A DNA stretch of 63,955 nucleotides, filler included, from Hausera hauseri (GCA_046269625.1; 11 parts of 11 records of this genome joined end to end with filler, not necessarily neighbours in it); one strand, 5' to 3'. Counted from the first letter of the whole stretch, positions 1 through 63,955 are shown. Numbers and translations are program-made. Notes: generated by a model from the letters alone, not told the origin.

Positions 1-432
1 CCTCTCCTTAATACAGTGCAGACGTCCTGTCCCATGTGTAGAAAATCACCCGCAACGCATGATGCTTCCACCTCCATGCTACACAGTAGGGATGGTGTTT
101 TTGGGATGGTACTCATCATTCTTCGACCTCAAACAGGTGCTTCTAATTTAGAAGAATAAGTGGAGTGGTGGTGGACTTTTTAGAGGTGGACTAACAGGTC
201 TTTGAGGTCCAGAATTGTTGTTGATTGGCAGGTGTTCAAATATTTATTTGCAGCAGTAACACACAAATAATTAAAAAATCATACATTGTGATTTCTGGAC
301 TTTTTTTTTTTTAGATCATGTCTCTCACAGTGGACATGCACCTAAGATGAACATTTCAGACCCCTCCATGATTTCTACGTGGGAGAACTTGCAAAGTCAC
401 AGGGTGTTCAGATACTGATTTTCCTCACTGTA
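1..432 (-). mobile_element. Internally deleted Tc1-type DNA transposon remnant (fish-type) with one terminal repeat
   Basis: Minus strand of ~10-85 reads HGGGSIMRCG*FSTHGTGRLHCI, matching the Tc1 KHGGGSIMLWGCFS..GTG motif. The element ends in ...ttcctcactg followed by TA at 431-432, a Tc1 CAGTG terminus plus TA target site. Confidence 0.8.
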
Positions 433-606
433 CCTTCAACAACGCTGGGAGAAACACAACCATCTCGTGTCCAGAACACTTTTACATCCAGATGTTTGTA
501 AAATCTGCCGTCAGCTTCCTACTGATGTTTGACTGTCCCAGTTGTGAAGTGTAGGACTCACATGAGAGGAGGAGGACCTGCACAGAGACAATGTACAAGA
601 ACATAC

Positions 607-872
607 TTTTTTTTCATTTACCCTTTATTTATCCAGGTAGTCTCATTGAGCCACGAGAACTCATTTTCAAGAGAGACCTGTTCAGGGAGCAGATGGTGGG
701 GGTAAGGGCCTTGCTCAGGGGCCCAGGATGGAGTGAATGAGGGTGGATGTCAGGTGTGGGTGCTTCACCTTTTCCACCCACATTTTTTTAATGTTGTCTG
801 TACTGGGGCTTGAACCGGCAATCTTCCGATCACAGGCCCACCTTCTCTATCCTCTGCGCCACCACTCCACCC
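607..872 (-). mobile_element. tRNA-derived SINE with LINE2-like 3' tail
   Basis: On the minus strand: Pol III A box (TGGCGCAGAGG), B box (GGTTCAAGCC), a CCTGAGCAAGGCCCTTACCC core, then an ACCTGGATAAATAAAGGGTAAATG tail and an A run. Confidence 0.75.
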
Positions 873-1692
873 AAAGAGCTATTTAATAGGAAAACCTGAA
901 CTTTGATAATGTGCAGTATAGAGAAAGAGTGGGCTAAAGTTGTTTTGAATAAAATAAAACTATTTTCATACCTTCTAGCTGGTTTCTGGCTCCCTCAACC
1001 CTGGCAGGAGGTGCAGCTGTCTGAAAGATCCCGTGCTTGTGGGTTGTGGCAGCACGATGATACTGTAAGATCAGGCTAGGAAGTCATATGAAGGTGGAGT
1101 CATGATGTCTCGTTTGGGATGGCAGGTTGTAGACCACCAGTGGTGTGTGGTCTCTGTGTGGTCCAGCAGCTTTCATGGTTCAGTTTGGATCAACAGATCA
1201 TGAAGGTGCTGTTCAGGTCTTGTTGGTTGTGTTTATGTCGAGGAAGCTTGGAGATGTTGTCACCAAGGAGACAGGAGACCTTCCTGTCTCCAGCAAATAC
1301 ATTTGACAATAAACACGTTTTTTAGACGCACAGGCCACAATATGTTCAAACCAATTGTAATGTAAATTAGTATTTATGTGTATTTTATCAATACATGTAT
1401 TTAAATGGATGTAAATACATTTTCATCCAAAAATGTTGCAATCTGAAAACTTTGCTTTGAAATAATACATTTATATGAAAAACTTAGTGTTCAATAAAAA
1501 CTATTTGCATTGATCTAGAAGTGTCTTATAAAAATGTCTGTATGTGTAAAAAATGTGCCATTCTCTGAAACAGTCTATTTATCTGTAAAAACAGTCATGA
1601 CCAATGATACTTTGTCTCACAGGTTAAAAATGTGTCCAAACCAAATTCAGTAGCAAACACCTGTTAGGATTGTTACATCTCACCTGACCTCT

Positions 1693-3385
1693 TCATGATT
1701 GGTTGGACAACACACAGAAAACAGGGTTGTGGTAACTGTAATAAGTTCTCATGACCCCAGAATGGAGGCTTCGCTGTGGCTGAGAAATAAAAACAAGGTC
1801 AAGCAGCGTGTTCTTGTCTGTGGTGGCAGCAGTGATCACCTGTTCATACCCTCTTGACTGAAACAGCTGCAGGATCGGTTTCCTTCCACCTAATAACTGG
1901 TTCTCATTGAAATCTCCACACACAATTACTGGATGGCAGTCCATCACTTCTAGTGACTCTAAAAGACTTACCATGTTTTCCAAGAATGGTCTGGAACTGT
2001 AGCCTGGAGGTTTGTACACGACTGCTATCAGGGCAGGAAACGGAGCTTCAACCTTCAAAACCAAAAACTCAAGATCAGTCACATTATGTAGGTACTGTTT
2101 TTCACGGACCTGAACGTGGTTTTTCACATAAACAGCAACTCCGCCTCCACTTCTGTGAGCCATCTCAGGACAGTTAGTGTAGGACACATGTCTGTTGCGT
2201 TTGAACATGTTATATCCATCCAGATGAAGACTTTCTGCCACAAAAGAGCCTTGTAGGTGAGTTTCTGAGAGACACAGTACATCTGATAGACCCAGTTCAT
2301 GATAACTCTTCAGGTCACTGATGTGAGATGGTAAACCTTCTGTGTTATGGTGAACAATGGTTAGAGTGTCTGGTCTGTTTACAGGTTCTCTCAGAAGAAG
2401 AAGAGGCATCATCTCCTCCACACTGGCCTGTCTCATGGTCTGCAGCGCTGCAGTGACTTCAGGATTTGCGTAGATTTTAGTCTCATCCAGATCTAGTAAA
2501 TACAATCCAATGAGAGAGGTCACACGACTAAGGGCCACATATGCCATTCCAGGTTCAAAGATGTTCTTCAGTGAGACCACAGCTGCTTGTGTTGTTAGGC
2601 CCTGGGTTTTGTGGACAGTGCAGGAGAATGCCAGCTTGACAGGAAACTGCCTACGTACCGCTCCTCTTTGTTTCAGGTTATCCTCTGCTCTCTCAATGTA
2701 TACCAGATCGTCAGATTCTGAAGCTCCACTGAGGTTGTTTCTCACCGATGCGTGGTTGTCCATTCTGAGTCCAAGTTTAATGACGTGTTGATCATTTTCT
2801 GAACGTACCACTCTGATTAGTTGTCCAAAAGCACCATTGACCAAACCGTTCTGTATGTTGATGTTTCTGGTGAGCATGACCCGTGCTCCTTCAGCCACTC
2901 TCAGAGAGTCAGGTAAATCACCTCGGCCGCCTTTCAAAGGTTGATCCCGTCGAGACATTTTGCCGGTTCGTGGGTCCTTCTGGAAATCATCTGCATCAAC
3001 CGTGATAATATTAGAGTGAAACCGTTCCAAAGTCGCAGAGTTGTGGGCTTCTACTTTCTTATTGGTTGCAAAAATGTGCAGGGCATCAGTGGGACAGTGT
3101 TCTGGTTCAGTGATGGTGTGTGACAACAAACCTTTGTCAGCCTGAGAGAGCTCATCTGTCCTTTCTTTCACCCGAATCCGGTTCAGCATCTCTGCAAAGG
3201 CAACATCATCTTTCTGACGCATAATCTCAGTGAGCGTGATCATTTGAAAATGTTCATGCCAAAGGTCAATTTCTGCAGGGTCAAACACACAGAGAGGTTT
3301 GGACTGTCTCACCGGTGGCAGCTGATAAAAGTCTCCAACAGCTAAAACTGACATTCCACCAAATGGTCTCTGACTGCCTTTAATC
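1693..3385 (-). pseudogene. Helentron Pif1 helicase C-terminal half fused to apurinic (exo/endo/phos) endonuclease
   Basis: Helicase motifs IKGSQRPFGGMSVLAVGDFYQLPPV, LTEIMRQ, RRQFPVKLAFSCTVHKTQG and YVALSRV. Endonuclease motifs HHNTEG, LCLSETHL, GGGVAVYVK, CGDFN, LDLVF and YSYHNPV. Confidence 0.92.
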
Positions 3386-5108
3386 CAGGGGTCTCAAACT
3401 CAATATACCCGGGGGCCGCTGGAGGCAGAGTCTGGGTGAGGCTGGGCCGCATAAAGGATTCCACAAAAAACATTTTTAAAAAATCCTCAAATGTCATCAA
3501 CAGTTAATTATTTCTCCAATACATGAACTGTCCTGAACACATGGAACATTGAATGAAGATCATGGACAGTTCTTCAGAACATGACTTCTCCAGCTTTACT
3601 CCTTGCTGCCAGAGACTTGACAACGCTTCCTCTCACATATCTGAGCCACATTTGGCTTGAGAGAGGAGGCACTTGAGACCCTCAGTATGGCTTGAAGATG
3701 ATCATCAGTAAGTCTGGACCTGTACTTGGACTTGTTAAAGTTCAGGGTGGAGAAGAACTTTTCGCACAAATATGTGCTCCCAAAAAGGCACATGGTCCGC
3801 TTGAACATTCGGGAAAGCTCGGGGAAGCTGGGGGGCAATTCTCTCAAAAATTGCCCATGCTTGTCTGCTTTTCCATTCACCTCCCTAAATTTGGCCTTGA
3901 GCTCAGAGTTGCATTGCAGATCAATAAGCTCCATTTGAAGCACAGGAGGGGCATCTTGCACATCAAAGGTGAAGGGGTCTGCAAAAATTTGAAAAGTGGC
4001 TCTGTGCATCTTGAAGTCTGCAAATCTGTGATCAAATTCCTTCTGTAGCTTCAAAATAGCATCAACATACTTCTCACCACTGAATGGTGTGCCTGCATCC
4101 ACAAGTGCCTTGCATGCTGGGAAATGGCAAAGGTTTGTCTGAGAGAGCTGGGCTTTCCATAACACACATTTTGTGGAGAATGCTCTCACGTTGTCATAGG
4201 TAGCACTGACAAGCTGCCCCTCACCTTGTAACTTTTTGTTTAGTACATTCAGCTCATGTGTGATATCGACAAGAAAAGCGAAGTCCATGAAAACATTATC
4301 ACAAAAACATTATTAGTTTAAGATTTAATTGTTTAACAAGATACCAAAGCATTATCATAATAATGAGGCTTAAGGTAAATATACTGATGCTCAATGAAAA
4401 CACTTCAGTGCTATTTTTATTAATAAAAGAAATGAAAGACCCTGTTTTTAACATTTTTACAACCACTTTATGTACCAATGGGTTTTAAAAATAACATATT
4501 GGAAAATGTTATGGTGTATTCTAAATTTAAGATAAGTTAAAGATTATAATATATTAATTTTTATAAAATTATTCTTAAAATAAATTTAAATTTTATTTAT
4601 TATGCACAAGTTAATAACGTTAATACATCTGTCAGTCACAGAAATTATCCATGAAACCAGCTGAAGTTAACATTTATTCCTAAAATTTTGTAGATAAAAA
4701 AAAGTAAATGTTACCATATCTCTGGAAATGCGTTCAGGAAGTGTTACGGCCAATCACAAAGGACGCCAGCTGGATCCGCCCACCAACTGCCAAAAATGTG
4801 AACCGCGAGTGAAACAGACAGCAAGGGAGTACATACATTTTCCACGCAAGCTGGCTATTACGTCTCTCTGCACGCGTGCGCGCACGCTCAGATCTCTTTT
4901 CTATGCTATCGAGCATCTCCATTTTGCGAGATTTGGCACAATTTAGACACGATAGGCTGTAATGCAGCCGTTGGATTGAGACACAGCTCGAATGTCAGCC
5001 ATGATGAGAAATGGTGGGCGGGACTTCCTTCCGGTGGGCGGGACTTCCTTCAGAGTTCTCCCTGTGGGCCGCACTAATATTATACTTTCATATCATGGTG
5101 GGGGCCGC
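3386..5108 (-). mobile_element. hAT (Charlie/SPIN/Buster-like) DNA transposon, internally deleted, inserted in the Helentron helicase
   Basis: Terminus CAGGGGTCTCAAACTC at 3386. GGGCCGC subterminal motifs occur at both ends (~3413, 3444, 5066, 5102). Contains a transposase C-terminal ORF. The second terminal repeat is missing. Confidence 0.85.
3596..4288 (-). pseudogene. hAT transposase C-terminal fragment (GTF2IRD2-like, hAT dimerisation domain)
   Basis: DFAFLVDITHELNVLNKKLQG, LQMELIDLQC and FGSTYLCEKFFSTLNFNKSKYRSRLTDDHL. Confidence 0.9.
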
Positions 5109-7620
5109 TGTTCACACCTTACCTCGTCCAGCTGGTTACCAAGTCCTTGAATTGGTGGTTTCAGGCTTCTCGGCAGTTTGAGGAGAGAGTGCAGTGTTGT
5201 CCCACAAATGTTGAAGGCTGCAGTTCCAGTGAAAGACGTCAACAGAACAGTTGGATTGGATAAATCGGCCTCCTCTGCGTTTGCAGGCAGTCTGCTCAGT
5301 ATCTTAGATGCTTCAGAGTGAATGCATTTAATCAGATGGGACTTTCCTGTTCCTGCACCACCGTTGATGTAGTAGAAAAATGGATGTGGGTTTAAGCCAC
5401 ACACTCGTTTCAGGCACCAGTCTCTGACTGCATAGAACACACAGGCCTGCTTCTGGTTCAGATTCTGGTACATCTGACGTAACACAGAGGGATCAGTGGA
5501 AGGTGGTTCTCTGACGGCTCTGACTTCTGTTACAACATCAGCGTTGTAGTCCGGCACATTTTCCTGTTCGTTCTGATCGTCTGCTTGTCCTCTCTCTACC
5601 TCATCACACTGCAACCTCACAACTTCTGATTCAGGGGCAAGATTACACCACTCGTCCATGATAGTGTTTCTGTTTTGTTCAAATTCTTCCAAAGCTTCTT
5701 TGATTTCATCTGAGCTTCCTTCATATTTCTCTTTGTTTCTCAGAACAATGACTTTCACATACTCGGGATCATCTGAACCTGGTAGTTTGACCCACGCAGA
5801 GTTGTAAAAGGACTGAAATGTTGGAAAATTCTGTGTCTTCAGTTCCTGCTCTGATCGGTGAGGAAGATATAGTCTTAATAATCGTCCACAAAACTCTTCG
5901 GGGTGTTTTTCCTCAGAACAGTGGTAATATCTGATAACAGCTGGCTTATCATTCTTACGTCTTTGCACGTATCCCAGCTGATTGAGGAGAGGCAGCACAC
6001 CTTTCCGTTTTGCTTCTTCAGAACCGACAATTCTACACGTTGCTGCAAAATCTGCTAAGCACATTTCCTCATACTCAGGTGTCTCAGGTCTGGCTTTGTA
6101 CCTGTCATTCAAACTTGTCATCCAAATATTGTGACTGTCTGGTGTTGTGCTCTCCAGGAAAGACATGGGGCGACTCATTTTCACAGGATTATCATCAGTT
6201 GGTACAAACACTACACTACGGGAACTTTTTTTCATGTGTAGGCCACATGCACGAGTCACACACTCCTGAGCGCTGATTTCTCTCTTTTTGGAATAAGCCT
6301 GCATGACTGCCTTCATCTCATTACACTCATTGACCCGGTCCATGTTGGCAGTATCTATGACAACTTTAAGGTACTGAGAGAGTGAACTTTCCTTTTTTGT
6401 GATGTATTTGGTCAGGTACATTACACATGAATAAACAGTCAGAATGAATGAAACATCAATGTTACTGTCCCAGGCTTCCAGAAGATGTGGGTTGTAGTTG
6501 TTTATCCAACTGTCTTTTGGATTGCGCTTCATTATGATTGTAGTTTTTTGGAACATGCATTGAAGACATTCTTCATACACTTCTATTGTCAGGTTACATT
6601 GAGACAGAATCTCCTGTAAACTCATTGATGCTGCTTCAGGTTCATTTAACAGCTTCATCAAAGGTTCCAGTTTCCTTTTTGCATCTGCAGTGTCCTGACT
6701 CTCTTCACATCTGGTGTTCATTGTCCTTGTGCAGGGGGGTTTAGGGAAACCAAATCGACATCCAGAGTTCACACTCTTAAAACAGGTTTTAGTGTGGTTC
6801 CTGCTGTGTTTCTGTACTTCAGTTACCTTCTTGTACAGTTCAGGTTGTGTGTCTGGGTCAGGCAGTTGGGCTGAGATGTATCTGTCCACAAAGTCACAGA
6901 CTGTCTGATCATCATCTTTCTCTACATCAGGGGCAGATCTTGTCCAGATCAGAGCATGCACGTGGGGGCTGCCTCTGTGCTGAAACTCTATTCTGTAGAA
7001 GAAATCGAAGATCTCACCGAGTGGCTGAGCAGGAGAAAAAAGCAAGTCTCTGAACAATGCTTCAACACGCTTATCAAACATGTGCATGGTTGTTACTGGA
7101 TTTGATCTTAGTATATCACACTTTTCTGACCAGTTGAGCCCTTCAAAGTCAACGTCTTCACCTTGTTGTCTTTTGATAGCTGTAATCACTTCAGGCCATC
7201 TCATCTCAGCAGCAGAAAATGTGCAGAAGAATGTAGGAGTTCCCAGCTGTCTGATCATAGCAAACAACTCTTTGGTTGTCTTCTCCCAATAAGCAGGTGT
7301 TCCTCTTAATGGCTGCATGAACCTGGTTGCATCTTTATTTCTCACCAGCCTCTCAACCTCTTGCTTGTTTTGCAGCATACCAGATGTTATCCGTCGGCCA
7401 TCTTTGCTCAAAGTTTTGCCTTTCCTTAACTGTATGGTCATGCTGGCTTTAGCCAGATGGATCTCGGTTACAAACTGTGCAAAGAACAAGTAGTTGGTGT
7501 CTCTGGCAAATCGATCATCAACATTAAAAAGTCTGGACTTGAAATAACCGCTCGGTGTGACTTTAATACGTCTCCTTTCATCCAGAGTGTTCTGACCTGT
7601 AGGGAACTGAACAGGAAAAA
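5109..7620 (-). pseudogene. Helentron HUH Rep domain and Pif1 helicase N-terminus
   Basis: [36 protein letters not shown] (HUH), [10 protein letters not shown] (catalytic Tyr pair), Walker A GGAGTGKS and [18 protein letters not shown]. Confidence 0.92.
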
Positions 7621-8378
7621 GCCATGGCTTCCAGTTTAGGTGTTCGGAAAAAACTAACTGGATTGTTCCCTTCAGCAGGTGCCACACAGTAAGTGTTATC
7701 ACTGTAACACAGGATCTCTTCAGAAACATCTAGAGGCTGAAGGCATGACTCTAAAGCAAATCCTCCGTTTGGTAAATCACTTTCTTCTCCATCATTTTCC
7801 TCATCATTCTGTTCTCTCTCTTCATTTTGTAAATGTTCTTCCTCTTCACAAGACATGTCAACATCTGAGTCACTTTCATTTTCTGCTTCACACATTGCAG
7901 CCTTCTCACACAATGTCCATTAAATCTTCCTCATCATAGTCGTCATCTCCCATACTTGTGTCATCATCATCATCGTCATTTAAAGTTGGGTCACAGAGCA
8001 AAGGTTCATCTCTGACTATTACATCCTGATACTGTGGGTGGATCTGTTTTAATTTGTGCAGTGCTTGAATCAGTTTAGACCAGGTTACAGTCTGGAACAG
8101 CTGGTGACCTTTGTAACACAAGCGTCTCTTCAGTTTCACTCTCATGACCTGAGACTCACTTCTCAGTCTGGGTAAGGCATCGACAGTCTCCTGAACTTCT
8201 GCTGGAACACATACAACGTTTCCCCTGATGAGGTTCTGTCGGCCTTTAGGAAGAGGAATAATCTTTGCAAAAGGAATGCCTTTAGAAATCAGATGTCTCT
8301 CCATGATGTTCAGGTCTTTGAGTTCAGGAGGCATTTCTGAAAGGCCCATTTCATTTGCAACAGATAGAGTTGGGATCA
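7578..8378 (-). pseudogene. Helentron N-terminal region (DUF6570-like domain plus acidic linker), frameshifted
   Basis: PPELKDLNIMERHLIS..IPFAKIIPLPKGRQ..IRGNVVCVP is typical of Helitron N-termini. It continues through frameshifts near 7906 and 7620. Confidence 0.8.
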
Positions 8379-8478
8379 NNNNNNNNNNNNNNNNNNNNNN
8401 NNNNNNNNNNNNNNNNNNNNNNTTAATTAATTAANNNNNNNNNNNNNNNNNNNNNNNNNNNNNNNNNNNNNNNNNNNN
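8379..8478. other. Artificial contig linker (first of ten; others at 13392-13491, 17730-17829, 22060-22159, 28370-28469, 32667-32766, 36745-36844, 46004-46103, 52058-52157, 59867-59966)
   Basis: Identical 44 N + TTAATTAATTAA + 44 N, with stops in all six frames. Sequence content changes abruptly across each linker. Confidence 0.98.
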
Positions 8479-8899
8479 TCTGCTACTGTAGAAGACAGCT
8501 AATTCTTCTGACATTCAAAAAATGAAACATTTATTCCATTTCAGAAGATAAAACGATAACATTTTCATTGTTACCATTACAAGTCATTACTTCCACTATC
8601 CACCCTGCTGCTACTAACTTCCACTACCACCTTACTACTACGTTTTCTTATTCGTTTCAGCGGAACATGGATTCATCGTTGTAAATTTCAATTTCTGAAG
8701 ATCCAATGCATGTTATCTGTATTTTGCTCCACGATGTGACTGTCGGTTTGATTTCTTTGTTAAGAGGCCGCCACCAGGTTGCTCATGGTCTCCTAACCCC
8801 CATACATATGTTCTTGCGGGTTCTACATTAGTGAATATCAGGCAATATTATATTTGTCTCAGCACTTTGTTTCTGCATTGAAAGTTTCTGTCGTAGCTA

Positions 8900-10010
8900 T
8901 TTCTTCAAAGCAACCCTCCTCCTCCTATGCAGCAGTCTCTGTATTTAAGATGTTCCAGCTAGCGGCTGTAGACCACTGTAAAATGATCACTCTCCATAAC
9001 TTATCAATTTTCTTGTTTATTAACATAAATATGTGTCCAACCACTTGTTACTTGGCAAAGCATGTATCAGCTTGTGCTACAATTTACCAGTGCCTAACAA
9101 TATTTTACCATTAACCGTTTAATGAATTTTTTATCATCGAGGGTCCTTTATAGTCAAAACAACTTTTACTGAGAAATCATATTGCCGAACCAGTTTATGC
9201 GTTCTCCGCATAATACGTTTGTCAAACGTGCAACCGCCGGTCTTGAAAGAAAAGCGTCTATAATAATCTTCAATTTTAAATGCCTTATGCGACTAGATCC
9301 TGGCGATCTGATGATATAAATAACTGAAACATTTTCCTTGTCGAAGGCTTCGGTAGAATTTCTCGTGTTTGATCACCTCGATGGCAATTATCACTCGATT
9401 AGTACTATATCTAATTTTAAAAATGTTATTATGAAGGAACGTATGGTCAAACGCGAGGCTATGTTCCGATTCTAAATTAATCAGATCTCTTATGGATGAC
9501 TCTTTATTTGTGGTTTTTACTTGAAATTGACCAGCGATACTATAGAGATTGATCGAATGGAAGCGTTCTGACAAGATTAATATATCCGTGAGGAAGAATG
9601 ATGTAGCTTTTATGATTTGCAATAAAGCAAGTGATAGATTAGCCATGCTATAGCCGTTTAAATTGTTGGGGATTTGTTGGGTTTGTGGGTATTTAAGACT
9701 CGTCATGTAGTCATTGTGTGAGACAATATTAATTTGTCAGATTTGCGTTTATAACATGGTTTTTGGCATTATTGTGCCAATGTGTGGATCGGCTAACTGC
9801 TTGAATTTGATGAAAAGTTGCGGTTGATACTATAAAGAATAAAGTCAGTGGTTGAATAGATGTAATACTTAAACATAACGCAACAGTTATCATATATATT
9901 TCTACGGTAATTATCTTGATTTTGTTTACATTAAAGTTAAAGCCGGAGATAACCAGATGACATTTGGTTATCTCTGAACTTGGGGCTGCACCACTTGCAG
10001 TTTTTCTCAT
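8900..10010 (-). pseudogene. Additional decayed ORFs of unknown function downstream of the membrane protein
   Basis: ORFs 9729-10010 (hydrophobic) and 9293-9706 lie on the element strand. No family is recognised with confidence. Confidence 0.3.
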
Positions 10011-10016
10011 TAATTA

Positions 10017-11382
10017 TCAGTTGGGATTGTTTGTATCTAACTGGTTCGTTATATCGTGAATGTTAATTCTGACCCAGCTCCACATGCTTTTGCGTCGTAC
10101 CAATAGTACCTAAATTGATATTACCACTATTGCTATGAATTCCACAAGTACTATTGAACCAATCAATATTATCTTTAGGTGAGAGTGCTTATATCCTGCT
10201 CTTGAGGGTCTTTTGGTTACTCTATTATAGGTTGTGATTATCTTATGGTAATTCTAAATTTTTTTCTCCTCTTGTGAGCGCCGATATTATCTTGGTAAAT
10301 GTTATTTTATCATTATCATCTAACAACTGTAAATGACCGTATACCTTGTATTCAGGTCTAAGGCTGCACATGTCACTATTAAATTGTCAGGAGTTGACTC
10401 CTTTTGCAACTACTGTATCCTGTTTTGTACAACTAAGCTTGACTTGCACGAAATCGAGATCTGGTTTTATAGAGATGATTAATACAGTAGGGGCTGATAT
10501 AATTGTTACATTATCCCATGTAGACCGTTTTTGTCGATGGTAAGAAGCATAGGACTTAATTAAAATAGTCATCTCCCTTTATCAGCCGAGGAGTGAACAA
10601 CCAATGTCGTGGTCGTTTCTTGTATTTTGTCATATTCTTTTTGATTTTCGTAACGTATATACATCGTTGATCCTTCGCGTTTAAGCTATTTAACAGCTTG
10701 TCGTATTCCTTTCGAGATAGGGTATAGTTAACACTGTATATTCTTCCTCCTGTCACGTTACAACAAACTTGCTGCTGTTCATCAATAATTTTACATTTTA
10801 TTATTGCCTGGGTTATGGTTTCTCTTATCGTCACGGTTATCCATCGTATATACTCCAACTCTATCATTGTTATGATTTCGATGCCACTTCTTCCGATTTT
10901 AAATCCCATCGACCTTGCGATCAACTGGTTGAGTATTATTTCATCTAATAAAGTTTCATTCATTTGCCGTCTTATAGGGATCTTTACTTATCTATAAAAT
11001 TTAGTGTACTGACTCCTATAGAAATCTCCTTTCTTCTTAATAAACGTAACATATACGTAATGAACACCTGAGTTTTCCACTATACACTGTTTCGTTGATC
11101 CTTGAATGAAGCAAGCAGTCATACTGTCGTTTACTGAGATCTCTTCTATTATCATCCCATGGTATCACCTGTATTCTTATCATGTACTCCGAGGGCTATT
11201 GTTGTAGGATGCTCCAGATCATACTTTTCTGACCTTTCCTTGAATACGTTATACTGTATTGTAGAGTTTTCATTAACATGTCTTCTTTTGTAACCGGTGC
11301 ATCTTATTTTAGCCTGTTCGATTTCCTGTTTAGTCATTTGTCCTAGTATTTCAGGAAGAAATATGATAAAAATTAATAACAT
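10017..11382 (-). pseudogene. Post-integrase type I membrane protein (signal peptide, Cys-patterned FN3-like repeats, transmembrane helix)
   Basis: MLLIFIIFLPEILG|Q lies in frame with the integrase tail (ORF 11152-11649). Repeats TACFIQGSTKQCIVENSGVHYVYVTF, KCKIIDEQQQVCCNVTGGRIYSVNY and CSLRPEYKVY follow. TM IILIGSIVLVEFIAIVVISI*VLLV then RRK at ~10090-10175. Confidence 0.6.
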
Positions 11383-13391
11383 ACTGTTCTTTATCTGACT
11401 AGGTCTACCAGTTGAGTCTACCTCGACTGTTTTCTCCTTGATACTTCGTACTAACTCTTGTTCATGTTTCCTTAGCTCACTCTCTTTAGCGGCAGGTTTA
11501 CATCTATTGACATGAACCTTAAGTGAAACATAATTTTTCTTCAAACAGATGTTTGGTAGATCTGCCTTCTCCACTTCGTATGATTCTTTATATGGTCTGT
11601 CCAGTTTAGATGTCTTACCTTTCTTAATTACTGGTGAGGGTAACATCACTTTATCTCCTATTTTTATTGTTGGTTGTTTAGCATTCTTGTCGTAATATTA
11701 CTTATATTTTAAGTTATAGACCTTCTGATTATCCCCGATTATTTTATATGCTAATTGGAGACGTTCTTACATTAGCTGCTTATATTCTTCTACTTCTGTC
11801 AAATGTGAAGTAGGTTTTACATTAAATTCAAAATCTATTGGTAGTCCCGCGTCCCTTAAATACATCAAATAGAAGGGTGTTTCTTTGGTAGCCTCATGAA
11901 CCGAAGTCCGATTTACAAAAACACGTGCATTGATGTATACATCCCAGTTGACCTGTCTAGTATTTACTACTGTTTGCAATTTTCCTTTCAAATCTCCTAT
12001 ATATCTTTCCACCATTCCATTATTTTCTGAATGTCCGGGTGTGGATCGAAGTTTTTATTATTCTCAGAATGTCATATATGTCTTGCATTACTGTCTCAGT
12101 TAAATTTGATACCTGATCAGTTAGAAGAATTCGCGGAGCTTTGTAATTAAATACCATGTTCTCCACAAATTTCTCAGCAATTGTCTCTGCCTTCATGTTG
12201 GCCATAGGTAAGGCGACAATCCAACGGGTGAAGTAGTCGATAAAGACTAAAATATATTTGCTTCCGTTTCGTGTTAATGGCAATGGTTCTGTTATATCCA
12301 TCGCGGTAAACTCAAATGGTGCTAGTGGGTTGTCCCACACTTTGAGGTGCGCTTTGAATTTTGATCCCGTGTTCTTCCGGGTGGCACATAGTTTACAACT
12401 ATCGCACCATTCCTGCACATCTTTCGTTATCGTTGTCCAGAAGTATTTTGGTTTCAATTTATTCAGTGTCTTACATGCTGATTGGTGTCCACCAAGTAAT
12501 CCTTCATGGTATTTGGTTAACAGAACTGCTCTGTTCTTCTTTGGAATTACTAAGGCGGGTCCGTTTTGATAGATAAAGTATAAAATCCTTCTCTGTCTTC
12601 GTAAGCTTCACTGAATATAGCCAGATGGCGGGCTAATTCTTTATCAGTCAGTACTGTTTTGTCTTTTATGTATTTCCTGATGGGTTTTATTTCCATATCT
12701 TCATTTTGATTCGCCCTAATTTTTTCTACTGATCCTTCCATACTCCATACCTCTGCCACTACGGCTTTCTCTGTTTTTGTTGTGTTGGGCATTCTGGATA
12801 AGTTATCTGCATTTGCGTTTTGTGGTCCAGGTTTATACTGGAAATTTAATGTATAAGGCTGTAGCTTTAAAGCCCATCGTAGCAGTCTACTATTTGGATT
12901 CTCATGCTGTTTTAACCATTGGAGTGGTCTATGATCTGTTAAATTAAGATAGGTTTATTTTTGCTAATATATGGTGAAAATACCTCTAAGGCAAATATTA
13001 CTACTAACAATTCCTTTTCAATTACGGCATATTTCTTCTGATGTTTGTAGAGTTCCCTTGAGACTTAGGCCACTGGATGTTCCTTTCCATCTTCGCCCTT
13101 CTGTGACTACACTGCTCCTACTCCGTAATCGCTTGCACCGGTTGCCAAGATGAGTGGCTAGGTCATATCAGGATAGAACAATATTGGAGCTGTTAATAGT
13201 CTATCTTTCAAATACTCAAAAGCTTTTTGGCACTCATTCGTCCATAGTACTTTTTCTCGGTCTTCCTTCAAAAATTCATGTAGAGGTTTTTCAGTGTTGC
13301 TGAAATCCTTTATAAATCTTCGATAATAATTTGCCAGACCTAAGAATCGTCGTAATTTAATAACAGTACTTGGTTTTGGAAAATCTCTGTT
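11383..13391 (-). pseudogene. Ty3/Gypsy pol fragment (end of RT, RNase H, integrase, GPY/F tail)
   Basis: LRRFLGLANYYRRF, HRPLQWLK, RLLRWALKLQPY..FQYKPG.QNANADNLSR, integrase Zn finger (YFW..ITKDV..WCDSCKLC), AMDITEPLP, FIDYFTRW, LTDQVSN and KKGKTSKLDRPYK. Confidence 0.9.
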
Positions 13392-13491
13392 NNNNNNNNN
13401 NNNNNNNNNNNNNNNNNNNNNNNNNNNNNNNNNNNTTAATTAATTAANNNNNNNNNNNNNNNNNNNNNNNNNNNNNNNNNNNNNNNNNNNN

Positions 13492-14350
13492 GGCAGACAT
13501 ACTCAGACAAACATGCAAACGTCCCCCTCAGTCACGTAACAGGCCTCGTATGGCCCGATAAACCAGGCACTGAGTTTAATACCAGACCACCGACACTCCA
13601 AGAAATTGGAAACGCGTTGCATTGCAGACAGCGAGCTGCAAATTGGCGCCATGTCCAAACGGAGTGCCATACATAGTCTACAACAGACGTCCTGGTATGA
13701 TGAAACGTCTCCACAGAAAGTTGAAAAGTGCATGGAGAACGGGGCACGTAAGCAAAGAGCGGAAAAACTAAAGGACAAAACTCGGCCGATATTAGTCAGT
13801 TTCGAGCAATCTCGCTACTTAATGTTGAGAGAAAGATATTCTTCTCTGTGATGGCCAGAAGGTTCACAACATACCTCTTGGAGAACGGTTATATCGACAC
13901 AACGGTACAGAAAGGAGGTGTTCATGGCACACCCGGGTGCATGGAACACGCCACCATGATATGGGAATCCATACAGAGGGCTAAGCCTGAGAAAACCGAG
14001 TTACACGTAATTTGGCTAGACTTGGCGAATGCATACGGCTCTGCCCCCCACCAGATGTTGTGGCAGGCACTCGAAATCTACCATGTGCCCCAGGAGATTG
14101 TTGCGATGCTCAATATGTACTTCACAGAGTTCACCCTCAGATTCTCAACAAAGGAATTTACGACGGATTGGATCGAACTGCAAGTGGGAATTGCTATAGG
14201 ATGTACCATATCACCAATATTGTTTGTGCTGGCTATGCAAGTCATTTTAAAAGCGGCGGAAAACTCCGCGAAATTCCCAAGTTTCGAGAGTGGCTGCCAT
14301 ATGCCCCCTCCCCCAACTAAAGGCATTTATGGATGACACAATAACGTTAC
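13492..14350 (+). mobile_element. Non-LTR retrotransposon RT fragment (Hero/NeSL-like, RLE group)
   Basis: VQKGGVHGTPGCMEH, IWLDLANAYGSAPH, GIAIGCTISPILF, then FMDD at 14326 after a frameshift. Truncated just after this. Confidence 0.8.
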
Positions 14351-14470
14351 ATGTGCGTGGCCCTTTTGATTTCTTTATAACTATTCAAAACGTATGACAA
14401 CTTGTTTTTCAGAAGATGCTTCACCCTACAACCATCTTACAGACTGGAGTTTGAAATGTGCCACTACTTT

Positions 14471-14575
14471 CATCATCATCATCATCAGGTGTCACACGGT
14501 GAAGCGTAGGTCGTCGTGGATCTCCTTATCTTGTGATTCCTGGTGTCTCCAATCATCTCTGCTGTTGACTTACTT
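14471..14575 (-). mobile_element. Probable 3' end of an RTE-like LINE with (GAT)n tail
   Basis: Minus strand reads DWR...IHDDLR followed by a (TGA)5 microsatellite tail. Confidence 0.35.
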
Positions 14576-14769
14576 CTGAGCTATTCTATCACTACTACCG
14601 GCATACTCCTTCTTTATACAATGCTGCTTGTTGGCGTGCAAAAGTAGAAGAAACATTGGTATGCGTGAGTCGTATATTAGATGGGAAACAATTAGTATTT
14701 CAAGTGGTGCTTTTTGGCTTATATAGAAAAATACGGTGGGGCAAGGCTGGAGCAATGAGGTACGTTCTC

Positions 14770-15500
14770 TGGTCGGGTACACAGATAGATAAGAGGAGAC
14801 AAATTTTTGGTGAAATTTTATTTTTTGTTGGGTACCGTAATTGTTTTATGTTGGATAGATGTTATGTAATGGTGTTTGTTCTTATGCAATCTGATTGTAA
14901 GCAAGTAGGTACCTGGGCAAATAGTAAGGGGAGACAATTTTTGACGAATTTGCTAGACGACGTGTAATACTTATGTAGGCAAGTTATGTAATGTCATATT
15001 ATTGTCCCCAGGTGGGTGAAGACTTGATAAGAGTAGATGTTGTCAGAAGGTAGATACTTATTAGGTTAGGTGGATACCCAGGTTGGTCGCCTTGTAGCAT
15101 GATTATTTATATGTAACAGTGTTTTGTGTTATGCAAGGTATATGTGGGAATGGGTCTTCGGGGTGTCATTAGCAGGTGGGTACCCAGATATTAAGGGGAG
15201 ATAATTTTATGAAATGTATTTTGATGACGTAAGATATTTTTATGTGGTTAGATGTTATTATACTTCATCATCATTCTTTTGATGACATTTTGGTGGCATA
15301 ATGTATATTTTAAAGTTAGAATCAACATCACCATCCTTTGATGACGTCACAATTTTGATGCAGTAAAATATTTGTATGTACCAGTATCGTCGTTAGATTT
15401 TTATGCACGGTACCGTCATCCTTAATGATGATGTTTTATGTAGTTGTATGCATCATCCCCATCATTCTTTTGATGACGTTATATTTTGTGACGTCGGATA
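14770..15500. repeat. Degenerate repeat array with imperfect CATCA-Nn-TGATG palindromes
   Basis: GGTAC...AAGRGGAGAYAATTTT units at ~14775, 14908 and 15178. CATCATYCTTTTGATGAYG-like units at ~15269, 15329, 15413 and 15460. Confidence 0.55.
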
Positions 15501-16554
15501 TAGCCAGGTAAAATTTTAAGGAATGGGGCGGTGTGTTATGTCTAGTTATCATCGTCACATGTCCCATATCAGCACCATCACCCTCAGCTTGGAATTTTGT
15601 TTTAGGGCGCTGGCTATGTGTTGGTAGTTGCGTTTGCCTTCAATTTTTAAAATTGTAAACAGAGGTGTAGATTTGTAAACAACTCTTGTAGATAATTACA
15701 CCTCCTTCCACGCAAAACGGCCACAAACTTAAGTTTTTAGCATCATTTGTTAACATGTAGGACAGGCAATAATTAACGATTTTGAAGGTAGACAAGTGAC
15801 GCTCAGACAACGTTAGTGCCACGCACCAAAAATTGATAAGAGCTACTGGTATCAGATTACCATTTTGGCAGGCTCATAGTGATTTTCACGCGAATTTTAT
15901 GCTGGTTCCTATGTTGGCAATTTCTTGTAACAAATCATCCCAGACGTATCGGGATGCCCACAGTCCTTGGTGACAATACCAAACTCGACATTTTTTTTTA
16001 AGAATATTCAGACATCTGATTTATAAAGTCATTATACCCAGACACGCTTCATGGAGCAGATGCCAGCTGTTACCTGCACATTCAGTACTGAGTATGGTAA
16101 GTTAATTATGCACGCACAGCTATTGCACGTGTGACAATCACATGATTTATTATTTTTTTACTTGTTAGGTCCGTGGGTAGGAGTATGGAGGAGCATCATC
16201 ATACTGGTGGTGGTGGGATGGTTTCACAAATAAGGGGAGAACATTTTTGTAAACTAAGTCATCGGGTCGTGTTGTTAGACTGTTTTTCTGATGCCATTTT
16301 TTTTCGAATGTAGGTATCATCACTGTCATATAAGGGCAGTTAGGGATACTACTGACCAGGACCTTCTGACACATTCATGAAGGCGGGTGGGTGATATGTA
16401 ATTAGTCACAAGGTTGGTCTGTGATTGTCAGCACAGGTGGATGTCTCAAAGAGTCTGGGTGTAAGTATTAATCATATATTAGTGACCAAGGCCTTAACAC
16501 AACCCCAAATAGGTGGAGCATATGATCTGAGTGTTAGCATTGACATGTGGGCAA

Positions 16555-17729
16555 ATGAGTTATGAGTTATGAGCTGGATCATCGTCGATGCACTCTGGAC
16601 AAGTCCATAGGTGCTCAGATCTCCGCATCACTATTTCCCGCAGCGTGTGATGGTCAACTATGCCAGTTCTGTGTTGATTAATAAGTCGTCTTGCACGTCC
16701 GATGTGACGCTCGCCTTTGGCTTGGCCGTGTTTAATCCCCAGTTCACGCATTCTGGAGATCGATGCTGTATCGCGATTGGTGAAGTCCTCAGTCCGTTCA
16801 CACTCTCTGAGAGTGTTGATGATATCAGCACGATCCATTGGCTGACCGTCTGATATGACAGCTAAGCTGGCCAGTCGGTCAGCTCTCTCGTTGCCCTCAA
16901 CACCTGCATGGCCTGGTACGAATATGAAGGTGACCCTGCGGACTGTAGATCTCTGCAGTGATTCAAGCCACTGCCTGCGGGCCCAGCCAGATTTTACCTT
17001 CTGGAGCATGTTCATTGAGTCGGACAGAATGCAAACGTGAGTATAATTCTGTGTTTCAAGCCACTGGAGGGCTTTCGTCACTGCCATCACCTCCATAGTT
17101 AGGCTGCTGGTAGTCACGGCGAAGGCGCCGCTAGCCTCTTTGACTGTTCTTCCACTTGAGCGGGCTGTGAATGCCCATGCGCATCGATGTTGACGAATGA
17201 CTGAGCCGTCTGTGTAAATGACAGGGTCGTTTTCAGTGGAATATTCGCTGACAAGTGCTTGAACTTCAGCCTGCGCGGCGATAGGACTTTGCTCTTTGGA
17301 TTTCCTATCAAGAGTGATGATGACCGAGAAGATGTCTCGAGATGTGCGAGGGATCGAAACCCATTCCTCTCCTGGTTCTATGACTGCACCTCTGCATACC
17401 TGTGTAATGATATCTTCTGCTCTGCCCATCCATGACCTGCCTCTCTTCAGTCTGCTACCCTTGTTCTTAATGAGCTCTGAGTGTAGCGGGTGTTGCACAT
17501 CAGCGCTGATCTTCAGATATGCACGAGTTCTACAGATGTTGATCCTGTGTTCCATAGTTGGAAGGTCTAAAAGATATCGCATGGCAACACATGGTGTATC
17601 TTTTGTGCATCCCAGTATGATGCGCATGGCCTCATTCTGAATTCGTTCGAGTTTGACAATCTGTGTGTGGCTGATGGTGAGGATCGGCAGCGCGTATTCA
17701 ATGACTGACAGGACTAGACCGTGATACAA
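16555..17729 (-). mobile_element. Non-LTR retrotransposon 3' end with RNase H (I-group/Ingi-like); ORF 16560-17729 is open
   Basis: RT thumb (LERIQNEAMRIILG), then RNase H IYTDGS, MEVMAVTKAL, LSDS and VPGHAGVEGNERADRLA, then a CPEC C-terminus and a (CATAACT)n tail overlapping the stop. Confidence 0.85.
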
Positions 17730-20700
17730 NNNNNNNNNNNNNNNNNNNNNNNNNNNNNNNNNNNNNNNNNNNNTTAATTAATTAANNNNNNNNNNNNNNN
17801 NNNNNNNNNNNNNNNNNNNNNNNNNNNNNTGCAGCTCTTCTTTCAATTAAGAAGGAGTGTCTGCACCCAATCCTACTGTTGGCCATTAAGATGCGCAAGC
17901 ATAATTAAACAGCTGTGCCATAACTTTGGTTTTATCACTGGATGCTTGCATACTGTGACAGAAGTGCCCCAGGAACTGCACCATGTAGTGAGCTGTCAAC
18001 TGTGTGCAAGAATATACACAGAAGACAGCATCACAGTAGTTGAATATATAATGGATGACAACTGAATATTGAGGCTAAACAGCCTACATCTATGTACAAA
18101 ACATAAACACACATAATCACTTAACTCACCGACCATCAATAATTTAAGTTGTGCCAATCATTCGATGGGCAAAAATTGTATGGATTATTTTCAATTCAGG
18201 AGAAAAAACATTTAAAAGGACCATTTTTGTTATTTTGGCTTCATGGGCAAGAAGTATTTTCACATTATTAATCGTCATTATATTTTAAATAACTCTGCTT
18301 CACAATGCATGAGTGGTACTTGTACGTGCATGACTGTAAAGCTTTGCTTTACAAACGAAGCCGAATTAAAACAAAAATAATAAATTTAAATAACTGAAAA
18401 AATGAAATCACCAAAAAATAAAATTTTAGCACAAGAAAGTTGTTTAAATTCTCAGAAATAAAGGGGGGAGATTTTTAAAAAAGATCTCATCAAAAACCAA
18501 GAATCGTCGAGTTGTCCGTCATTAATCACGATGAACCTTTCGTCCTAGCGGGTTGCACTGTTTCTTCTGCTGTTGCGAACCAGTCATTGGTTCTATGCAC
18601 TGCTACATGAAGTTCATCAACAACAAAATCAATCAAAGTCATTAGCAGATCAGCCAGAAAAACTCAAACTACGTATTCCACCGCTAAGGAAACACCAAAG
18701 AGAAAAGGAAAATTCCAGCGAATCCACATAGTTGTCATCGTCATTGTCAGCAGAAGCCGCCGCCGCAACGTCATCATCATCAAAGCGAAAACATACGAAT
18801 TTAACAATCACAAGTCGAATGGACAATCTATTCGGCGATCAATCGACACTGATCGTTAACAATGACAATTATTGAAATTACGACGAATTCGTCATTCATC
18901 AATTCGACATGGAATTCGTCCATCAACCCAACTACGCCGTTTGACCTCATCACGACTGTATAATCCGTGTACAAAATTTTCCATTGTCAACAATATTTCC
19001 CATAGTCACTATTAGATATCGAATACGAATTCAGTCGAATTGAAGCAGATATGAGTGCAGTTATTTTCTGATAAATTTTATTATTATCATCATAATCACG
19101 AAACCAACAAACAACTGCAGTAGCAGTAACGATAACAACGACAACGTCGCAAAGGAAATGTCTATGCGATAATAGAACAAACAGTACGGCGTCCAGGATA
19201 TCTCCACCAACCGCTCACTTGGTGTCGAGAACAACTCCACCAACACAATCTACAACGCCGAGATCGCTTCCTTCAAAATGTGTCTTTGAACATTAAACCT
19301 TCTAACCTGCATTTATTGTGTTCTTTTAGATTTTTACCAGTCATTTTATTCGACTGAATTTTAGTACTTATATCATTCAGCCGATACAAAGCTTCTGAAT
19401 AATAGGGAAAAATTAAAATGATTGCAGCAACTATCACACCCACGTTCCTTTCGGAGAGAACTGTCGAGCTTTGTACGGTCTCTGCATCACACAGCCGTTG
19501 ACAGCAATACGGCTCGAATTCCCAGAAGTGTCGTTGAAATTAATCCGGTTAGCACATTCGTTACTGGCGTTTACAGCAATCCGACATCATTACACGACAA
19601 AATCGATGAACCGGTCACACATTCGTGCATCACTAAATGTGATGATACAATAGCCGCTGACAATAGTTTTAGCAAGGTTAATAATCAGAAAATCGAGAGT
19701 TTAAAAACGCCGTCTACCATGACGCATTAAAATTCATTAAACAATCTCACGATTCTCGTTTTCGATTTGACAGGGTTAGCGAGTTATTCCCCAACCGTTG
19801 TCAGGTACATTCCCTACAAATGTTGTTCGGTCGATCATCTATCACAGACCATCCTATTCAACTAACGTCAATATAAAAACACTCCTGGAATAACGTTTTT
19901 CACGCGTGCTACATCTATTTACAGTTCCACTTCACGCTTCCGTTGAAACAGATTCATAACCGCAACACTCGAGTGTCTACCATGGAAGCGCGTCATAAAT
20001 TAATTCACACAAATTTAACGAGCAAGCTTGAAAATGCTGGTACAATGGTACATATCGGTAAACATTTCGACTCTGTCGTGAAAACGCACTTGATCATAAA
20101 TCCACTTATTTCGTCAAGAAGAATTGAAATAACCGAGATTTCAATTTTCAAATCAAACGGTTGATATTGTAGCACTTCTGCTACAAAGTCATTGTGCAAT
20201 TTACGGATTCACCATTTGACAAATACACGTTTGGCAAAATAAAATAAAACGGATGCAAAATATCAACAGCGAATTTGGATCACGACTTCAGTTCGATTCT
20301 CAATTATTTCGTCGGCAAATGAAGAACGATTCCTTTAGCTTTTCAAACTTTTTCAAAACAAGTTCTCACATCACTCTTATTTTCAAAATTCATGTCCAAT
20401 CACAATGTGTTTGAAAAAGAAGCCAAGAAAGCAAATGAAAGGCAAAGCAAATGCCGGTGCTTAAGAACTCATCTTCAGTTCCTCATTCGTCGTCTCCAAC
20501 AGCCCCGAAAAATGGGCATTGCACCGAAAATATGCTCATTGAAATAATGAAATGCTCATGAAATATTTTCAGAGGCGATGACAAAGTTCGAATAATTCCA
20601 CAAAGAGATGCGAAATATCCACGTATATGTACCACATGGGGAGAGCACATTTCAGCCAGCCTCTTATACAGTGTCGAGTTCAATTCCACCAACACCATAA

Positions 20701-20953
20701 AATGCGTTTTTAAATGTGTTTTTAAATAATACATATTCTCCAATTAATGTGGTATTGTTTATTTCCTCACTCGTTTTCGCTGGTTTTAGTGTTTATATTG
20801 TGCAGCTTGTATAAGGCTTTTGAACAATAGAAAAACATTAAATGATTATTAGAGTATTTTGGCACGATTTTTTATTTATAATATATTGTTTCTAATTTAC
20901 AAACTGATCTCAAAAATTTAATTGTTATTTCTGTAAATTATTTAGATTTTCAA

Positions 20954-21493
20954 ATGATTGACAACGCAGTCTCAGTAATCATATTCATCTCGCTTTTCAT
21001 TCTCTTCCTTTTGACATCTCTCGTTGGTGTATGTGTCGTGTTAACATGGAAACATCGTTCTAAGAACACCATACCTCAAAATAATTTAAACCTTGCACAT
21101 AACTTTTATATCCCAAAATTGCTGTTGACGGAAATTCAGCCAAACACAAAAGATCTGAAAGGAATGCGCCGCAGTACGGAACCGGAAAGTGTAACACAGT
21201 CAAAAGAATTTCTTGGTACTGATTGGAGACGGCATAGTGACCACGAAACTCTAAAAGACAAAAACAGTTTTCGTAAAGCCAGCTTACGACCGGATCGTTT
21301 TATGAGAAGAGGTCTATTGGATGTTCCATCCAACGTCGTCGTAACATTGTTGCCAAGCAAACTATGCTTCTCACTGAAGTATAAGTCAAAAATTCAAAGC
21401 CTTTTCGTATTGATAGAAAAAGCCACAAATCTTCCTGTGAACATTCAGAAATCGGCATCGTATTCGGTAAAGATCATGGTTCTCTGTGATTAA
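20954..21493 (+). CDS. Host gene exon: N-terminal TM anchor, linker and start of a C2 domain (synaptotagmin-like)
   Basis: Hydrophobic VSVIIFISLFILFLLTSLVGVCVVLTW followed by KHR. KLCFSLKY....LFVLIEKATNLP resembles the first strands of C2A. An acceptor-like TTTAG lies just upstream. Probably continues by splicing. Confidence 0.6.
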   Translation: MIDNAVSVIIFISLFILFLLTSLVGVCVVLTWKHRSKNTIPQNNLNLAHNFYIPKLLLTEIQPNTKDLKGMRRSTEPESVTQSKEFLGTDWRRHSDHETLKDKNSFRKASLRPDRFMRRGLLDVPSNVVVTLLPSKLCFSLKYKSKIQSLFVLIEKATNLPVNIQKSASYSVKIMVLCD

Positions 21494-21742
21494 AAAAAAT
21501 GCAACCCTACGATGAGATGAAACACTGGAGACCAGTTAACCGTAGGCTTCCTTGTATATGAGACAACATTACCCTTGCCTAGCTTGGACTTAATCATTGT
21601 AATCGATAGGCGGACTAAAGTTTGATTACCAGAGCAAGAAAAATAACTCCTCTCCCCTTACTGGTCAAGTGGAAGAGTGATCTTCCTTTATTTCGGTCTG
21701 TTTAGTCCCAGCCACAACAATAAGCTACTCTGTACTGTGTAC

Positions 21743-22059
21743 CAGTGGTTCTCAACGGTTGACCTCGGGACACACGTGCGCCGTTAAGATTTGCTAGATG
21801 AGTCGCAAAACTTCCGATTCTTTTTTATACTTGCAGTAAATATTTAATTTCGGAAAAGGAACAACGAGAAAATATTTAAACATGTTTATTATACAGACAA
21901 ATTATTTGCTTAGAATTTTAAAAAAAAAAAAGAGTTATTAATGAGAAACTTGGACTTATCGTTTCTTGCACAACAAGTTTAATTGGTGGTGGAACTGATG
22001 ATAAAAATATATGCATTTCTTCTTCGACTGACAGTGTCTGCTTTTTCGAGTCGTGTGAG
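21743..22059 (-). mobile_element. hAT (Charlie/Buster, ZBED5-like) transposon 3' end
   Basis: CAGTGGTTCTCAAC terminus at 21743. Minus strand ~21938-22050 reads SVEEEMHIFLSSVPPPIKL...VQVSH*, the typical C-terminus of this family. Confidence 0.7.
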
Positions 22060-22159
22060 NNNNNNNNNNNNNNNNNNNNNNNNNNNNNNNNNNNNNNNNN
22101 NNNTTAATTAATTAANNNNNNNNNNNNNNNNNNNNNNNNNNNNNNNNNNNNNNNNNNNN

Positions 22160-23433
22160 TGTTATAGCAACCTGTTGGAGAACGTTTTTCCATTGAAGAC
22201 AAAACTTATAGTGAAACTGTCATTTAATCTGAGCAGAAAGTCAGCTCGACGTAAGAAACGTGATGATGTAATTCCTATCCAGATCGTGAAGAACGTGGAA
22301 GAGTTTTACAAAAGTGAGACCTTTGTCAGACACGTCTACAATGCTAAGCGTCAGCACAGTGAACTGAGATATTTGAAAGAAAATCTAACAACTGGTAGAA
22401 TCATTTTACATGGGGATTTTGCTGAAAATTACACGCTCAGACAACGAAATGAAAAAATGGCTAATCACTGGGCTTCTAAACAAGTGACGGTTTTCATGGC
22501 TGTTGTTTATTACAAAAGTTGTGAAAACAATAGCTTGACGAGTACGTCATATGCATTTATCTGTGATGAGCAAATGGAGTATTTACCCATTAATCAAGCT
22601 CATTATTGAAGATATTGCAAAGCAAACTGAACCATTTAAGCACATCTACTATTGGACTGATGGTTGCGGAGCTGAGTTTAAGAACAAATACACTCTGTTC
22701 AACTTGTCTTATCATTCTGAATACTTTGGGTGCGCTGCAGAGTAGAATTTCTTCAAAACAGCTTATGGAAAGTGTCCAATTGATGCAGTTGGTAAAGTAG
22801 TTAAAAGGTTCAGTCTGACGTTGTACCAAGCAAAGAAAGGAAGTTCCAACAGACACCAAAGTTTTCTATCAGATAACAAATGCTACGTCAAATTCTATAA
22901 CCATTCTGTACGCATACAAGGAAACCATTGCCAAGATCATGCAAGACAAAATGTAGACAAGAGGTAGGAAAAATCCAAAACCATTACAGTCACCCGGAAA
23001 TTTCATCACTTCAAGCCATATGGGAAAGAAATATCATGTGCCATCAGTTCGTCATACACAGCAAGATCTGTGAATGAACAACCTACAAGGTCATCTGTTG
23101 ATGAACAGTCTATGAGTTTATCTGAAAATGAACTGTTTGAAAGCTCCGAGACGTTCCAGACTGAGGATTACGTTCTGGTTGCATTTAAATCAAATTAAAC
23201 GGTTCGTAAATGTGTTGGTTAGGTAACAGAAGTGAAACGGGCTGATAGTGATGTCACTGAATACAATGTCATATTTATTAGAGAGATAAATGTAGAGCTG
23301 TATTTGGATTTCCTGAAAGAGATGACTTGTGTTGGATTTCACCTAAACAAATAGTACTGAAACTTACTCCAGCAAACAAATACAGGAGAGAATTGTTCAA
23401 GTTTGACGTTCCTATTAATCTAGTCAACGAGTA
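22160..23433 (+). mobile_element. Decayed DDD transposase, probably Sola2-like
   Basis: GDFAENY, HWASKQVTVF, YWTDGCGAEFKNK, FFKTAYGKCPIDAVG and TRKFHHF, plus a C-terminal DYVLVAF...FPERDD SH3/Tudor-like tail. Several stops and frameshifts. Confidence 0.65.
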
Positions 23434-23442
23434 GAGTTGTAC

Positions 23443-24700
23443 TACTATGGACAAAAAAGTAATGAAACTGTATTTATAAAAAGTACGCGCGTTGAATATC
23501 TATGTGTATATTTATTTGGTAGGGTGGTATGACTATTGTGAACAGCTGACAGAAATTTCATGATATTTGCTTTGTTAGGTTAGAAATTACAGTATCTTTT
23601 GTGTTTGAATAAAATTGTTCTCGGCGATTTTTTAATACGGATAAATATGTGGAACAAAGGATTTGTATCAAATTTTGTCAAAAAAACGAAATTTCTTGTA
23701 CAAAAGTATTACGGCTATGAATGTTTATCAAGATTACAAATTTTAAGTGGTACAAATCATTTGTTGAGGGTCATGAAGCAGTAGAAGACGAACTTCGTTC
23801 AAGAAGGCCATCAATCTCTACTAATGATAAAATCATCAGCAAAATCAAGGAGCTTGTACTTTCCAATCGTCGATTGACTCAAAGTGACCTCATAGACAGT
23901 GTTGGTATATCAAAAGAATCAAATCAAACAATTTTAAAGGACGATTTGTGATTGTCTCGTGTGTATTCTCGTCTTGTTCCAAAAACCTTGAATGTGTTTG
24001 AAAAACAATGTCGTGTTCAAGTGGATGAAGATATGCTTTCCATGACTGATGATGATTTGAAATGCATAATTATTGGTGATGAGACTTGGATCTATGCTTA
24101 TAACTTGGAAACAGTTCTGCAACCCAATGAATATCGTGCTGCAGGTGAACAAAAACTGAAAAAAACCGCGTCGAAGCAAGTCAAAAATCAAGGTCATGTT
24201 GACTGTTTTCTTCGACCACCGTGGTGTTGTTCACAAAAAGTTCCTTCAAACTGGCAAAACAGTCAACAAAGTATATTATTTAGGCCTTTTGCTTCATTTA
24301 CGTGAGTTAATTCATGGTTTCTGCATCGCGATAACGCGCCATTCCATACAGCCTTAATAATTTCTCAGTATTCCATCAAAAATCAAGCAAGTGTCGTACC
24401 GCAAGCACCGTATTCGTCATATATGACTCCGTTTGACTTTTTCCTTTTTTCATCGATTGAAATTACCACTTCGTGGACATCGATTTGAGTCAATAGAAAC
24501 AATTCAAGAGAATTTGCTGGACGCTTGGTCGGCTATACCGGAAGCTGCGTACAATAACCGTTTCAAAGACTGAAAAAAAACGTTGGAATAAATGTACTCA
24601 AGATGGACTGGGTTACTTTAAAGGAGACACAATAAATTTGGATGAATAAAATATTTTCTGTTTTATTTAATCAGTCTCATTATTTTCTTCACATAAGTGT
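23443..24700 (+). mobile_element. Near full-length decayed mariner transposon
   Basis: FKWYKSF.EG, RLVPKTL, IIGDETWIY, LHRDNAPFH and PYSSYMTPFDFFLF. Degenerate inverted ends (AAGTAATGAAACTG near 23458 vs CAGTCTCATTATT near 24672). About 1.25 kb long. Confidence 0.88.
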
Positions 24701-25957
24701 GGAGATCTTTTTATCAAATCTGGGAATAAATTATTTTCAACAGCATGTCTTAATGCCATCATTGTTAGCCTTCTTGGCGTTTTATGAGGTTTTAATCTGT
24801 CGGGCAATAACAGATGGATAGTCTAGAGAATTAATAGTTTTCCGCACTCAATAGTGGGATCTTGTTTCATAAATTTTACACCACCTTCAAGTTGTATTTG
24901 ATTTACGTTGGTTTGTTCAAAGTTGCCTTCAAAATAATTAGCTTATCTTGTACCGGACGTTTCGTTGAATCCTTTCTTTAAGAGTCCTAAGTGGCAATCA
25001 AATTGTCTCGGTACATCCCAGACCACTGTCGACTTTATACTGTGACAATAACCTTTTCCGAACTTACAAAAAGCAGTATGGGTCATAGTTTTAGAATCAG
25101 TATCGAAATTAAACGTTTACTGTTTTATTTGCATTCGATATTGCTCATCAGCTATTACACTGGACTGAGGTCCTTTTTCTAAATCATAAGTTCTTATATT
25201 GCAGTTTCAACCTATGTCTCTAGTTCCAACAGCATATCTATCGGTTTCATGGATTTCACCGATTCCTGCTTTAATTTCATGCGATTGTAAGGTGAGAATC
25301 CCGTTTCAACTGCAATTTTACATGCTACTGGTGTTACCGATTCAGTATTTTGGTATGGAAATTGATATTAAAATAGTTTCATTCCATAATGCGTTACATT
25401 TTTAGACATGATTAATAAACATTCATAACCTTTTATTTGCACTGATTCTATATCATGATAAATGCAAAGCTCTTTTTGAACAGTTGTTAAATTTTTTTGG
25501 TGTGCTTCAGGAAAAGAGTCCAATTCCATTAATGAATAATAGTCATATTCGTACCCCGCCCTTGCAAAAGTCAGCAGTCAAGTATGAAATTGACATAGTT
25601 TCGTATAAATTATACAGATACAATACAATCGAACGATGATATGCAGTGTTATATAGTAAATCAGTATTTTGTGACATTACCCTCCATACGTATCAACACT
25701 TGAACTCGTTTTGGCATGTAGTCATTATACATAAACACACAGACACGCATGTCAAGCTTACGGAGGGACAGTGTGTGTAATAACATATAACCAAATTCAA
25801 GAAAACAAAATAAACTGCTTACTCACTCAGTGTGTGTATGTGTTAACGTGTTAAACGAAATTCAAGATGACATAAAGACTGATTACTCATGCAACCAAAG
25901 CATTCACTCTACTGCATCGTGTCATTGAAGTACACAAGCTGTTCATTTTTATTTACA

Positions 25958-26206
25958 ATGCCTCAATGTAAACAGCTTACTGACTTCGAGAAGGGCGTCA
26001 TCTGTGACTGTTATTTGTCGAGAAAGAGCTAGAGTGAATCATCAGCCAGTCAAGTCATTCCAAAGGTACAGTCGACTAGTTCCTCAGAAATTATCGACAG
26101 GCAGAGACGCATGTGAATAAGCCACGATAAGGTCGTCCAAGAATACTTACCAGTCGTGCAGAAATGCAACTTAAGAGACTTGTGACAGCACATCGTCGCA
26201 CAACGT
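25958..26206 (+). pseudogene. Tc1-type transposase N-terminal HTH fragment
   Basis: MPQCKQLTDFEKGVI...GRPRILTSRAEMQLKRLV..HRRTT (GRPR motif). Confidence 0.7.
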
Positions 26207-26299
26207 TGTGGTGCCCACTGCGGCCGGTGCCCTTTGGCCCATTTTGGTTGGGCACGGCCGGGCGTCCGTTATCGCCACGTCGGATCTATAGTCGGGTCC

Positions 26300-28369
26300 G
26301 ACTCTTCGCCTTGAGAATTTTATCCGTTGGACTGGACAAAAGATTACGAGATGAACTGTCAGCAAAATTAATCAGTATTCTCAATTTAGGATACGTTTAG
26401 AAGTCGTCGATGGTCAGAAGCAGTTTGTTTGCAACACATGTCAATATAGATCTGTTCATTCTTTAGCAGACGTTCGCAAACATATACTGGGGCGCCACGG
26501 CAGTGTTAGCACCAGTTACACAAGACTTTGTCTACCTGTCAGTAGCCTTTATGCACAAGTATTATCGTTAGTTTCCAGTAAAAACTGATATCCTTTGCTT
26601 ATGAAAAATTAAACGCGCTGATAGCGGTCCTACGTTGGAAACAAATGCAGCCAGTAATACGTTTCAATTGCTGAAAGGTAGCGAACCGGAATCTGAGAAC
26701 CAATCTGAAATTGTCTCAAAACACATGAAACGTTATTCTCACTCTGGTGGACCAGCAGGTAAAAAAATGAAATCATACTGGCAACATCGTCTATTGTACC
26801 AAGAATCAATATTGTTACAAATGAGTAATACAAGGATACTTATGAAGCTACCTATTATGAAATCAAAAGATAATGCAACACCAAACACTATTGATACCCA
26901 TTTGGATTTGTATACTAAAAGTGTTTTCATTTCCGTAGTATCCCCCACCGAATTTAGATATCTGAATTTTGTACATTCTGAATGAAACTAAAGATCCAAC
27001 AATGCAAATTACACTATGATCAAACTCCGAAACATATCGACTACAGTGAAATAAATTCTTTTACTAGTCTAAATGGAGATTCTCTTCCTTACATTCCTTA
27101 AAAAAACTAAAACGGGCCTTAATAAACCTTATAAAACTAAAGAAACTGCCAGAAACAATTTGACATCTAAAACGATTAACACTCCATCAGACGATGAGTC
27201 GATTAGAAACTACATTGGTAAATCAAAGGCCAACTCTTACTTTGATGTGGACATAAAAGCTTCGGCTATCATTATATTGATTACAGATAAAGAATTGTTG
27301 GAGGCAATTTATCATAGATTAGCCTTTGATCTTGTTTTGTGGGAACCAAGTTATGATAAACGAAACAATGATGTTCTTTTTAATTACAAGTCTCGTGAAA
27401 GATTAGAGACTGATGAAGACACAAACACTGATACGTCTTTTGATGAAGGTAATACATACTCGGTACCAAAACCCATTTCTCTCTTTAAGACAGAAGTTTA
27501 CTCTGCCGGTCAATAGTATTACAGCTAAAGGTAATCTTCAGACATTTTCAGACAATATTAAACCAGAATGTGTTATGGATATCGTTGGAGTAAACTTGTT
27601 CACCAATTCGGATATTGTACAAGGACTAATTGAAACGCAAACTATGCTAATTATGAAATTGGATGAATTTCGTATATTTCACAATGAGAGCATTCAGCTG
27701 AAAACTGACGAAAAACAAAAATTATTTGATCCAAATTATCAATTAACAAATGGATATTATTGCGTTATGGATGTTATGCCAAGACATCTGAAAGATACGA
27801 CCATATCAACTGATAGCAGTATGCTAGTTCTTATAATGGATAGTCCAATATAAAAAGTAAAAAAATTAAATCAAACGTGAAACAGAAGGCGTCTACGATT
27901 CTTACCGCTCAACTTAATTATTGTTGCTTTCGACACAGATATATGGATGACATTAATAATGGCTTGAAATGGCCCGTTAATTTGGTAGGTCTTTTATCTT
28001 TAAACAATCCTGTAATTACAGGTTATACACTTCCTGATACCGATACAGTAGTACATCTTCACGCTTCAAATTGTGCTCTGGATCTATGTTTCAGTCAATT
28101 TCCTATGCTAGTGTTGTCGGTGTTTAAGAATATTGAAGTCGAAACATCCTTAAATACAAGCCGTATTGTTAAAAAACTCCGAAATTTGTTTTAATAGTGT
28201 GCTAAAAATAAAGCTGAAATATTGTTGGAATGTCTAAGTACTATTGCCAGTATTGCGAAGATAAAACACAAATGGTTGGTAGATTTAAATCATAATTTTT
28301 CGCCGAGGTCGTCTACGTTAAATATGCTAATGGAATATACTTATAACAATATCACTCAGTTACCATAGA
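26300..28369 (+). pseudogene. ATG2: Autophagy-related protein 2 homolog, intron-poor and disrupted (probable retrocopy)
   Basis: LLEAIYHRLAFDLVLWEPS and FRHRY....LKWPVNLVGLLSLNNPVITGYTLPDTDTVVHLHASNCALD resemble ATG2 blocks as recalled (LYNR..NDLLLWEP; LQHR...W..Q....L.I.DEPVLGY..P...T.FH.HLWSCALD). Multiple stops and frameshifts. Confidence 0.7.
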
Positions 28370-28855
28370 NNNNNNNNNNNNNNNNNNNNNNNNNNNNNNN
28401 NNNNNNNNNNNNNTTAATTAATTAANNNNNNNNNNNNNNNNNNNNNNNNNNNNNNNNNNNNNNNNNNNNGATGCGACTTTGACGATTAAACCCAGAAACC
28501 TCAGTTTCATCGATGTCAGTACCCAGAGTGATCCGGAGGACCGAATTTTTTTCAAAAGGGGGAGAAATGTTGAGACCGAATAATGATTTTTATGGATGAC
28601 CGATGACATTGATTTTTATGAATAATCAACAATAATTTACTGACAGATGACATATTTGAATTTGGTATTTTGTAAATCGACATCTTGTGAATTTTGTATT
28701 TTGTTCTCTTTATTGTTTCATAAATCGCTTGTCAAACCCCAGTGATGGGTACACCTTTATTATTTTCTGTTTTTGTATGTATAATTGTTAGCCCAAATAC
28801 GTTGTGGGGATGATTGGTTGACATTATGGTATTAGAGTAACATTACACAAGAATT

Positions 28856-28975
28856 AAAATATATTAAATTCAAATATTAAAGTTGCATATTGGCGAGGCA
28901 ATATTCAAATTCAAAGATTAAACGTTGAATAGTTGCATATAGGCGAGGCAAATATTAAATTCAAATATTAAAAAT
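28856..28975. repeat. Short imperfect tandem repeat (~40-50 bp unit, about 2.5 copies)
   Basis: ATATTAAATTCAAATATTAAA and GTTGCATAT[T/A]GGCGAGGCA recur in tandem. Confidence 0.75.
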
Positions 28976-31598
28976 CTTAAGATTCCAAAAATAGAAGGTT
29001 ACAGTATAGTGGCGAGTTTTATAAATAGAAAACGGCGAAACAGTGTCGTATCATCTAATTTCGGAAATTCCAAAAGACGTATAAATACGTCATTGAATGA
29101 AAAAGAATAACATTACAACATTATTATCTCAACACAATTACTTGACGAATACGAAGTACACGAAGGATCCAGACGATAATTCCTGGTAAAAGGTTGCATT
29201 ATATCTTACAATATTTAATCAAATGTAGATTCGAATATTATAAATTCCTCGAAGAAATCGACAAGGATTTTCTTGAACAGATATTCTGTGACCAATATTG
29301 AATTGATTAATTACTATGAATTCGAACTCTTTCATAAATGTTGACGTGATTGAAAATGATGAACCCCAAACGGTGAATTCAAACGCCAATATTCAAAATG
29401 ATAATAATCGAAGATATGACACGAGGCCGGCCTACCAAACAGAAACGACAAATGGTAAAGTGTTGCTTTGTTTTGTGATGTCAACCTATTATCCCTTATC
29501 AACTATTTAATAGAACAAGTATTGTACGTTTTTTGTATTATAATAAAAATTTAAACAATAAATCAAATTGATGAATATGAATTTTTAACGATTGATGGGT
29601 CAAACGATAACGTCGGAAGGATTGAAAGTAAATAGGAACCGAGGTAAATGAAGATAAGTTTGTGGAACCCGATCACTCTGAACGATATACGGATTACAAG
29701 AATGACGATGTCTAAAAATAAAAACCCATTCCAAATCTAATTTATTTGCTTCTGCTGTTAAAATTGCTTATAATTCGCGCTGTAATAAAATTTTTCAAAA
29801 TAAATTTGAATTTTGATAAACGCATGACGAGCTGAATCCAATGGGACCTACGGTGGAGAGACGAATTCGTGAACGCCTTGAGAGTAATCGGAAACAAACT
29901 AAATGGAACTTGAAGGCAACAAATCCGAAATAATGCTCTGACGATCGTGGACGTTCTATGAATAATACTATCCACCCTGCCGAGACTGGGCAAGTTATCT
30001 TGATCTAATAATTTTGTGGTCTCAATTTCAAACGATATTGTTCCTAAAATACTTGGACATTAATCTGTTAAATTTATTATGAATAACCATCTGGATTTTT
30101 ATGATTGATACGAGGCTTATGGTAAACGATTTTGTTGGTAATAAATCATGCTGGACCCGAATTAAATTTGTAAGTCATACATATACGAAACGTCATCATT
30201 CAACCAATAAACTAAAATCCTGATAGGTATATGCATGATAGGGTGAACTCCCAAGAGTGGATTTGAGTTGGCATATATGGTTTAGTTGGCGAACAATGGG
30301 ATATGTATGTAGATATATAGATCTTATGTTAGTAATATGGGAGAGTCCTGTCCAGTATTGACCCGGAGAGATTGGGGTATTTATTATTGCCCGGTATATA
30401 TAATCTAATGAAGAAAATCAAGTTCGAACGTGACAGATTTTCTCGATACAATTTGATACATGATTTTGACTAGAATTGGAATGAACAGCATACACCGTTT
30501 TGGAATTATTACATATTTGATTTCTTTTAATTGTGTGATTATATGCAATATAATACGACCAATTTCGATTGTTTTAAATTGTTAATCATAAAATCGGTTA
30601 TAGATGGTTTAGTATGGTACGTCATTTCGGAAACCTTTATTTATTTATATCACTGTCGTCAAACATTATTGTAAGTTTATGAATGTATACGAAAGTCTAT
30701 TTATATATATAGTATCACTGTCATCAAATATTATTAAAAATCTACGAATGTAAATGATTAAAATAGGCCTCATTATCTGGAAGTTGCCATCATATGGAAG
30801 ATTGAGATAATGGGTAATGATGCAGTACGTTTGCGGTCCCGTGTATAGCGTAATCGAAAGGGTTATCTAACTAGTGGATCTGAATTGAGTGGACTCACAA
30901 AGTACATTAATACTGCAGAAAGGGATCGTTGCAGGTTTAGTATGAGCAATGCCATCATTTTTCTATCATAACCATGCCATAAGGAGAACGGTAGATATAG
31001 ATCGCTGGATCAAATGAGAAAAGAGAGACATTGTAAATTACATCTATATCTGGAACATTGAGGACAACAGTATTGCATCCCTATGTTAAATGCTGAAGCT
31101 TCAATACGCGAAATATAAAAAAGAACTTAAACGATTATGAATATTGAGACGATAGCATTATTAAGACTCGTACTTATTGCAAACGGTAGAAAAAACCCAA
31201 ACATATTCCTTGAACTATAGATGCATTGCCATCATATTATTCCGAGAAAACAAAATTTTATACACGTAAGGTCCTATCCCTGATTGGAATCGAAATACAC
31301 GCCATACGTTGTCCAAAGACTATTGTATATATGAAAAATATGAACTTGCAGGACATGTACAATCGTTGGGACCATATAACAAAGGCGCAGGTATTTTACA
31401 TACCGAACCGCCCTCGAACTCCCCCTTCAGGTTCAATCAAAATATTTATATGTTACTATGAAGCCCGATGAAGCCTTAAGGTATCTGAACAAACAGTTTT
31501 ATCCTTAATCCAGTACGAAATAGTAACACTAACATCAAATAGTTGGTACATATCCGGGTCTTGCAACAGCTCAATTTCCCTGTTTACTNNNNNNNNNN

Positions 31599-32666
31599 CA
31601 AAATGTCTGAAACACATCGGCTAACAAGTACACGTCCAGTTTCAGGTACTGGAGCATGTAATCCAACATGTTCCTGCAGCCAAGCTATGTTCACGCTTCC
31701 TGTGCTCTGTAGTACTCGTCCTCTGTGATTCCGCCCCATTATGACAGCTATTCAGCTGTTGTCTGAAGCCGCTCGTACGACACAGCAAAGTCATATGGGA
31801 ATGTACCTTTGCTGAGTGCAATATGCGTAGAGAACTGCATCAGTGTTATCGGCACATCCGCCAAGGCGCTTATGAGCTTTCCTAAAACCGGTTTATGCAT
31901 GCCGATAGGGACAGGTACTTTTCCATTGTTGTTGGAATTATGGACAGTTCCAAGTGAGGAAATTCGTTTATGGCCCATTTCAGTATATGGTGACAATCAT
32001 AACCTCGGAAATTATGAAAGATCACCGGTAGAAATGGCCGCACAGGCCTCGTTAAATTGCATGCGTTGCATGCTGCTCCCAGATATCGATCGGTGAAATG
32101 ACCATGGTCCGGTATGAGCTGTTTCTGTGCATCAAAAGGCAATATTTGTGGCAGAGGTAACATTCTTCGGTCGCAGCGAAGATCAGCGGTTCATATTCAT
32201 CTGCTCAAATCAATGGTTAATGGAATTATTGCGATACCACGGCTCGATTTCCCTTTCCACTCTCGTTTCCAAACGTTTCAGAAAATCACGTACACAGTCC
32301 CAGCCGTGAAAGGCCTAATACTGCGCCTGACCGACCGCTTTTATTGGAACAACCAACATACCAACGGCAATTGAAATGTGTTTTTGATCATACACGTTGT
32401 GTCGTGGTAAAATTGCCTCAATATCGGCATATACAACATATACCGGACTTTCCGTTTTCGACCAGTCATTGAATCGGAGCTCCTTTTTGAGTGGCGTGAC
32501 ATACATGGTTGTTTCCGATGAATTCTGCTTGCACAGCGTCATATGTTGCTCAAATGTTGTTTTTGACCTGAAACCATGCAGATATACAGGACATCATTTA
32601 CATTGTATACGCTTTTGGACAAACTGATGATAATCCATGTTCAACAGTCGATCCAAATTGGTCACT
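31599..32666 (-). pseudogene. Protein-primed family B DNA polymerase fragment (Polinton/adintovirus type), exonuclease region
   Basis: VVYADIEAIL, the EndoVII-like insert DHGHFTDRYLGAACNACNL, VIFHNFRGYDCH, IIPTTMEKYLS and KGTFPYDF. Confidence 0.85.
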
Positions 32667-33433
32667 NNNNNNNNNNNNNNNNNNNNNNNNNNNNNNNNNN
32701 NNNNNNNNNNTTAATTAATTAANNNNNNNNNNNNNNNNNNNNNNNNNNNNNNNNNNNNNNNNNNNNTTTATTTGATACATTAAAGCGAATACACAAATGC
32801 AACTCCTTGACAAGACAAATGCAATACGATGGCAATACAAGTAGCATAATCACGGATTCGTGCATGTGAGCAAGGTTTTATCTTGAGTTTTGTTTAATCA
32901 AATTACGTGACAAGTTCATGCATTTGATGCATTAAAACAAATGTGCAGTATGTTGACAATACAAATGCAACATGTTGACAGCAATATGCAGTGCCCAATT
33001 TACCCTAAAATTAAAATTATTTATTTTTCTTTACAGGTTTGTTTTGTTTTACTGCATCATTTATGAAATTAAAATAAAAATCAAGAAAAACAGGCAGTGC
33101 ACGTTGACATGGCTACATATTTCATTATTTGCAAATTCACTTCCAAGGATGGTGAGTTTTGTTATTTGTACTCCTCAAATAATTGGTTTGTTTAGATTTG
33201 CAACTTTTACAAATTTTGCATGGCACAGAAACAAGAGGAGCAGAATTGCCACAGTGTAATGCATCATTATTTTGGATACCAGCACAATAGGACTCAATAC
33301 TATGTATGTCATGTATGTGAGGTAGTGTTCCGGACCGGTTACGAGAAATTTTAGAACCAACATAAACTGCATCAGGATTCGTTCACAAAGTCGAAGAAAG
33401 AAATATTCAACAATAAGATACCAATGACAACAA

Positions 33434-33997
33434 GTGTCCCAAAAGCAATTCAGATGTGCGGTTCCTATGTTTATTACACATCCAAAGCACATAATGCGCA
33501 ACAGTGCCATGAAACGATGCAGCGGTATTATGGACACAAATCCAAAAGTATCCAATAATATATATCCGGGATGCGAGACTTTATGTGATGCAGACTACAT
33601 ACGGTTCTATTATAATCACAAACATCATCTGAGTCACTTTGCATCAAAATCAAAGAAGGGCATCTATAGTGAGCAACATAACATTGATGCATCTGCTTCG
33701 CAGTATGATGCTTCTCAGTATTTTGCCTCGCATTATGCTGCTGGATCTGCTTTAGCAGCTGCGAAGCATATTAGAGAATTGAAACACGCAGCCGCATCAT
33801 GCGTAGCAGCATTAAGCACGGTCACATCAGATGCACCGGCTGAATCAAAAAGCCAAAAACAGCGGCCAATTGATGACGCAGATATCCTATTAATGCAACT
33901 GATTAAACAACCATCAAGGAGTTCTTGGAATATACAAAGGAATAAATACAGGGAATTCTCCAAGATACCATGGCGTAGCTCAAAGTCCTTAAGGTGA
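33434..33997 (+). CDS. Unknown ORF upstream of PolB (possible Polinton accessory gene remnant)
   Basis: 187-aa ORF on the PolB strand with a short ASQY repeat. No recognised domain. Confidence 0.25.
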   Translation: MSQKQFRCAVPMFITHPKHIMRNSAMKRCSGIMDTNPKVSNNIYPGCETLCDADYIRFYYNHKHHLSHFASKSKKGIYSEQHNIDASASQYDASQYFASHYAAGSALAAAKHIRELKHAAASCVAALSTVTSDAPAESKSQKQRPIDDADILLMQLIKQPSRSSWNIQRNKYREFSKIPWRSSKSLR

Positions 33998-34199
33998 ATA
34001 TGAAACTTGAGGCCACGTACATCAATGCTGATGACGAAGAATTCAATAGGGCCTTCAAGAAAAAAATAGGCCCATATTGGAAAACACCAATATAGCAGAA
34101 TGGCTGCAAGAGGGACATAAGAAACGGATCTGTGAAGCCAATGAGAGCCAGAGTAATAAGAGCGGATGGACTCTGTCAACCATCAAGTGATTGCTTGTG

Positions 34200-36744
34200 T
34201 ATGTTCACAAGTACTCTCCCATGCGGGGCAACTCCTATATACAGCTTCCAGATTTCAGTCGCTAATAAAATACCATGCATCAATGTCCTTAATGATGACA
34301 ACAAGTGTTTCATGTATGCCATTTTATGAAAACTCGTACGGAATCAAAAACATGCAGAAGATAGAGTTTGGCTATACAATGATCTGAAGCACAACTATGA
34401 CTTCCAATGTATTAAGTTCCCGTCATCCATAAATAAAGTAAAGAAGTTCAGTCGACTCAACAATATATCCATCGGCAACATTGGATTGGATGATTAGGAA
34501 AAATTCTATCCCCTGAAGATATGCGATACTGAATTGGAAGATCCTACAATTATTGTATCAGTCCAGAATTTCCAAACGAGGACTACATTGAATTCAAGGA
34601 GTTCGAGAAAAAGATCAAGGTCCCAATAGTTATCTATTAAGACTTTGAAGCGATCTTGCGTCCAGTTCAGAGTTGCACTCCCAATCCCAAACATAGCAGC
34701 ACAACGGCATACCAATATCATGAACTGTCATCGTATTGCATGTATGCCAAAGGACTGGACAGTAAACCATTTCTATTCAGGGGTCCAGGTGCAGCAGCTC
34801 ATTTCATGAAACGACTTGAAGACATGGCTCATAAATATGAAAACATGCTTCAGCAGCATAAGGATAATATGAAAATATCGTGGAGACAAGAAGATGAATG
34901 GCGGAAGGCAATAACATATTACTTGTGGAACAAGTCTTTCACTAAGCAGAATCATAAAGTCAAGGATCATTACCATTTTATAGGTGCATATCGAAGGGCA
35001 GCATGCAACAATTTCGATCTTCGCTGCAAAACATGCACATGTGTGCCTGTTGTGTTCCATAATCTCAGTGGCTATGATTCCCGTTTTATAGTCCGAGAAT
35101 TAGGCAACATTGAAGGAAACATTGAGGTGATCCAAAACAGTGAGGAAAAATATATCACTTTCACCAAGCATGTTGGGAAAATTAGGCTTTGCTTCATAGA
35201 CAGCTTTCGTTTCATGTCGTCTTCATTGGGCAGTTTAGTGAAGAACCTCCCTGCAGAAGAACTCAAGGAGACGAAGCGATTCTTCCTCACTACATTTGAT
35301 CTAGTCAAGAGGAAAGGAGTTTTTCCCTATGACTATATAACTTCATGGGAAACACTAGATGAGACCTCATAGCCGGCCAAGAAGACCTTTTACAATATCC
35401 TCTCTGACTACGATATCGGTGATGCTGACTACCGGCATGCTCAGAACGTCTGGCATGCATTTCAATGCCGAACATTAGGGAAATACAGTGCTATTTACCT
35501 CAAGACGGACGTGCTGCTGCTGACAGATGTCCTTAAGAGTTTCAGGGATGTTACAATGAAGAGCCATGCTTTGGATCCGGCTCATTTCTTTACAACTTCA
35601 GGAAAGAGTTAGGCAGCAATGCTGAGCTATACCTGGATGCCGACAACTTGTATGGATGGGCAATGAGCGCCCCATTGTCATATGATAAATTCAAATGAGT
35701 CGCGAATCACTATACTGGACCTGGATTCCACTGAAGATACGGGATACATACTTGAGGTAGATATGGAATATCCGTCTTCCATCCACTCAAGGCATGAACA
35801 GCTGCCTTTCCTCCCGGAGAGCAGGCCCACGTCTCATGAAAAGTAGAGAAAGCTACTCTGCTATCTGGATAATAGGGTGAGGTATATACCCCACTACATC
35901 AATCTACAGGAGGAAGTTAGACATGAACTTCGTATTACTAAGATCCATATAGTCCTGCAATTCAGTCAGTCCATGTGGCAGCAGTCATACATAGATCTTA
36001 ATACGAAGCTGCGGACAAATGCCAAGAACGACATTAAGAAGGATCAATTTAAGCAATATAACAACAGTGGTTTTCGCAAGACCATGGAGAATATCCGCAA
36101 CAGGATCAACATCGAACTGGTCTCTGAGTGAAAGCAGGCAAAGAAGCTAATTGACAAGCCTAACTTCCACAGCAGCACCATATATGCTGGAAACTTGGTC
36201 AGCATCTATATGCGGAAAGCAGCACTGATGTTCAACAAGCCCATATATGTGGGTATGGCAATATTGGATCTATCAAATACCCTAATGTATCAATTCCATT
36301 ATGACATCATAGTCCCCAAGTTCAAGTCCATACAGCTGATGTATATGGATACTGATAATTTCATCTATCAGATCCATACAGATGATATTTATGAGGACTT
36401 TGTTAAGTTGGCACAGCATATGGATACCTCGGACTATCCGAAGGAACATTCAAACTATTCAATTGCCAACAAAAAGGTCCTAGGGAAATTCAAAGACCAG
36501 GTGAATGGAGCAATCGACTCGAGATTTGTAGCTCTCAGATCCAAGTTTTGTGGTCTAGACGTATGTGGTCAGATCAAAAGGAGAGCCGAGGGCGTTCAAA
36601 AGGCTACATTGGCCAAGAACATCAGTTTTGAGGACTATGTCAGAGTTCTGCAGGAGCAGACGCATATAATATCAGAAATGAGAAGGATCCAATCTAAGAA
36701 TTATAACATTCAAACAGAAACACTGCATAAGAAAAGCCTAGATT
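34200..36744 (+). pseudogene. Protein-primed family B DNA polymerase (Polinton/adintovirus type), nearly complete but disrupted
   Basis: CINVLNDDNKCF, DFEAIL, KDHYHFIGAYRRAACN, FHNLSGYDS, FIDSFRFMSSSL, KGVFPYDYI, YLDADNLYGWAMS, GYILEVDMEYP, NNSGFRKTMEN, YMDTDNF and LGKFKD. Confidence 0.92.
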
Positions 36745-36844
36745 NNNNNNNNNNNNNNNNNNNNNNNNNNNNNNNNNNNNNNNNNNNNTTAATTAATTAA
36801 NNNNNNNNNNNNNNNNNNNNNNNNNNNNNNNNNNNNNNNNNNNN

Positions 36845-37730
36845 AGTAATTTTTTTTTGTTCATTTTCTTTGTCTTAGTAAGCCTAACAGTAGTGCTTAC
36901 TGGGACGGTCCGTCTTGGCATCGCTGTTTCGACCGAAATTTTCCAAATTCTACTGTCTGGATAATATCTTCCTAAATAAGTGCTTAGTTTATTTATTTGA
37001 ATTTTATAGAAGTCAAAATGAATTCTATATTCATAACCTTCTGAGATTTTACAACAGATCTTAAGATTTTTGTTCTTGATGCTACAGTAATTTGGAGTTG
37101 GACTTAACTTGTTTATTTTAGTAAATTGGATTGAGACCTCCTGGTTGTTTGATACTCTTCCTTTTGTATTTATTTGGATACACTTGTTTTTCTTATTTGC
37201 TGAAATATTGACTATATTTTCATTTAATACCCATTTAATGGGGTCAATCGACTGTACTATGTCACTGAACTCTGTTACATTGATCTGTTCTTCGACGAGT
37301 ATTACAAGTTTTACTTGCGGTCTTATGGCTCCTTGCGTGAGCTCATAGTTTTTCTAATACATTCGTACGGTAAAGGTATAAATGTCTTCATAATTTATGA
37401 CACAACATTTTTCTAGAGCTCCATACGGAAAATCACAATGGGTCATTACTCGTTTATTCGCGTTCCATAGAACTACTTGGTATTTTACTGATTTTCTCAC
37501 GGCTTCGTCCGTCTTAAATAGCATAAAATCTCGTCTTGGGTCTATATTTCGGACCTTGAATCGATCTAAGGTATTTAAATCTTTCATTTTTATTCTTATC
37601 AATTCATCCTTCATCCATTTGTTTAATCGTTGTATTAAACCTCCTTGAGCATTAGTTCTCAAAACATATGAGGCTATCAGTGATAGTGCTAAGACTATCT
37701 ATATGTAAGACATAGGTCTAGTCACCATGG
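36845..37730 (-). pseudogene. Post-integrase secreted/membrane protein, copy A (truncated by contig end)
   Basis: Signal-like MSYI*IVLALSLIASYVLRTNA|Q. Repeats HCDFPYGALEKCCVINYEDIYTFTVR and YCSIKNKNLKICCKISEGYEYRIHFD. Confidence 0.6.
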
Positions 37731-37779
37731 ACAAGGTTTCTGCTTTCCTACATTTCGTCTTCTGGTTTACTTCCCTATC

Positions 37780-40700
37780 CTTTATACCCAATGGGTATCG
37801 TTTATCTGGTCTTATTTCGATTTTCACTACCCGTTGTATTGACACTACTTCTTCCTATCCGTTTTTACTAATATAAACGGTGGTGGGTGTTATTCTGATA
37901 CCTTTGTAAGGTCCTCTTCCGGTACGTGCAAGCTTTAACTTTGTGCCTTTCTTAGCTACGGGATAGTGCACATAAATCCAATCTCCGTTTCTTAAATCGT
38001 ACGGTTTTGCCTTCTTGTCGTATTGCTTCTGAAATCCTTCGTGATATTCCAAAGATAGCGTTTTCGCTACTTCCCAACACTTTTGTAGTCTAACTTGTAG
38101 AACTTCTACGAAATTTGGTTCTAGCTCCTCAATGTTTGCTTCATACGTAATCATTCCTAAGTCAGTAGGTTATGCTGATTCTCGTCCGTACATCATGAAG
38201 AACGGTGTAAAACCTGTCGCGAGGTGCAATGTGGTATTGATGGCAAATTTCGTATCTTCTAGAAATTCATCCCAATCCTTCTGATCCTTTGCGACAAGGT
38301 TGACAGTATTCGTATCAAAATGACATTATACGTTCAACCATTCCATTGCATTGGGGATGATAAGCTATCGTAGTTAATCTCTTGATTTTGAATATTTTTT
38401 TAATTTTATCGAATAGTTCGCTAGTAAAATTTCTTCTTCGATCAGTTAATATCTGATCGGGCGGCCCATATCTATAGATAATTTTTCTTACCACGGCCTC
38501 GGCTAATGTTTCTGCTTTCTGATCATATAGTGCTACTAACTCTACGAAGTGAGTTAAACGATCGACTCACGTTAGTATATATTTGTTATTTCTGTGCGTC
38601 GTGGGTAGTGGTCCTACGATGTCCATTGACATGGCTTGCATCGGCCTGTCTGGCACAGCTATCGGTTTCAACTCTGCCATGTAATTCCGCATTTTCCTTT
38701 GCCTACTCGCACATACTTCGCAAGCGCTTACTCAATTTTTCACGTCTATATATATATACTAGGCCAATAGTATTTGTTTAAAACCCTTTCTGACGTCTTC
38801 TTCCAAGACATATGTCCTGCAAAATACGAATCATGTTCTGCCATTAAAACTTCGGTTCGTAGAATTTTGCGTACAACTACTAATTTTCTTCCTTTTCGTT
38901 CGTAATACAACACTTTTTCATTGTTCTTGTTCTCGGAGACACAATATTTGTGTCCATGTCGTTGTAAATGTTTGTTTAACTGATGTCCTTTTGGCATTAC
39001 ATCTGTTTCGGCATATTCAATGATTTGTTGAATGACTCGATCCTTCTTCTGTTCGTATGAGATTTTGATTGCTCCGTCCAATGCTAAAGTTCGTTGCCTC
39101 TCTACTAATTCTTCAAGCTGATTTTTTTTCATCGTCACAATAGTACTTGTCTTCGTTTTTAATCGTGATAACGCATCTGCTCCCACGTTTTTTGCACCAG
39201 GTTTATATTGGAATTCAATATTGTATCTTGATATTTCTTTGATCCATTTACTCAACCTACACGTAGGGTTGTTTGCTCGTCTTTTTAGGGTTGTGACTGC
39301 TTTGTGATCTGTAACTATTATTATCTTCTGTCCATATACGTAAACGTTAAAATGCCTTAAGGCTTTTTTTACTGCTAACGTTTCTAATTCTGTCACCGAG
39401 TAATTTGTCTCTGCTTTCTTCAGGGAGCGTCCTCCGTAAGCGATTGGATGTTCTAATTCTTTGTCTTCGCGCATTTGTGCTAATTCATATCCGATACCTT
39501 CTTTGCTTGCGTCTGTTTTAATAATAAACGGTAAATTAAAATTAGGATATCTCAGTGCTAGTTCGCTGGTTAATATCTTCTTCATTTCATCGAATGCTTT
39601 TTGCTCAACATCGGTCCATCTCCATTTCCTTCCCTTTTTTAATAATCGGTATAATGGCGCATTGATTTTCGGTTATCTGGTACGTAGGTAGCAATATATC
39701 CATATAGTCCTAACCAATGTCTCAGTTCCTTTTGGTTCCGGGGTTCCATGCAGTCTGAAATTTTATTCAGTAATGATTTGTTGGGCTTGGATCCTCCTTC
39801 GCCAACTATATGGCCACGATAAAATACGGCGTTTTGAACCCATCTACATTTCTTTGGGTTCAGTTTCAAGCCAGCTTGTTCTAATCTCATAAGAGTGTCT
39901 TCAATATCCTTTAGATGCTCTTTTTCGTCTTTTGATTAAATCATTACGTCATCTAAGTACGCAAATGCGTGTTCAAGTCCCATTAACATTTTATTCATCA
40001 TCCTGGTAAATATGGCTGGTCCGGTGGTAATTCCAAACGGCATAGCGTTAAATTCATATACTCCATCGCGAGTTTTAAACTCCGTTTTATAGCGGTCTTC
40101 GTCTTCAATCTCTATTTGCCAGTATCCGGATTGTAAATCCAGAGTAGTGAACCATTTTGCTTTTGATAGCCTATCTAAAGCTTCCTTTACATACGGTAGG
40201 GGAAAAGAATCTTTTATCATAAGAATATTCAACGCTCTATAATTGATACAGAACCTATGTTTTGTGGTACTTTTCTTTTTGACCATAAGTATAGGTGAAT
40301 ACCATGATCTGAAACTTGGTCGAATTATATCGTCCTTTAACATATGTTCTAACTCCTTGGTTATCTCTGGCCTTAAGGAATGTAGCGGCGGATACAATTT
40401 CGGCATTTTCTGCTCTTCGAGATCGATTTCATCGTTGGATCCGGGCTTTTTCTTAAGCGGTATAGTTAACCTTAATGTCTTTGCTCGTACAATGTCTTCT
40501 TCGTCTTTTGCAAGAATTAATTTATATCGACATAATAATTCGTAAAACTGGCAATAAGCTTTTGGTGAAAAGTTTGTATCAACGTGTGGTGGAAATTCAG
40601 CGTATTTATACGATTTCTATTCAACCGTTATTGCTGATACTTTGTAAGTATGCCCTATAATAGAGTTAGCATATAACTTTACTGGAGTCTGGGCATTATT

Positions 40701-41594
40701 CACTATCCTTACAGGTATTCGTACAGATGCTACCCTGGTTAATATATTGCTCAATATTATATTCGGGTTTAACGTTCCTTTTGGTTCAAAATATACTGGT
40801 ATTTTGTCGTCTTGACAGATTTGTGCAAATATCAATAATTCCCTTCTAGGCGGAATGTTTTCGTCGATTGGAATCCAGACTTCTCCGGATTCTCTTTCTT
40901 TATTAACTTTAGTTCCTTTTATCGGTCCGAACTCGATTAACTTCGAGGTATTCAGATCTATCGCGACGTTTGATAGACGTCTTAATATATCACATCCTAA
41001 TACTACGTCGTCTGTTAAGTGTTCCATTATAAAAAATTCATGTCGGAATGTCTGTCGCATTATTTTAAGATTAGGATTCCATTTGAATTTCTGTCTTGAT
41101 TCTTCTCCGAAAGCTCCTATACTTCCGGGATCTGTTGCAAGCGGTAGTCGTAATTGATTTCGCAACATTTGCGGTATCGATCCGTTCTTTATAAACGATT
41201 TTTCTGATCTGGTATCTGCTAGTGTGTATACTTCCCAATCGTCAATACTAATTTTTGAGAAATGTCTACCTTCTTTTATCTTAGGTTGTTTAACGACGGA
41301 TATTTTGTACCCATTTATACTAATTTTTGGTGCTTTATTTTCAGCTACTTGTCTTAATTCTTCAATGGGGTACAAGCCATTATTTACACTGTTTTTGTTG
41401 TCTCGATCAGGTGTATTGATTAGCGGTTCTTGTTTGTTTGGGTTATGCAAGGATTGCATTCGTGGATTATCCCAAATTAATGATTTATTTTCTATATTCC
41501 GTGAAATCTTTAAAGAGTATATTACCTTGCGATCATCTGCCGACTGGCGGCATAATTCAGATTTTTCTATGGTTCGGTACATTTTCCGTAACAC
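37780..41594 (-). pseudogene. Gypsy pol, copy A (aspartic protease, RT, RNase H, integrase)
   Basis: LADTRS (protease), RFCINYR, LDLQSGYWQ, MPFG, YLDD, IKTDASKEGIG, VTDHKA, EHDSYFAGH, YHPQCNGMVER and RGPY. Confidence 0.93.
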
Positions 41595-41899
41595 GCCGTA
41601 CTGTTTTATCCCTTTATTGGGATCTTTATAACTGAAAGGCTTTCGATAGATTTCCCAACTATAGGAATTAATAGACTCTTATCGCTGTCTTCGTATTTCG
41701 GTGCCGAAGGGGGTAGCATTGGCAAAGGCGGCCTAAGTGCCTTCCGATTGCTTATCTTGGAGACCGCGTCTCCTCCCTTAGGCTTATCATCCGAATTGTT
41801 TTTCCGAAATTTTGAGTTTCTTTGTCCTATAGCAAATATAGGTTTTCTCTTTCGTTTCCGATTATAATAACCAACGTGTCGCGCCACATTACTTTTCCA

Positions 41900-43692
41900 T
41901 TTGTTTTCTTCATAGGCTTTCAAAAATTTTCCAAATGGTGTTATGACCGCGGTCCGGTTAGAGTAAATATTTTATAACCATTTATGATAGATTGAATTAT
42001 AGCTTTTATGAGTTGTACCAAGACATAGATGGCTAAGAATCTTGATGCAGCTTGTCCGAAAATTAAAAATTTTCCCCAAATTTTATACAGTATTTCTGTA
42101 GTAACTCTTTGATAATGTCCAACACCAAGTAGGGGTTCCCATTTTGCTTGATAGCGAGTGTCATCCATCACCGTTGGCATGGCCCTATTTAGCTCATGTG
42201 TACGCTGTCGGAGGAAAGCTAGGAATTGTCTGAAAGCTTCAATTTCCTTTGGTCTGTAAATTCCTTTACTTGTAATGTCAGCGAACTTATCGTCGGTTAT
42301 ACCTTTTAATATATTAGTTCCAGTTAATTTGCTAGGCGTAGATATTATTCCTCCATTTGGCAGACTTATCCAATCTGTCGCACTTCTCTTAAACATAGGT
42401 TTGCCTAAACCTGCTTTGCATTATTTCAAAATTGTTGGCTGTGTCGTGTTTTCTAGTAAGACTGTAGTGAGTTGCATAGCCAATCGGGGTACGTTTTGAT
42501 ATATGACCGGCAATTCTTGAATACAGCGTTTTTATTCCACGTTTAAAGATAATTCCCGTTTTTCGCATTCGTAAGTCAATAGTACCTCGCCCGTAACTCT
42601 TCCGAAAATACCCTCTTTCATTGGAATTACGAGTGATGCTAGTTCCTGATTTGTGTATATTAATGCCAGTTTTGTCCTCATGATTTCCATATCCAGTTTA
42701 CAATTATTCGCAATCATTTGGTGATATAATTCTGCTAGTCCAATCTGTCCTTTGTAATAAAAGTAATCATCTCTATTCTTGAAATAATCTTCTATTTTTA
42801 CATCTTGTGTTTCGGGAGCAAAAGTAGTTATTGCTGCTTCTGCTACGAAGAAGGCTTCGTAATTCGTGGAGTACATTACTACATTACATCTAGAAAGCAT
42901 TTGCTTCTTAATGTACTTTAATCCGTGATCTTCGGAGATCGGTATCTTGGGTGTAGATTGTTCAGCAACGTCCTTCCTTGGTCTAGCATTATTGTCGGTT
43001 GTCTATACATATCTTTTTCCTATGGTTTCGTTAAAATTTATCTATTTTATTTTAATAAAGTTACAATCATTCATAGGTGGTGGAGTCCAAATGACTATTG
43101 AGTTTCGGAAAGTACAGGCACCCTCTTAGATATGGCACTTCTGGTTTTCGGTATATGTTTTCGTAATACTATGGAACATCACCTTTTGGTTTCTCATTTC
43201 TGTTTCGTAGAAATCGACAACCACTATTTCTGCTTCTCTTCCTTTTCCGGTATCGTATTCACCTCCTTTATAGTATCCGGTGTGCATATCCAATTTTCCG
43301 ATTGCTACTTTATATACTCGAATTATTTTTCCTGGCTGAGCTTCTAACTCCATCTCATCCCATCTTAATCTTCCAGTTTCTTTAGCTTAACGGGGAATTA
43401 ACGGGGTCGTCGGTTTTACTATAGATTAATGTCCGTGCATGTTTCCATAGTACAAAATACTTCGCGATCGTCGCAACATGCATTCTATTCCGTCTATTGC
43501 GATCAAATCGCGCTGCTGGTAGAGAAAGTACTTCTTTTTGATAGTTACTAACTTATGAGGTCGGACATCTTTGCAGAATTCTAAATCTATCAAGGAATAT
43601 CTTTGTCCAACCTTAAATTTATCGCAGTTGTATATGGTGATTGCGCCAAGTTGTCTTATTAACATCATAAGTGTTATTAATTTAATCATCCA
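41900..43692 (-). pseudogene. Chuvirus-like envelope glycoprotein, copy A
   Basis: Signal WMIKLITLMMLIRQLGA|ITIYNC. Then CMLRRSRSILYYGNMHGH, GIFGRVTGEVLLTYEC, CIQELPV, KGIYRPKEIEAFRQFLAF, and TM WGKFLIFGQAASRFLAIYVLVQLIKAII. Block order matches chuviral/endogenous chuviral G as recalled. Confidence 0.8.
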
Positions 43693-46003
43693 ATTTGATT
43701 TACTGTCTCGCACTGAGTTAGTTGGCATTAAATTTTTTACCACATCTTCGATTTTAGTGGCTGGCCTGTTTCCATCTTCGTCATCAAATAGCTTAGACCA
43801 ATTTATTTCTCTAGGTATCTTCCTAGCAGCTTTTCTGACCAATCCAACGGTCCTATTGAATTCATTCTCCTTTAGAGGATTCGTTTTGGTTGCCAAATAC
43901 AATGTTAATTTCCTTAATTCTACCATAATTTTCTCGATTAAAACTTCGTCAGATAAGTCGCTTTTATTTATTTTCAACCGAGAGGTTCTCATAATCTTCG
44001 CAGCATCATATATTGCTTTTCTTTTTCTTCTAACATCTCATCTTTCAGTCTTGAATAGTTTACTATTTTGATAATATATCTCAGCAACTTGTTTAACTCT
44101 TAGCTCTGGGAGTTAGTCGCGAGCATGGATAGTTGCCTTAGTTCTCGTATCAGAGCTGCACTTTGGTCAATATCATCTCTTATTTTTCTCGGCCCTTCCA
44201 ACTGGTCGTTTTTGTTTCGGTGCAGTTGGTATTGCTTCACTAATCGGTACTAAATTTTTATCGTATTGTTCCTTATCTTCATATGTTTGCAAGTATTCGG
44301 AATACACTGAAGCATTTCGGACTCCCATGATTTGTTCCACACATTGGTCAGTTTTAGTCTTTCTCGTGGCTTTTGCTTTAATCTGTTCATCGAGTATAAT
44401 CCAACCATCTATTAACTGTTCTAATTCGTCCAATATTCTGCCTCTAAAATAGAGTCTATAATTTAGTTCGTTTTTACCACCATTGTTTATTAGCTATTGT
44501 CTTACGTTCTTCACAGAGGAATACGTCGTAAACTCACATTCTTTTCATCTATCCACTTAGACGACACTTTAACTTTTAACGTCACTTGAGGTTTAGCTCT
44601 TAAGATTTTAGCGTATTTTTTATTAAAAGTTTTGGCATAGTATTATAAAGTGTGTTTTAGCCAGACAATCTAATTAGAGTAGAAATAAGTTGTCTTAACT
44701 TATTTTCCGTAATATCTACGTTAATCAGTTCAATTAAATTTCTTTCAGTTAACGCAGAATCCAGAAGCACCTCCATACTGAATCTCCGATCTTGTGGATA
44801 GATTTCGGTTTCGTACAGGTTAACAGGAGTTTTCGGATTCTCGATAACTATTGCATCTAAATACGCATCACATTCTGGATCGTATTCCTTCTCTGGGGGC
44901 CCATAATCAATTATTGACATGAGATTGTCGAATTACATTAGCATTATGTACCATTTCTCTTACTTCACGTAGTTTTTGTTGCCTCTTGATCATTTGTGTC
45001 GTCCGGAAACAACGTCCGTTGCCGGAAACATGATGCAATCACGTTGACAGCTGACAGAGTTCGGCTGCCCGAATGAATCATTTTTCTTGGTAATCGGTTA
45101 GGTCGGCGGTTACATCTTCTTGCCATCATTGTAGGAATTCAGATTTATTGGCTATTTCTAATTCGGTAATAGCGTATTTACTTCTGTAGACTTCCAACTT
45201 TTTAGTTAACTCATCTCTTTCTATTTTTCTTTGGTTGGTACGATTTTGGGTTTTCTGAATGTGACGTTTTCGGTTCTGCAGCTGTCTCATTTCTACTGCA
45301 GCTGTGTCATTTCTACTAATAACAGCGTTAATTTGCTAATTGCTTCCAAAATTTTAGATTCGGCGTCGATTTCTTCAATTAATTTCTTTATGAAGCTAGT
45401 TTCCTAAACAGTTAATTGATGATCTTCCATTATCTTTATTAATTCAGTATGCCATTTTTGATCTGATCTTGGCATCCAATTCGATGGTTTTCGTATAAAT
45501 TTTAATGCACCGTCTACAGAATTCTCATAGTCTGGACAGATTTTTAATATATTCAAATCTTTTGTCGAAATTTCATTTATGGGTTTAGTTGTCAGGTACC
45601 GGACTCTTTCTTAACAAACATTTCTACATTTTGGGTAAAGGTCACGTAAATGTCATGTTTTGTTGCGACTTGAAATCCTTTTCTTTAATCATTTTGTAAA
45701 TTTCTTTTAGTACTGCCATTTCTTCATTATTATGAATTTTAGTTGTGTTTAATGTAGAGTTTAAATGATCTAAGGCAGTCTGCTCTTTTTTAGGGTAAAG
45801 TTTAGTAATATTGTCTGATTGTGACTTTTCTTTATTTACAGTACTGTTTTCTTTTCCACACTTCGCCGTAATTCTGCTGCAATTACTTCAGTCATTACGA
45901 TCATTATTGCCGTTATTACCATGGTAATGTCATTACTTCAACGTTCTTCTGCTAACAAGAATTTGGTAACAATGGCAAAATTCAAGTAAAAAACAGGATT
46001 GTT
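43693..46003 (-). pseudogene. Unknown charged/helical region upstream of the glycoprotein (Gag-position domain X), copy A
   Basis: ORFs 44657-44920, 44173-44433 and the first 100 aa of 43426-43992. The 3' part aligns with 52164-52727. No clear capsid domain or intact CCHC knuckle is seen. Confidence 0.5.
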
Positions 46004-46103
46004 NNNNNNNNNNNNNNNNNNNNNNNNNNNNNNNNNNNNNNNNNNNNTTAATTAATTAANNNNNNNNNNNNNNNNNNNNNNNNNNNNNNNNNNNNNNNNN
46101 NNN

Positions 46104-47265
46104 TACTCCATTTTTCCTCCTTTTCTGTCTACGAAATTGACATTTTCGCCATTCCTTTACACTCCCTCCTTTTTTGCATGTTTTTACTTGTCTGCTATCC
46201 CCATGCAATCTCCAAAATAGGGTGTCTTCCCATTTTTTTCCTTGCATTTTTTTCATTTTTTGGTTTTCATTTTTTTGGTTAGGGTTTTTGTTCGCTTTTT
46301 TAGTTTTAGTTTGACTGTTTTTTTATTGCTTTTTCTTTTTTTGTACAACACTACTCTATTTCTAGTAGTTGTAAGTTATGTTGCAGCTGTGGTAAACATT
46401 TCCAATTTTTCCACCGCTAACTTGCACCTCCTCGTCCTGCGTTTCTGTTCTTCTTTCCATTATAAGGTGCTGTTCGAGGTTTCTACTTCTTTTCCTGAGG
46501 TGGTATGTAATACTGGCCTGCTCCTCAACTTTCATTCTTAATCCGTTGGCATACATCTGCGTCTTATTCAGCTGCCTTTGAGCTTCGGACAACTGTTTTT
46601 TAACTGCTTTACTTCTTCCGATTCGTTTGTTACTTTCGGCTTTGAATTTCAAATCTTGTTGAGATTTACATGAAATTGGGGATCCTTCGTATTGTCCAAA
46701 CAGATTTCCTCAATTTCTGTTCCGGCTTTAATTTTCATATCGAACCTGCTATTTTCCACCTATTATATTTTTTCTGCCGCTTTGTCTTAATTTTATCTGT
46801 AATGACAATACGCTCCTGCGTATTGTCGGCACATGCTATGACCCTATTTAATTGTTCCATTCGGCTTTTGATTACACGAGGTTGGCCAGTTTCCTTCATA
46901 AATGTCCTTTTGTTTGATCTTGCCTGCTGCTGCATTTCTTCTGGTTCACTTGATATTTTTTGCTTCTCCAAGTTCTTATGTTCTTCCCCTGCAGCTTTTT
47001 TTAACTATTCTTAAACTACTGTCGGACAGAATTCTTTTGACGAATTTGTGTAAGTGCAATATCTTCCCACTTTTCTGACAAGTGATTTTGTTTCTGATTT
47101 ATCATTTTGTCTGCCTTTTGCTTTCTCGTTGTCTGGAACTGTCAATATCAATATTTTGAGTTGTTTTCGGATTTTGTTTTGCGTTGTTCATATATACTTC
47201 AGTTTGTCTTAACACTTTCGGCGGCTGACACTATCAACTCTTCAGTTAACATTTGAATGTTCATT
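46104..47265 (-). pseudogene. Decayed K/E/Q-rich coiled-coil ORF, divergently oriented from PolB
   Basis: Fragments 46735-46971, 46362-46652 and the 46104-46256 piece. TATAAG followed by GCAGT lies upstream (~47300-47315). Confidence 0.35.
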
Positions 47266-48189
47266 TTGTGCGTTTTGAAAAGGACAAAATAATGACAAAC
47301 ACTGCCTTATATACTTTTTGCGAACTACTTATCGAAGCATAGGGTCTAAAACTACTAAAACGGTAAATTTTTAATGCACACAAGATTTTAGATGTGAACA
47401 TAGATCAAAAAAATAAAACCATGATTATTTCATATACACGTTTTTTGATGCACATTCACACATGATTATGAGTCGTAATTATTTACGTTGCGACTTGATA
47501 ACTTATTAAGTAACGATATTACAAAATAAGAATCATTTTACGTTGCGGTATTTTAAATAAATTGATCAACAAATTTTTAATTCTGACAACAGTAAGGGAA
47601 ATAATTAAAAACACTACCTTATACTATTTACGAACCCCTGCTTTTCGAAAGAGTGGGAATTAGTGGCAACACATAATTTTTAGGTGTGCGCACAAATAAA
47701 ATTAAATCACATGATTTATTACATACACATACGCATACATTCATACATAGAATTATCTATAAATGCGAAAGTTAGATTTTTCTTCAAATCCATATTATGT
47801 CTCGTGTAAATTTTCTTTTATGTAATTGACATTTTTTTACTTTAGTTTTTTTAGAAATGTCAACTTTACAAATACTGCACTTCCGCAGTGCACAATGAAG
47901 AAAATTGTCACAGTACAATGGGGAAATATTACGGTTCCCATTGTTATATATACCCATTCTGTGAAACTGTCTCAGGTCTTTCATACAAATTTTATACAGA
48001 TTTTTCACATGTCCGACTTCCGTGAAAAGAAAAAGGTCGTTTTTCAAAATCAAAAGGAGGCACAGGTCATGGCTTGGAGATTATTTAGGAAAATTAACAA
48101 TGGATAATCAACCGGTGCAGTAGTACAGACAGGAAGTCGAAATCTTTAGTGTGACTGGCTGGAGGAGTTAAGCAAAGCAGGTAGAGACA

Positions 48190-50570
48190 TTCCGATGCTG
48201 TGGCTTTTAAAAGTCGAATGTGAAAAATTGTTCTACCTGCGATAGGACAAAATACATTGAAAATTTTCTGGGTTCCATTTTAAATGAATCAATAGGAATA
48301 TTGGAAGATAATCTGAAGGAGCTGAAAACTATCAAAGTTAATTTCATGCCAGAAGCCGGATATACGGATATAAATAGCGAGGAAACAAAAAGAATATTTA
48401 AAACAAAAAACAAACCACTTTTGGAGTAAAATAGTGAATTTTTGAATAATGAGTTCATACATCTTATACATGAAGTTGAAGAAAGTCACGGAAAAGACAG
48501 TGGTTGGGCACTTTTGGTGATTAAAAAATTAATCATTCGTATACATCATTCGTATTTTCCATGAAGAGGAATTTCTTATGTTAAACTTCATCACTGGATT
48601 GAAAATAAAAAGGCGTGCATTAATGTTAAGAACAGTGATCAATTTTGTTTCAAATATTCAATATCATCAAAATTTATAAATATACATGCGGAAAGGGAGG
48701 ACTTATAGAGACCTTTAGCATGACTATGATTTCTCATGTATCAGCTTACCACCATCACTTCATGACTGAGTAATTTGAAAAAAAATAATTTAATTTCAAT
48801 TAGTATATTTGCGATTGATGATTGACAGAAAATGTATCCGCTTAAGGTATGTAAATTTGGAAAAATTGATTATAGGGACCTGCTTCTGTTAAATGAAGGA
48901 GACAATGATAATTACATATGATTCAGAAACCTTTTACAACTGGTCTCAAAACACCAATGACCAAGGAAATATTGAAGTGTAAAACATGCTTGACTCATTT
49001 CAATGATGATATTGATCAACTGAAAATAAAAGAACACATTGTATTGCAATGAAAATGAGTTCTTACTGGTTGATTTGCCAAAGGAAAATTACATAATGTT
49101 TAAGGAGTATGAAAAAATGCTCTTTGAAAAAATGTGACTTTGAAGCAACATTACACCGATACATGGATGTTATCTAAATCTTCAACAGTCCCATACATCA
49201 GGTTATTATTTGCATGACTTTTCTTCATTTTTTATATATTCACAAATATTTAATGAAAGCCCTTTTTTGTATGGCGGTCTAGGTGCAGCTTGTTTATTTA
49301 TGAAGAGATTGGAGAATATCGCAAATTCATTTAAAATATGAATCCACAATACATGGTTATTACGCTGGATGAAGAATCTAAATGGGAAAATGCCACAAAT
49401 TGTTATTTGTGCAGTAACGGCTTTATTTTAGACAATCACAAGGTCAAGGATTATTGTCATATCACAGGCTATTTCATAGCAGCGGCCTGCAATTCATTCA
49501 ATTTACGATGTCGAACAATCAACCTTATTTGTATTGTTCATAATTTAAGAGGGTATGATTCCCACTTCCTTATTAGATAACTAGGTGAAGATGTGGGAAA
49601 GATTGATATCATCCCTCACAGTGAAGAGAGATATAAGAACATCAAAATACATAGGGAAAACAAGTCTCAGATTTATTGGCAGCTTCAAATTTGAGTGCTT
49701 CACTTGACAGTTAGGCAAAAAAGTCTTCTGTCAATTGATTTAAAAGAAACAAAATTTTACATGCAACAATTTTTTACTTAGTAAATCATAAAGGGCTTTT
49801 CCTCTATGATCATATTACATCACGGGAGAAATTAGATGAAAATTCTCTAAAGACAAAAAGAAATTTTACAGTTCACTATAAAATTCAAACAGCAATGATG
49901 ATTATAATTATGCCCACAATGTATGGCAGGCTATTAATTGTAAAACGATAGGTGACTACATTGATATATATCTTAAAACTGATGTGTTACTAGCCTACAT
50001 TCGGGAGCTTCAGGGATATTACCATGGGAAATTACAAACTGGACCCAGCACATTTCTTTATTGCTCCTGGAATTTCGTGGTCAGAAATGCTTAGATATAC
50101 TGGAGTGAAATTGCAGATGCTCAAGGACTACTTTCTGATATTGATGCTCGAAAGGGGGATTTCTGGAGGAATTTGCTAGGTAGTCCATCGATATGCAGAG
50201 GCAAATAATCAGTGTGTCAAATTATGATGAAACGAAACCATCTTCTTTCATCACATATCTGGATGCTAACAACTTGTACGGTTGGGCAATGAATCTCAGT
50301 CTCCCATGTGATAATTCTAAATGGGTATAATATCCTGATAGCATAGATATCATGAGCATTACCGATGATGCTGAAACGGGATATATCTTTGAGGTAGATA
50401 TTCACTACGATTGGCTTCAGCATGCAGAACATGATCAGTTACCTTTCCTACCGGAATCAAAAAAACCACCTGGCGGAAAATTCAGAAAATTATTAACCAA
50501 TTTAGGTGATAGAGAACGATACGTGGTGCATTACGTAAATTTGCAGCAGGCTATCCGGAATTTGATTTAG
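48190..50570 (+). pseudogene. Protein-primed family B DNA polymerase (Polinton/adintovirus type), heavily decayed and 3'-truncated
   Basis: GKDSGWAL, NKKACINVKNSDQFCFKY, KVKDYCHITGYFIAAACNSFNL, VHNLRGYDSH, YLKTDVLL, YLDANNLYGWAM and GYIFEVDIHY. Confidence 0.88.
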
Positions 50571-51659
50571 AATTTATTGGATGGTTGAATAAAAATCAAA
50601 ATCATTTATATACTGACTTGTTGGAAATCCACATGACTGTGTATGTAAACAGTGGGGCTCTTTGCGGACGCGCTCTGTCTGAATCATTTGCGTGCGACTG
50701 GTGTTTAGTCATTAACGGGCAACGGCACGTGATAGCCAGTATGAATGTGTTCGTAAATTTTTGGTGGAAGAGCGATTAGTGCTGTCAACAGTAAAACTGT
50801 TAGACTCCATATGATGATTAATTTTGACAGTACAGCCAAGATAATGTAATTGTTTTCAGGAGTGAACTCTGTATTTATTCTTAAACTGTCGTTCGCGGTT
50901 CTCGATTTTTTTCACACAGCATTTAAATTGTTAGATCAAATATTTTAATTAAACTAAGAAGTTAGTGAAAGTAGAAAAATCAAAATTTAAGAATCGTTTG
51001 GATTTGCCGGACCAATTGACAATTTTTAATTTAGTGTTTTTTGTCTAAAACGTTAAATTAATATTGTGCTGAGATTTAAAAATTAAAATTTGTTTGATAA
51101 TTATTTTATTTTACAACACGCAAAAAACAAAAATATTAGCTTATCAGGAATACAGGAAATCAGTTATTAGGAATGTCAATCATGAGAAAGAAAGGACAAT
51201 TTTCCATACTTATTTAGTCGTATCTTTCAATATCTTTCAAGAGGAATTATTTGATTACGCGAACAATATTTTAATTATAAATGCCGATACATTTGTGATT
51301 GTCGACAATCATGGTAAAATCCGATTCTACTGAACAATCAGTTCCTATTGGCAATTTAGTCGATTAAACAAAGTCAGTGTTCTTTACTGTTTATTCCAAA
51401 GATGATTATTATATGAAGAATGTCTGAAGAACGCTGATTAGAGACGAAATCGTTAAATAAAACTTAGCAAAACAAAAACTCGACAGTTGGCCTTCAATCC
51501 CCAGTTAGAAGAATTTCTGGACTTCTGAGAAACGGAAACAATGCTGATCGAGTTGGATGCGGTGCACAGGTTTACTTGGTTGACGTACTTGAACAATCCC
51601 AATGAAGTTTTGGAATGGGTTGGAAACGTTGCACACAAGGTGGCTCATCGACAGGAAAT

Positions 51660-52057
51660 ACACGAAGAAACTAAACAATCACTATCATCCACCAACAGTT
51701 TTCCTTGCTCTCCATTCTTCGAAGTCAGTGGTTCTGCCAGCCAACGGCTTGGTTTACACAAACAGTGGTTGTCAGATACCAGTCTTTTCAACACGAAAAT
51801 GCGAGCCTATTTCCTTCTTCCTCAATTACCTACAGAACTTCACTCGAAAATGACTGAAATACCGGCGTTACTCTCATTAGAACAGCCTTACGACGCTTTA
51901 GGTCAAGCCATCATAAAATTGTTAGAAACGACGGAACTGTAATTGGTAAGAAAGATTAACAAATCCGATAGGGTCTAAAACACCAACGGAAAATCTACGT
52001 CGCATAAAAGACGGTCTTATAAGACTCGAAATTAACGTTAGCGAAACGGAGGATTTA
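51660..52057 (+). pseudogene. Possible LTR-retrotransposon gag N-terminal fragment
   Basis: LLPQLPTEL....I.......PYDALGQAIIKLL...KTPTENLRRIK resembles invertebrate Gypsy Gag (DUF7041-like) helices. Weak match. Confidence 0.35.
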
Positions 52058-52163
52058 NNNNNNNNNNNNNNNNNNNNNNNNNNNNNNNNNNNNNNNNNNN
52101 NTTAATTAATTAANNNNNNNNNNNNNNNNNNNNNNNNNNNNNNNNNNNNNNNNNNNNAGTGAA

Positions 52164-52727
52164 GTGATAGCCAATGTCACAAGACCGAAATGCCCTGTCG
52201 GTAGGCCTAAAAGGACACGAGAAGTCGATTATGATGCAGAATTGATTAGAAAATTAAGACAAATATCATTTCCGACTTTCAGCACAGATAATGAAGAATT
52301 AAGCGAGTTAATGAAGAATTTAATACGAATTGTAAATTACTCAAGCCTTCGAGGTGACTCATTAGATGACAAGGAAAAGGTCATATTTGATGCAGCTAGA
52401 ATGATGAAAAGTTCGCGTTTTAAACTATCGAAAAGTAACCTAACCTATGAATCGGTAATCGGAAAGATCATAATAGAAAACACGAATAAAGAATTAAGAA
52501 AAGTATTACTGTATTTAGCTATCAAAATAAACCCTAATCGAGAGAATGAAATCAATAGAGATATAAGCTTATCACGAAGAGCAGCGAGAAAGCTGCCCCG
52601 CAAAGTAACTTGGTCAAGACTATTTGACAAGGAAGAAGACAAACGGATCAGTAATAGTAATAGACTCGACGATATGCTACATAATTTGACAACAACGGAT
52701 ATTAGCCACCGGAAGAGTGAATCAAGT
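52164..52727 (+). pseudogene. Domain X (unknown helical region) in frame with the glycoprotein signal peptide, copy B
   Basis: IFDAARMMKSSR, LRKVLLYLAIKINP.RENEINR and RRAARKLPRKVTWSRLFD align with copy A. Confidence 0.6.
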
Positions 52728-54550
52728 TGGTTATTTAACCTCTTCACCTTGATAATATTAATAAAGCAAATAGGCGCTGTTACCGTCTAAGATTGCAATA
52801 AATTTAAACTACGGAAGAGATATTCCCCAATGGATTTAAAGATGTGTGAAGATGCCAGGCCGCACAAGTTGGAAACGGGAGAGAAAAATTACTTCCTGTA
52901 CCAACAACAAGAATTGATATCGTTAGACGGAATGAAATGCATGCTGAAACAATCTCGTAGCATTTTTCACTGTGGGTCAGTACACGGACATTCCTCAATA
53001 ATCAAACCAACAACTCCTTTAATCTCAATGAACCTAGAACGCAAGCACTGCAAGCAGGCTAAGTAGACCGGAAAAGTACAATAAGACAATATGGAATTAG
53101 AAATGTAACCAGGAAAGATAATTAGGGCATACAAAGTAGTAGTCGGAAGGTTAGATATGCATAGCGGACATTGTTACGGAGCGGAATACGACACTGGAAA
53201 AGGATTACAAGCAAACGTGGTAGTCGTGGATTTCTACGAATCAGAAATGCGATAACAGAAAGTAATGTTCCATAGTGTCATCAAGTTATACACCGAAAAT
53301 TAAGTGTCATTTGCAAGACAAAACCTGTGCTTTTAGAAGTTACGTTATAATATGGGAACCTCCCTCTGGAGGAAGTTGTAATTTTATCAAAATTAAGGAA
53401 CTAAAGTTCACTGAAACTACCGGAAAGCGATATGTGGATAAATCTGATACCAACTCAAGGACACACGAAGACGTATCGGAACATCCTACGCCTACTATAC
53501 TAGTTTTGGATCAGTATGGACTGAAATTTATTTAAAAGGAGATGATTTCCCGTTGTGACGTAGTAATGTTCGCTATTAACTATGAGGCACTCTTTATCGC
53601 CGAAACCGAGATAAATGCGAAGACCTATAAGTTGAAAACACAATATATCCGGATTGAGGATTACTTAAAGAACAGAGATGATTTCTTTTATTACAAAGGA
53701 CAAGTCGGGATAACGGAATTATATCACAAAATAATAACGAATGACTGTAAATAAGATACTCAGATCATGAGGATGAAATTGGTCCTTATATACACCAACC
53801 CAGAACTGGCTTCTCCAATAATTCCTATGAGAGCAGGAATTTTCGGTCGGGTTACGGGCCAGGTATTCTTAACCTACAAATGTGAAAAGAAAGATGTACC
53901 CATTAACGTTGAAGAAAAACGCTGCATTCAGGAACTTCCTGTTATTTATCAGAATACTCCAAGGTTAGCTACACCGTTGACAAGAGTCTTATTGGATAAT
54001 GCAACTTAACCAACAATCCTTAAAGACTGTAAAGCAAGCTTAGGAGAACCCATGTTTAAACGCAGTGAAAAGGATTAGGTTAGTTTGCCAAATGGAGGTA
54101 TTACTATCGCTACAAATAAATTAACAGGAACAAATCTTTCAAAAGGAACTACAGATGACAAATTTCAAGACATCTCGTTTAAGGGTATATATAGGCCGAA
54201 AGAGATCCAAGCCTTCGGACAATTCCTTGCTTTTCCGCGACAGCGAACACACGAACTAAACCTACCCATGACCACTGTAATAGACAATACTCGATATCAA
54301 GCTAAATGGGAATCATTGCTTGTCGTAAACCATTACCAACGAGTAACCAAGGAAATACTCTACAAAATTTGGGGAAGATTTTTAATTTTCGGACAAGCAT
54401 CATCTGGACTTTTAGCAATATATTTCTTAGTACAAATGATCAAGGCAGTCATCCCAGCAGTAACAAATGGTTATGAAATATTTATATTGACCGGATTTTC
54501 ATGTAAAATACTGACTGCAATCATAGCGCCGTTTGGGAAGCTTCTAAAAG
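52728..54550 (+). pseudogene. Chuvirus-like envelope glycoprotein, copy B
   Basis: Signal WLFNLFTLIILIKQIGA|VTV*DC. Then CMLKQSRSIFHCGSVHGHSSII, GIFGRVTGQVFLTYKC, RCIQELPVIYQNTPRLATPLTRVL, KGIYRPKEIQAFGQFLAFP, and TM WGRFLIFGQASSGLLAIYFLVQMIKAVI. Confidence 0.82.
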
Positions 54551-54903
54551 CGTACAAAGAAAATAGACGGAATGTGGACGTAGAACGTCATGTCGGCTAT
54601 TATAATTGTAAACGAAAGGGAAGGTCTATGTTTCTGTACAAGCGGAAATTTACAAAACCTAACATGCGAAGAAATAATTCCGATAATGACGAGCCTAAGG
54701 GAGCAGAAGTAATTTCGAGTGCAAACAGACATAAAACATATTTTGTCATTAAAGCACCATTGCCTATGCTACCCATTACCGCTTTAATCTACGAAGACTG
54801 TGACCAACAATCAATGGGTTCACATCAGATGGAAATCTATAAAAGGGCAATTAGTTTATAAGACCCTTACGAAGGGACAAAACGCTACGGGATCGAACGG
54901 AAA

Positions 54904-57900
54904 ATGTGTTACCGACAGTCCGTGGATGATCCCAGGATGTTGTGTTCCCCGAGAGAACCTCGAAATATAGAGACTAAATCGCCTATCTGCCAAAACCCAA
55001 GGTTAAGAACCTTCCGGAACATAGAACCGCACACTAACAACCGAGAACCATTAATCAGTACTAATGAAGCGGAAGAATTAAACATCGAAAACAATGAATT
55101 TTATCCAAACCGGGAACTAAGGCAATTGGTAGAAAACATAGTATCTTCTCCAGAGATTCGAATTAACGGACATAAAATATCGGTAAATAAACGCCCAAAA
55201 GCTACATCAAACTGTTTTGAAAAATCAATCAAAGGAAGGCCTTTCGCCAAAATTATTATCAAAGACTGGGAAGTTTATGCGCTAATTGATACAGGTTCTG
55301 CGATGTCTTACATTAAAAACGATTCGATACCTCAAAAGCTAAGAGGGCAACTATACCTACCATCCACGAAAGATCTACGAAGCACAGGACCTTTTGGCCA
55401 AATCTCCACATCCATGTTTAAATTGAATTTAGAAGTTCAAATAATTGGAAAATTCTTCCATCACGAATTTGCAGTTATGAAGCAATTAACGGATGACGTA
55501 GTTCTAGGATGCGATATACTAAAAAGACCACCAAATACATCGATTGATTTACAAACGGAAAAACTAATAGAAATCCGACCAGATAAAGGCATAAAAAGTT
55601 CTAAGAAAAGAAAATTTGGAGAAGTATGGATACCTGTGGACGAAAACATTCTACCAAAAACAGAGATGATAATTTACGCGAAAATTTAGCAAAATGACGA
55701 GCAACCAGTATATTTCGAACTAAAAGATACATTAGATCCGAATATAATACTCAGTAGCATACTAACAAAAGTATACTCCGATCGTGTGCCGATCAGAATA
55801 ACAAATAACGCACAGATCCCTGTCAAACTTCATGCTTATACCACTCTAGAATATACCTATAGAGTATCATCAATAACTATTGAAGTAAAGCCTTATAAGT
55901 AGGCCGAATTTCCACCTCATGTCGAAACTAAGTTTTCTTCTGAATCCTATTGTCGATTCTATGAATTATTATGCCGCTATAAATCGATTATCGCTAAGGA
56001 CGAAGAAGATACCGGTAGAGCAAAAGAATTAAAACTGATTATACCATTTAAGAAAAAGCCTGGTTCGAACGAAGAAAGAGACTTGGAAGACCAAAAGGTG
56101 CCAAAATGGTACCATCCGTCACATTCACTAAGTCCCGAGATAACGAAGGAAGTCGAACGAATACTTAAGGCCGATATAATTAGGCCCAGCTATAGATATT
56201 GATATTCACCAATCCTCATGGTTAAGAAGAAAGGTACCACAAAACATCGATTTTGTATTGACTACAGTGCCTTAAATAATCTTATGATGAAAAATTCTTT
56301 CCCATTACCATCAGCAAAAGAGGCTTTAGACAGACTCTCAGGAGCAAAATGGTTTACCACTCTGGATCTACAATTCGGATACTGGCAGGTGGAAATTGAG
56401 GATGAGGATCGATACAAAACAGCGTTGAAAACCCACGATGGCGTCTATGAATTCAAAGTTATGCCGTTTGGTATTACTCCCGGACCAGCTATTTTTACAA
56501 GGATGATGAACCAAATGTTAATGGGATTAGATCATGCTTTTGCATACTTAAATGACGTAATGATAGCGTTACGGACGGAATAGGAACATCTGAAGGATAT
56601 CGAACAGACGCTGATGCAACTAGAACAAACCGTATTGAAATTGAACCCAAAGAAATGTAAATGGGCTCAAAACTCCGTATCCTACCTCGGCCATATAGTT
56701 GGAGAAGGAGGGTCAAGACCAGACAAGTCACTGCTGAACAAAATATCAGACTCTATGGAGCCGCAAAACCAAAAAGAGTTAGGATATTGGTTGGATCTAT
56801 GCGGATATTACGCCACTTATGTGCCAGACAATTCGAAGATAAATGCACCTTTATATCGTCTAATTAAGAAGGGAATTAAATGGAAATGGACCGAAATCGA
56901 ACAAAAAGCTTTCGAAGAAATGAAAGGATATTAACCAGTGAAACGGTCTTACGGTATTATGACTTTAACTTACCTTTTATAATCAAGACAGATACCAGTA
57001 AAGAAGGTACTGGATATGAATTAGCTGAGAAAAGAGAAGACGAAGAATTAGAACACCCAATCGCTTATGGAGGACGTTCTTTAAAGAAAGTCAAAAGGAA
57101 TAATTCCGTTACAGAATTAGAAACTCTGGCCGTAAAAAAAGCGCTGCGACACTACAACGTTTACGTGTACGGGCAGAGGATTATAATTGTTATTGATCAT
57201 AAGGCTGTTACGACTTTAAAGGGACGAGCAAATAACCCAACAATTAGACTTAACAGATGGATTGAAGAAATCTCTAGATACAATATTGAATTTTAGTATA
57301 AACCAGGAAACAAGCATGTAGATGCCGACACACTATCAAGATTAAGAACCAAAACAAGTGCAATCATTGTAATGAAGAAGAGTCAACTTAAAGAAGTTAT
57401 AGATCGCCAACAAGCTTTAACGTCAAATAACGCAATTAAGATCTTGAGCGAACAAAGAGAGGATAAGATCATCCAGCAGATCATAGAATTTGTTGAGAAG
57501 GACATAATACCAAAAGGACGACAATTAAAAAAACACCTACGTAGACACGGATATAAATATTGTGTTATGCATAACAAGGGTCTGAAGAACTTCCTGTATT
57601 ACGAGTGAAAAGAAAGAAAATTAATGGTTATTCCGAAAAAACTTTCGAATCGAAGTTTTGATGTCGGAACATGATTTATATCTGGCAGGACACATGTCGT
57701 GGAAGAAAACATTAGAGAGAATACTGAATAAGTATTTTTGGTCCAGTATCTATATTGACGTAAAAAATTGGATGGGTGTTTGCGAAGTATGTGCGACTAA
57801 ACAAAAGAAGACAAAGAATTACATGGCCGAGTTGAAACCAATCAGTGTACCTGATACACCCATGCAAGCCATGTCAGTGGATATCGTGGGNNNNNNNNNN

Positions 57901-58660
57901 TATTGATCGACTAACCTATTTTGTCGAGTAAATAGCATTAATTGATCAAAAAGCAGAAACTCTGGCCGAAGCTGTAGTAAGAAGAATCATTTACCGATAC
58001 GGACCTACGGACCAACTATCAACAAATCAGGGAAGAAACTTCACAAGTGAATTATACCAGAAGATTAGCAAAATATTTGAAATCAAGAGGTTGACCATGA
58101 CCGCATATCACCCTCAGTGTAATGGAATGGTCGAACGGATAAACGCAACTGTCACCCGCATACTATCAGTAGTTGTGGCCAAGGACCAAAAGTATTGGGA
58201 CGAATTCATAAAAGAAACTCAATTTTCAATTAATACCACCCCACATCCCGCAGCAGGATTTACGCCATTTTTCATGATGTATGGACGTGAAGCTGTGTTA
58301 CTCACAGACTTAGGAATGATTCCGTACACAGTCAATCCCGAAGATTTAGAACAAAACTACAAAAATGTTGGGAAATCGCCGAGGGTTGACCCAAGAATAT
58401 CAAAACCAGTTTAAGAAGCAATACGATAAAAAGGCTAAGCCACACGATTTAGAAGCAGGAAATTGGGCCTATGTACATTATCCAGTAGCCAAAAAGGGCA
58501 TGTCCCTGAAACTGACTCGTACAGGCAGAGGGCCATACGAAATTATCAAAACTACGCCGACCACAGTATATATTAACAAAAACAGAAAGGAAGAAGTAAT
58601 ATCAATACAAAGAGTCATTAAGACGGAGATACAACCCGATAAACGTTACAATTTACGCCG
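54904..58660 (+). pseudogene. Gypsy pol, copy B (PR, RT, RNase H, integrase)
   Basis: ALIDTGS, RFCIDY, LDLQFGYWQ, MPFG, YLND, IKTDTSKEGTG, EHDLYLAGH...CEVC, AYHPQCNGMVER and RGPY. Confidence 0.93.
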
Positions 58661-58665
58661 ACATG

Positions 58666-59866
58666 AAATGAAAACTTCTTCAATAGTTGTTAGACCAATA
58701 TCGTATGTTAAAATATCGTTAGCCCTACCACTAATTGCCTCTTATATCCCACAAACCCAGATTCAATGGTGGGGTGACGAATCTACGCTAGAGGATGTAT
58801 ATGGGATACGAAAAAGCGGCTTAAAGACAAAAAATACTATACGAGAAAAGAGACCAACCGCCGAAGAGGTTTAAAGAGCAAAAGACACTAGATTATTACA
58901 ATCAATGACCGTTCAATATTTTTCCCCAGACGCTGTGTGCGTTGGATTTAAAACTTGGAGACCCCATCACGATTTTGGAAGCTTTCAAATTGTCCTATAT
59001 GATGAAACAACAAAAAGTTAGAAAATGTGACTTTGAACCTGGGGAATATACGCAATGCTGTGACATAGATTTCGAACATACCTATATTCTTACTTATCGC
59101 ATGCTCTTGCCAGACTTAACAGAGATCTATATCGAAGTAGATCCACAACGTCGATTAGTTATTCCCCCTTGGCCAAGGCGATTTGGAATGAAACCCATCG
59201 AAATGCTACAATCCACCAACCCAGAGATAAGACTATTAGACGAGAATATAAAAGAGATTTTAATAAATCACGAAAAACGGTGTATCCAAGTAAATACTTA
59301 AATAGGATTAAATTTTAGCCGAGAAATTAGTTTTGTTTTCGAAGCGGTAAATGGACAAACTCCAGAAGTAAAATACTGTTCCATCCATGCCGGCGTACAA
59401 CATCCATGTTGTAGATTGCCAGTAAACCGAGAATTTATAATAAAATTCGACTTATATGAAGTGCGGCCTAATAAACCTAGTATACAGTTACGAACTTACT
59501 ATCCAGAAAATAGAATATGGAAAATTCCGGTGGGAAAAACAACCGAAAAGTCGACACCTAAGGTTAGTCCCACTACCAGAACAGTTACGTCGAGCAATGT
59601 ACCTAAAAAGAATTAGAAAGCGTACCCATAAAATATTCGGCATATCGATTTAGAATCGTGTTCTTTGTGGAAGAAAAACAAAGTTACAATATACATATAA
59701 GTTGCCGAACAACATATAATAATCAAATTGTAACGTTGCTTAAAAATACTTATCAGACAGATTGCAATTTACTAAAACCACAATCTGAATACATAGTACA
59801 ATTATATACACAGAATAAGCAAAGCCAAACAATTACAGTACGTACCGTATACGAAATCCGTACAGG
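58666..59866 (+). pseudogene. Post-integrase secreted/membrane protein with FN3-like repeats, copy B (truncated by contig end)
   Basis: ISYVKISLALPLIASYIPQTQI|Q lies in the same ORF as the GPY tail. Repeats KCDFEPGEYTQCCDIDFEHTYILTY, YCSIHAGVQHPCCRLPVNREFIIKF and DCNLLKPQSEYIVQLYT follow. Confidence 0.62.
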
Positions 59867-60924
59867 NNNNNNNNNNNNNNNNNNNNNNNNNNNNNNNNNN
59901 NNNNNNNNNNTTAATTAATTAANNNNNNNNNNNNNNNNNNNNNNNNNNNNNNNNNNNNNNNNNNNNAGTGCAAAGTGTTTTGGGAATTAACCCAGTCTAA
60001 TACCGTTTTAGCGGTCAGATAAAATTTCATTCCATTAGCTTCAAAATTGCAGATTGTCATTTAGCTATTCATTTCCGGAGTAAACAAATCGTACGATTAA
60101 CTTACATGAAAATCAGTTACCTTTAAACCAATTTTTCAAGTTGCATTATTACAATTTCAATGCATATTTCCACTTTTACATTTCCGTTGGTGAAATGTAG
60201 TTGTCGGTTTCATCGCAGCACCACCAAGGGGAAATGTATATATCCACCATTTCATTTCCAAATTATGTTTCTACCGCAATACAATGCTACTGGATGAGAA
60301 ATAGAATACGCGAAGGTCCCGTAATCTAACGTAGCATTCAATGGCACTGTTCGATTAACGATAAATCGCCAAATACCGAATCAGTTACATTTATTATGGC
60401 ACGATCACGTGATCGCAATTTGTAAACATTTTTATCATATGTTATTGCACCATTTAAAAAAAATGTCAATCTTCTCTTTGTCGTGTTATATTTTTTGTAT
60501 GAATAAATATGCTCGAAATCGACCATTGTGTGCAATTTTTAATGACATGATCCGCCAAAAAATAGCGCCGATAAATAAATACAATCGATAATTTTCATAC
60601 GGTTGCGACTTGGCGCTTCCCTTGCATTTTGTGATATTTGTGGCCTGGAAACGGAAAAGTACTGATTTTTTTAGTGCTTGCGCTTTATTCTTCAGATCCG
60701 CTTGCAACACTTCGTCAATGTTACAGAATTACGTGCATTTCATGTGGTTTCCAGGCGTTCCGATCTCACAGCTAGCCGGAATCAAGCGCGCGGCAATTTT
60801 TGTTTACATCTCCCGTCAGGAGGTGACATCACTCGGCGTATCATCGGAAGTTACCGAATCGCTCGTATTTCAGTGTCCTATTTATAAATTGAGCTAGTTT
60901 TGAGTTCTTAAATTAATCTTTTAA

Positions 60925-61200
60925 TTTAAAATACATGAAAATAAAAAAAAAAGTTGAAAAAGGAAAAAATTCACCAAATAAACCCACACAATTTAAAAAA
61001 TTCATTACAGACTTCATTTGTAAGTTTAACTGTAACTGCAAATTTGTTATGTTTCATTGCTACTGAATTACTCTTTAAATGTAAAATATGAAAATAAAAA
61101 AATAAGTTGAAAAAGAAAAAATTTCATCAAATAAATCGATACCATTTTAAAAATTCACTGCAGATTTCATTCTTAAGCTTAACAGCAAATTTCACTGTTT
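60925..61200. repeat. Diverged ~150-bp tandem duplication, AT-rich
   Basis: ATGAAAATAAAAAAA..AGTTGAAAAAG...CAAATAAA...AAAAATTCA.T.CAGA.TTCATT..TAAG.TTAAC occurs at ~60935 and ~61088. Confidence 0.75.
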
Positions 61201-62699
61201 ACATACAAAATCTTGTGCAGATATTAAATATGCAGATTCAACTATAACTCCTAGCATTTGTTTTTTGTCCCTCTTCCCCCTGCAGAAGGGGGTGGGTTGA
61301 TGCGATTTAACCTTACAGTATTTTTACTTGACAAATAAAAAAAACATTTCCATTTTCATACAAATAGCTCCAGTCATTTCAAACTTATATTCAGCCCTGC
61401 CCTCCACAGAAGTGGGCGGGATATTTCAAGGAAAAAAAATAAAATAAAATAAGAGTTATTTCCGGCAAGGATTTTCATATGCCAATCCAAAAGGCAAACC
61501 CAAAGAAGATACCAATAAATCTCAGAGAAAAATTTCCAGTAATCGTCTTTCCACAAATAGCTGTGTAGGATCAGTCTAGTGCTTGGCACAAAAAGATTAT
61601 AGTTTGTTTTCAAATGTAAGTTTTCATCTTTCCCTTTTTAAAAAGTTCATTTTAATGAATAAACACTTTGCTTCGGAAGTTATACATTTTCTTTTCCTCT
61701 TAAACAGACTCCTAAAATTTTAACTGTGCACGCCCAAAACTTTTCTACAAAATTCTCTATGTGTTTTAATATATAGCATAATGTTTATTAGTAAAATTAA
61801 TATTTAATAATTATTATTTTATTAGTACTTTAAGCCCGAAAGACAAATATACCGCTCATTAGGATTGGGATTTTTTTTTCCTTTATGCTTTCCTCTGTCA
61901 CAATGTGTTAGAACATTTAATACATTCAATTTTTCAAACGACAGTTAATAGGAACAACTTTGACTGATACATATATGCATCTTATTCTCAACATGTCACA
62001 TTCCATTAAGAAAAATAATTATACTACTACCATTATATCATTTGAAAGCTAATATACAAGTGGTTTATGAGTCCATTAAAGAGATGTCTTTAAAATAATC
62101 AAAATATTTTCCAAAATTTGCATACCAATTATTGAAGCATAAATTACATGCGGTGCATAATTCATGCTTCAGAATTTCCTGAACTTTATATTTTTTAAGT
62201 TTCACTCAAATTTAAAATACAGTTATGCTGTTTACATATTTTTAAAATCTTATTATTTAACAAACAGTATTGTTTTGTTATTGCAACATGTAATTTTCAC
62301 ACCAATAAAAGAGAAAAAAAAGGATTATTTTATTTTATTCTTCAAGATTTTTCCTTTTTTCTTTCAAAACAACGTTACAATGAGAATGGAAAATAAATAA
62401 AAGAAACACTTTTAAAAAATCAAAAGATTATTTTTATTATGATACAATATATTTTCAAGATAACAGATGAAAAAAATGAAAGAATTGGGGGGGGGGGGAG
62501 TGAAGTAAACTGTTATGTTATATACAAACTTTCTAGGAATGCTTTTTAATGTTAGGCAAATGAAGGCTTTATTTACAGAATGAAATTGCAAACAAAATCT
62601 AAAAACATAAAAAAAAAAAAAAAATCTATTACTTTTGACCTCAGATATTCAATGGGAAAAAAAAATCATTTAAAAATATTGAAATGCAAATGAGAAATT

Positions 62700-63790
62700 T
62701 GTAAAGCATGTCTCAATTGGTTTAACATAAGCTTGAAATTTAAAATGCTTTATCTTTTCTCTCATGCTTCTTTCAGCATCTCTTCAGATTCTGCATATAT
62801 CACCTAGAAAATACAAATAAAATAAAAAGATATTACACAGACATGAAACAAATTGCATTTTTCACGAAGAACAAAGTAATTTAGAGTGGTGAAAAGAACT
62901 TATTTCATTTATTCAGTTACATCGAGCTTAATTTAGTATATCTTGGGACCCATTATAATAAAAGCAGAAAATCACAGATCCACAGAAGATTTATATCCTT
63001 CGAGTATTAGTGTTTTCAATAAAACATTGTATCCATTTACAAAATATATCATTTCTAAAAAGTAAATTTGAACATAACTCTATAATGAATGGTATCCTGT
63101 TATATTAAATGATCAATTTCATTATCAAAACTAACATACATATATATTGCAACTGGCACTACAAGCTACACACATACCGATAATAGCTTATTAGTAAATT
63201 GACATGTACACGTCCTAAAACTAGCTATGCAGAAATTTCGAACTTAAGTAAATGATTAAATAAAACAAATCTTCTAGTAATAAAGTTTGCTTACTGCTTG
63301 AAAAAGCTTTCTAAGGCAGAGTCTGTCACATTTCTGTATTTTTGAATTTGAAAACAGCCAATGCCATCCAGCCTGCAGTACAGGAAACTGGAATAATTTA
63401 GCTGTAGACTTGCAGGACAAACAAATTGCAAAGCTTTCTTTTCCAGCTGAAGAATCATCAGTGATAAATATTTCATGCTGCCATAAAATTTGAAAATATG
63501 AGAACATGAATATTTAATTAAAATTATTTCAAATAATTATTGTATGATATATTAAATTGTTACAAACAGAACTTACTGCTTGCCTTCCAAATCAAAATGG
63601 AAAGTTTTCCTTAAGCAGTGCAAACGCGCTCTCGAAAGTTTCACCTGGGTGAATAATAACAGCAAGAGGTAATGCTCCAACTTCAGTTACTGACAAGCTT
63701 GTCGTTGTAGTTCCGCAGCTACAAGTTGAGTCAACAAATGTCATTACAGACCATGGGTCAGATTCATTGTCACTGTTGGACACTTAATCA
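62700..63790 (-). mobile_element. Intron-containing MULE (Mutator) transposase pseudogene
   Basis: Splicing GT-AG introns 63576-63478 and 63294-62804 gives FVDSTCSC..GALPLAVIIH..AFALLKENFPF*FGRQA|HEIFITDDSSAGKES..FPVLQAGWHWL..KLFQA|VIYAESEEMLKEA*, a MULE catalytic domain. Confidence 0.75.
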
Positions 63791-63955
63791 TAAATTCGAT
63801 TTTCCTTCCGCTTCCATTATCTATCAATGTCCCTCCCCCCTAGATTTAGATTTCTGTGAGACTTTGTTTATTTTTAAACACTCCTCTTCACTAGTGAATA
63901 ATATCACAAGTACACCAGTTCTATCTCTCCCGTGGAAAAAACTTTTAAAACAAGG

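Follow-up and report, generated by a model that had tools for sequence, protein, structure and literature searches.

Two retroelement copies in the window

The window, that is, the whole stretch of DNA that was analysed (63,955 nt, filler included), consists of 11 contigs of Hausera hauseri (GCA_046269625.1) joined end to end. Copy A (contig 36845-46003, minus strand) and copy B (contig 52158-59866, plus strand) each fill a contig, and both contigs are cut inside coding sequence at either end. Since the window is made of 11 joined contigs, the two copies are non-neighbours. In both copies, the order is a helical domain (X), a signal peptide, a class III fusogen (G; PF24664), TM, a linker, protease (PR), RT, RNase H and integrase (IN), and protein Y follows the integrase.

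Copy A
44242..46003, minus strand: upstream decayed coding region, running off the contig
43693..44241, minus strand: helical domain X (dN/dS 0.18; two cancelling frameshifts at ca. 44195 and 44017)
43642..43692, minus strand: internal hydrophobic stretch of signal-peptide type, between X and G and in frame with both (from the translation)
41955..43641, minus strand: class III fusion glycoprotein (Monjiviricetes / HSV gB type) with a C-terminal membrane anchor (PF24664; in-frame stops)
41275..41954, minus strand: TM-to-protease linker, likely a cytoplasmic tail (PSAP and YPxxxL motifs; shifts at ca. 41954 and 41681)
40617..41274, minus strand: aspartic protease and beta-rich PR-RT spacer (from the translation and a spacer profile; protease by Pfam on copy B)
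39223..40283, minus strand: RT and RNase H (RVT_1, E 1.2e-33; RT_RNaseH_2, E 1.2e-31; frameshift at ca. 39673)
37790..38868, minus strand: integrase (H2C2, rve and C-terminal part; Pfam), with several frameshifts
36845..37789, minus strand: protein Y, in frame after the integrase, cut by the contig end

Copy B
52158-52700, plus strand: domain X
52740, plus strand: signal peptide
to ca. 54500, plus strand: G and TM
54496-55281, plus strand: linker
then, plus strand: PR; RT at 56221-56700; RNase H
57637-58658, plus strand: integrase
then, plus strand: protein Y, with a third FN3-like module at 59628-59802

Pfam was run on translated frames with stops read as X. The Monjiviricetes_fusion profile (PF24664) matched copy A at 43689-41953 (E 5.7e-34) and copy B with an E-value of 2.9e-37. 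In copy A, the RT was located at 40283-39807, the RNase H at 39618-39223, and the zinc finger and rve domain of the integrase at 38868-38354, while the protease of copy B gave a weak match (E 5.5e-4). The Ty3/gypsy (Metaviridae) Pol order PR-RT-RNase H-IN was found by Pfam in both copies, and in both a class III gB-type env, with signal peptide and TM recognised as hydrophobic segments, lies upstream of pol. The active-site triad of the copy A protease is altered. The copies are ca. 70% identical (70-76% over long ungapped arms); this alignment and the Pfam order bear out the preliminary description, which had placed a diverged minus-strand copy with the same gene order in contig 36845-46003. 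Copies A and B are Ty3/gypsy relics that decayed independently. Because synonymous sites are near saturation between them (pS 0.60-0.76), they more probably represent two subfamilies than sister copies.

In a public sequencing run with matching DNA, 11,375 contigs aligned to copy A, most of them less than 95% alike, and several had indels relative to copy A at five positions where A is frameshifted. The linker region was aligned by 1214 contigs of the same run, and the listed pieces tile the linker; all matching pieces are short contigs, none of which spans the whole element. The many divergent contigs and the indels at the shift sites of copy A point to a large, old family with copy-specific damage.

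An LTR, PBS or PPT was not found inside contig A or B, both of which end inside coding sequence, and no terminal repeat was detected; the contig ends have no common 14-mer. Elsewhere in the window, a lone G fragment was observed at 24939-25538, and Pfam detected Helitron, hAT, RNase H/RT and DNA polymerase B fragments, which indicate a repeat-rich eukaryote genome.

Reading frames and lesions

A frame-blind nucleotide alignment of the copies located frameshifts at ca. 44195, 44017, 41954, 41681 and 39673 in copy A, with more in the integrase, and at ca. 53299 and 56924 in copy B, with more in the integrase and Y. These agree with the shifts previously claimed near 41940 and 41680 in copy A and near 53280 in copy B. 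The ORF starts given earlier for copy A (43992, 43353, 42900 and 42396) are all ATGs in one frame. The claim that X and G stay in one frame in this copy holds from 44016 down, but not further upstream, where the shifts near 44195 and 44017 cancel inside X. Copy A carries 14 stops and copy B 17, and none coincide across 2092 aligned codon pairs, as expected from the earlier statement that the lesions are not common to both.

From X to TM, copy A has a single frame with 7 stops in 688 codons. In copy B, a single frame covers the second half of G and everything up to the end of RT; its 1215 codons contain 9 stops, as compared with 87 and 100 in the other two frames. The four linker motifs noted previously (RHVGYYN.KRK; PLPMLP..A..YED.D; EIY; DP..G.K.YG..RKM) were present in the translations of both copies. 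Since copy B is in one frame from G to RT, no break is common to the copies and the linker is under selection (see below), env was presumably in frame with pol in one polyprotein in the ancestor, neither copy being intact today.

Relatives of the fusogen and the RT

A HMMER search with the G-linker-PR region of copy B as the query yielded 412 proteins at E-values up to 0.001; domains were scanned in 20 of over 150 G relatives listed. Among the 10 best matches, Pfam found a protease domain after G on the same chain in 8; of the other two, P0009 has a protease motif recognised by eye, and the chain of P0005 extends no further than the TM. G, RT and RNase H occur in one chain in P0001, P0002, P0007, P0017, P0019 and P0151, and gag or CCHC domains precede G in P0008, P0010 and P0153 (20 relatives scanned). 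In intact relatives, G, TM, linker, protease and RT lie on a single chain. Because six intact relatives have the fusogen and RT in one chain, env-before-pol is a trait of the lineage, as the preliminary description had proposed.

G of the window is ca. 24-31% identical to its relatives. The closest of these are retroelement polyproteins (140-225 bits), and most stand-alone-sized G proteins (ca. 650 aa) score at most 85 bits; weaker matches include other settings, with DUF5641 or Ig domains before G. Copy B and, at the scan threshold, 7 of 9 long relatives have a signal-like hydrophobic segment before G. When a profile of the G alignment was compared with PDB sequences, protease structures alone were matched. 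In a scan of DNA, 0 of 594 stretches from metagenome contigs, 0 of 21 from genome contigs and 2 of 187 from viral contigs matched. The two viral loci were rejected as retroelements, since their ORFs of ca. 660-700, 490-610 and 2160 aa resemble, to judge from the ORF sizes, negative-strand RNA virus genomes.

The two best of 98 RT matches are env-first polyproteins (47-48% identical), and none of the 98 exceeds 48%. In an RT tree of 38 of these matches and the two copies, which contains no named Burro sequence, A and B lay together on a long branch (0.95) as sister to the env-first clade with 44% support. A profile of the PR-RT spacer built from env-first relatives matched copy A at 40874-40640 (E 2e-7). 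The spacer gave no dUTPase match in Pfam; the PR-RT spacer of Burro is called dUTPase-like (PMC6431247).

Purifying selection across the env-pol junction

We calculated dN/dS between the copies by the Nei-Gojobori method from codon pairs in ungapped blocks of at least 20 bases, leaving out stops. The values, which are approximate because synonymous sites are near saturation, were 0.18 for X, 0.11 for TM, 0.19 for the linker (0.21 and 0.17 for its halves), 0.11 for PR, 0.08 for RT and 0.06 for IN, and dS was saturated for G, the PR-RT spacer and RNase H. In the two other frames, the ratio ranged from 0.83 to 2.4 overall and was 1.24 and 1.51 for the linker, where mismatches by codon position (59/53/115) were dominated by third positions. 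The neutral model was a shuffle keeping the substitution spectrum (1000 runs). The observed pN/pS of the linker was 0.41 against 0.83 under neutrality (minimum 0.54), and that of X was 0.41 against 0.87; in both cases, 0 of 1000 shuffles were as low. For G, pN/pS was 0.24 against a neutral 0.83. The G ectodomain keeps its cysteines and is 66% identical in amino acids between A and B, as compared to 72% for the integrase. Within the window, the linker was similar to that of the other copy alone.

These results demonstrate that purifying selection acts on X, G, TM, the linker and pol. For the linker and X, dN/dS was thus far from the value near 1 expected had neither been selected, and together with the shuffles and the one-chain relatives, it supports the earlier suggestion that the linker was translated and selected, rather than being a chance nested insertion. 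The env-before-pol junction has thereby been checked quantitatively and is selected, not accidental.

Two frame changes in the linker of copy A and a single stop in that of copy B (54859) would also be seen if the order were the same but env and pol were separate ORFs joined, within the linker, by a programmed frameshift or by read-through of a stop. This arrangement appears improbable, since the shifts of A are not in B, A has a sense codon opposite the stop of B, constraint on the linker extends to either side of each break (dN/dS 0.21 and 0.17), and the intact relatives read through unbroken. The locus might instead hold a chuvirus-like glycoprotein fossil lying upstream of an unrelated gypsy pol by chance or nested insertion; glycoprotein fossils of Jingchuvirales in arthropods often have fragmentary Gypsy elements on their flanks (PMC10084718), and the lone G fragment at 24939-25538 would be in line with such an origin. 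However, both junctions are collinear in copies ca. 70% alike and are under purifying selection, and the closest G relatives are the retroelement polyproteins, at 140-225 bits against at most 85 bits for most stand-alone-sized G proteins. A chance or nested fossil is refuted by the dN/dS of the linker and by intact relatives with a single chain, and we regard it as extremely unlikely.

Domain X and the region upstream

X directly precedes the signal peptide, and the same slot has a Bcl-2 Pfam match in P0005 (E 0.00096) and P0003 (E 0.2). Burro also carries BCL2 in the slot before env (PMC6431247). The model of X from copy B was all-helical, with eight helices, at a pLDDT of 57. A Bcl-2 match for X was not found by Pfam, Foldseek or a small profile, the fold search having used this weak model; hhalign gave a probability of 0.1 for X against Bcl-2, and the best VIA hit (Z 5.9) was no Bcl-2 match, from a model too weak to exclude one. 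None of 3355 candidates passed in a word-index similarity search with X-G, nor did any of 388 with X, which is weak evidence in both cases. X is possibly Bcl-2-like, an identity suggested by its position only.

Further upstream in copy A (44242..46003), purine-rich, stop-poor frames alternate, and no meaningful Pfam match was obtained. A ubiquitin-like stretch near 44360-44600, guessed by eye and split by a frameshift, had no match with ubiquitin-like profiles from relatives, nor with Pfam, where the piece at 44500-44640 was read out of frame and disregarded. The capsid and zinc knuckle of gag were not found in the window with profiles built from relatives, both contigs starting in mid-coding sequence. 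Because neither was found and the region runs off the contig, gag likely lies beyond 46003.

A Tyr-Pro motif in the linker

Tyr-Pro occurred in 11 of 12 linkers, mostly 30-60 residues ahead of the protease active site; P0017 is outside this count, its TM anchor not having been recognised by the pattern. YPx[LI] or YPxxx[LI] was present in 8 of the 12, as compared with 1.4 expected from shuffles, for a motif that was chosen after looking and in relatives that are non-independent. Motifs of this type resemble the late domain bound by ALIX and also the aromatic-Pro sites cut by retroviral proteases. No description of a linker Tyr-Pro or late-domain motif of gypsy elements was found in the literature consulted, and the motif may be taken as a lead.

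A predicted second surface protein after the integrase

In both copies, Y is in frame after the integrase and comprises a hydrophobic signal-like segment followed by two cysteine-bearing FN3-like modules. In copy A, the signal-peptide-like segment lies near 37710, the start of a Ser/Thr-rich stalk is present, and there are 3 stops in 406 codons from the C-terminus of IN to the contig end; in copy B, 0 stops occur over the 127 codons from the integrase into the signal-like segment. The two modules are 35% identical between A and B, with a pN/pS of 0.70 that indicates weak constraint. The third module of copy B gave weak fn3-type Pfam matches (E 0.021 and 0.13). With a low-confidence model of Y (pLDDT 49), the best Foldseek E-value was 2.9e-4 and FN3-type receptors dominated the list, at TM-scores near 0.27; VIA gave Z 8.2 with an rmsd of 2.6 over 88 aligned residues. 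Signal-like and TM-like segments follow IN in 4 of 4 relatives that run past the integrase, while in the window, both contigs end before the TM of Y would be reached. These observations suggest that Y is likely an FN3-type membrane protein, predicted as a second surface protein. The layout given in the preliminary description stands, but it missed the Y tail and the linker Tyr-Pro motif. No description of Y was found in the literature consulted on gypsy elements; Sacco 2022, Grohme 2018 or Repbase may already have it.

Proposed organisation of the element

Taken together, the two copies very probably derive from a Ty3/gypsy element with a class III fusogen before PR-RT-RNase H-IN, likely as one Burro-type polyprotein. 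The following scheme is proposed for the topology. A cytosolic gag and accessory part (gag beyond the contigs; X possibly Bcl-2-like) would precede the internal signal peptide, which would send G into the ER lumen and allow its release by signal peptidase. TM would stop the transfer, so that the linker would form the cytoplasmic tail of Env with Pol hanging from it. The protease of the element could then free Pol, perhaps at the conserved Tyr-Pro of the linker; this might instead, or in addition, be a YPxL budding motif. Export of Y, likely for attachment, would depend on a second signal peptide after the integrase, and the product would be an enveloped particle, formed by budding, that passes from cell to cell.

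The layout may also be as described without free infectious particles being formed, G and Y serving in membrane anchoring or in direct transfer between cells. An Env that is fused to Gag and Pol is necessarily made in a 1:1:1 ratio with them, which is unusual for retroviruses. This possibility is less likely than not; against it, the ectodomain cysteines are kept and the constraint on G is about that on the integrase (66% vs 72% amino-acid identity).

Comparison with known systems

The env-before-pol layout is already published and not new. The planarian Burro/GYPSM1 was described as the first case of a mononegavirus-like env in frame between BCL2 and PR (PMC6431247). Burro/GYPSM1 resembles the copies in the position of env, which is in frame and flanked by gag-side accessory domains and PR, and in having a PR-RT spacer and domains upstream of env, and decayed copies with stops and frameshifts are reported in Dugesia japonica (PMC6431247). 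Burro/GYPSM1 elements are giant gypsy-like LTR retrotransposons, whereas gag, LTRs and the overall size lie beyond the contigs here; the BCL2 and Ubi2/SUMO-like upstream domains of Burro (PMC6431247) are likened to those of the copies by position or by eye, and no ankyrin, BIR or MATH domain was seen in A and B. The FN3-type membrane protein that the copies have after the integrase is not mentioned in section 7 of the Burro description (PMC6431247). The copies thus add a divergent family to a known, little-studied class, and as dead relics, both are poor material.

Nematode endogenous retroviruses (NERVs) of Sacco et al. 2022 reportedly have a single gag-env-pro-pol ORF. As cited in the survey of Chary and Hayashi, NERVs share with the copies an env of RNA-virus glycoprotein type before pol in a metavirus (PMC13524379). 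That survey describes GAG-ENV-POL errantiviruses with HSV/gB-type env from Nematoda, Bryozoa and Platyhelminthes, which are not monophyletic and, as in the copies, have a Ty3/gypsy pol with a gB-type env ahead (PMC13524379). In the Schmidtea C1a errantiviruses among them (six from Schmidtea), the cysteine pattern of G is, by eye alone, like that of copy B (PMC13524379). That survey kept intact elements, whereas A and B are relics, and the terms 'polyprotein', 'fibronectin', 'late domain' and 'Burro' are absent from its main text (PMC13524379).

We tentatively suggest, with more doubt than confidence, that the copies represent a deeply diverged Burro-like lineage encoding a two-glycoprotein enveloped particle in one polyprotein, in which the cytoplasmic tail of the class III fusogen would tether Pol and carry a YPxL budding motif and a fast-evolving FN3 attachment protein would be fused behind the integrase. 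If true of the tail protein and the linker motif, this would account for the packaging of Pol, budding and the choice of target cells by a single polyprotein. Paramyxoviruses split fusion and attachment, and the same split would hold for a retrotransposon with two such glycoproteins.

Other mobile elements and a candidate host exon

On the minus strand, a Helitron with Rep, PIF1 helicase and endonuclease occupies 1693-7729 and is split by a reading frame that encodes a hAT dimerisation domain (3596-4309). Two further fragments are likely Polinton relics:

34641-35372, plus strand, protein-primed DNA polymerase B fragment (Pfam)
49335-50570, plus strand, protein-primed DNA polymerase B fragment (by eye)

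The 203-aa ORF at 20882-21493 (plus strand), which has one TM segment and a tail in which a synaptotagmin-type C2 domain seems, by eye, to begin, is probably a host exon.

Further gypsy and glycoprotein remains

A third gypsy relic (8479-13391, minus strand), distant from the other two, carries RNase H and integrase, followed by a tail:

near 11382, minus strand, signal-like segment after the integrase
after the integrase, minus strand, cysteine-bearing beta-type modules
near 10154, minus strand, TM

The plan of this tail is the same as that of Y, the signal-peptide protein with FN3-like modules that follows integrase in copies A and B. A lone, frameshifted piece at 24939-25538 (minus strand) belongs to the same class III glycoprotein as in copy A, with which it shares ca. 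27% identity, and no pol match was found near it on its contig.

Comparison with protein relatives

Upstream of X, the helical domain preceding the fusogen, copy B has a basic GRP-type motif that is AT-hook-like by eye (52190-52215, plus strand), and a related motif was observed in copy A (44190-44215, minus strand). The protein relatives P0001, P0004, P0008 and P0151, which match the fusogen-linker-protease region of copy B, also have a basic GRP-type motif upstream of the signal peptide. Between Env and RT, these four relatives contain several tandem aspartic-protease-like domains; P0151 has seven gag-asp_proteas stretches, with ankyrin and C2H2 domains also present. The family in the window has a single protease.
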